Assembly (NCBI GenBank): GCA_000320545.1
Contig: ADNK01002732.1
Span: 1-60,713 of the forward strand
Direction of reading: 5' to 3'
Length of the DNA: 60,713 nt
DNA from: Bigelowiella natans CCMP2755
Taxonomy: Eukaryota; Protista; Cercozoa
Positions 1 to 60,713 of the stretch are shown here, piece by piece. A program made the translations under genes and the position numbers. Position 1 is the stretch's first letter. Each line of letters begins with the position of its first letter. The notes under the pieces are model-generated. The model did not search any database. It worked only from the letters and a program-made list of their open reading frames with translations, and had not been told where the DNA came from.

Positions 1-362
1 ATATGAGATGGTTCTTCGTAGCACCAACCTTTGTAACTTGCTTCATATTAAGCTCAGCTGGTAGACTCAGATAAAGCCTTTCACAACGACACAATTGAAA
101 GAACAAGCAAGACTCAACGGGGGGAGGCGAGAGGGGGGGGGCGGCGGTATAATGTCAAGATGCATTAATTCGTTGCTCGAATCAAGATAGCCCGAAGTAT
201 TATTATGGGAATTATTTGTTTTCCTAATTATTGTTGCCTTCTCCTTCTTCTGACTCTTTTTCTTCTTCGTTATGATTATCACTCTTCCGGTTAATAGTGA
301 TGAGAGTAGTACCGACGGCCCATCATATCCTTCGTCTTCTTCTTTTCTTCAATATCGATCTG

Positions 363-432
<70 letters not shown>

Positions 433-617
433 TATTTATCTTCTAAATGTATTATTACTATCGTATCTCACTGCGGCTGCTGCTGCTGCTAATTCATACT
501 CGTTTATATCTTCTTCTTATTCTGGGTGCTTGGAAGAGGAAGATGCAGCAGATAATAAATGCTGATCTCCTTCCTCCCCCCTCTCTCACAATAAATTCAG
601 AGCAGTGTCAAAGCAAC

Positions 618-1842
618 CTGCAGCCGCACCACACGCAATAAAGTCTCGTTTCTCTTTGTCATTTCGAAACTCTTTGAATTTAGACCAACTTGTGTCAAAA
701 CTAAGGAGGAGGAGGGGGAGGAGGAGTGTGGAAGATAATAACAAAAATCAGCAGCATCCAACAACACCGTGAATGTTTGAGATTATTGTAGTAGTTGCAG
801 TAGCTGTACGTACGCATGGCATGTATAGGTGCTGCTAAGAATGAATTGCGAGTCAGTACAAACAGCAGGATTGTGTTTTGTCACTCAGCTTTCTTCTCCC
901 CTCCCCCTCCTTCCTCCATTTCTTCTTCTTCTTCTTCTTTATCTTTACACAAAAATCGTATATTCTACTGAGCATACTACAACCCAAAGGTGGATGATTT
1001 TCCCTGCGACAATCCAGCCCCAGCAATAGCACCCTATTACGTTGAATTGAGAGAGAGCAAGCACTCAATATAAGGTAGTAGTAGTAGTAGTAGTGGTAGT
1101 AGTAGTAGTATCTTAAGGTAGTTTGTATCTCATTACAAGTGGTATGTTTTATAACAAGTAGTAGTATGATCATTATGATTGTCAACAGCTGGCATAATCA
1201 TAATCATCATCATCATCATATATGATCCTACCAAAGAACAGTAATAATGAAATGATGATATTACTACCACATGGATGATAGGATGTGGGTGTTGTTGTTG
1301 TTCTTCTTCTACTACTACAACTACTAAGAATAAAAATAATACCGCATGGATCATAGGACCCTCCTTTCCAATAGGAAACCCTCCTCCAACAGCGAAAATC
1401 AACTAATTCAAATTTATTATTATCAAAAGTAAGTATGTACTCTTTCATTATGTGCGTGTGTCATTGCAAACAAGTGACTAGTATATTCGGATTACTACTA
1501 CTAATTTAGTAGTATTTTTAGTCATTCTACTAACTTACCCCGCCAGCCTTAGCAATCAATGTCTTTATTCTCATTGATCTGGAGGTGGAGGGAGGAGAGA
1601 GATTGAAATAAGGAGTAAAGAATAGGAGAGTTAGCGATGAAATTATCAAGTGTACGCGTACAACAAACAATAGAAGAAGAAGAAGAAGAAGAAGAAGAAG
1701 AAGGAAACAGAGTATTGTAAAATAATCGCCGTCAATGCAATAATAAAGCAAGATGATAACAAACGCACAGTTAGACAACAACAATAACAACAACAACAAC
1801 AATGGTAAGTGCAGGTGTAAGTACTGGAAATCCAGATGATAA

Positions 1843-1880
<38 letters not shown>

Positions 1881-4431
1881 CACATACACATACACACACA
1901 CCTCTTGATCATTACGCCATTGAGCAGGCTCTTAATCTCAGATATACCAGATCCTTGTTTTATCATCATAATTTAGAAGAAGAAGAAGAAGAAGAAGAAG
2001 AAGAAGAAGGGTGTAGACCACAGCATCGTAGTAGTATTAGGAGTAGTAGTAGCAACAAATTGTTGGAGTAACAACTACTTTTAGTATTAGGAGTAGTAGT
2101 AGCAACAAATTGTTGGAGTAACAACTTACTTTTAGTATTAGGAGTAGTAGTAGCAACAAATTGTTGGAGTAACAACTACTTTTACACCCTTCTTTTCCGC
2201 CTCCTCCTCCTCCTCCTCCTCCTCCTCCTTCTCCTCTAATATCTGATTATTTATAACTACCTGCAGCTATCGGTTCTAACATAACGAACAACCCACCAAT
2301 CATACTCATTCCCAGGCACATTCCAACCTAAAGTAGTAGTATTAGAGTAGTATTGCTGCAATTATCACGTGCTCAGGATGAGGAAAAAGAGAGGAAGTAA
2401 AGGAGAGGAAGATAAAGAAAAAGAAAATGTAGCGTTCTTCTACTTCTTCTTCTTCTTCTGACACTAGTATAAGCAATGTACTTCCACAATAAACAAGTAT
2501 AATCAGTACATAGTGAAAGAATATACTTCCACAATAAACAAGTATCATCAGTACATACTGAAAGCATGTACACACACACACACACACACAAACACACACA
2601 AACACACACACTCTCAAGCATGCCTGCATAAAATTAAGCTGCTTTACTTGATGATATAAATTGATATACTACAAGTAGTACTGTTCTACTATTGACTCAT
2701 CATCATCATCATCATCATCATCAACTTGTTAAATGGAAGACACGCCCTCTAATACTACCGCATCCAAGATAATATAGCATTTAATAATAAATAATAGAAT
2801 ATGTACACAGTAGCAGCGTTTGTATGTGGTAGGAGGTAGTATATAGTGGGCTGCTATCTTTGCTATATATCTCATTTTAATACCATCAGTAGCAATGTAA
2901 ACCCATGAGGTATTTCTCCTAAGATAGATATTTGTTCGTTTTATGATGTAAAGACATTGAGCAGGGTTGAGAGTAATTTATATTATGATACCGACTCAAT
3001 ACAAACAAATTATGCCAAAAAATCCTTAGTTAGTTAGAACATAGTACCGTGATGCTCTTTCATAATCCAGTCCTGAGCGGTTTTCAGTTTATACTTCACT
3101 AGTGTTTGTGTAGCCCTGGGAGGAAGAGGAGGAAACAGTGCTCAGCAGCATCGATAATGAAACCATTTTCATAGAATCAATGAATGAATGAATTCACAGG
3201 TGGTTTTCTTCCTCTTTGTCTTCTTTTTAATTTCATCATCATCTTCTTCATCTTCTTCTTCCCGCATCATGCCTAGTTGGCGGTGTACATGACGTTCAAT
3301 ACAACCCACATATGAACATTAGAACACACACACACACACACATACTGATGCATACCAGGTAATGAGTACAGCTACAAGGGCTGTAAATATTGCGATCACA
3401 AATGTTAGTCCCCATCGTTGGCGATTGATACTTCTTTGCTCCTCTTCCAGTGAAAGTCTAGTTCTGAAAAACAGTGACGACGATTTAAAAACATCGGCCA
3501 TATAGCCAAACAAACGAGTTCAATGTGCATAGCATATTCAATACTTATAATTCATGACGACTAACGCACTACTACTACTCACTTTTGAAATGCCCCTGAG
3601 ATTTTGAGATCAGGTTCTTCGAGGGTGTAGTTCAAAGCCTCATATTGCTAAAGGATGAAGAATAAATGAGTGGGGGGAGGGGGTGATGGAAGGGAAGGAG
3701 CAGACGATAAACAATTACGTATGGATCTCTAATGTCACAGATGTTGTCAGTAGTAGCTAAGTACATCGTTCGTGATTAGGTTTGCAACAACTGCATCGCC
3801 GTATACTACTACACCATCATTTGCGTATGGATCTCTAATGTCACAGATATTGTCAGTAGTAGTAGCTAAGTACATCGTTCGTGATTAGGTTTGCAACAAC
3901 TGCATCGCCGTATAATACTACTACCATCATTTGCTCTTCCAATGACACTTCGGCTCTTCCATCACGGTACTTTTCAATAGTCTTCGATTCCTCGTGCCCA
4001 TTTACGCTCTCGGAGAACGTTACAACCCTCTCGGAATAATCGTCATTCACTATACCAGCACATGACAATTATTAATATCGTGCATAGATGCAGCACAGCA
4101 GCTGCAGCAGGAGCATAGTACAATTACTGAATATTTTCACACTGTTCTTCACTAGATATGGAAATAGGATATTCTTTTCACCTATGCCGCCCTTGATATC
4201 AGAGTTACATAGTAGAGGCTCTCGGGCATCATTCCCGTTGACATGCCCGCTTCCTCTCGTGGAAGATGGAAAAACGGACCTTACCGGACGGCTTTCTGAA
4301 TCAGCAGCTCTTCCACCCAGGAGGTGGGGAGAAACAAACTCTGAGGATGATTCGCTTGGTTCTCTATACCCACCGCTGGGATGGACAGGGGTGGGAGAGG
4401 AGGAGGTGGAAGGGCTGTTCGAAGCCATCAC
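618..4431 (-). CDS. CLC: CLC chloride channel/transporter, ClC-6/7-like; multi-exon, 5' portion only (C-terminal half not found in window)
   Basis: GT-AG exons spell QYEALNY (~3570-3640), RWGLTFVIAIFTALVAVLITW, LEPIAAG|SGISEIKSLLNGV (1937-1953), LIFAVGGGFPIGKEGPMIHA (~1342-1401), GAIAGAGLSQGKSSTFG and FRNDKEKRDFIACGAAAG (618-700). These are CLC signature motifs with the gating Glu retained. Confidence 0.93.
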
Positions 4432-5051
4432 CGCTGCAGCATGCTCTCAGTCAGTGTTGTTGATTTATTTATTTTATATGTTTGTACCAGGGATTTATTT
4501 ATTTATTTCTGTCTCTTTTTAATACCAAAAACTACCTACTGGTATGAAGTTCCTTAAGAAGAAGACATCAACCCACTCATAAAAACAAATAGTCTCTCAT
4601 ATTTGTCGTTCTATTTTTTCTTCTGAGCAGCTAGCAGCATTGTAGTACGAGTACTCGTATGAGTCGGTCAAACTTGGAGCGCTCACAATCTTGTGACTCA
4701 TTATCAACGTTGCGACAAAGGATGTCGGGAATTTGTAATGGGTTTCAATTTCCTCCTGTTGTCGCTCCCCTGAAATACATTCTAATTTTCCTATTTAGGC
4801 TTTGCCGATGTAGGCGTTGAAAATTGGCCGGTCTGAGATGAGAGTACTCGTATACCACGAAATAATCTGTCTCCTTTTGTCAGTTCGCCAGCAACAACAA
4901 CAACAATCAATGATGGGGTAGACAACATATCCATGTCGCACATAAGAGATGCCCTGTATCTGCAAGTTTCTGCTGATTGTGTGAAGACGCTGGAGGAGGA
5001 CCATCGACGTGTACGTGCCACACATGTCGCACATCAGGTGAGGAGAGGGGG
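4432..5051. promoter_or_regulatory. Probable bidirectional promoter between head-to-head CLC and MATE genes
   Basis: ~620 bp between divergent start codons. Contains a 14-bp palindrome TACGAGTACTCGTA (4646-4659) and a partial second copy GAGTACTCGTAT (4842-4853). Function inferred from position only. Confidence 0.45.
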
Positions 5052-5555
5052 ATGATGATCAGCCAGCTACTCGATCGTGTAGTAGCAACCTGCTGGCACC
5101 TGCTACTTCTTCTGTTCCTTTCAGTTCCTCCAGCTGCTTGTCGATGTCACTCTATTCGAACCACCTCCCCAAATGGATGGAATGATGCTTCTGCCGTTGT
5201 CAAAGGGACAAGCTTACTTTCGAGTCATCAGCATCAACAGCTATTAGCATTCACACCACATTATTCCAGCCAGAAGGACGCTCTCAACAGTAAAAGACGC
5301 CTATGTCACTCAAGCCTTGCGCCGCTTGGTATGAATCCAAACGAAGGAGGAGGAGGAGAAAACCGCAGCAAGCAGCAGGGTAGTAGGAATCTGTTTGGTG
5401 TTTTTCCAAGGAATTTTTGGCCAAAGGGAGACGAGCTGGACAAGAAGATAGTGGGTTTTACAATTCCAGGGGGTAATGAACAACAGTATATGAGTAGTTA
5501 ACACACAAACGCAGCAAGCACGGATGATCGATCATCCATCCCTATTGGAAGGGGT

Positions 5556-5590
<35 letters not shown>

Positions 5591-6647
5591 TTGTGATCAC
5601 TGAACGTGCGCGTGGAGGATATATTCTATATCAAATTACATATAATATTTTTGCATGCTAATGTGATATATTATTAAAATTTTAATGATGACCAAGATAT
5701 TGATTTCTTCTGCCGGAACTAAACACTAGATGCGGTTGATTGTGGGGGTTGTGAATATGATATTGTTCAAGAGTTACTAAAGTTGTAAATTTGTTGTCAA
5801 ATTTGTTATCATTAATTATTACTATTATTACTATTATTATATATTTTAAACTTTTTATTCTCCCTTAATATAATCTTTTTCAGTCCTTAAAATCATCCAC
5901 ATGTAGTAGCTCGTGGGTCTTGCAATCTTCTTCTTCTTTCTTACTCTTCTCCATCATCATCATTATCATCATCATCATCTTCTTCTTCTTCTTTCTTCTT
6001 TCTCAGTCCTTAACATCATCCTCTTGCCACTTGTTGGTCTCGTAGACACGTACTGGGTTGGAAAACTTGGTGATTTATTCATTAATTGATATATAATATA
6101 TATATATATATATATATTATATATGATATATTGGGAATATGGAAGGGAAAGGAAACGGGAAAAGAGAGGAAGAAGTAAAACATGTACTATAAAGTTGATC
6201 AACTGCTATGACTCACCAAACCCCCCCTTGAAAGGCCATCATTTGCCGCAACCTGACACAAGAGCAAATACATTCAATACCATTGAGGAGGAGGAGGAGT
6301 GAAAAGAATGTTAATGTTAATGCAACCATTCTATCCTCATACAGGATCTGCGACAGAACTAGCTGGAATGGGGGCTGCTAATCAAGTAGGAGGAGGAGGA
6401 GGAGGAGGCAGCACATATCCAAATATTAAATATCAATGGAGAGTGAGGGATTTGTTTAGAATTGTTCACTAAATCCAAGCAAAAAGTCTTTACTTGCAAT
6501 ACTCTTTATCATCATTATCATCATCATTTCTTCTTTCTTTGTAACTGGTATTATTATAAAGAACATGTTTGCATTTATCAATTTTATGGGTTGCTGCTGC
6601 TGTGTCGTCTCCCCTAACCCTAACCCTAACCCTAATCCTAACCCTAA

Positions 6648-6691
<44 letters not shown>

Positions 6692-6880
6692 CTGTCATTT
6701 CCACCTAAGGTGTTTTCAACCATTTCATGGGCTGTTTCCTTCTTACCTTCGGTCACAACACCATTGGTGGCTATGGTAGTAATATGAACATGGAAAAGAA
6801 GAAGAAGAAGAAGAAGAAGAAAACCAGCAGTTAATTAGTAAGTGAGCAAGTGCTACATGTCGTTCGCTTATACTGCCACT

Positions 6881-6914
<34 letters not shown>

Positions 6915-7943
6915 CCATAAGGCATTGGCTCGTGGCCAAAAGGAAGTTGCTGAGACAAGAATAGCAGAATCGCTTTTCGTCGCAATGATAGTAGGAACAT
7001 TAGGTGTGGTGATCATGCATGTTGATGCTATTCATGTGGATGATGATGATGATGATGATGATGGTGATGATACAAATTAGCTTCTTTTATTGGTGATGAT
7101 CATGGAAATATGAAGAATAGCTTCAGTTGTTGATGGGAACCGTCTTGCTTGTTGTTGTGATGACATGAGTAGAAAGTAGTAGTATAGTATAGCTTGTTGT
7201 TGTGATGACATGAGTAGAAATAGTAGTAGTATAGTAGTAGTAGTTGTAGTAGTACTTGTCGTTATTAATTGATAATACTTTTGTAGCATTAATGATAAAG
7301 AAGAAAACGAAGAACATACCAAAGATGACATGACAGATATACACACACTCACACACTCACTCACAGTTAATGCTAAAATATATACATTGATAATATATAA
7401 TATATTGTAGGTTTATCATTTCTGCAAGTGAATCCTCTTCTAGCTTTGTCTCTTGTGGCTAGGACAGATGTAAGAAGAGGAAGAGAGAAGAACAAGAATA
7501 ACAAAAAAGAAGAATAGTAGTGCTGTGGATACCACCTAAAATATGAAAACATGGCATGTATCTTCTTAGGTTGTGAATCACACCTAATAAACGATATTAC
7601 ATATATGGTACTGCTGTCTATGGAATAATATCTTCACCGTCATAATATATCATCATCATCATCATCATCATTATCACCATCACCATTCTTCTATTATAGG
7701 CCCCATTCCTGGAACCAGCTCAAGAATATCTCTTGTTAAGGAGTTTTTCCTTCATTCCAGCACTTCTCACCACTGTACTGTATTCATTAGATAGCACTCC
7801 TCGCCACTCAAATGTATTTTTTAGTGTTAGATAGGAGAGCAGAACAACGACGACGATTGCGATGATGATTTCATGAGAAACCTTGTGTGCGTGTGTGTGT
7901 GTGTGTTTTATATTGCATCTGGAGGAGTAGTAATGCTAGTAGC

Positions 7944-7984
<41 letters not shown>

Positions 7985-8099
7985 AGGAGAATTATGATCA
8001 TCGTCGTCTTTGGTAAAAGCATAAGTGTTGTATCGTCATATATATCATCGTCCTTCGTTGTTTATACAGCTGCTGCTGTGATACTGATGGTCTACTACT

Positions 8100-8136
<37 letters not shown>

Positions 8137-8735
8137 TTAATGTTATTATTATCTGGTGCAGTGAATATCATTCATACTACTAATAATTGGTCATTATTGC
8201 TACTATACTATACATATTCACAGGTTGCTTTCTCAGCATTTAGAGGTAGTAATATAAACAGAATAATGATTAAACGATGTTGTAAAGATGATGTTGTAAC
8301 ATGTAGTAACTAACACAGCAGCCCTCCCACCCCCCCCCCCTTTTCAGAGTCCTACTACGACGGTCTCTTTCATTACCAATTGTTGTAATGTAATCATAAT
8401 TGAATAATACAGGGAAAATGGACACGACAACACCTCTGTTAATATCAGTATTCGCAAACTTATTGAATTGCATCTTGGATCCTGTAAGTATTGAAGAATA
8501 TCACCAATCATCAATCACCTCTATTCGAACAAGAAGAACAATATGATCAACACGAATAAGAGCAAAATAAAATGTGATTTGATCAACTACACCAATACAC
8601 AACAACACACACCTATGGTGAATATAGACGATCATGTTTTTTGCTTTGTCGCATTGTTCACATCTATCCATCGTCGTTTTCACTTATTATTTCTTCCTCC
8701 TAATATAAACTTAAGAAACATTTATATCTTATAAA

Positions 8736-8780
<45 letters not shown>

Positions 8781-8942
8781 TCTATACGTGGTGTGTGTGT
8801 GGATATACCCATCTAAATTATAACTATGTTTTTTTATCTTTATATATTCTGATTTCTCTCAATCACAGATTCTTATGTTTACCTTCAATATGGGATTGCG
8901 TGGGGCTGGTGATAAAACAAATAACATACGAGATGCATTACG

Positions 8943-8978
<36 letters not shown>

Positions 8979-11624
8979 ATATCGTTATTATAAACGTATT
9001 GCACTGCATGATGCGTCTGGGTAGGAATTCTTAGAGGATGTGAGTTGTGTAAATACAATAATAAAGCAATTTTGTTGTTGATATTATCTAAGTATACATA
9101 TTCTTAAATGTACTTGTAAAAACTACTACTTTTACTACCACTAACTACTACGTGTATCATCATCATCCAGCCCTTGCAACCGTGATAGCTGAATTTGCGT
9201 CCGCATTCGTGTTTATGACACTCATGATCCGCCAGAAAATGGTAGTAGTAGTAGTAGTAGTAGTAGTAGTAATTAGTATTTTGCGTATTGGGAGAGTAAG
9301 GTAGTAGTGAGAGGAGGAGGGCGGTTATCAGAGAAGGGTGGTAGTAATTAGTAGTAGTAGTAGAATAGTAGAACGAACTATGAAGCTTGGGAGATGAAGA
9401 AGGAAGATAATAAATGGGTTGTTCTTTCAGGATACATGCATAGTGGTAATGCGGTCTTTGTAATTATCTTTGAAAATATCTATACTCGTCTGAAGCGATT
9501 AGAATAAATCCCTCGAATAATCTACCAATTATGTATGGGAAGGAAGAAGAAGAGAAATGCTTAGATATTATTATTTATAATTTATTGCACTGCTTTTAGG
9601 TGAGGCTTTCAAAGATATTTCGAGTACCCGAATGGGCGTCTCTCAAACCACTCGTCGCGGTTAGCAAATGATAGATAAGATACATAAATAGTTTCACTCC
9701 CTCCGGAATAATGTGTGCATTGTTATTATGTTGTTCTCTGCAATAAGTAGTAGTTCTTGCGAATGAGCTTGCATCTTCTTCGTCCTCCTCCTCATCCTCC
9801 TCACCATTGTCCTCGTCGTGACGCTAGATTACTATCTCTTTCCTATTCATTCTTTTATGTGTGATAATATTTATATTGCACTAATAATCTAGGGTGGGGC
9901 TGCCATTCAAATGAGGTCTCTCATGATGAACCTAGCCCTTTTAAGGTGCTGCTAGTGTTAGCAGTAACAACTAGTTTGTGTTATTATGCATTTAAAAACA
10001 TCAGCTGAGTCGTGACGTGAATATATCAACTTTAACGCAGCTACAGCAGCAAGCAGCACCAAAACATGTGTTATAATAATCATTACGATTGTTCTTCCTT
10101 TATTACATCTAGTGCAACGAGGACAGCAAATGGGATGGATTCGAACGTAAGATCATGATGATGATGGTGATGATGATGATGATATCATGTTAATTATGAT
10201 GGATAAGATAGATCATTTGCTGTTGACTACTATGTCCCACTAAGGAATAAATGAAACGTAAGTCGGTGGGAAATTGGGATAGTCGTTAATTTAATATCTT
10301 TATCATCACACTGTACTTCTTCCTCTTCTTAGGGTGTTTCAGCTGCAGCATATCAGCTTACTGTCATCTTTTGGCAGGTAAATAGTTGACTATATTGGCC
10401 TCATATAGAAATGACGATACTGATGATGATCATGATAACGATGATGATAACACTGATGGACAATTTTGATCTTATTCTCAGTTTTTGTAGTTAGATATGG
10501 TTTGGTCGGTAGTTTACCGTCTTCTTCTTTCTTCTTCTTCCTGAAATTTCGACCTATGTAAAGAAATAGTTTAATATACTCTAATAACTAACCTCTTATT
10601 ACCACCTACTACTAACCTAACTACTACTACTACTACTACTACTACTGTCTAACCTGTTTATTCATTCATTTATCATCATCTTCCATAGCTTGGTGCTACC
10701 GTCATGTTAGCTCTGTCAACAACAGCTTCTGTGATGGTAATGAAATAACCACTAATCGCACCAGTAGCAGCAGTATTAGTAAGTAGTAGGAGTGGCAGTA
10801 AGAGTAGGAATAGTAGGTCATTAGCTTTGCATTCAGCAGCTAGCAGGAGAGGACCTTAAGTATATTTTATACAATCAGATAACATTGTTAGTTGTTCTTA
10901 CATTGAATTAGCCATATCATCGTCTTGTTAGTTGTTCTCACATTGAATTAGACATATTATCGTCTTGAGATAAACATGCCACTGTACTGCTGGTGGTTCT
11001 GTTTACTGGTTATATGATTCATTATATATGATTGTTGTTGCATCACATCAGGTTTCTTCGCAGCTAGGAAAGGGCGGAAGTAGTAGCAGCAGCAGCAGCA
11101 GCAGCGGTGGAGAAGAGAAAGAGGGTGAGAAGAAGAAGAGTACTAATGCTGGTGATAGTAAACTAGCAGCGTACAATGTTTCAGCTGCTGCAAGGTAATT
11201 AGTGAATAATAACAAATTCTATCTCTACAACCAATTTGATTACAAAAAAACACGTCAAATCAATTACTTGGGAAAATGCATATGGCAGTAATACGCATTG
11301 TTACTTACCATCCCTTAAGTAATGATGCAGTAGGTTCCCTCTAATGATAAATTAAAACGAGACACCACTACTGATACTTGTAGTAGTAGTAGTAGTAGTA
11401 GTAGTAAATGATGTAATACTTGTCGTGATGATGGAATCATTCGTGATCTTTGGCCCCTCCTTTGCTTGGTATATACTGTATTCGTTTATTATTTATGACG
11501 ACACGACAGAGATACTGCAGATAGAATGTTAGGGTGGGGCCTTACCTCAGGACTTATCTTTGGAATTGCACAAGTAGTAGTAGTAGTAGTAGTAGTAATA
11601 GTAGTTGTAGTAGTATTAGTAGGA

Positions 11625-11655
<31 letters not shown>

Positions 11656-12150
11656 AGTGGTAGTGGTGGTGGTGGTAGGGGGTAGTACATGCTGATGATA
11701 TCTGCTCTCGTGCTTAACTTGTCTATGTTGTGAAGCTAAAAGCCATTTCATTCAAATCGTATACCATTTATTGGAATTATTCTATGTGATGTGTAAGAGA
11801 CATCAAATGTGCGTATGTGTGTGTGCGTGTGTGTGTGTGCGTGCGTGCGTGCTTTCTCCTTCTCACACTACTTCATTTGTTCCTCCTTTCAGCTACTTTC
11901 GATGCCTTTAATTGGCAAATTCTCGTCCATTGAGGCTGTCAACGAGGCGGTATACATAAAACACTCAACAGAGATTATCAAATACACTGAATCATCGATC
12001 AGAATAACACAATATCTTCATTTATATTGTTAAGAGTCGTCTTCCTTGAATAGGCACGAAGTGCCGCAGCATTAGTCGCGCTGTCGCAATTTCTGAACGG
12101 TCTTACTTTCACCGGAGAAGGGATTATGCAGGTACTACAAATGCTACTCG

Positions 12151-12186
<36 letters not shown>

Positions 12187-12708
12187 GACTACTACTAGGG
12201 GTAGTGGTAGTAGTTAGTAGTAGTGGTGGTGGTGGTAGATATGCTGCTGCCTCATATATTCATGGGGTTGATGCATGCATGCATTGTATACAATGAAGAG
12301 AAGAAGGGAAGGGAGACGGAGAGAAGAGAATAGGAAGAAGGGAGGATGATGCTGCTTATTATTATTCTCATGGACAACACTTAAATTGTTCTCCTCCTTA
12401 TCCTTCTCTGTCTTCCTTCCCCCTTTATAAATAAACTACTAATTATTCAGGGATTAAGTTGTTTCCGTGGATTAGCAATAATAAGCATGGTAGTAGCAGT
12501 TTACCTCAACCAATCGCCACATATGTTACAAGCTGCTGCAGCTGGCAACAATAATAATCCATCCATCCATCCATAGTACAAACTGCTGCTGCTGCAAATT
12601 AATCATCCACCCATCCATCTTTCGGAACCAACAGCTTCTTAATCCTAGCGTCGTCGTTGTCGTCGTTTAACAACTGAAACATCATGATTTGAAGACTGAT
12701 GATCCCAC

Positions 12709-12745
<37 letters not shown>

Positions 12746-13017
12746 TCCATCAACTGTAGCTAGGAGCTGTGGCAGTTCTCCTGGGCCTCAAAATCGTGTC
12801 AATGTAGTGCTATGCTTTCATATTTACTACTATTTGCAACTTCCTCACTATATCATAATATTACTGTATTAGATTTAACCTTGGCCTGACCGGCGTGTGG
12901 TCAATTCTTCTCCTATTTGGTGTTGTTCGTGTTGCTGGGGTTTTGCTTCATCGCTACAAAATCGGCCCATTAGCAGAAGCAAATTCCTCATTAAAGAGCA
13001 GTACCAGTAGCACATAG
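5052..13017 (+). CDS. MATE (DinF/DTX-like) efflux transporter with bipartite plastid-targeting leader; multi-exon
   Basis: Hydrophobic signal plus S/T-rich extension, then DKKIVGFTIP, VLNIILLPLVGLVDTYWVGKLG (~6007-6078), VFSTISWAVSFLPSVTTPLVA, APFLEPAQEYLLVR, ALATVIAEFASAFVF, GVSAAAYQLTVIFWQ, SQFLNGLTFTGEGIMQ and GLTGVWSILLLFGVVRVAG...ST* (stop 13015-13017). Confidence 0.9.
6612..6647. repeat. Interstitial telomeric repeat (CCCTAA)x6, one unit TCCTAA, inside a MATE intron
   Basis: Read directly; followed by a (CT)n tract and the splice acceptor. Confidence 0.9.
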
Positions 13018-13757
13018 TTCGACGATACTCATGACGTTAAAATTGCAGGGAAAATGCAATATGAGTCTTTGATGATGATGACAGAAACGAAAGCATATAT
13101 CAGCTAGAAATAAATCAGTAGGGCAGCTCTGCAGACACCCCATGGCCGCACGCTCTTGTCTCACACAAATATGATGAATGTGCGTGTGCAGCTCACACGT
13201 TGTGCACTAACTTATTTGTGTGAGTGAATCGTTAGAAGAACTTATACTTTAAAAACTGCAATAAGCACGTGCAAATAACCTATTATTACCGACTATATTT
13301 TGTCATTGGAAACGCATTGTCTGCAATCAGATATTGTGATTCAGCCACATCGCTACATGCACATAGCGGATTGGACGGCGGAGCATAGTTCATGGTGATG
13401 TACATTTAATTAGTCCGCCATGCACATGCAATATTATGTTGTATATTGCATCACACATGTACGTATATTGGCGCCTAGCAAACAACTCGCTACGTGCTGT
13501 GTTACAAATTGAGCAATGTGTGTGCTTATGGTGTTATTTGTGGTCCGCGACTGTGCTGTGTGTGCGGTAAAGGCATTTGTTCTGTAGCGGAATATGTACA
13601 AAGTGCGCACAACACTCAATCTATTCCTCAGATACTATATTGTCTAAAAGCTGCCGTAAGGACGCTATCTTATATTACATGACATGTCCATATAATTCTA
13701 CTTGCATCATCGTTATGATCACGTCTTGTGAGTGTTCCCAGCAGCAACAGTAATACT

Positions 13758-13961
13758 TTAGCAGTCATCACTTCCAAGGACACCATCTTTGTTTAAATCA
13801 GCCTTGTTGAATTCTTCCTTTAAAACCTGGGATAAGAAGTAACGAGCCACGCGAGAAAAGATAATGAATCTTGTGACAAAAAATGCGGCAACTAAGATGA
13901 TGATCGAAACTGCTTATATGATATATATTCTGGATGATGTGTGGCTAGATTGGATGATGCA

Positions 13962-13994
<33 letters not shown>

Positions 13995-14295
13995 CATGAG
14001 AACGGACAAATCAGCACCAAATTTCAGCAGATCTAGCTCCTGGAATAAATAATTTATCGTGATTATATATAAACGACTTGCATCTTACAAAGAAAGTATA
14101 TAGGGCAGCAGAGATGTTGTTGTGAGTGGCTGGAAATTTACATATTTCTCCTCAAAACACACACACACACACACACACATACACAAACACTAATACACAC
14201 AGACACGAGGATTAAATTGAATATGATAACACGCAAAATGCAACATGAATCAGTATTATATATATATATATAATATATATATATATAATTATATA

Positions 14296-14335
<40 letters not shown>

Positions 14336-14692
14336 CTGTGTGCTGTGTGCTGTGTGTTGTGTGCGTACTGATGTCTTCTTATTTAAAAACTAAAGTACAT
14401 AATCATGATCATCATTATCATTCACTGTCATATATTGCAATTATTACATCATAATACACGACACGTATCATCATATCACGACCTTGAGTCTCATGAATAC
14501 ATATTCTGCCTGTAATGAAAATAATTATTAATATACGTTTTATTATTATTGTTCTGATAGGTTGTAATAGTAGTAGTAGCGGTGGTGGTAGCAGTAGTAG
14601 TCGTTGTAGTAGTAAGAAAACAATAATGGCAATAACAATAGTAGCTGCAACAATATGCCTCTTTATTGTGTATTAAAACTATATGAACATCA

Positions 14693-14726
<34 letters not shown>

Positions 14727-14828
14727 TGCTATCATTACCATATCGATTCGGTTATCTCCATCCACATCAACGTCTCTTAATAGTCTCTGTAGACCCTACA
14801 AAAATACACAAAGTAATGAACAATTCAG

Positions 14829-14870
<42 letters not shown>

Positions 14871-15505
14871 GTGAGTCAATTAGTTAGGATTAGTGGAAAT
14901 TTAGTGTTGATGGCAATAGTAAACTAACCACACGATCAAGGACATGATTACTAAGCTCCTCCTCCTGTCTTTCACTCTGTTCTTTTTCTTCTTCTTCTTC
15001 TTCTTCTTCTTCTTCTTCTTCCTGTTCTTCTGCTTGAAGAGTCCTAAGAAGTGCTCGAGTTTGGATAACAGATGACCATGTATCCAAAGCACTGCTTACT
15101 ACAGCACCAAACATAAAGACACTGCATCCTACAACTATAAAGAACAATGAAAACAACAAGAAGAAAGTAGGAGAAGAAGAATAAGAAAACACAACAACAA
15201 CAACAACAAAATATGAGGGATAGAATGTAAAAATGATAAACAGTGCAATTTGATGCAGTACGACAACAAAATATGAGGGATAATTTGTAAAAATAAACAG
15301 TACAAATTGATGCACTCATCTATATTACTACTATTGTTATAGAGGGCAATCATACCAGTCTACATAATAAAGACTGCGTCATAATCGTATCGAACATCTT
15401 CACAAATACAAGTACAACGATCAAGTTCTTGATCTGTTTCATCATCTTTAGTATTACTACAATCATAACGATCAAGGTTCATTTTTGTCATTGTTATTGA
15501 TCTTT

Positions 15506-15544
<39 letters not shown>

Positions 15545-16240
15545 TTTACGATACTATTATCACATAGTTCTTTTACTTAAAGAGGGAGGAGCTTACATAG
15601 AATGGAGCTTAATTTAGCAATAACACTCATTGCCTTATTATACACCAAATCCGAAAATCCAACAGTTGTCATCGTTATCTGCGAAGAAATAGTCGTACCG
15701 TGTAATAAAAACAACGATAACAATTCAGCAGCAGAAAATACATAGAAGAAATAATCTCAATACACAGCAGGCAGTGATAAAACAAATAGAAATACAGAAG
15801 CAGATATAATACACAGGGGGAAAGCAATGTTCATCAACTAAATGTAGTATCACACACACACACACACACACACGCACGCACGCACACACACATTGTTTCA
15901 CTAGTAGCAGTAGCAGCAGTAGTGAGTAAGTAATAAGTACCATCATAAAGTATACTGAATCAACTGGAGATAAATTGCCTATAAACTGCCAACATTAAAC
16001 GACGACAACAACCACAATAATAATATCATGAGTGGACGATGATCCAATAGACAACAACTACAATAATAATATCGTGAGTCAACAATGATCAAATGGGCCT
16101 AGCAGTAGCAGTAGTACTTGTATTAGTAGTAGCAGTTGTAGCAGTGTAGTAGCTGCTGTTGTTGTTATTGGTGGTTATATATTCGTGTAGTTGTCAAATG
16201 CAATCGCCCGAAACACCAATATTACGCAGGTAGGCACGCA

Positions 16241-16279
<39 letters not shown>

Positions 16280-16750
16280 TACTACTGCTTACCAAATAGT
16301 AGTAGTAGTAGTAGTAGTAGTAGAAGTAGTAGTAGAAGAGCAGTAGCACTGCAATAGCCATTATCATCATCATCATCATCATCATCATCATCTCACGAGC
16401 ACTAGTAGAAGTGTATCTTTCTATCATCATCATCATCATCATCATCATCTCACAAGCACTAGTAGAAGTATATCTGTTTAAAAAGAGTTCTCTTTCTTTC
16501 ACTGTTTCTACTACAATTCTCTGTCCTGTGTTTTTCCTTACCTTGCCCCATAAGATTGAGCATGCTAGTATAGCGACTACCATCCCCAGCGTACGACGAA
16601 TACCCAGATTTTGCTGCATTTCCTTAGGTATGATTAGGAAGGGTCGGGTTATCACATAAGAAGCATTTTTAATCAGTCAGTTAGTCAGTCAAAACGAGGA
16701 TAAATGTTTATTTGTTTCAGGGATGTGGTTGCAGTTATACATACATGTGA

Positions 16751-16790
<40 letters not shown>

Positions 16791-17300
16791 CGACATAATT
16801 ATTAGATATCATGTCAGGACACACACACACACACAACGACAACATAATTATTAGATATCATTTCGTCGTCAACTGATTAATGGGGAAGTGGAGAATGTGC
16901 AGTTGCATTACTCTCTAGTTCCTCCACTGCTATGATTTGTCTACCCACCATTTTTTGGGTGAGAAGTCGTCGAAGCTGAATCGTAGTGTTTTCCTACATC
17001 AATCATCATTTAATTATAGGAATGATGATGATACGACAGCATTCGTCGTTTAATGTTAGCATCGAAAATATTATATCTACTGTCAGCTATATTGACATAT
17101 TTCTCTTCTTCTTTCGTCATACTTCATGCAATATTATCGTTATTCTCTTCGGTGTACGAGTCATCTGTTTCATTTGTATTCGGTGCTACAAATACAACTA
17201 CAATTCTTTCATCATACTTCATGCAATATTATCGTTATTCTGCTGTACGAGTCATAGATGTCGCATTTGTATTCGGTGCTACAAATACAACTGCAACTAT

Positions 17301-17333
<33 letters not shown>

Positions 17334-17741
17334 CACTACTATCACCACCACCACTAGCACCTTCTTGTCCGTGCACAATTCATCTTATATATAGTAATCT
17401 AAGTAAGAATATCTACCTTTTCTTTGTATACATCTTGCAAAGTCTGAATGAGAATATCTTTCTGTGTACTTAATGCAATTTGGATGCTTTCGCTTACAAG
17501 CTTGGTAACTAGGAAGAATCCAAGCAGGATGAATCCAATGGTTGACAACTTCCCTGCTATCGTTATTGGTTCCATACTACCGTAGCCGACGCTCTATTGA
17601 GGTAATAGTAACAAAATTATCAACAGCAGCAGCAAAAGCAATTCTTTTTATTTGTCCTCTGCTTTCGCCATCACTCATCACATTGATTACAATTACCGTC
17701 AGGGTGACGATGAGAAAATAACAGGCATCCAGAGGATCCCT

Positions 17742-17774
<33 letters not shown>

Positions 17775-18469
17775 ATAATGTAGTAGTAGTAATAGCATAA
17801 AGATGATCATGTATCGGAACAATTTCAAGTAAAATAATGATGATTGTTATGACCATGATGATGATGGTGGTGATGGCGGTATGTGATGTACGTATAGAAA
17901 ACTAATTGCATAGCCATTAGTTACATTCTCACGTTCAATTCTGATTTTACCATGTACTGTTATAAAACTTACCATCCCTCAGCACGGACGAAGATCGGTA
18001 CGCCTAAAGACAGGTACATAGATACTGCAAGGATTGTTCTCAGGGTAGGAATTATTCTGAATGATGAATGATGACGATGATGGCCGGTATCATCACGATA
18101 TGGTGGAAGAAGACGCAGCAAATATTTCTTTGTTTTCCCAGAAGGTTGCTTTGCGGTCGATACAGCAGTCAGAACAGAAAGATGACGTTTTTTGGAGAGT
18201 GTTGATATAGATGTTCTCCAGTGAATAGCAGGCAGAGATGAGGTTGGGAGTCTACAAGTAGTTTTCCCTACTGGAACGGAGCGTGAATAAGAGGAAAAAG
18301 AAGCTCTGGTAGTCAAGACAGACGGGGGGAAAATTGAGGAGGATGGTGAAGATGACGATAGCAAGGGTCGGTAAAGGTGGGATGCTGGTTGTTGGCTGAT
18401 TTTGGTGAGAGAAGGGCTGCATGGCTCTCCTCCTCCTCCTCCTCCTCCTCCTCCCACTCCAAGCAGCAT
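13758..18469 (-). CDS. Two-pore (TPK/KCO-like) K+ channel with two C-terminal EF hands; multi-exon, start uncertain
   Basis: TM1 RTILAVSMYLSLGVPIFVRAEGW; pore 1 DACYFLIVTLT|SVGYGS (17576-17593); pore 2 DSVYFMM|ITMTTVGFSD (15649-15669); EF1 DVDGDNRIDMAEYVFMRLK; EF2 EEFNKADLNKDGVLGSDDC*. Confidence 0.88.
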
Positions 18470-18869
18470 GTTCTTCTTTCGGCAAGAGCCTTTCCTGAGC
18501 CGAAGGATGTTCCTCTGGAGACTTCCGGGAGATTAAAATGAGCAAGATCCTTTTTTATACATACGACAATGTTTGTAAGAACACTTATATTCTAAATGAC
18601 ATTCATTCCTTTGGCAATGAAATGTGGATGACCTGCAGCAGGTTGGCACGCACTTTACATAAAATTAAGATATTATTCTGTTTTCACTGATGCAATCCAC
18701 GCAATTCTAAATTCATGGAACAAAACATCCATGTGCATTCACGAACTTGTGTCACAGTAAAAAGTAATGATAAGCTTTTATTTTTAGGGTGCGACTTGAT
18801 CGGTTGCATAGAACCGAGTGAATTCGCTATTAAACCCGGACTAATGACTTGTGTCTTAAACACCAAGAA

Positions 18870-20098
18870 ATGCGCTCCGATCGCATGAGCCGCTCACCCT
18901 CTTCTCGCAACAAAGAGGGGAACCGTCGAACAGAAGGAAGGAGGGGGCGCAGCGGAGGGCAGAGAAGTCCTAGAAGAAAAAGAGACTCGAGATCTCGGTC
19001 ACGTGGTGGAGAGAGAAGGAGGGATAAAGGAAGAGGTGAGAGGAAACAATACTCTCGAAGAGACAGGGATTCAAGAAGCAGAGGAAGGCGGAGAAGTCCA
19101 AGCTCTTCCTCGTCGTCACGGTCTGATGAAAGTGACAGTTTAATTAGTAGCAGTAGCGATAGCGATCCAGATACAGTGAGAAGATGGCTGCGGAAGAGAA
19201 GGAGCAGAGGTCACTCAAGGGTTGTTAAGCTGGAGGGTGAATCGATGGAAGAGCTCATTCTCAATGCGAGTGATATGCGCATTGAAGGGAGATACGGCAA
19301 CTGGCATGACTATCTTCAATACCTTCATGTGTACGTAAACGATTATTCTACCGCCGTTGGACTACATAGTCTGAAGTACATAATACTTTTGTGCAGGCAT
19401 GGTCAGGGAGCACGACCGCCACCTGGAAACGACCCTCATAAAATGACTTACAAGATTAAGTTCAACTTTTTAATGAGCTTGTCACGCAAACAGAGACGAG
19501 GAAATGTGAATAGGGTGCTGAAAAATGAATTGGAGAAACGGAAAAAACAAAGGTGCTAAAATTAAATCAACATTATACGTCTATTTAGCAATTTGTTACT
19601 CATCCAGGCGTTTGTCTCGGGCCGCTGCAAAAAAAACACCATTGCATCCAATGGATCCAATGTATCGACAACAGATGCAGGTGATGACAAAGCATTTTCG
19701 AAATTTGACATCAAGTTAAATTCTAAAATAGCTAATAATTACAGATAATGGCTACTTATGGAAGTACCAAAAGTGCTTCTACTGCTACAACTATTGGGCA
19801 AGCTCCCCCGTCCACATCAAATCCTAATCTTAACAATGCCGAAGTTGTTACTTCCACAGTTGCAGCAGCAAAATCGGCACCGTCTATATCGCAAACTTCT
19901 TCTGTGGTGAATCCAGTGCCCGCCTCGATTATTGTAATGCCCAACGCAAACGAATCTAAGAAGAGCAAAGAGGGGGCGGAGAATGCCTCTGAAGAAGTCT
20001 TTCAAAGTAAGAATGAGGAAACAAACTCAATCCCTCCTAGCACTGAGAAGTCGGTGACAACCAAGCAGGCAGCACCGCCTCCCTACTTACAGGATTGA
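18870..20098 (+). CDS. RS-rich protein with a central domain resembling the plant SDN1 N-terminal domain; 4 exons
   Basis: RS/RD-rich N-terminus. Introns at ~19331-19396, ~19553-19607 and ~19681-19746. Core ELILNASDMRIEGRYGNWHDYLQ...DPHKMTYKIKFNFLMSL. Domain similarity is from recall, not from a search. Confidence 0.7.
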
Positions 20099-21471
20099 GG
20101 TTTGAGTTGATATGTGAAAATTATTATTGGCGTTTCATTTCTTAAGAAAAAAGGGCAGGGCAAACTATTTAAAAAAAATGTGTTTGAGAAAGGAGCGAGC
20201 TCAAAATTGTGACTTAACGCAATTTATGACGAGATCATAGCAATATAGAATCTGGTGCGCACCGTAAATTATCTACCCTACGCTTGCATATGTGGCAATT
20301 TTTTTCGATTTAGACGTTCCAAAAAAGCAGAATTCTTCACAGTCAAATTGTGACTGGATGTATTTTCCCCTTGTTTCCACGTGTCTATAGTCTGAGCTGG
20401 TCACCATGCTATGCACGCACAGCATGCTTGGATGGCGTCTCTGTAGCTCTGATTGATGCATTGATTGATGCAATTAATAATGGCGTGACGGTCACTCGTC
20501 CATGTAGTCATGCTATTCATGCATTCATACACGTGTGTACTCTATCTAAACAATGCTAGGGTACTGCTTCGCTTAATCGCCGCGCAGCTATTTCATGTCT
20601 ACGTGGCTGTAATGTTATTATGCGTGTCGTCGTGTATGTGCTATATATGGCGGGCAACCACGCAGTCGCGAGTCGAGCAAGTGTGACTTATTGTCAGCGC
20701 AGCATGGACCACAGTGCAGCACACGTACGATGGATTGCAACATGCAACGTTGATGAGGTACGTCATGAACGACGTACACTACTGCGACTGTCGCGGCAGC
20801 GCCACACGATCGCGATTATGTGCGACATGGACGACGGTGTTTGCGCGCTATGTGCTAGCTAGCTAGCTAGCTAGGCTACCATAAATAATAGACATAGTAA
20901 TAGCATATATAATATATATATATGATATTACGTGTCTATAATATAAATGTAGACAGCCTCTTAGCTCTCAAGTATCGACACGCAGATGTGTGCTGATCGA
21001 TGATGCTCATGCAAAATTCTCTATTATTACATGTATACACTAGCATGTTGCATTGCGTGCACCGCACAGTCTAGCAAGTGCCTGCGTGCGCATCGGCCAC
21101 AACTAGATGATGTGGGTTGTGGGTTGCAGGCTGCACTAGTGCACAAAATAGCAGATCGAGACAAATAGACAGAACTTAAGCGCTGTAGCCGCTGCTATGC
21201 ATAGCTACATTAGGATGATGCCCCATTAAAAAGATTTATTCACTTCATTACATCCGTCTCACATGTGGCCGCACATGCAAATAATGCATGCGAGGTAAAC
21301 AAACGACATTTCTAGTTGCATTGTTATTATTGTGATGCATAACTCACACAGGCCATTTTATAGCACTGCTGGCCTTACTGGTACGTGCAAGATCACTTAC
21401 TTTCAGCGATAGCAAAGAGAAGAAAGTAGCTAGCTTTACAAACTTGAGAGCTCAAATCTAAAAAACTCCTA

Positions 21472-23577
21472 TCATCTCTTGTCATATTTCTTTGGCCGTT
21501 TCCTCTTGCTGCGATCCCTTGACCCTCTCTCATTCTTCTTCTTCTTCTTCTTCTTCTTGGCATCCTTCTTTGCATTCTTTGCTAGTTTCTTTGCCTTTTT
21601 CGCCTCTTTCTTCGCCTTTTTTTTCTTTCTTTCCTCCACTTTTAGGCGCTAAGAATAGTGTTAAATTATCAGATGAAGCTGATTTATTTTATTATAATGG
21701 AAACCTTAAAGAATCCAATGTGATGTGGGTCACGATGATTGTCAATAATGAATAGTTTATATTTTCTACAATAATACTCTAAGTAGCATCTTGGCATCCT
21801 CTGGATTTAAGGAATCGAAGAATTCCTGCTCAAGATCCTTTAATATAGACACAGAGGAGAAAGGCAAAGTGTTTGATGACCGAGTGCAATCACAACAAAA
21901 TATTGAATAATCCTTTCGTATCGTTACTGTACGCAAAGGATATGTTTGCTGATAGTACATAAAATTTGTAGTCAGTATTACCTCAGATGGATCAGAAGTG
22001 CTGGAATCACTGTCTTCATCTTCTTCTGGGACTTCAATTAATTGTTGATTCTCATCGTCCTTGAGTACATCACATATATTTCAAAGAACATAACGTGATC
22101 CCTTCTTTGCTGTTTATCTTGTTTCTTCACATTTAAATTTACGCAGTACACAATGCACATTGTTTCTTCACACTTAAATTTACACAACACACACACACAC
22201 ACACACACATGTAGAGACACTCTCATATCTACCACCTTATTGAATCCTCCCCTCGGTGGACTTATTCTCCCTCGTTTTCGGCGTAGAATGAATTTCTCGC
22301 CTCCTAGAACCTACGAAAAGATTACCGATAATTAATGATCATCATCAAAGAGAAAATGTGAATTAAAATTTGAGAGTTACAACTACGATACCTTTTCTGA
22401 ATTGTAGGCGACGAGAGGATCAAGTTTTTTGGTTTTAGAGTCTTCGGTTTCCTTTTCTTGTGACATCTCCGTCAGGATGGCGGCCTAATGAACTGTGCAC
22501 AGTAAGACTGGACGCCTGATATCTCCGAAAAATCAGCTAATACCACCTCCTAAGGTTTTGCCTTGAGGATTCAGTGAGGAGGATGGGATTGCTACAGTGA
22601 GAAGCAGCAGCCACAGTGACAAATGAATGATGATTTGTTATGTGTGTAGCTCGTTTGTTTTTATCTCATAAAGGAGATAGAGAGGAGAGGAGGCAGTGAC
22701 AAATGAATGATGATTTGTTATGTGTGTGTAGCTCGTTTGTTTTTTTATCTCATGTAGGAGATAGAGAGAAAGATATAGGAAGAAATGGCATGCATTTTAT
22801 ATCTAAATATCGGTAAATCCATTGTCGCAAAGTGATATTAGTAGTAGTGGTATACATAGTAGTTGTGGCAGTACGTTCTCATTCACACATAATCCACGTA
22901 GAAGACACGCATCCCCTCCCTCTTTCAGAAACAACAAACACTTGTTGGAGAATATCAGGAACAAATCCAATGGTCATGAAATCGGCCACACGTTTGTCAT
23001 CACAGACAGCATTTCTATGTTCTTCATCCCTCGTCACATTATTTTTCCTGATTGGCAAGCCGGTCTCTGCTGCTACAGCCGCTGCAGCTTCATCTTATCC
23101 GTCACCATTGCTCACAAGGACGAGTGGCAAACAAAAAACCCGTCAGAATCAATTTCATCAAACTATGATGCTAAAGAAAATGACAAGTGTGGCGCTTCTG
23201 TGTCCATCTGAAAGAAGGCGCGGTGATGATCTCCTTGAATCTAAAGGGTGGTGTTGTGTGGAGGAGGGTTGGGCGCTTGACTTGTGTTCATATATGATAG
23301 TGGGCCTGTTGGCTGGTCATGAATAACACTTTATTATCTTAATATAGATGAATGTTTTCATGTGACTGTGAGATATGAGCATATGTACAGAAGGAGTTAG
23401 TCTTTATTATTTGTTGTTGTCGTAAGATTACATGTGCTGCTGCTGCTGCTGCTGCTGCTGCTGTACATAGGAGGAGTTAGTCTTTATTGTCGTGAGCTTC
23501 GAACGGATGTCAAAGAGGATATCGAGAAACTCAAGTACTAATATGCCCACCAAATCATCCTTAGATGATGACATCAT
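21472..23577 (-). CDS. Hypothetical protein with acidic centre and Lys-rich C-terminus (possibly nucleolar); exon structure partly resolved
   Basis: Spliceable exons ILTEMSQEKETEDSKTKKLDPLVAYNSEK, DDENQQLIEVPEEDEDSDSSTSDPSE, DLEQEFFDSLNPEDAKMLL, and last exon PKSGGKKEKKAKKEAKK...KKYDKR* (stop 21472-21474). 5' exons uncertain. Confidence 0.55.
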
Positions 23578-23778
23578 ATTCGAACGATGACGACGGTTTA
23601 CAAAAACAACTTTAGCACATCTTGCTCTACCCCCAATCAGCACAGCAATATAATAAGCAACAATACCACCTGTTTCTAATAAGCCCGTTCGAGTGTTTTG
23701 TCGTCAAATTGCTGTCACGAATGCCTACCTGCTGTGTGGTATGCTAACTGAATACAGGAGTTCTATGGGAGTTCTAGA

Positions 23779-23814
<36 letters not shown>

Positions 23815-24284
23815 CAACAGTGACAAAGAAGGTAAGTTAGAACCATGTCAACAAGAGAGGAGGACTTGCCAATGATTGATTATGTGTGTGAATTTGACAC
23901 AACAATTCACGTTATTATCGTAAACATTATGAAACCCAATAATGATCCACCCCATCCTCCTCCTCCTCCTCCCCCCTCCTCTTCCTCTTCGTCTACTCAG
24001 TATGATATAGTACCGTAATCATCATCGTCCATCTTTATAACTACAAATGATAAAATGACACTATAACTACATCATAATCTTTAATAGAAAATGGCGCTGT
24101 TGTTGCTGCTGCTGCTACTGCCGCTACAATTCGGTTTGTTTACCAGTAAAAAAAAGTTAAAAGAACAGAGAGATGAGAATGAATCAAACTGTTATTGGTT
24201 TCACAACTAAATAATGCTTACAAATAGCAATCTTTCTTTTTCTTCTTCATTTCTTATCCCTACTACACATTATTCGTCGCTCAG

Positions 24285-25199
24285 AGATCCTCTTCCACCA
24301 AGCACAAGAGTAGACATTCTACGCGCTTGCGTCCTGGTCTCTGCCCTCATAGCCGGAGCAGGTGATGATGGCGTATCCTCTTAGTATGTTAGGGTAGGGG
24401 GGGGGAAGAAAGAAGGAGGGTTAATTGATATAATATAATATATATATATATATATATATATTGCAATAATGTATATATTTCAGACGTATATTTGTGTGTG
24501 CATGCGTACGTATGTGTGTGTAATAAATTCGAACAAAAAATGGACAAAAAGTGAGAGGAGAGAAGGCAACCACCAGTATGTGTGTGTAATAAATTCCAAC
24601 CGAAAGTAAAGGGAGAGAACCACCAGTATGTGTGTGTAATAAATTCCAACCGAAAGTAAAGGGAGAGAGTGCAACCACTAGCATGCACATAAAGCAGCAT
24701 TGTTATCATCGATCGGCTACTACATCATGTGAATCTAAGATAAGTATTATAAAGGAGGATACTACTACATTATGTGAATAATCCATAAGATAAATATCTG
24801 GCTAGTTATTCGGTCACAATACTACTACTAATACTACTACTACTTTCATCTCTCTTTTATCTATCATATTAATGAATAGTCGTATTTTCTGTTATTATTA
24901 TTATTATCATTTTTATAGGTGTAGCCCTACGCAAATACGCTGCCAGTAAGTTATCGGTACAACAACAACTACTACTACTACTACTACTACTATATTCGTC
25001 ATGATCGACTATTACTCCTCCTCCCTCCTCTTCACACTATACTGTTGTATCATGATTTGTATCATGATTCTCATTGTATTGTTGATCATATTAATGCCAT
25101 TATTATTATTACGAGCAGATATCAGGAGCAGATTCATCCATAATTGAGGCATTCACGGGATATAGCAATTTACATATCACCCCACAGGTGCTGCTACTG

Positions 25200-25238
<39 letters not shown>

Positions 25239-25687
25239 ATAATAATAATAACGATTAATAATAAGAGTGCGACTACTACTACTACTACTACTACTAGGTA
25301 GGGTTGACGAAGAACTATAGATTTCAGAGGAATTGTTAGTTGGGAAGTGATTATGAAATAGTAATAATAATTATAATGAGTGCGCCAAAGAGTTTCGGAT
25401 TATGAATGCAGCAGCACTATAGTAATGACTTTTCCTCTCCCTCTCTCTTTCTCTCTCCCCCCCCCCCTCTCCCGCTTCTTACTATTTCATTTTATCATTT
25501 TGATCTCCTTTCCTCTCCTTCTCCTTCTCCTTTTTCCTCCTCCTTTTCCTCCTCCTCCTCCTCCTCCTCCTCCTCCTCCTCCTTCCTTTTCAATAAATTA
25601 GGAAATTGGATTCATGCTAGGGGTTGCTTTGGGAGTAACACTGATCAGAAAAGTAGTAGTAAAATAGTAGAATGATGCAGGAATTGT

Positions 25688-25727
<40 letters not shown>

Positions 25728-25974
25728 TATACATACATATGTGTGTGTGTGTTGTAATGTTTGTAGTACGTTTACTACTTCTGTATTTCTTCGGTGAAGT
25801 AGCTCGATATTTTTAAAGACAAACAAATGCTGATTAATGACCACGTTTGAAAGAGTAGTACAAAAACGATTTTGTTGTTGATGATGATAATGATGCTGAT
25901 GTTTACCTTTTCCTCCTCCTTCTTCCTCCTCTTCCTTCCTCAAACAAGTTCCTATTCTTATCTATTACTAAAAC

Positions 25975-26005
<31 letters not shown>

Positions 26006-26255
26006 TATTGTAATATATCTTTGTATGTAGGTAGCACTGAGTGTATGGAATGACTATCAATGGGCGACAGATCGATCTAACGAGCAGGTACTACTACTAC
26101 TACTAATAATAACCTAGATGATGATAATAATGAAGGTGATGATGATGATGATACTTAATAGCTCAATACTCAAATATATCATAACCATTATCATTGTCAT
26201 TATCATTTTATTCAATCACACACTACTCCAGTATTAAAATCGAGTAGTCATCACG

Positions 26256-26288
<33 letters not shown>

Positions 26289-27083
26289 TGCTGTTAATAG
26301 GTGTTAAGACCGTTGAACAGTAGTATAACGGATATCCTCCTGGTTGCTTTACTTCCTGGTATTTCAGAGGAGTTATTTTTCAGGGTCAGCAGTAGTGTTA
26401 GTCGTGCTTTATGATCGCTTAGTCGTGCTTTATGATCGCTTAACCAATCATGATAAATCATGAATCACAATACGTTATTATATCATTAACCATATCTTTA
26501 TGTGTTATTATATGTTCTGCGACAACAATAATGATGATGATGATGATGATGATGATATTCATCTCATATAGTATTATCATAATTTCTTTTCGTTTTTATT
26601 ATACCCACGATTAAGTATCGTCGTGAACTATTTTATACAATGTTGTTCTTGTTGTTATTATACCCACGATTAAGTATCGTCGTGAACTATTTTATACAAT
26701 GTTGTTCTTGTTCTTAAGCTGCTTATTATAACTTGCAACCAACCTCTTACTATGTTATCTCTGATTCGTTCACTCATTGATTAGGGTGCTTTACTTCCCG
26801 CTGTGTTCCCTGATTGGAGGGGGGTCATCATCGCAGCTCTCACATTTGGTGTACTGCACAACTCTGGTTGGTTGTGTTGTGTTGCTTGTTTGCTTCACCA
26901 CTCACTTAATACTTGTAGTAAAATGGAGGAGGATAAGGAGGAGGAAGAGGAGGAAGAAATTCAAATATAACCTATGTGATTAGATAACAATCAGCTTAGT
27001 TGTATCCATCATCCACCTCTATCTCCACCGTCATGAAATAAATTATGATCATGCAAGGAAACCGAGAGAGGGGGGAGGAGATA

Positions 27084-27119
<36 letters not shown>

Positions 27120-27249
27120 CATATAAGTAGCTTTTATTCTTTGAATGCGAGAACTCCCTTACAATTCATAGTATACGTAAACATGCATGTGTAATTATCA
27201 TACTACTCACGTCCGTAGTAGTTCATAAACACACCATCCATAATAACGC

Positions 27250-27281
<32 letters not shown>

Positions 27282-27431
27282 CATATTTCTTGTTGATTGG
27301 GTTCGTAGCTATCACCCTACTATATAACCCTATTACTACTATTACTACTACTATTACTACTACTACTACTACTACTACTACTGGCTACATATCATCACCA
27401 TTTGTAATAATGATGTGCATATATATTATTT

Positions 27432-27465
<34 letters not shown>

Positions 27466-28246
27466 GTAGGTGGTCGTAATCTTGCATCGGCTGCTTTTGC
27501 TACTTTGGCTGGTGGTGCGTATGGGGCTTCTTTCATTGCAACTCAGAATTTGCTTGTACCAATGGGGTATTATTAGTATTAGTATTTTCATTATTAGCAT
27601 TTCTTGGGGTACATAAGTGCGTCACTGTAGACACAATTTGTGATTCTTATCTTTTCTTATCTGGTTGCTTGTTGATTGATATTCATATCATCAAAAGTGC
27701 ACATTCTCTTTCCAATCTAATGTCTGCGATCTTGTGGCTAAATGAGCATCCTATTGCTACGAAGTATTCGAATCCAGGTTAGTTCTAGTACAAATATATT
27801 ATTAGTTGTATATATATATTAATGCAATACTTTGAAATTCTCTTCTTATCATCCTATCTTTAATTGACTTGTCTTATTGATTCCTCTGCTGTTTGTAGAT
27901 CGGAACGGTGATAAATCTGGAGATGCAATAGATGATTTAGAACAGAAAGATTCTACTTCCAAGAAGGTGGATAATACAAATGATGATGATGATGATGATG
28001 ATGATGATGGTGATAGTGATGATGATGAAGATAACGATGGTGATCATGATGTCCTTTTGGATTCATGATTGTGTCGAGTAGAATTTTGATCCGGAGTCTA
28101 ATGTAGTGAGTTACAGATCAGTTTTCAGAATGCTGATACATTTTCAGGATAAGCGGGATGAAGATGATTTAAGAAGAGCTGCCAAGAAGTCACGAAAACC
28201 TGTCTCAGCGTCATCATCAGGATTTGGACGCAGCAGTAGTAAATAA
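24285..28246 (+). CDS. CPBP/Abi (CAAX protease-like) intramembrane metalloprotease, plant plastid type; N-terminal leader exons unresolved upstream
   Basis: LVALLPGISEELFFR (EExxxR), GALLPAVFPDWRGVIIAALTFGVLHNSG (FxxxH), GRNLASAAFATLAGGAYG and AHSLSNL (HxxxN). Likely final exon DKRDEDDLRRAAKKSRKPVSASSSGFGRSSSK* (28149-28246). Confidence 0.88.
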
Positions 28247-28559
28247 ATGCTTGGAAGTGGAACAAGACATTCTTGTATGGTATTTAAGTATACGTGTGAT
28301 ACAAAGAAAAAAGAGTGATGATGCACTTAAATTACGCTTATATCCGTATCGTTCGCTCAACAGGCTCGGTGATTAGACCTCTAGACTTTTGCTAAAGATT
28401 GCCGCTCATCAAGTGTTCCCATGTGCGTGTAGTTTAAAATGGAACGCATGTGCCATTTCGCTCTTGCAAATGCTATCACCAGATCATTAGATGCGGTTCA
28501 AAGCATGTACTTGTTCTTTCAGCGTCCCAACCAAATGAAAAATGTGTCTTAGCCCATTT

Positions 28560-31535
28560 TGCATTGCGCAACGCACTACTGCATTTCAATGTGAATCGTC
28601 ATTTGGAATCCATGTGACTACCAGTTGAATGTGCACGTCTAGACGTGCTAGCGTGCTTCGCGTGTGTCGCATGCATCTTCACATTGCATGGCCATGTGCA
28701 ACATCATCTGAGCTTGCTGAATCGTTTGTGCATGCATGTTTGCGCAGCTAGTCTTGCAAGTGCAATGAACGTGATACCGCACACACTTCTAGACTTGCAC
28801 GTGCAAGCGCTGGAGCGCACCAGCGCACATTGTGAGTGCCTTCAAGTGAGCAACGTGCGTGCACTCATCCTAGCATTGCTGGCTCCCATGCACGTCGTGT
28901 CAAACTAGCATTGCTAGCTAGCTAGGTTGTGCAGGCAGCTAGTGATCCGACGTGACAATGAAGGGTCACGCAACAGCACTGGAGCAACAAGCTGCTCGAT
29001 GCAAAACCACGAGGAAGTGAGTTGCGAAAATGACCTTGTGTTGTTCAACCAGTTTTCGAGTTCCGAAAAAAATGAGAATCCTGATCGAACAAAGATCCAC
29101 TGCCCCCACTAGCCCACTGTGTGACCACCAAACCACAAAACGTTCGATTCGAAACCTGAGACGAAAAAAAAAACAAGAAGGCCACAGCATCGCCGTGCAG
29201 CACTGTGTTCAAAACACGTGCAACGCCCAAGCCTCAACGTCAGCAAGCTCGAGTGGCGCAGGGCAAGCTTGGAGTTCAACAACGACCCCCTCACACTGCG
29301 CAATGACAGCCAGGCAGCTCCACCTTTGCTGAACGAAGGTCAGGAGGGCGGGGGATTTCCGCAGAATTTGCACCAACCACCAAGCTGAGTTGAGGAGCTC
29401 CCGTCCCACGTGCTAGCGTGGTGTGCGCATCCACACTGCATCCTGGTGCTGCAAGTTCTTCGCTGGCTGCGGGCACAGCTAGGTGGATGGGCGTGAGTCG
29501 AAGCAAGCGAGAACGAGAGGAGCCAACGCACCTGCAGTGCCACACAGCCAGACCAGTGGACAGCAAGGCACAAGGATTGTTTCGTTCGCCCATTCATCCG
29601 TTCAATGAGGCGAACAAAGAACACGTGACATCCAGGGGAACAAGCAACAACGGTGAGCAGAGAGATTGGGAATGCCTCCAACTTGCACTCCTGGTGGTGG
29701 CAAGTAGCAAGGTGAACCAAATGTCGAAACGTTGAAACATTGCTGGCAACTTGGAAGACGCTGCGTGGCCCACCGCACCGGGCAAAAAACACAAAGAACG
29801 TGTGTGGTTGAATTCATGTGTGTCGCACAAACATTCTGTGTTTTCACAAACACGTGATCGTGACTTGCGTTCTCACGGTGATCACGAACACGTGCACACC
29901 AGGTCACGTGTGATGAAGAACGTGTGAACAGTGCCACACGTGCTGGCATGTTCGCACGTGTGTGCGCTGCACAGCCCGTTCAGAGCTGCAGAACGCGTCT
30001 CAATGAGTGAGCGGACAATGTGCCCCAGCAGACTTTTTGAACGAGTGCAGTTCTGGAGTTGCAACGAACAATGAACTTGACGATGGACCAATCTCGTGAA
30101 CAGTGAGAACGATGATGAAAAACCACGTTTCCAAAGTGTGACAAGACACTTGCAGTGTGCGAAGTGCAGTGCCTCGAATTGGCTTCAATGAGGACTGAAA
30201 ACTGTGCCTCGAACCAACTTCGTTTGGTGGGCTGGTGAGAACCAACCAGTGAAACAATGAAAAACAATGAAACAATGACGACAAACTGCACTTCCAAAAC
30301 GTTGCAAGACGTGAACAATGAACAATGATGATGAACTGCACTTCCAAATGTGGCGCTCAGTTTGCACGCCACGGCCGGACAGGCAGAGCGACGTCCATTG
30401 TGTGCGTGACCCACGACACACGACGTCCTGACGAGCGCGACACAAAACGTTGCAAGACACTTGCAGTGTGCGAAACGCAGTGCCTCGAACTGGCTCAAGT
30501 GAGACAGACCAACTGGAGAACCAGAAGGACCACACTTTCAAAACGGAACGAATGAACGAATTTGACGAAGACTGCACTTCCAAAACACGGCATGACGTTT
30601 GCAAGGTGCGAAACGCAGTGCCTCGAGCTGAGTTCAGCGAGGTCTGAAAACTTGTGCACGACCTGGACGACGCCATGGCAGTGCTGCAGCACTCGCAGCT
30701 GACGTGTTGGCTCATGCACGATGTGGATGCTGCTCCAGCCTGGACAAACATCGCTTCCTTGCCCTTTCCACGTTCAACAAGCAGCGCTTGACAGCTCTGC
30801 CAACTCTCCTGTCCACCAACTAGCTTCGAGCCTGAGGGCACGCCAAGTGGAACTTTGACCTCGTGGGAACCATCGCTGTCTTCGAACGCCAACCTGTCAA
30901 AGTGGTTGAGCGAACCCAGGGCGGACCAAACTTTGCACAACATTGCATCTCGAAGCACAACAGTGTGGGCACACTGCAACAGTGGGTGACGAAGATCCTC
31001 CACAGCGCCCAAGCCACACATGCAACAACAATGAACAATGAACAATGATGATGAACTGCACTTCCAAAATGTTGCAAGACATTTGCAGAGTGCGAAACGC
31101 AGTGCCTCGAACCAACTTTGGTGAGGGCAATGACTGGTGAACTAGCAGATTTTTTGAATGAAGCTGAGCAAGCTGCATGTCATTGTGAGACAATGTGACT
31201 GGCAGCAATGTGGCGAAGGCGCAAGGTGTCAACTCTGATCAGGAACTTCCTGAACGCAACATCCACCCGACGATCCACGTTGGGATCATCCGAAGGAGCA
31301 CCCAGCAAGACTCTGGTCTTGACAGAGTCAGGAGCATCAAAGAATGAGGAACAGGTAGGAGAATCCGGGCCCAGAGCCACTCTCATGCTCGAGAAAAGTG
31401 TGTTCCTCTCAGCATTCAAGTGAGCACAATGATGGATGAGGTGGTTGACACTTTGAACAACTTCAGCATCACAAAGAGGACAGACTGAGGAAGAGGGGGG
31501 CAGATTGTGGATCTTGGCCCTGTGTTCTTCAGTTT
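28560..31535. repeat. TpA-depleted degenerate repeat/TE block
   Basis: Internal repeated modules, decayed ORFs and only 7 TA dinucleotides in 28981-31530. Confidence 0.8.
30130..31115. repeat. Dispersed ~60-bp module ACTGCACTTCCAAAAyGTTGCAAGAC...TGCGAAACGCAGTGCCTCGAAC, about 5-6 partial copies
   Basis: Copies near 30131-30180, 30286-30310, 30336-30348, 30445-30492, 30571-30626 and 31056-31112, several preceded by (AACAATG)n. Confidence 0.8.
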
Positions 31536-31575
31536 CGTAAGTGCAACTGTCGTCGTCGTCGTCGTCGTCGTCGTT

Positions 31576-31610
<35 letters not shown>

Positions 31611-31622
31611 CACAGATTTTTG
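31146..31622 (-). mobile_element. 5'-truncated non-LTR retrotransposon (LINE) 3' fragment with candidate target-site duplication
   Basis: ORF2-type C-terminal CCHC knuckle CPLCDAEVVQSVNHLIHHC followed by an ...LLG...VDVAFRKFL tail and stop at ~31180. Short 3'UTR and A6 tail. Flanking direct repeats CAGATTTTT(T)G at 31146-31156 and 31613-31622. Confidence 0.75.
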
Positions 31623-32786
31623 TCGGAGTAGTCAGTGGTTGTTGTTCCGATGAATAGTTTCCACAATGTTGTCTAGGTACTAACATGTCGCAGGTGTACT
31701 CATACTACAAGCGATGATGATGGATGATGACGATGATCATCATCATCGGTTATACTGATCTATTCCATGCTTCTTTCTACAAAGGGAGGAGAACAGTAAA
31801 CAGGAGCTCATAATTGAAACGAGAGGATCAATCCCACCGTTTGAGGGAAAAGACAGAGAGGCGGAGTGCGGTACTCACAGCAGCTCCAAACTGCTGTGTG
31901 TGAAAACAGCATTGTTCCGAGAGAACAGCCGCACGAAGGTGGAATACGACAGCAGCAGCCAAAAGCACTAGCACAGAAAGACCTCCATCACTCTCATTGG
32001 TATTAGCTCTCACATGATCTCGCAACTTGTTACATGATGGAATAGGCGGCAGCGAGAATAATAATTCGTCTACTACTACGCAAATGAACTTGCGTTGTAT
32101 CATCGACAGTATCTTGCAATTTATCATATATTCAGATGCACTATGGTGGAATCATAGCTCTAATTTTCGCAACAGTGGTTCGATGCAATATCACACAACG
32201 GCCAGGTGCATATATGTAAACAGACCTCAGTATAGAATGTTATACTTAAACAGACCTACTCGAATCATAGCCCAGTATAGAATGTTATACTTCGCGCCTC
32301 TCAACACTCGAAACATCAACCGTTGGCATGCTCTTCGACCATCCAAAAGCACATTGTCTGTTGGCTATATTCCCTAGGAGCAGGAGTGGTGGTATGGGAA
32401 GCAAAGGGGACTGAAAAGACACAGAACCAAATCAAAGGAGGAGGAGTATCTAACAGTCAACAAACTAATGCACAGAACCAAATCAAAGATGGATCTCAGA
32501 GCCAAACAAATCGTCGATCAGCAAATGTCATGGCTGCCCTAATATAATTCTACTTACCCAAGTTTCACTCATCATTTCCTCATATTTTCTCCTATGGTGT
32601 TCTTACTCTTTTCACTTGTTTGTATGCTTACTTTATTTATTCAGAAGCAAGCAAAATTGGGAACTAGGACCATAAATTCTCCTTTTCCTGCTGCTACAAT
32701 CATCACTTCAACTGCCACTAACCGCAGTCTTTGCCATACAGGGCAAGTAAAAGAAGCTAGGCGCCTCTTGTACTACGAAACAACAA

Positions 32787-32818
<32 letters not shown>

Positions 32819-32945
32819 GTAAACCATTCATATAATCATTCATTACTACAGCTAGCTATATTTGTTTGATAAACGCGTCATATTCTCCGAAGTAAAAAAC
32901 TTGTTTTTATTTATTTTTTAAAATCGTTTCTCCCTTACGGATAGG

Positions 32946-35900
32946 ATGAGCAATTTAGATAAAAGATTGGCAACTCCAGATTCTAAAACAGCTAAGCGCA
33001 TTAAGAGACAGATAAGATTAGCGAAAAAAAAGGATTGGCTCTCAGGTATCTTTTCCAACAATCATAGTGTGTCATGATTTTAATTGAATAATAGATGGCC
33101 AACAATTTGCAATTTGTAGTAGTTGACGATATTATTGTAAGATAGTGTAAATGGGCAGGGGTTGGAAAAAGAAAGGGGAAATATATTTGAAATTCAATAT
33201 CAATGGTTATCGCCAGGCAAAAAACATCAGAAAGTGAGGGCTGAACGTGCTTCCGAGGTTGCGTACTTCATCATTAGATAACAAGAATATCACAAGACAA
33301 TAGAAAGAATCCGCCATGATTTATACAAGAACACTAGTAGTAGGATAAAAGTGCAAATCATTCAGAAAAGGGAGAGGATGGTTCTGATTTCTCTTGAGAA
33401 ATAGAAGTCATATAAGTGTGATCAATGCAATTAAGCAGCCACATAATAAATTATTTCCAATGTAATAAAAGGCATATTTCCGATTACTGAGAAGAAGCTC
33501 ATCCAACATCCTCCTGACGAAAAGTGAAATTAAAGAGTCGATTTTTGTAAGGGATTTGAAGGTTGTTCTCACTCTCTATATTGTCTATTTTTCAACTGCA
33601 ATCAGGGAAAATTACTCATCAACTATTAGATAATTATATTAACCATTTTGCTGCTGTGGAAAATGAATGAACAATTGATTTTCTTGTTCTGTCATCTCAT
33701 TACTTACTATCAACAAGGCAAAATATTTCCGATGGATAAATGAAAAACTATATAAGATATCAGGAAGGCAGGTCGACGTGAGCATTAATTATGATGCACA
33801 GCTGTTGCATGTGATATGTCTTGTCGTAGATTCCTATGAAAGTCGGATGATGAGGTGGAATCTACGATCTTATTCATTATTGCAAGGATGATGATAATGG
33901 CCACCAACTGAGCTATATATGAACTTAATCCCGTCGATATTATTTTTATATACTCCTCATTCTCATCATAGAGTCGTGAATACCATCCATCATTATCATC
34001 AAACTCATCATAACAATCTTTTCGTTTTCTAATTTCGTTGGAATACAGGGTTTAAGACTTTTCAAAGGTGACGATGCTAGAAATTCGACCCCTGCAATTT
34101 TCGAGGCTTATCTTGCCGGTTACTCTGCACAGGTAGCAAGTTGTTATAATTATGTTTATTTCTGATGCAAAGTCTGTATCAGTATTCGTAAGATATAAGA
34201 GACTACTCTCATACATATCAATCTCTCAGAACTTTAGTAAGATTACATACACGTATTGGAATGTTGTAATTATTTATTTGTAGGTGTCAACATGGCCGCT
34301 AAACCCAACTGATGCAGCAATTGAGTTTTTCAAGGTGGTTTGGTTGTTATTAGCTGAAATTATGTGTATGAAATGATCAAGTACTACCCAACTTATATAT
34401 GTCGTACCATTTTTATTGTGAAAGCATGCGTGGAAATGCTCGGATAAAGCTAATAATTAAATAACCGTATTCATTACATTAAGAAGCAGAGGTTTAGGAG
34501 AAAGGATGAAATCATACTTGAAGTTTTAAATATTGGTTCTATATTTTTACCCTAATGCCTCCTATCTTCCTCGTTTTTTTCTTATTTCTTTCAGAGGTTT
34601 CCACCACACTGGAAAATAGCTGATTTTGGATGCGGAGATTGTAGGTGATGAATTATGTATCGAGAGTAAAGTTAACTCTTATTTTTCGTACAGTTCCGAT
34701 ATCAAAATTTCCATATACTTATTTCTTATTAGGTTTTCAAAGGAAGTGCCTCAAAATGTAAACAGATTCTTGTAGCAATATATCTTGAAACTTATTATTG
34801 ATCCTTGAAGCAAGCAATCATCCACCAATACGATCTGTTCTAATTCTTTATTGATTTCACAAGAAATTTATTGACGTTTTATAGAGTCTTCGAACATATA
34901 GACTCTCAAGTTTTGATCAAATGTTTAAAGTGCAAAAATTCTATTTTATGAACATTAAAATGTCCAAATTACATTTTTTAAATCAGTTTTCAAATCCTCA
35001 TTCTGTAATCAGGTTCGTAATGTGGATCTTTATTCTTCAGCTGGCGCTAATGGAAACAACGTGACGATTTGCTCAATGGCACAGGTGGTCAACAATTACT
35101 TGTTTATTGGATCTGAATAATCTGTTCAACCATGTGCTTTGACTGGTAACATGAAATTTTACTATCACTTCTTTTGCTAACTAAATGCGTGGGAAATAAA
35201 ATTTCTGGGAAAGTAAAGAATTTACATTTTTGTATTGACTACAAGTTTCGTTAGTTATATTCATAAAATGTAGTGTAATTCATTATGCGGGAGTTTGATT
35301 GTATCCTACTTAAAATTATAGACGCCTTTTACGACTGAATCTTTTGACGCAGTAGTGATGTGCTTATCTCTAATGGGTAAAACCAACGTATTGGCATCAT
35401 TCGTTGTTACTTACGTACGCTTGTTCAGAAATATCAGGAAAAATTTTGTGAAAAGATAGAATTGTTGCATCTATTTACTAATATATAATACCTGAATTGT
35501 CATTTTGAAATGATCGGTGCTCTTTTTTTTTGGTATTTTATGTTTCTCCCTTCATATAGATCTCAATTATTTTCAATGGTGTAACACATAATGCAATTTA
35601 TCAATCAAGATAATTCTTATGAATTATTTAAAATGTACAGGAACGGACTATCCATTATTTCTTCGAGAAGCATGGCGTGTCTTACGACGTGATAATGGAA
35701 TTTTATGGATTGCAGAGGTAGGTACTGATCCAATAGAAATGTTGCATTCGTATTTAGGCAACTTAGGAAATTTTCATAATTTTGTGGTGGGATTTATAGA
35801 TAAGTAACATACGCACATATGCACATATGTACATTTAGATAATGCATAACAAGCAAAATTTATGATTCATTTACTATTATCACATACATGCATATTTATG

Positions 35901-36378
35901 ATATGAATTCATACAAAATTAATAAAACTACACTTATTATGTCCTGATTTGGTCATATATCAATACATGCCTAGTATAGATGCATAAATTTGTTTCAAAC
36001 CTCACAATTCCTTTTTGGATCTAATGTGTTATTTTATTACTGATGCTATTTCATAAAGGTTCGTTCCCGATTTGAATCATCAGATGGCAAAAATTTAATT
36101 CTTAAAGCGTTCAAAAAGGCAATGAATCACATAGGGTACTAAATATTGACTGCTTCCTCCACAAATGCATACTATATGTAATTAACAAATGTACACCGTG
36201 TGCATATATTAAATTTAATGCTTTGCCACGTTTCTCCTTTTTCTCCCTCTCTTTCTATGTAAGATTAATCGATCGCAAAGACATGTAATTTATATGTATT
36301 CGAATCTATGTCTCTCAATATTGGAAATTTGTCTGAAGCATCTTTTGTACCACACAGACATATATGCATACAAACATA

Positions 36379-36438
<60 letters not shown>

Positions 36439-36741
36439 TAGTGCTATGTGTGTGTGTGTGTGTGTGTAACCCTAATATCAATACTTCGTACATATTCACA
36501 TATCAGATTTCAATTAACAGTTGAAGAGAGGCCTAGCAAGATGTTTTTTGTAATGGTTGTCTTCTAATTTGTTAAGTCTGAACTAAAAATTGTGTCGGAG
36601 AGTTGATCACACCAAAGTTTGCCTATTTTTGGTCTACAGGTTTTTAGAAAATCGCTAAGTAAAAACTTTGAGGATGAGAATAGTGAAGTACTAGGAGATG
36701 ATGATAGCAAATGGAAGAAACCAAAGAGGATAAAACGGTAA
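32946..36741 (+). CDS. RRP8: Ribosomal RNA-processing protein 8 (25S rRNA m1A methyltransferase); multi-exon
   Basis: AKYFRWINEKLY, AYLAGYSAQVSTWPLNP, KIADFGCGD (SAM motif I), FDAVVMCLSLMGTDY, FLREAWRVL, LWIAEVRSRF, SKMFFVM; stop 36739-36741. An additional 5' exon is possible. Confidence 0.93.
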
Positions 36742-38013
36742 AACTAAGCAAAGTTTTGATAAGCCTTGTCTCTGAAGTTGCTCTTACACAAATTGGGGTT
36801 GATTTTGCGATACCACTCACTTAGATCATCTTGGCCCCGTCTAAAGATTTGCGAATTTCGAAAGCGACAACCAAAGAATTTCATCATTGCACGTCAAATA
36901 GCTGAAAGGGGTAGAGGAACAGCATCAAAGGCAACGGTAGCATCCAGCCGGAAAAAGCACTTTAAATGACCAAGTGTTCATTTCTTTTATTTGTTCACTG
37001 GTGTAGCAACTTGTTGCTTCAATTTAACGGCATCTTCTTTCTTGGTAGTGCAGATGCACGCAGTGAAACACAACCACGCTGTGTTCGTAGGAATGATGTT
37101 GTGCAAACACTTCACGTGGACCACACTTTGCCGCGTTGTGTCTACATGGAGTTGATGTCATCTCAAAATCTCAATGCGACTTTTTGGCACATAGCAAAAC
37201 ACCACGCGCACCAAGTAGACACCAAGTCAGGCGAGACGTTGCGCATGCATTCTTGCAAATCTTCACGAAGTGAACAATTCACATCAATTCAGTGTGGCTC
37301 TTTGTGCATCGCGCAACGTTGTCACAACTGGGTGAAACGCGGGAATTCCACGGTTTCGCATGTTTCCTGCAAGAACTGAAGCAATGCAGCGGGACTGCAC
37401 GATTTGTGTGCAATGAAAAACACGTTTTGGCTTGCAGGTAGAGAAAAAAAAACTCAATTTTCAAGTGTGCTGCAAGTCAATTTGTTTGTGACAAAAAGGC
37501 CTGAAAAAAAAGCGCAAAATTTCGAAGTGACTGAACCTAAAATTTCGCAGCTTTCTCATTTTCGTCATGCCTGGTGCTCCCGGCTGTCTGTCATGATGGT
37601 CGTGTGCTCAAGCGTGATGCTTTCAGGTTCACTTTCTGATCGTGCCAGCGTGCGTGCAGATTGCACCGAAATCATCAGAATTTTCTGCAATTGGCTCACA
37701 GACGCGCTGCTCGTCAATGCTTGTTGTTGCACGTTGATGTGATCAAAGCTTTTGAAAACAAAACACTGAAACCCTGATCATGAAAACACATTGTGAGCTT
37801 GAGCATGCATGCTGAAACAAGCTCCCAAGAGGACATCACCGCTCGCACGCGGGTCTTTTGACTTTTGCGCGCGCGTTTCACTTTGCTGCAACTAGCTCAG
37901 TTGAACACATCACATCACGCCATTTTTGGATTGAAAAGGCAACATTTTCCCCCAACATCATTTCGCCAACTTGTGCTGCAAAAGTTCCCTTTTGCAACAC
38001 AACATCTTCCATG

Positions 38014-38150
38014 TCGCACTGGCCCAAGCGGGGCCAAAATGCCAAACTCACCAACCACTTTCGCACTGGCCCAAGCGGGGCCAAAATGCCAAACTTGCTG
38101 ACCACTTTCGCACTGGCCCAAGCGGGGCCAAAATGCCAAACTTGCCAACT
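38014..38150. repeat. 47-bp tandem repeat x3 with GGCCCAAGCGGGGCC hairpin-like core
   Basis: Units start at 38014, 38061 and 38108. Confidence 0.95.
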
Positions 38151-38451
38151 CATTTTGTCCCCCCAGCATGCATCTGACACACTGCCACTGAAACTAAACC
38201 AGAACAAAACTGCATCACAAATGCAAGCACACGCTTGGTGGTCATGACCGACCACATTTTCGGCCTTTTTTGGCTCTTCCAGAACACTCACGCAATTCGC
38301 CTGCTTGTGGTGCCCACGGCTCGGGTGAAGCAGTGCGGTGCCTGCACGTGTCCCCCACTCCAGCACTGCCCGAATGGCTGCAGACGTCTGGTTCGCCTGG
38401 TCACAACGAGTTGCAGTGCTGCCTTTGCGTGGCAGTCAGCAGTGTCGGCGA

Positions 38452-38745
38452 TGAACAATGAACAATGAATGAATGAATGAATGAAGCATTGATCAAATTT
38501 GCATGCGCGAGAACCACATGGGAGACAAGCGTGTGCGTGCTAGCGTGTGACAGAGCCTCAACAACAGTCTACAACTGAACCTTTCTCGTGTGCGAGCAAT
38601 GAACAATGAACAATGAAAAAAGCGTTGATCAAATCTGCATGCGCCAGAACAATGAACAATGAACAATGAAGAAAGCGTTGATCAAAACTACATGCGCCAG
38701 AACCACATGGGAGACAGGCCAGAACCATCAACAATGAACAACTGT
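38452..38745. repeat. Three related modules (AACAATG)n...AGCRTTGATCAAA..CATGCGC.AGAACCACATGGGAGAC
   Basis: Copies at ~38452-38530, ~38598-38650 and ~38650-38720. Confidence 0.85.
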
Positions 38746-39132
38746 GTTGTTTTGTGTGTTGTGCTGCTTCTGCAACAACACAATGAACGGACGTTACTCT
38801 CGGGTTCTTGTGCGGTGTTGAGACGACGACTTGGTGAAATCACGAATTTGTGTTCAAATTGCACTGCATCTCTCCTATCGTCAAACCATTCAGTACTCGT
38901 ACCACCCTCCTCCCCCCTCCTCCGGAAGAAGAAAGAAAACATTCGAAAATTCGTTCAACCAACCTTCGAGAGGACTTAAGCTATAACGATCATCAAATCC
39001 GTTCTACTTTAGCATCAACATTTGTCTTCAATCAACAAAGAAATTTCAACCTCATTCCTCACATTTCCACAAACCTGGAAAAACTCGGAACAACGTCGTT
39101 TAAGGGCAATAACTCTCTCAAGAGGATTCAAA

Positions 39133-40115
39133 ATGTCCACCACAACATTAAAGTTTTTCAGCCTTGTTTTGGCTTTTTCCATAGCTTCCGCTGCTCATTC
39201 AACGAGGGTGCATCCAACGAGGGCGACAACTCAGCACATAGTTGGGCTTCTCAAGCCACATTTCAGAAAAAGTATGATGATACCGATTTCGAGACCAGTA
39301 GTACCGTTGACGAGAAGTAAAGCATGGGATTTGAAAGAGGGAATAGGCATGTTAGAAAGCCTTAAAAGCGACATTTTGGCGAAAAATAACATTGTAGACA
39401 GATATCGTAACATCATTGAAACAGGTTGCACAAGTAAACTGACTGAGAAACATCTTCATGACGGTTATAAGATACTTGATGTGCGTCCAAACTGCGAAGT
39501 CAATGACATTTATCCAAGAGGAAGTGTTCATGCAGAGTTTTCTTCATCATACAATAAAGATGGATCAAAATCATTGCCCATCCCCAATTTGGATTTCATT
39601 GAAAAAGTAGAAGAGATAGGTGTTTCTAGAGAGGACAGAATATTAGTGGCATGCGGAGATGGACCCCTCTCATTTATTGCATGTAAAAAACTTAGGGATG
39701 CAGGTACTACATATTCAATGCCAATACAAAATTGTTTCCACTTAGTTTATTCGGCAACCTCTCTGAGTCTACATCTACATTCATCTTAGGCTTTAATAAT
39801 GCTAAATGGTTAATTGGAGGGTTGGCAGGAGTACCAGAGCAAGTTTTGATAAACGATGGATATGAGGCTGGTGATGCCTCTAATGATGAGTATGCGAACC
39901 TTATTCGACGGAAAGCTCAAAGAGCCTTTCGTACAATAAACTGTGTTAAAAGTAGTCCTCGTAGGAGTGTGCCAGAATGCAGAGCATCGGGAGAGAAGGA
40001 TGCTAATGCAGAAGGGCATGAATTTATTGCAATGGAGTCCAATTTGGCAGGCTTTGTGGATAATGTTATCATACGCGCATTGTTGGATCAGATAAAGTCT
40101 GTTTCTGGATATTAG
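39133..40115 (+). CDS. Rhodanese-like (sulfurtransferase) protein with bipartite plastid leader; 2 exons
   Basis: Signal MSTTTLKFFSLVLAFSIASA plus transit-like region; ILDVRP...RGSVH...ILVACGDGPLS...KLRDAG|FNNAKWLIGGL. Intron ~39704-39790; active-site Cys retained. Confidence 0.88.
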
Positions 40116-41420
40116 ATCTCCCAATTAGCAACATTTGCGACACAGATTCACATGCAATTCAGAAAATGTACATACTTGCACTATGTGCCGGATAGCCGGT
40201 GCATTATTAAGTTGTGAAATCAGATGTAGCTAACATCACTCAGAAGATGCACAATTCAAATTGCGTTCGTTTTGATTTACATTGCTGTAATAAATTGGTT
40301 TCTTCTTTGTTTACATGCATTCTGCAATGCAACGCTACCGTCAATGCAATGTGGTAGCAAATCAAAGAGGTGGCTAGACGTGCGATGCAAGCAAAAAATG
40401 CAGCAAAGTGCGGCGGCGTCCATCTCAACCATGAAAATTCCTGGGTTTCTGTTCGCTTAGTTGTGGCGCAAATGAGCGCTGACAAAATGTTAAGTCCAAC
40501 GCATTGCAAAAACAAGAAGCTAACTAGCTAAATCTAGACATGTACCAGATGCACATTCAAACACGCTAGCACGTCTAGTTTGCTAAACATGCCAAAGCGC
40601 AGCACTGCTAGACAATGCTTGGAATGCAGCGCATCGCTGAGTCCACGCAGCAACTGCTAGACTGCGGAGACTGTCATGCTGCATGCTAGCATGGGACAGT
40701 GCATCAACAGCTAGCTCTAGAGCTACACGCGTCATTTGCTGTTGTTCATCATCACCATTTAGAAAGCTACAAAATGCACCAGTCTAGCTGTACGCTAGTA
40801 CGTGCAAGCACTGCAAGCACGCTAGCACGACACTCCAGCACTGCTAGACCGATGAGCGACATGCACCCAAGTTTGCGCTCTCAACTAGTCGACATCAGAG
40901 CAATGTAAATCCAAAGGGGTGATCATGCTAGCATGCATGCAGCACTGGCTAGCTAGCTAGCTAGGCCAGCTAGCCAGCCATACAAATCGCATTAGACACC
41001 CCGAAAGTAAGCAACACATCTAGACATGGACAACGTACATGCTAGCATGGGTAAGTAAACTCGTTATCAGCTTACATGCGTACGAAAGTAAGTAAGATTA
41101 GGATGGGATCCATTATCATTTTGTCCCACTGTATTTAGCACATTTTGTTTGTATGAAGATCATTGTAAGATTTTGAATTAGTTTCTCATATGGTAATTAT
41201 CTTACGACGACATTAAAAAAAATTTACAAAATCTGGAAATAGATCTATGAGATGATTAACATTTAAATATGACCTTGCGTGTGTGCACGTAAATTATAAT
41301 AGCACATAGCACATAGCCACATCACTAACTAATAATTTAATGCACAAAATACACAAACCGATGATGTCTCAGAACAATTTGGTGTTAACTGGGAAGTTCA
41401 ACTACCACCTCCTCTCGCCA

Positions 41421-41511
41421 TCATTGCAACACTTGCGTGACGTCTTTCCCATTACGATTTCTCATCATTTGCATCGCTTCAATGTAATCTTTGATCCTAT
41501 GATATATATTG

Positions 41512-41542
<31 letters not shown>

Positions 41543-41803
41543 TGCTGTTGTCATTAGAGATAAATGGGGTGCTAATTATAAATGGGGTGCTAATTTATAG
41601 TATCAATTCATTACGATACCGATATTCAGAGATCTCAACATTGAGAAGGAATTCCCCAAGGTCCAAGGAGCTATTATTTTCCCAAAACCATGAAATTAAT
41701 CATTGGTATGCAAACACACAGCCGATGGAAAAAATCAAAATTAATCATCGCTAAATTTTTGAGAGAAGCATGTGAGTCAATCAAGTAGTCACTATTCTAT
41801 ACA

Positions 41804-41844
<41 letters not shown>

Positions 41845-43388
41845 GTGTGTGTGTGTGTGTGTATTACGAGACGGTATGTGGTGAGATGGAAACAATCTGG
41901 GACTCCAAATGCATAAATATCGTCACCAAATAATACACCTGCATGCAGTAGTTTCATAATTTGTAGCAGCAGCAATAGTTGTAGTAATAGTAGTAGTAGT
42001 AACAGTAGTGAAGAAGAAGAGGAAGAGGAGGAGGAGGAGAGCGGGGGAATGCTAAAATAAATCACCTTGATACTCTATAGCATCCCGAATATCAGATCAT
42101 TATTAACTTACTATCAAATATTTTCTTGCTGCTGTATTTCTATCCCTCCTCCCTACTACCCCCCTCCCCCCATTTCCATTTTAGGTACAAGTACAATACA
42201 GAATATTCGTGTGTAAGTCCTTGAAGAGTATTAATAAGAATCGTATAATTTAGTGTAGAGAGACATTGTTGTCGGCAAACAAGCAACCCAAATACTACCA
42301 CTGCTACTACTACTACTACTACTACTACTACCACTACCAACCTGATATTCAAATCCAGCTGTAGCGACGAGGACTGCGTATGCAATGAGCTCTTTTATCG
42401 AAAGAAAGCCCCAAAACGCATGTCTCATCCAATGGTTTGAGATAAATGCAATCGGAAGTCCTGCTGCTGCAAGAGATGAGCACACTTGAGGCACTTCTCT
42501 CATAGCTACAATTTCTATAGCATGTAGAACTGCCATCCGAGAAGGCGGCGGAGGACACCTACCAGAAGAAGGAGAAGAAGAAAGAAAATGAGGAGGATTA
42601 AAAAGAAGATGATAATATATGATGTGGAAGATTAGGATTAGAAGATGCTGATACTGATAATATATATATATGCATGCAATTATTCTACCATTTATTCCGT
42701 CGTTGTTGTTGTCGATGTTTTTGCATCAAGATCAGCAATTTAGGGAGAACCTCCTTCGCTTGCTCAACATCTAAATGAAGTAAACCACCACCATCTCCTC
42801 CTCCTCCTCCTCCTCCTCCTCCTCCTCCTCTTTGAGCTGCACCATCATCGCCAACACAATCTCCAATGAAAGAGCCACTAGCATCTCCCTTCTTCTTCTT
42901 CTTGTGTTCTTCTTCGCCATTATTATGTCGTTGAATGGGTTCTTTAGAGCTTGTCCCCGTTGTTGAGGGTGAAGTAGATGTGATAACTCTATTAGTAGTA
43001 GTAGTATCATTTATACTTTCACCAGAAGTAGATGTTATATACACTAAGCATAAGCTTAAGAAAACCCAGCGAAGACTTGGATCTTCTTCTTCTTTTTCCA
43101 CATCATAATAAAAGTTGTTTTTTGATTCCTCATCTGTCTTTTCTTCTTCAATTTTTGGTATTATGTGGTGATTATTGTAAGTATCACATTGACTATCTTC
43201 ATCGTTTTGATTGAGCGCTTGAAGTATCTCATAGACTCCATTTATAAGCCATTCATTGCGAGAGGACGATGCTGATGGAAGTAATCTCGAGTGCTGCCTT
43301 TTAATTTTTCTTGCTGTGGTTGTTGTTATTAACTCTCCAATGAGCTTCAGAACAGGCTTCATACTTTCCAACATCTCGGTAGGAAAAA

Positions 43389-43423
<35 letters not shown>

Positions 43424-45003
43424 ACTGCTGCTGCTGCAGGTGGTGGTGGTGGTGGTGGTGGTGTCGGAGTGTTGTTGGCATCATATTCAACGCTAGAAGA
43501 GGCTTTCTTCTTTTCCTTCTTCTTCGCAGCATTTCTACTACTACAAGTATGACGTAAGTCTCCAGAGGAGGAGGAGGAGGAGGAGGAGAGGGATCGTAGT
43601 CTGGTAATAGATGATGATGATAATGATTGGCCATCGGTAGTAGTAGTAGTACTAGTAGTAGTAGTAGTAGGAGTAGTAGTGGTAGTGGTAGTAGCACTTG
43701 TTGTAGTAGTTGTAGTAGTAGCTGCTGCTGCTGCTGCTGCTGCTACTGAAGCCAGGCTTTTACGATATATTGCAAGAGATTCAATATGAAGAATCACCAC
43801 CATATCTTTTCTCCCACTGACGTCGCTTATGTTATTTTTGTCGTCAATGTGGTGTATATTATCGTTATTATTTTCATTGCTTCTCTCATTAGCAATCGAA
43901 TTAATTTCAGACTCGTTGTTGTTGTTGTTGTTGTTGTTGTTAGTTCTGGAATGGCTCGTCGATGTATGTGAATATGATGACGATGGTGATGATGATCTCA
44001 TTATCGTAATTGGAGTATTACATTCATCATTAGCTTTCCCATCATATTGCTTAATACTAAGTGCCATCTTTAGAAATTGTAACGATTCTCGGGGAGAATA
44101 AGTAAAATGAAATGGCTTTTGCATCGAGAAGGAGTTTGGCGATGCATGATTAGGAGTAGTAGGAGGAGGAGGAGGAGGAGGAGGAGGAGGAGGAGGAGCA
44201 CTACCATCAGAAGGAAGAATAACAACTATGGGGCGACTAAATGGAGGTAGATCAAAAATACCAAATCGAATTGTAGTGAGAAGTAGGCTACATGGAGATA
44301 TGATCACTTTTGTGTTGTTGGTGCTCCTGCTGCAGTTGTTTCTTCCTATTTTGTTTGAGAATAATGACAACAAGTTCAACGGCGTCGTATATGGATCTAT
44401 TCCATCAACAAATCGTTGTGCATGTACCATGTATATACCGCTACTACTACCACTACTCCGACTGGTAGTAGTAGTAGTAGTTGTAGTAGTTGTAGTAGTA
44501 GTTGTAGTAGTAGTGCTGCTACTATGTAATATGTTCTTTTGTTGATCTTCTTCTTCTTCTTCTTCTTCTTCTTCTTCTGCGTGTTCCAAAGAAGAGGGAT
44601 AGGCTGGAGACTGTGATGATGATGATGATAATTTGGTGCTTTTGTTGTTTCTCTTTGCGTTGATCTTGTTGTGTTCCTTTTCCTCTGATGATGATGATGA
44701 TGCTACTGCTGCTGGTGGTGGTGGTATAGTTGATTGAGTATCCATGCTGTAACTACTATAACAACCATATGAAGGATAACGATGCCTACTAATGATTTTG
44801 TCGTTCCAGAATATCAAAGATAGGCTAAGACACCGAAATGCTAAGAGAGAGAGAGGGGGGGAGAGAGGGGGAGAGAGAGAAGAACAAGAACAGACATGAA
44901 AAGAAGATTAATATATAATCCATGAGAGTCGTAAATAAGGAATACACTGCCTATCAGATCCTGCAAGTACTACGACTACTACTGCTACAACTACAAATAC
45001 AAC

Positions 45004-45036
<33 letters not shown>

Positions 45037-45886
45037 TAGCACATTGCACTACCGCTACTACTACTACTACTACTACTACTACTATTACTATTACGATAAG
45101 TACCATGAGCTGTAATATGGAGAAACATATGAGCTTCATCATCATCAGCATTTACGTCAATCCACTTCTTATCGTGGACATTTGCTTCTCCAACGAGTGT
45201 TCTTCCTCCCCCAATAGTAGTAGTAGGAGACGAAGAAGAAGTAGAAGAAGAAGAAGAAGAAGAAGAAGGGGATGGGTGGTACCCAATGAATCTGTTCAAA
45301 ATCTTCTGGAAAATACGAATGCTGGTGCTGCTGCTGCTGAATCTCCCACTACTAGCAATGACTTCAGCCATTATTTCATCGTCATCATCATCATCATCAC
45401 CATATTGCTGCTTGTTTTCTTTTTTCCTATTTTCACTATTATCATCAATTTTGGTACTCGTAGCAGCAGCACCGGTACTACTACTAGTACTACTACTACT
45501 ACTACTATAGAAAGCACGGTAGTAGTTGTTGGAATAGTGATTTTGGAATGCCCCCGATGTGAATAATGATGAGATGTGCATTAAATGCCATACAATCAAC
45601 CGCCTAGAACTAGATTCTATTATTGTACAATTCAAAGAGTAGGAGGGGGAGAAGGGGGAGGAGGAGCGAAGGGAAGAGGAGATCAAGAAAAGGAATAATA
45701 GAATACAAAATGTTAATAATATTGCACTTCTCTTCAGAGAAAAGCATTCAAATGACGTCCTTCTCTTATTTAATTATTTTTTGGGTATTATATGTAGGAT
45801 CCATTAGGATGACGACTTTAGTACATGGTTTTAAAAAGAAATAGTAGTAAATGCTGTTAATCATAAAAAGCTTTGGTAGCGCACTC

Positions 45887-45924
<38 letters not shown>

Positions 45925-46002
45925 GCACACACATACTCCATTATTACCATGAGAGAGGTCTTCGGAAGTATGAAGATGTGATGTAAGAGTCTGCACCTAA
46001 TC

Positions 46003-46041
<39 letters not shown>

Positions 46042-48195
46042 TCCATTGCCATGTTTGAGAGAGAAAGAGAGAATAATGGCTGCAATGCTGCTGCTTTTGA
46101 TATTTCTTGCAATCAACACATAAAATTATTTGCACATTTGTTGTTGTTGTTGTTGTTGTTGTTGTCTTTCGTCGTTGTATCTCGAAGTATTGCTGCTTCT
46201 TCTTTGTAAATAATAACGTTAGCAATGAGCGTCTGTAAAATATCAGTCCTATCGATACTGCCTATGATCTCTTTTCCACCAAGAAGCAATTGACTCCAAA
46301 TATACCTAGAACAAATACCATGCAGTAGTAGTAGTAGTAGTAGTAGTAGTACACCGTGCAATGTGCAAGAATGATGGAAAAAAAAGGATTATTGTCATGC
46401 ATCACAACAGGCCATGCTGGTGAGGTAAAATGATGTATGATCTATTACGAGACACATGCTGCACAATAATAATGAGGAGGTGGTACTAATGTGTGCACCA
46501 TAACTAGAGTTATACATTATAATCATCATCATCACCATCATTATCATCATCATTGTCGTAAGAGAATCATATGATAATAATAACCTCCTCTCTCCCATTA
46601 GAATGAAGTCAGAATTCACAAATACAGAAACACACATAAACTTATCAAATTATTACCTGAATTTGGGAGTCGGAAGGTGTTCCACCAGAGGAAGATGTGG
46701 AGAAGGGGGGGGGGAGCCAGGAAGCGATGACGACGATGAGCAGGAGGATGAGAAAGAACAAGAAGAAGAAGAATGCTGATAATATTCACATCAAATCATG
46801 AATCAATTTGAGGAAGAGGGGGAAGAATGGTGGTGGTGGTGGTGGTGGTGAGATAAAATGTTGTGATACTACTACTACTACTACTAACACTACTACTAAC
46901 ACTACTTATACTATTGTGCGGATGCTGCTTGAAATAACAACACAAGAAGAGATTTGTTGTTGGTTGTGTGAAGAAAAGAAAGAAAGAACAACTTAGGTTA
47001 TCAATTAGCAGCATCATATAAAGAAGAAGAAGAAGAAGAAGAAGAAAGATAGAAATAATTCTCTCTTTACTCTCATCATCTATTCCTCTTCTTCTTGATA
47101 GGGATGCATGTTTTTGATGCATGTTTGTAACAAACCATCAACATGTTGAAATTGTAGTATCTCTCCCACGCATGATGAACCACGATATCCAACACGTTAT
47201 CTCGCTTGCTGTTGTTTCTTCTTCTTCTTCTTCCTCCTCCTCCTCTTCCTCCTCCTTGATGATTAACAAAGCTGCAGATTGTCTGAACTCCCAACGGTGT
47301 ACTTGCGACATCCACGAGTGTATCCAAAACTCTAATCATTAATTCAATGTTACAATCAAAGGTAAGATAATCGTCATACTCATCATCATCATAATTATCT
47401 TTACAGATTTCTTGGGAGGAATTGAAGAAAACTTTCCCCAGACGTTTTACTACTATAATCTTGATCTTGCCCTTTTTCTTCTTCTTCTTCTTCTTCTTCT
47501 TCTTCTTGTTGTTCTTCTTTGCTGCCAGTGATACTGTGTCTGTAATAGTTGTACAGTACAACAAAAGAGTAGTCGCATTTATTATCGGGTTCTCCTTGTA
47601 ATTATATTATTAATTCTGTCAGGACAACAACAAGCCTCTTATTATTATTACTATTACTATTATTATCATATTATATTTTATCTGGCAGGGGGACAACAAC
47701 ATGATAACATAATAGAAAGCTGTTCCAAAAAGCTTGGAAAATACAAAAAATTAATGATGTTGATTAATTATTAAAATGAACTACAAGCACCATCGTTACA
47801 GCTACAAACAAATACATCCATGTAATAGTATTTGTATCGTTATGTCATTATTATCATCATATATTCCTCATCAATAGTATTGGTATCGTTATGCCATTAT
47901 TACAATCATATATTCCTCATCACCACCATTACAATCGCCCTTATTATTATTATTATTATCATCACTATTATCATGATTTTCCAGCTCATTTACCCTTGCG
48001 GATGATGATCTGGTTGTTCAGCTTTTACTTGGAGATTTTTTGAAATGTGTACTAATATGTATTATGTAAATAATGTCAGATATGCATGAAGTGATGATTA
48101 ATGGAAACTGGATGATGATCACCACCGGTAGTAAGTAAGTAAATAAGTAGGTAAGTCTATTACTATTGTTATTGTTTCGTTAGGTGGTGAATAAG

Positions 48196-48229
<34 letters not shown>

Positions 48230-50086
48230 ATAAGTGGGCGGCGAGTGCTGATGGTGGTGATTGGACTACATACATTATTATAATAAATCCATACAGTGTT
48301 AAACCAAATACATACATTATAAATCATAATAATAATAATAAATTACAGTGGTGTGATTACAGCTACCAAGAATCTTGACAATTTTCCGGTGTCTACTTCC
48401 CAAAAGGACTTGTGACGTATTAGCATAACTTGCCATACTTCTTATCATATCGAATACAGAAATAACCAATCGCCTCAATTGCCTATTGTTCAAATCTAGC
48501 TGATGATCATTAAGGAGGATGGTTCTTTTGCTGCTGCTGCTCATCCTCCTCCCTCCTTTGCTGATGATTCTTCTTGTACATATTTGATGAAGAGATTTTC
48601 GAGGAATGGAAGGAGACTTGATTTTTCCTTCTTTCTTCATCATCATGGAACTATTACTCTCGTCGTGGAAAGTAGTAGTAGTGGGATGAGAATCATCATC
48701 GTCATCATCATCATCATCATCATCATCATCACCATCGTTAATGCAGCTACTACTATTGTCGTGGATTCTATCTTTCCGGTACAACTTACTGCTGCCACCA
48801 CTGCTGCTGCTTTTCCCTCCTACCACATTGTTATCCAATGTATTGCTTACTCTTCCTAACTCTCCTCCTCCTCCTCCTCCTCCTTCTCCTTCTGCCGCGG
48901 CTGCTGCTGCAGGTGATGGTGTTGTTGATGATGATGATACTTGCTCGCCTCCCGCCATGTTTGCAGCACTTAAAAAGAAGACTCTAAATAATATTTTCTC
49001 CGCAAGTAACAACACCGCAAATGCGAGACTAGTGCTCTTCTTCTTCTCAGATTCTTCATTTGTTTTCTTGTTGTTGATGCTCTTCTTCTTTTCAGATTCT
49101 TCATTTGTTTTCTTGTTGTTTTTGCTCTTCTTCTTCTCAGATTCTTCATTTGTTTTCTTGTTGTTGATGCTGCCGTTTTTTTGGTACTCACCATTATGAA
49201 TATCCCCCTCCTCATCAAATAGATCATGATAATGATGATGATGATGATGATAAAGCAATGGACGAGTGGAGAGAAATATCTCCCGCCCCTCTGCATGACT
49301 ACACAATCGATAGCAAATCTTCAGCAGCCCAATCAACTAAAAAGAAGGAGGACAAAGAAGAAGATTGGATTATCATCAGCAGCCCAATCAACTAAAAAGA
49401 AGGAGGGCAAAGAAGATTGGATTATCATAAACACAATACTGTTCAGATATTTCATCACCAAAAAGCTGATTTAGTAGGTTATTCTCTCATTCATCTTTTT
49501 TATATTGCAATCCCCTCCATCATCATCAAGTCATTACAGCATCATTATTATTTTAACGACCTATACCTGGTCAATCTTAAATTTCATCATTTTTTTGACA
49601 TTTATATATTACCTGCTCAATCTCAAATTTCGAATGTGGATCAATGGCAGTTCGCTGTTCCTGCTGCTGTCGAGCAATGGTGTGATTGCAATCATTCCTT
49701 CTATCTCGGGTTGAGATGAAGGCGGTGGTGGTGGTGGTGGTACCGGAAGATGATATCCCATTCTTAGTAGTATCATCATTCACATTAGCTGATAACGAGG
49801 AAATATTGTTGTCTATACTTTGTCGTATTATTCTTGTCGTAAGCAAGCTCAAATCGTAATTCGAGAGATCTGTGTGCAAACTAGGATGATGATGATGATC
49901 TTTGTCACCACCACCACCACCATGACTTTGTTGTTGTTGCTGATAATGATAATAATACTGCTGCTCCTGTTTTTGCTGGTGGTGGTGCTGGTCACATAAT
50001 CTCGATGATGGTGGTATCTTGCTGGCTTTGTCAGCTACAAACTCCAGGCATTTGTCCACAAGGCACTTAACCACTAATAGTAGGAA

Positions 50087-50121
<35 letters not shown>

Positions 50122-50208
50122 AGAGTGAATGCTGATGTAATTGGTGGACACAGCAGCAGCAGCAGCAGCAGCAGTTGTAGGAGTAGTAAAATAGAGTAGT
50201 AGTAGTAA

Positions 50209-50241
<33 letters not shown>

Positions 50242-50376
50242 AGAATACACCAAACAAACAATACGGAGTAGTAGCAAAGAGAGAAGCACATCACTATCCT
50301 TCATCTTCAACCAACAACAAGGGAGAGTCAATTGTCGGCTGCAGGCACACACTTTCGAGAAAAGGTTACATATATA

Positions 50377-50421
<45 letters not shown>

Positions 50422-52634
50422 TATATTATATATTGGAAATGTGATGACAGCTGCTTGCCAATAATACTATAATAGGTAGGTTTTCGTCGTATTTATTCGT
50501 AGGGTATTGAATCAGAATATTAAGCTGATGTTCAGCAAACATTGTGATATTATTACTATTATTATTATTTTTGTTCTTGTTGTTGTTATCATTCATTCAT
50601 TCATCCATTCATTCATCCATATCAATGTCATTGTAACTACTGCCGCCTTATTATTAACATATTTTTACTGTCGGAATGATCAATAACCCACCGCTACGTT
50701 TCGTGCTGGAGCAACAAGCATGATAATATCGTTCATATCTGAACAATTGTCTTTCTTTTTGCAGTTGTAACTCTTCTTTTCCTACTCGTTGTCTTCGTCG
50801 GTTATTGTCATCACCAACATACTTTTGTTCTTTTTCCTCTTTTTCTTCTTCTGATGAATTCTTTGATAACAACAATGAACTAGGAGCACAGCATATCTGT
50901 ACACAGAATGTCAACAACCTCTTGGTAATTGGTACTAGTGGAGGAGGAGATGCTTGTAGTACCGGTGGAGATTGTTGTTGTTGGTATTGTTGTTGTTGTT
51001 GTTCGTAGTGATGCTGCAGCAGCTGCTTTTTCTTTGCCTCTTTTGGAACGGTATTAAAAACACAAACACACACACTCACACTCACACTCACTCAAAATAG
51101 TAAGCATGCATCTTATGAGTGCTATCAATTATTATATCCAATTATTACTTACTGCTGGCTGGCGCAAATAGACAAAATACAACTTTAATCTTAGCTACTA
51201 CTCAGTAAAAGTTGTTCTTAGTGTAAGTGTCATTGTTATTGTCGGAATGTATATCACATACTTATTTTAAAAAACATTATAGTTATCATGTAGATTATAT
51301 TAAAAAATCCATCGTCGTGATCGTCGTCATTATCATTGGCAGTTGTTTTGTCCATAATTACAACGTTTAACTTTATTCTCGTTGTTATCACCATCTTCCA
51401 GGCGTCGTTGTTGTTTCCGTTGTTGCTCATCCATCATATGTTTTCTTTCTTCTGTAGTTGTAGTAGTAGTTGTAGTAGCAGTCCCCCGACACGATGATGA
51501 TGTTGAAGATACCATGTCCTTTGCAAATTTATAACAATCAAAAAATGATGATACCATGTCCTTTGCAAATTTATAACAATCAAACAAATGATGATACCAT
51601 GTCCTTTGCAAATTTATAACAATCAAACAAATGAATAACAATCAACAAATGACCATGATCATGATGCCATAAGTAGGATGATTTATAAGTTGTGTACAAT
51701 CATTTGCGTCGCATTTTCTAATATTTTCATTTAAGAATTTTAATAATAAGCATTGTTGTTGTACACATTATTGAAATGCGTTCATTATCTCACATCGTTT
51801 GTTATTTTGTTGTCGTTATCATTGTTGTCAAAATAGAGATTGTACTCCTACAACCTCGTATGAAAGCAATGAGGTAAGAAGACACGCATAATTCAGACAG
51901 GAGAGTGCTTCTATGCTTTCCCAGCTCCCAAAACTACAAATCCAACGATCACTTAGAGGAGGGAAACTACAAATCCGACGGCCATTTTGAAGAGGAAAAG
52001 CCTTGTTGGGAAGAAGACTAGAAGAAGAAGAAGAAGTAGCAGTAGTAGTAGTAGTAGTAGTAGTAGTCTTCTTGGCAGCTTTCTCGAGGTTCTTCATCAT
52101 GTGAGAAGGAGTAGCAGTAGAAAAGGGAGAAGGAGAAGAAGAAGGAGGAGGAGGAGGAGGAGGAGGAGGAGCTTCTTCCAATTCCTTTTTCTTCTGCCTA
52201 TTCCTTCTCCCATCGTTAGAAACAGTGGTAGTTGGAGATGTGTTACTAGTTGTATTGATGCCAACGTTACTACAGATATCCTCGCAGCGCTCTAAGAAGG
52301 ATTCAAGAGTTGATAGAAAATAATTATGATGAAGATCATCATTAACTTGATTCGTATCGTCCTCGCCAATACCGTCGTCATCATCATTATCATCATCACC
52401 ATCACCGCCACCACCAGCAACAGCAGTAGTAGTCATACAATCTCGAAATGCAAGTCGAATTGGTCCAAACACCATCCACCTAAAGCATGATGATGATGAT
52501 GATGATGATGAGGTTGATAATGATAAAAGAAGAAGAAGGAGAAGAAAAAGAAAGGTACAATATGTAATGTTACTACCGAAGGGTGCTAGTGCCCAATCAC
52601 TTATTTGTCAGAAGATAATTAGAAATATATATAA

Positions 52635-52671
<37 letters not shown>

Positions 52672-53888
52672 AGCTTCTTCTCCCATCATCATCATCATCA
52701 TCATCATCATCATAAATTCTTATTTACTTTTTGATCCATCTTGCCTTTGGATCAGTTAAAGCCAGCAGTTGACATGGTGCAATCACTGTGTGCTGCTCGA
52801 AAGGATATTCATTTCCTTTTAGTCTCAAATTTGCTGCTGCTGCTGATGGTGATGAGAACGATGAGGAAGAACAAACTCCTTGTTTGTATTCATAATCATT
52901 ATTTTTGTACATTTCTTCCTTCTCATCCGTAGCAATGACGACGTGTTCCATAGAAAGAACTTTCACTATCATCTTAACGATCTGATCATTATTTTGATTC
53001 AATAAATGAATATCTCCACATATTATATTTATATACGATGACAACAAAGTATTAATGATGATGACGATGATGATGATGATAGTGACTACGGATAATGAAT
53101 TATTAAATTTCTAACAACATAATCATTTGCCCTATTGATAAATAGGTGTACTATTAAGAATGAACACAATCATCATCGTAGGCTCAGATTGAAGGTGTGG
53201 TTCTACAACTGGTACCACTACTACTTATTTCTACCTTTCTAACGCATTCGTCTGAATAGGTAAGGAAATGCTTTGGTAACTTATGCAGCATATTTGTAAA
53301 GAACCGCATAACTCGTAGTTTCGAGCGTAGAAAGAATGAGCATTTCTTTTTTTCATCATCCCTCTCCTTGTTATTGCTATTGCTAAAATCTCTACTGTAC
53401 GAACTATGGTCAGCAGCAGCAGCAGCAGTAGCAGCAGTAGCAGAAAGTGTTGTTTCCCTACTTGTTATTGTCTTTTTGGTGCTACTATTTGATCCAAGCC
53501 TTCTTCCTTCTTTGCATCCTCCTCCTCCTCCTTCTTCTCCATCTTGGCTACTAATAATGGCCGCCTCCTTTGTTTTATCATTGACTTTTTGGGTTGCTTT
53601 AGTAGTAGGAGTAGTAGTAGCCTCGCCGTCGTCGGTATTTTTGTCATGATGATATCGTGTATCATCAGTAGTATTATTGTTGTTGTTGTTACTATTATTA
53701 TTGTAATAATAGTCATCATCGTTTCTTCCTTCCAATATTCTTCCGAAAACTTGTCTAAAAGAACCAACGATACGCCGCCTCCGCTTAGGATGATGACTTC
53801 GTCGATGACGATACCAATGATGACGATGATGATGATGATGCTGTTGCTCCTTCATCTGCTCATGTAATATTTGATGGCTTCTACAACT

Positions 53889-53919
<31 letters not shown>

Positions 53920-56900
53920 AGATTTGTTGGAGACGTTGTCTTTGAAATTACAATTGTTGTTGCTGATGCTATGGCCGTGGTGCTAGGATTTGAATCCTTT
54001 TCGTGAATTGTTTCCTTGGTAGTTTTCTTCACCTTCTTCTTCTGTGTCGTTGTCATCGTCATCATCTCCCTTCCAGCCTCTAAACAACCTTCTGGTACAA
54101 CGTACTCGCACCGCATGTCGGAGAAATCTTGACAGATATATTGCCCTATGTTCAGAAAGATATCCGCCGTCTGTACGCATGTATTATACAACAATAACAG
54201 CAATAACAACAAGAAGAAGAAAACAACAAGGAGTATTACATGTGACTTGACTAATGCAACGATAGCAATTTGATTATCTTCCTCCTCCTCTCCCTCCTCC
54301 TCCTCCTCCTTCTCCTCCTTCTCGTCATCACCATCATCATCATCATCAAACATGCACCACCAGCACCTGGACCGAAGCATCTGCAGCATCAAACAACTTC
54401 TTGTAGAAAGCAAGAGAAACAGCTCTCAGTTGATAATCACTGTCGCCTAGCAATCGCCTTAATGCTTTCAAAACGCCGTTCCAGTTTTGAAAACTCAATA
54501 GATCCCTAATTACCACCGTTAACAAGAAAATTATCTCATCATCATTATTTTAAAAAATGAAGAAATCCTTATCGTTTATATGAATATTATATCATCATCA
54601 TTATTTTAACAACTGAAGAAAATCTTAAAACTCCATCGATGCTAATGCTATGCTATATTATCATACTAATCAATACTACTGTAGCAAACATAAATTAGCC
54701 CAAGTATGATTTGGTGCAAGTTAATAATGATTTACAATATACTTGCAGTCTGCAAACACTCTTCCTCTCAGGGGCTTAACCACTGTTATATATACACTAG
54801 TACTCATGTCTCACCCCGGTGTAAACTTTCCTAGACTGGTAACAGCATCCCTTTTAACTGCAGCAGCATCATCTCTGTGTGTGACGTCGTAGAATTATTT
54901 TTCAGTGTTGATGGATTGGTGATAGAAACATGAGAAAATGAACCAAAGGAGGCAAGAAGACAACAAATGCTTCTGTGTAAATAGAAGTGAAGGAAATGAT
55001 GAAACTTACTATTTCATCTAATTGCCCAATCAAATCCTCCTTGTCCCACAATATGATGTACGAATAAAATGTAAAACATATCTGGTGATATTTAAGGTTG
55101 TAGTGTAAATTCAAAGTAGTAGCAGTATTTTACGTGTCTTTTCTTTCCATGATAATGTCAAGGAGCGGCTGGATATTTCCAAGAGGTGGTACGTCAGCAA
55201 ATGACTAAATGAATCATAACAACAACAACAAGAGGTGGTACGTCAGCAAATGACTAAATGAATCATAACAACAACAAGAAGAAGAATAAGGGACAACTTA
55301 CTGACTTTTTCCGACATAAGGTGTTGGTAAATCAGCAGCATCATAGATCATCATCACCACCACCATCACCATCATCATCGTCATCATCATCATCATCATC
55401 ACCTTTTTAAGTAGCAACAACAACAGAGTAAACTCCCAAGCATTAAATGTTGTTAAGCTTATTTTATTAGAATAAGTTATAAAGTGTTATTAAACCCATT
55501 AATTAATTCATTCTTACTAAGATATCGACTCCAGAATCAGCAGGATCATTCAGATATTGGTGATGATCATCATCGCCTTCATCGGGATGGTGATGGTATT
55601 CGTAATTCTCCCGTATTATCATGTTATTTTTCTGTGGGAGAGGGTTGGATGTAACAATATGCAAATATGAATAATAGAATTTATGAAGAATAGCAGATCC
55701 CAATGAATGATAACAACTGCGACGAAAGGAGGACTGCTCGATGATGGCAAACACACTCTTTGCAGCTACCAACTGCTGCTTCTTTTTTCTACTTTTGTAA
55801 GCAATTCTCATACCAGAGTCAAACAAAAGAAATGGAGTATATGATGAGTAGTAGTACTCTGTTTTGGCACTAGTAACAAGCGACGATCACACAGTGTTTT
55901 GATCAACACTTTGGATTTTAAAAAAGAGGGAGAATACGTAAATTTCGGGAAAAGAAGAGGTTTATTTATTTTATTTTTCCTACGACGTACACGGTTCTTC
56001 TGGGCCTGGTTCTTTCTCTTCGTGGCAATGGTACGACTACTACGTGGTTTTTTGCTACCCCCTATCACCATCCTTTCCGCTCCTAACAACTCTGTTTCAT
56101 GGTGTTGTTGCTCATAATGACAGTAATCATGACTTGGATCATCGTCATCATCTTTTACTACTACTCGGCCACTGGCGTGATGATGATGATTATGATAGCC
56201 CTGCTCGTGGTGGTAATGGTGGTGGTCGCAATATGCGGCTTTATCTTCTTCTTGTTCGGCGTGATCATCCTCCGCAGACGAAGAACGATGGGTTATCTTA
56301 GGTGTCCAGATTGGTGATCTAATCACCATGATTGTTACCGAGATGATTCAGATAAAAGAGAGTTGAAAACGATGAAACGAATGAGACCAGTAAGAGAGAT
56401 TGTTCATGAGAAGATATAATTTTTTAAAAAATGGGAGTTTTCACCATTTTCGTAATACACCACAATTTCATATTTTTATTATGCATAGTTCCTTCATATG
56501 CGTAGTATCATCATTCAATAATATCACGATTAAATATTGATGTAGTCAGTCCAACCCGATTTTGTCTTTATAACTGGGCCTAGCACTACCACCGAGTTGA
56601 TCGTTGCGTAAATCAGCAGGAAGGAATAACAATACAGAAAGTCAATGAGTCATATTTGCAATATTATCATCTATGGAAACATCATGCTTACGTACGTAGA
56701 ATTGAGAGAATCCAAATTAGAACAAGAAGAAGAATGATGATGCTGAAAGTCATCATGAAAGCCAGGTGAAGTAGTTGCTTGCTGCCGTGTTCGTTCGGTC
56801 AAATTCCTTGATGAAGTGTCTTGGTTCATAATTGATGCTGCAACGTTGCGAGATCTTAAGTGCCGGATGATCCTCCTTGCAAATAAAGAAATATTAACAC

Positions 56901-57770
56901 TACGGACTTTTAATAACAACAAATGAAAGCTCAAGATTCGCCACATTTCTGTTTGTATGCATATGAAGCTAGGGGGTGAATAATAATGCTTTGTAGTAGT
57001 TTTGCTACGAGCTACTATGTTTAGACCATTAGTCATGTTAGTTTCTGTTGAAGTTGTTTTTGTTATTGTTATGTTGTGAGATACCGTCTCGTAATTTTTC
57101 TCGCAAGCTTCTGTCGGATGCAAGTAAGAATATCATGTTTCAATTTGGTAAAAGCTTTGCTGCAAAAAATCCTGGCTGTATGGACTTTCGCCTCTTTTCT
57201 CAATCGAAAACTTTCATCGTCGTAGCCATCGTTCTCGTCATCATCATCATCATGGCCGTTGTATTTTTCATCATGATCATACTCTGCCCCCTCAGCTTCG
57301 ATAACTTTCCAGACTTTTTGCATCAAAGAACCAACAGAAGGGTTTTTGTCAAAGTTGATCTTGAAATGAGGGTCCAACCTGAGAGGAGAAACCATCAACA
57401 GCAACAGATTATATGTCTTCTTTATATCAGCTTGATGATGGCACTAAATGGAAACTTTCTCCTCTTATTTGGTGAGAATGATGGCAGTTGTTTGGTACTC
57501 TACCTAAGCTGATTGCAGATGGCACTAAGAGCTTCACATTTGCTCAAACCGGACGTCAGCTGGAGGTTTAACGCCGAACGCCGGACATGGCTCACAAGGG
57601 TCTCCACAATGTTGTCCTATTTTGTCCAATTAGTATATTAGTCTGAAGTAGGGTCACCTCAGAGCTCGTAACATCTACTGAAGATATCACATGCAATTCT
57701 ACACACAGCAGCAAACATGTTGCTCGATTGATAAATAGAAACCAAGCTCGGGCAATTCACGACATGCAAC
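41421..57770 (-). CDS. TBC1D32: Broad-minded (BROMI/TBC1D32) ciliary protein homolog, expanded by homopolymer insertions; exact start uncertain (~57610-57770)
   Basis: C-terminal exons HAIEIVAMREVPQVCSSLAAAGLPIAFISNHWMRHAFWGFLSIKELIAYAVLVATAGFEYQ|VYYLVTIFMHLESQI...|SLDLGEFLLNVEISEYR|IKDYIEAMQMM...LQ* match the recalled BROMI C-terminus. VKRDAVTSLGKFTPG|DLLSFQNWNGVLKALRRLLGDSD (~54370-54850) and N-terminal exons at 57100-57620 also fit. Confidence 0.85.
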
Positions 57771-58102
57771 ACGAAAATGGTCACAAGAACCTGTAGAGTC
57801 TGTTGTGGATATAGGTTGGTCGACATCTTCGTCCTCCTCAGAGGATTGGTATGGTTAGTATGTGTTGATCATCATCGGAAGGAGGAGGAGCTCGTCCGTT
57901 GTTGTCAGGTAGTTGTCGCAACTGCATAGGTAAGATTACTGTGTAGTCCTTAGTACGACAACCAAACATCATTGTCGCAACTTGTGAATCACACTCTTTC
58001 ATCATGTATTTACATCTAATTAAAATGAGTAGTCCAGTGCTCAAACAAACAAGAAGCACCGCACCCACGTAGGAATACATCACAACCAAGCTCATACGTG
58101 TA

Positions 58103-59900
58103 GCTTGACGACCTTTCCAATTCGCGAAATGCGAGCACAGCGTTCGTAGAAATACGAATGAGTTTCTTCAGCAAGGAGAATCGGGTAACAGGATAGGTTT
58201 CCTTGTTGAAAAAAAAATAGTTTCGGATGTGATTTACATGTAATTACAACAAACAGATCTTGCGATTGATATGGAAGGGCAACGTGGAAGAAATACGCAA
58301 TATTTTTGGCGAGATCAAATGGAAAGATGACACACAAAAGAGTGGCTTAGAGGCCAAGGCAATTCTAACAGCAGCGGAATGTGGCCAAGTTCCTATTCTT
58401 AGATACCTCTTTGAAGAAGTTAATTTGGGATCAACCATTAAGAGCAAAATTGCTACGAAGGCACTTAAGCTATCAACGGTATTTGCCCATATCAGAGTGG
58501 TAAAATATCTTGTGAAAGAGGCAAAGGCTAACATCGAAGCTAGGGATGGCTCAGGATACAACGCATTGTTAAATACCATTGAGTAGGTGCAAGACAATAA
58601 GAAATAATAGTAATGATAATGATGCTGATAATCTGTGGCGTGTGGATGTTTCTTAATAATGAGACAGATGCAGTTGTGATGGATGGTTTTTGGGAATAGA
58701 TGTTAGTCATTGTCGTCATTAATTTCCTCTATATATTAAAATGAAACATGTATTTCCATAACATTAGGTCCAACGGGCCACGGAATAGTCAGATGGAAAT
58801 CGTGCAGTTTCTCTGCGAGGCGAAGGCGAAAATAAATGCTCGCACAGATTATGGTCACACGGCGCTTATTTTGGCTTCACGGAGAAGCAAGCTGAATGTT
58901 GTACAGTACCTTCTTGAAAACTACTACGCAAAAGACGGTGGTTGTGGTGTCAATTCTCATGCTCAAGAATTTCTTGGACAGCGTGCAGATGGCCACACGG
59001 CATTATATTTTGCTATCCGAAACAAACATCTCAATGTTGTAAAACATCTTCTCAGATTCAGCGCTGATCCGAACGTTGTTGAGAACATGGCGATTCACAA
59101 TGAAGTCCCATTATTGGTATTGGCAGCCGGGGCTAGCACTGTAGAGATTGTGCGGGAACTTATAGATGCGAAGGCCAACATCAACACGCAAATCCTCAAA
59201 AATAGAGAAACGGTACTACTAAAAATGAAAACACTATCATCAGCACCGATCATCCCTTCAAAATGCCAACTCCAAAGGCAATGATGTCTCACGAAGATGC
59301 ACATCATCACCATCCTGTTCATGAATTTCAAAATGAATCATCTCATTATGTTCTTCCTGCATTTTTTGGTGTTGAAGGCTTTGCATGCTGCAGCTGAAGC
59401 TGGAAATTATTTGACTGCCAAGTGTCTCATAGAGTTTCGAGCTCTTGTAGATGTAAAGGTAGTAGCAGCATATTGTTTCAAGTTGTATGTTGTTAATTAA
59501 TCATCAACCGGTGCTGGTAGAATAAGAACGGGGCTACACCACAAGATCTCGCTGAAAAGTGCCACAACACGAGAATTGAAACCCTACTTAAGGTTGGTTT
59601 CTCACAATTCTCCAGTGTTCCAATTGCATCGTCGGATTTAATGTGATGTGTCAACAGCAACATTGCACGTGCAAACACGCCGAACTCTACTCAGGCTGAC
59701 ACAAAATGGTTTCTTTGCAACGCACATCACATCAGGATGAACATTTGCGGTTGCTCCGTGAAACTCTGGTTCTGGACATGCCAACTCTCCACATGCTACA
59801 CAAAAATGTTTTGGTCGCCGCCGGTGTTTCAGATGAAATGATGCTTGAAGAGGAATTTGACCCCGGAAACATGTTCTCTGATAGCGATGATGGGATGTGA
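58103..59900 (+). CDS. Ankyrin-repeat protein; multi-exon, 5' end unresolved (may begin ~57780)
   Basis: Ank repeats ILTAAECGQVPILRYL, GHTALILASRRSKLNVVQYLL, GHTALYFAIRNKHLNVVKHLL, ALHAAAEAGNYLTAKCLI and NKNGATPQDLA. Likely last exon 59736-59900 (DEHLRLL...SDSDDGM*). Confidence 0.85.
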
Positions 59901-60527
59901 AGGCGTTTGTGGTTCGAAATGTTGTGATCGAGCAGACTCCCATTCAGAGAACTTGAGAGATGGAAAGAGTGGTCAAATTATCACCGTGGAGATGGAAAGA
60001 GTGGTCAAATGATCACCGTGCAAACATGGTGTTGCTAGCAAGCGATGTGTGATTTGATGCAGCAAACTGTTCTCAGCATCATGACATTGTTCATGAACGG
60101 AACATGTTGCAAAATGCGCTGCACAACGTGCCAGTTTTTGCTGATGGTGCATCGGTGACTCATGACAGCCTGTGTGCAACAATGTGTGTCGATCCTCAGC
60201 GCAATTTGCACATTGCATTTTCACGTGCGGCGCATGCCATTGCAGTGCCAGACTAGCGAAGCACACTTGGGCCATTGGAACCCAAAATGAGGCAACGACT
60301 ATGAGCTGAAATGCTTGTGCATTGACATGTAGGCCGTTTGCCATGGTGCAACGCCAATCGTGCAAATGCGCTTGCAGGTCCCCGTGCGTCTGCACATGGA
60401 CTTGTGACTCCCTGCACGTGTGTGCCACTGGAACAATCACAAACGATGCCACAAATCTTTAACTTGCCACAACGAAGCAAATTGCGTCAGCGCTCTCGGT
60501 GCATGCGAATGCGCAACAACTTCGTGT
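59640..60527. other. TpA-depleted subtelomeric segment
   Basis: 8 TA in 59701-60527, 6 of them in CTA/TAG context. Includes a ~30-bp tandem duplication at 59960-60020. Confidence 0.8.
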
Positions 60528-60594
60528 GGTTAGGGTTAGGGTTAGGGTTAGGGTTAGGGTTAGGGTTAGGGTTAGGGTTAGGGTTAGGGTTAGG
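60528..60594 (+). repeat. Telomeric repeat (TTAGGG)10 + TTAGG
   Basis: Read directly; G-rich strand runs 5'->3' toward the end of the sequence. Confidence 0.95.
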
Positions 60595-60713
60595 TAGGTA
60601 GGTAGGTAGGTAGGTAGGTAGGTAGGTAGGTAGGTAGGTAGGTAGGTGGTAGGTAGGTAGGTAGGTAGGTAGGTAGGTAGGTAGGTAGGTAGGTAGGTAG
60701 GTAGGTAGGTAGG
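60595..60713 (+). repeat. Terminal (TAGG)n array (~29 units, one irregular unit)
   Basis: Read directly; distal to the TTAGGG tract. Confidence 0.95.

Follow-up and report, generated by a model that had tools for sequence, protein, structure and literature searches.

A short minisatellite in non-coding DNA of Bigelowiella natans raises the question of how tandem copies that are otherwise alike can come to differ by whole dinucleotides, CA in one and TG in the next, and what stood at these sites before the copies diverged. The array is part of the window analysed here, by which we mean the whole 60,713-nt stretch of contig ADNK01002732.1 (strain CCMP2755), probably the telomeric end of scaffold 77. 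It extends from 38014 to 38154 and comprises 2.9 head-to-tail copies of a 47-nt unit, with no strand assigned: unit 1 (38014-38060) carries CA at both variable sites (38049-50 and 38052-53), unit 2 (38061-38107) carries TG at both (38096-97 and 38099-100), and the last and partial unit 3 (38108-38154) combines TG (38143-44) with CA (38146-47). The 35-nt unit core, TCGCACTGGCCCAAGCGGGGCCAAAATGCCAAACT, occurs exactly three times in the whole window, with starts at 38014, 38061 and 38108 at a spacing of 47 nt, and none of 100 dinucleotide-preserving shuffles contained a match. Across unit positions 1-42 the copies are unlike only at positions 36-37 and 39-40, reading CAcCA, TGcTG and TGcCA; all six variable dinucleotides are either CA or TG, in register, and there is no other substitution in the 3 × 42 aligned positions. 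The first-pass annotation, which had located these dinucleotides at precisely the positions given above, described the units as otherwise identical. This holds for positions 1-42, but not for unit 3 from position 43 onward (38150, the array edge), where T takes the place of C and the tail reads ACTCATT instead of ACCACTT, such that the final base of the range originally drawn (38150) already differs. Its remark that the other CG sites are unchanged is borne out, as the CpGs at unit positions 2-3 and 16-17 are kept in all copies (6 of 6).

Nothing points to a function of this array, which matches no Pfam or Rfam family, Rfam returning only chance matches below threshold. A structural role was rejected, since each unit offers a 6-bp hairpin (TGGCCC/GGGCCA), yet the array folds no better than its shuffles (z = -0.53). 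A search of the protein database with the 162-aa open frame that spans the array recovered neither relatives nor the frame itself, and the transcripts recovered by exact look-ups of the neighbouring gene's product are two short contigs, both ending before the array. Within the window, no further copies of the unit were found at up to three mismatches, by short-word BLAST or by BLAST with purines and pyrimidines collapsed, and the unit pattern with each CA/TG step written as YR had no match in viral_contigs or metagenome_contigs.

An experimental precedent comes from B. natans itself. In mutation-accumulation lines of strain RCC623, TpA is converted to TpG or CpA in local regions, two integrated viral regions mutating about 1000 times faster than the remaining genome (Mettrop et al. 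2026, bioRxiv 10.64898/2026.01.13.699255). Of the 231 mutations in the hot regions, all but one (230) are A>G or T>C, and the text of this preprint places every one of these on TpA; they come about in situ while the cells grow clonally, in an integrated virus that is single-copy and transcriptionally silent (Mettrop et al. 2026). By our own count of Table S2, the NCLDV (giant-virus) region has 211 mutations, of which 206 fall on TpA and five do not (T>C three times at ATG and once at ATT, and C>T once), and the base following the mutated A in the 206 events is A in 67, T in 67, C in 52 and G in 20. At four TpA sites in the same table (369024/5, 431239/40, 460651/2 and 510984/5), one line carries T>C and another A>G, and these alternate-strand changes are the experimental counterpart of CA versus TG among the copies of the array. 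The authors proposed that an adenine deaminase is responsible, naming the ADAT2-like protein Bn78255 as a candidate, and reported 124 genomic clusters of 1-kb windows poor in TpA and rich in CpA+TpG (Mettrop et al. 2026). No mutation in Table S2 lies on scaffold 77, as is expected where almost no TpA is left. The gene lists of the preprint include scaffold-77 models numbered 1-4, far from the array (Mettrop et al. 2026), and the array locus is probably absent from the list of that study.

The surroundings of the array bear the same signature. The array sits within a 302-bp gap without any TpA, inside a TpA-erased domain, D2 (37217-38875, no strand assigned), which is delimited by TpA positions and contains in its 1.66 kb only 8 TpA compared with about 110 expected from base composition (observed/expected 0.07). 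In a 1-kb profile, TpA falls to 10 and 11 per kb at 37001-39000 from a background of about 90. The corresponding ratios in D2 are raised to 1.50 for CA and 1.88 for TG, and the GC content is 48% compared with 38% in the background. CpG is not depleted, with a frequency of 0.048, twice the background of 0.024, and an observed/expected ratio of 0.82, the background value being about 0.6. Both 1-kb windows that cover D2, starting at 37001 and 38001, pass the thresholds of the preprint (Rho_TA ≤ 0.43 and Rho_CA+TG ≥ 1.52), with TpA ratios of 0.14 and 0.18 and CA/TG ratios of 1.65 and 1.64, respectively; being only two, they miss its cluster rule of at least three consecutive windows, in a frame that may differ from the one used there for the scaffold. 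The requirement of three windows concerns cluster size, not the mechanism itself.

The composition of D2 can be compared with that of a second and larger erased domain, D1 (28941-31537, no strand assigned). The summed frequency of the four pyrimidine-purine steps TA, CA, TG and CG is 0.256 in D1, 0.262 in D2 and 0.256 in the background, a near-constancy to be expected if host-like DNA had undergone transitions only. CA and TG are equally frequent in D2 (175 and 172), without strand runs (runs z = +1.4), so that hits on the two strands look independent. Coordination along one strand was rejected on these grounds, as the order of CA and TG is also unclustered in D1 (z = +1.0), and a hand count of same-line mutation pairs within 1 kb in Table S2 (lines 1, 3 and 19) yielded 18 same-strand and 12 opposite-strand pairs, a difference without significance. 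Close to the array, D2 also holds a 53-nt tandem repeat (38594-38699, no strand assigned), which retains TA in one copy (CTACATG, TpA at 38689) and has TG in its sister (CTGCATG, 38636-37); this pair is a half-converted site.

From these observations, the array very likely lies in a domain in which the local, TpA-specific hypermutation of B. natans has run almost to completion. The pattern among the units and the regional erasure of TpA are read directly from the DNA, and from them we infer that D2 was a target of the process. The ancestral unit would have carried two TpA (...AAACT-TA-C-TA-ACC...), and tandem duplication to about three copies would have been followed by independent conversion of each TpA in each copy, a change on the plus strand (A>G) giving TG and a change on the minus strand (read as T>C) giving CA. 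Chemically, the adenine of 5'-TA-3' would most likely be deaminated to inosine, which would pair with C at the next replication; the enzyme is presumed, the putative ADAT2-like Bn78255 being the candidate of the preprint. The simplest history would require six conversions, or five if TG at the first site was inherited, or four if copy 3 is a recombinant.

The published counts allow this history to be put into numbers. With 206 mutations among 6169 TpA over 3132 generations, the rate amounts to 1.07 × 10^-5 per TpA per generation, at which 95% of TpA would be converted in 2.8 × 10^5 generations; at the ordinary rate of 3.46 × 10^-10, the remainder of the array would gain only 0.0125 substitutions over the same time, and none is observed. 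Published rates and a TA ancestor together predict full conversion of TpA and about 0.01 other changes, which is what the array displays, and the pattern is that of a process outpacing ordinary mutation about 30,000-fold. One detail of the second site concerns its context, CTAA, because its product CCAA, found in two of the three copies, would require deamination of an A that precedes G, a context rarer than any other in the published list (20 of 206); CCAA is possible, but not the favoured outcome. The earlier proposal of a TA ancestor, changed on alternate strands after duplication, gains support from the domain context, the organism, the CpG data and the rates. Since no copy or outgroup that keeps TA was retrieved, the TA state at the two columns is reconstructed rather than seen; it is highly probable, the residual doubt covering the missing outgroup, the assumptions of the model and mixed histories.

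The same two products would also arise from CG columns that decayed by deamination of 5-methylcytosine on either strand, independently in each copy, as CG>TG or CG>CA, and the window-wide observed/expected ratios of 0.70 for CpG, 1.29 for CA and 1.22 for TG, together with paralogue columns in D1 that show ACG, ATG and ACA states, agree with such a source. All six CpGs at the variable columns would, however, have had to decay while the six others of the array stayed intact, and this in a domain where CpG is twice as frequent as in the background and its observed/expected ratio is higher. Nor do the mutation-accumulation data reveal a raised mutability of CpG: outside the hot regions, CpG transitions account for 7 of 41 GC>AT changes, with about 5 expected when the CpG frequency of the window serves as proxy for the genome, and in the NCLDV hot region they account for 0 of 211 (Table S2). 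Starting from CG, the probability that six changes fill exactly two of the four CpG columns, and nothing else changes, is about 3 × 10^-8 with the measured rates and at most 1/924 even if only CpGs were mutable. A CG ancestor is consequently at least 900 times less likely than TA, and about 3 × 10^7 times less likely with measured rates, and decay of CpG appears a very improbable origin of the pattern.

Editing at the level of RNA would account for a preference for TpA in another way, if an ADAR-like enzyme had edited the double-stranded RNA transcribed from a mobile element, with reverse transcription fixing the changes before or during insertion. ADAR-type enzymes favour an A that follows U (UpA), a preference also discussed in the preprint, and reverse-transcriptase domains are enriched among the TpA-poor genes of the B. 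natans genome (Mettrop et al. 2026). Against this, the published mutations arose in place in a single-copy silent virus during clonal growth, no reverse transcriptase or other element features were found in D2, and the edge of D2 abuts the start of a host transcript instead of element termini, which leaves RNA editing with little credence. It is just as hard to credit that no special process is involved and that ordinary mutation, gene conversion or unequal crossing-over of diverged copies, or an assembly artefact produced the array. Other arrays of the window also vary at TA/TG, TA/CA and CG/CA sites, and minisatellites recombine readily and are easily misassembled. In this array, however, every difference is a double transition and all fall on two in-register pyrimidine-purine steps, the remainder of the 3 × 42 positions being unchanged; a direct change between CA and TG needs two adjacent substitutions each time, and the surrounding 1.66 kb shows the same chemistry. 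TpA-specific hypermutation of a TA ancestor is the reading followed below.

D1 extends the picture beyond the array. Its 2.6 kb contain 7 TpA, each with G as the next base and five of them within CTAG, and TpA counts in the 1-kb profile drop to 4 and 1 per kb at 29001-31000; with the windows starting at 29001, 30001 and 31001 it satisfies the three-window rule of the preprint. GC is raised to 48-52% in the erased domains. The older repeat families of D1, 61-94% identical, pair CG with TG/CA 18 times, CG with CG 17 times and CA with TG only 4 times, and exchange between CpG and TpG/CpA is thus common there, perhaps by decay of CpG or perhaps by a slow step from CpA/TpG to CpG; the direction of these columns could not be set without an outgroup. 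Both domains carry arrays on a GAACAATGAACAATGA motif (30090-31135 and 38449-38741), accompanied by GAATGAATGAATGAA in D2, and these arrays are the sole sequence similarity of D1 to D2. Neither domain has a recognisable viral or transposon identity. No Pfam family was detected for 20 open frames, 14 of which belong to D1 and D2 and the others to the rest of the window, and the searches of viral and metagenome contigs and for protein relatives described above gave no match; heavy mutation could have wiped any signal.

The window is rich in microsatellites, and a third TpA-poor domain occupies a subtelomeric position just inside the telomere repeats (59590-60530), with 10 TpA compared with 63 expected, observed/expected ratios of 1.68 for CA and 1.91 for TG, and two CTAG among its surviving TpA. 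At the end of the window (60529-60713), (TTAGGG)11 passes directly into about 30 copies of TAGG, which would make a telomere-like end whose distal 4-nt repeat is unusual, unless the assembly is at fault here. Outside the erased domains (1-28000 and 41000-59000), tandem repeats also vary between TA and TG or TA and CA, for example at 2478, 3743, 10899, 15245, 16013 and 16413, with a per-site frequency about that of CG/CA sites (16028, 16038 and 16397).

Among the few TpA that survive in D1 and D2, the palindrome CTAG is prominent. Seven of the 15 are CTAG, a tetranucleotide that makes up 2.5% of TpA in the background, and 14 of the 15 have C before or G after them. At background density 9.5 CTAG would be expected and 7 are present, compared with 8 other TpA where about 367 would be expected (Fisher p = 4 × 10^-8). 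Survival amounts to 0.4% where neither strand reads TAG, 5% where one strand does, and 74% for CTAG. That an A before G is merely a poor substrate fits these survival classes, but is probably not a full explanation of CTAG, as CCAA is as common as CTGA and the 20 TAG-type events among the 206 published ones are too many for near-complete resistance. CpG, on the other hand, reaches 0.048-0.054 in the erased domains compared with 0.024 in the background, mainly by a gain of ACGT, GCGC, ACGC/GCGT, GCGA/TCGC and TCGA, and hardly of CCGN or NCGG. Together with the three T>C at ATG in Table S2, this gain suggests a slow second step from CpA/TpG to CpG, provided that the ancestral composition was host-like. 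Old domains may be gaining CpG along the path TA > CA/TG > CG, mostly where the step is not preceded by C or followed by G. Neither CTAG nor CpG is mentioned in the preprint (Mettrop et al. 2026).

Downstream of the array lies a rhodanese-like host gene (JGI Bigna1 81157) on the plus strand, at 38896-40287, with one 83-nt intron (39705-39787). The transcript contig L001 encodes 81157 exactly and matches the window at 100% over 38896-39704 (809 nt) and 39788-40287 (500 nt); the open frame 39133-39789 shares a 90%-identity cluster with jgi/Bigna1/81157, the next relative being from B. longifila at 77% identity. These matches identify the window as nuclear DNA of B. natans. The 3' edge of D2 (38875) is only about 20 nt away from the 5' end of this transcript (38896), such that the hypermutated state ends where host transcription begins. 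Tentatively, and with rather less than even confidence, it may be proposed that the specificity of the mutator is wider than the preprint reports, with CTAG nearly immune, a drift from TA through CA/TG to CG, and saturation of a 1.7-kb stretch, devoid of viral features, beside a host transcript. If this were true, the position of the edge would point to chromatin or transcription, and not foreignness, as what sets the boundary.

The underlying mechanism is already described in B. natans, and the array locus is one more target of it, apparently a non-viral one. What the array adds is a small natural experiment, in which each of the paralogous copies, alike in all else, settled the same two TpA independently of the others. 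Taken on its sequence alone, it would record that the process acted after duplication, on either strand, and changed six of six TpA and nothing else. It corroborates the published mutation-accumulation result and indicates that small domains without viral features are affected as well, while the contexts of residual TpA in saturated domains could help to define the sequence preference of the enzyme.

Set beside the hypermutation described by Mettrop et al. (2026), the case agrees in organism, in the dinucleotide targeted and in its two strand-dependent products, in the signature of TpA depletion with CpA+TpG enrichment in clustered 1-kb windows, and in that the same site is changed on either strand in independent lineages. 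It differs in that D2 measures only 1.66 kb and is saturated, not in progress, that it has no recognisable viral or transposon gene and ends beside an expressed host gene, and that the evidence comes from paralogous copies, whereas theirs came from experimental lines. Decay of 5-methylcytosine at CpG likewise leaves TpG or CpA according to the strand, but its source is CG, whereas in the present domains CpG is retained or enriched and the mutation-accumulation data of B. natans show no raised CpG rate. Hyper-editing by ADAR and mutation by APOBEC3 share the deaminase-type, clustered transitions with a neighbour preference (for ADAR, U before the edited A) and a proposed role in defence against foreign nucleic acid; they act, however, on RNA or single-stranded cDNA, and not on resident chromosomal DNA as would be the case here, with an enzyme that is only a candidate. 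Repeat-induced point mutation (RIP) of Neurospora and other fungi is a further parallel, being a dinucleotide-specific, transition-only, regional hypermutation which degrades selected DNA and by which repeat copies end up unlike at the target dinucleotide. Its direction is the opposite, since RIP converts CpA to TpA, such that TpA accumulates and GC falls, whereas in B. natans TpA is destroyed and GC goes up; moreover, RIP is triggered by duplication in the premeiotic sexual phase, while the main published target in B. natans is single-copy and mutates during clonal growth.
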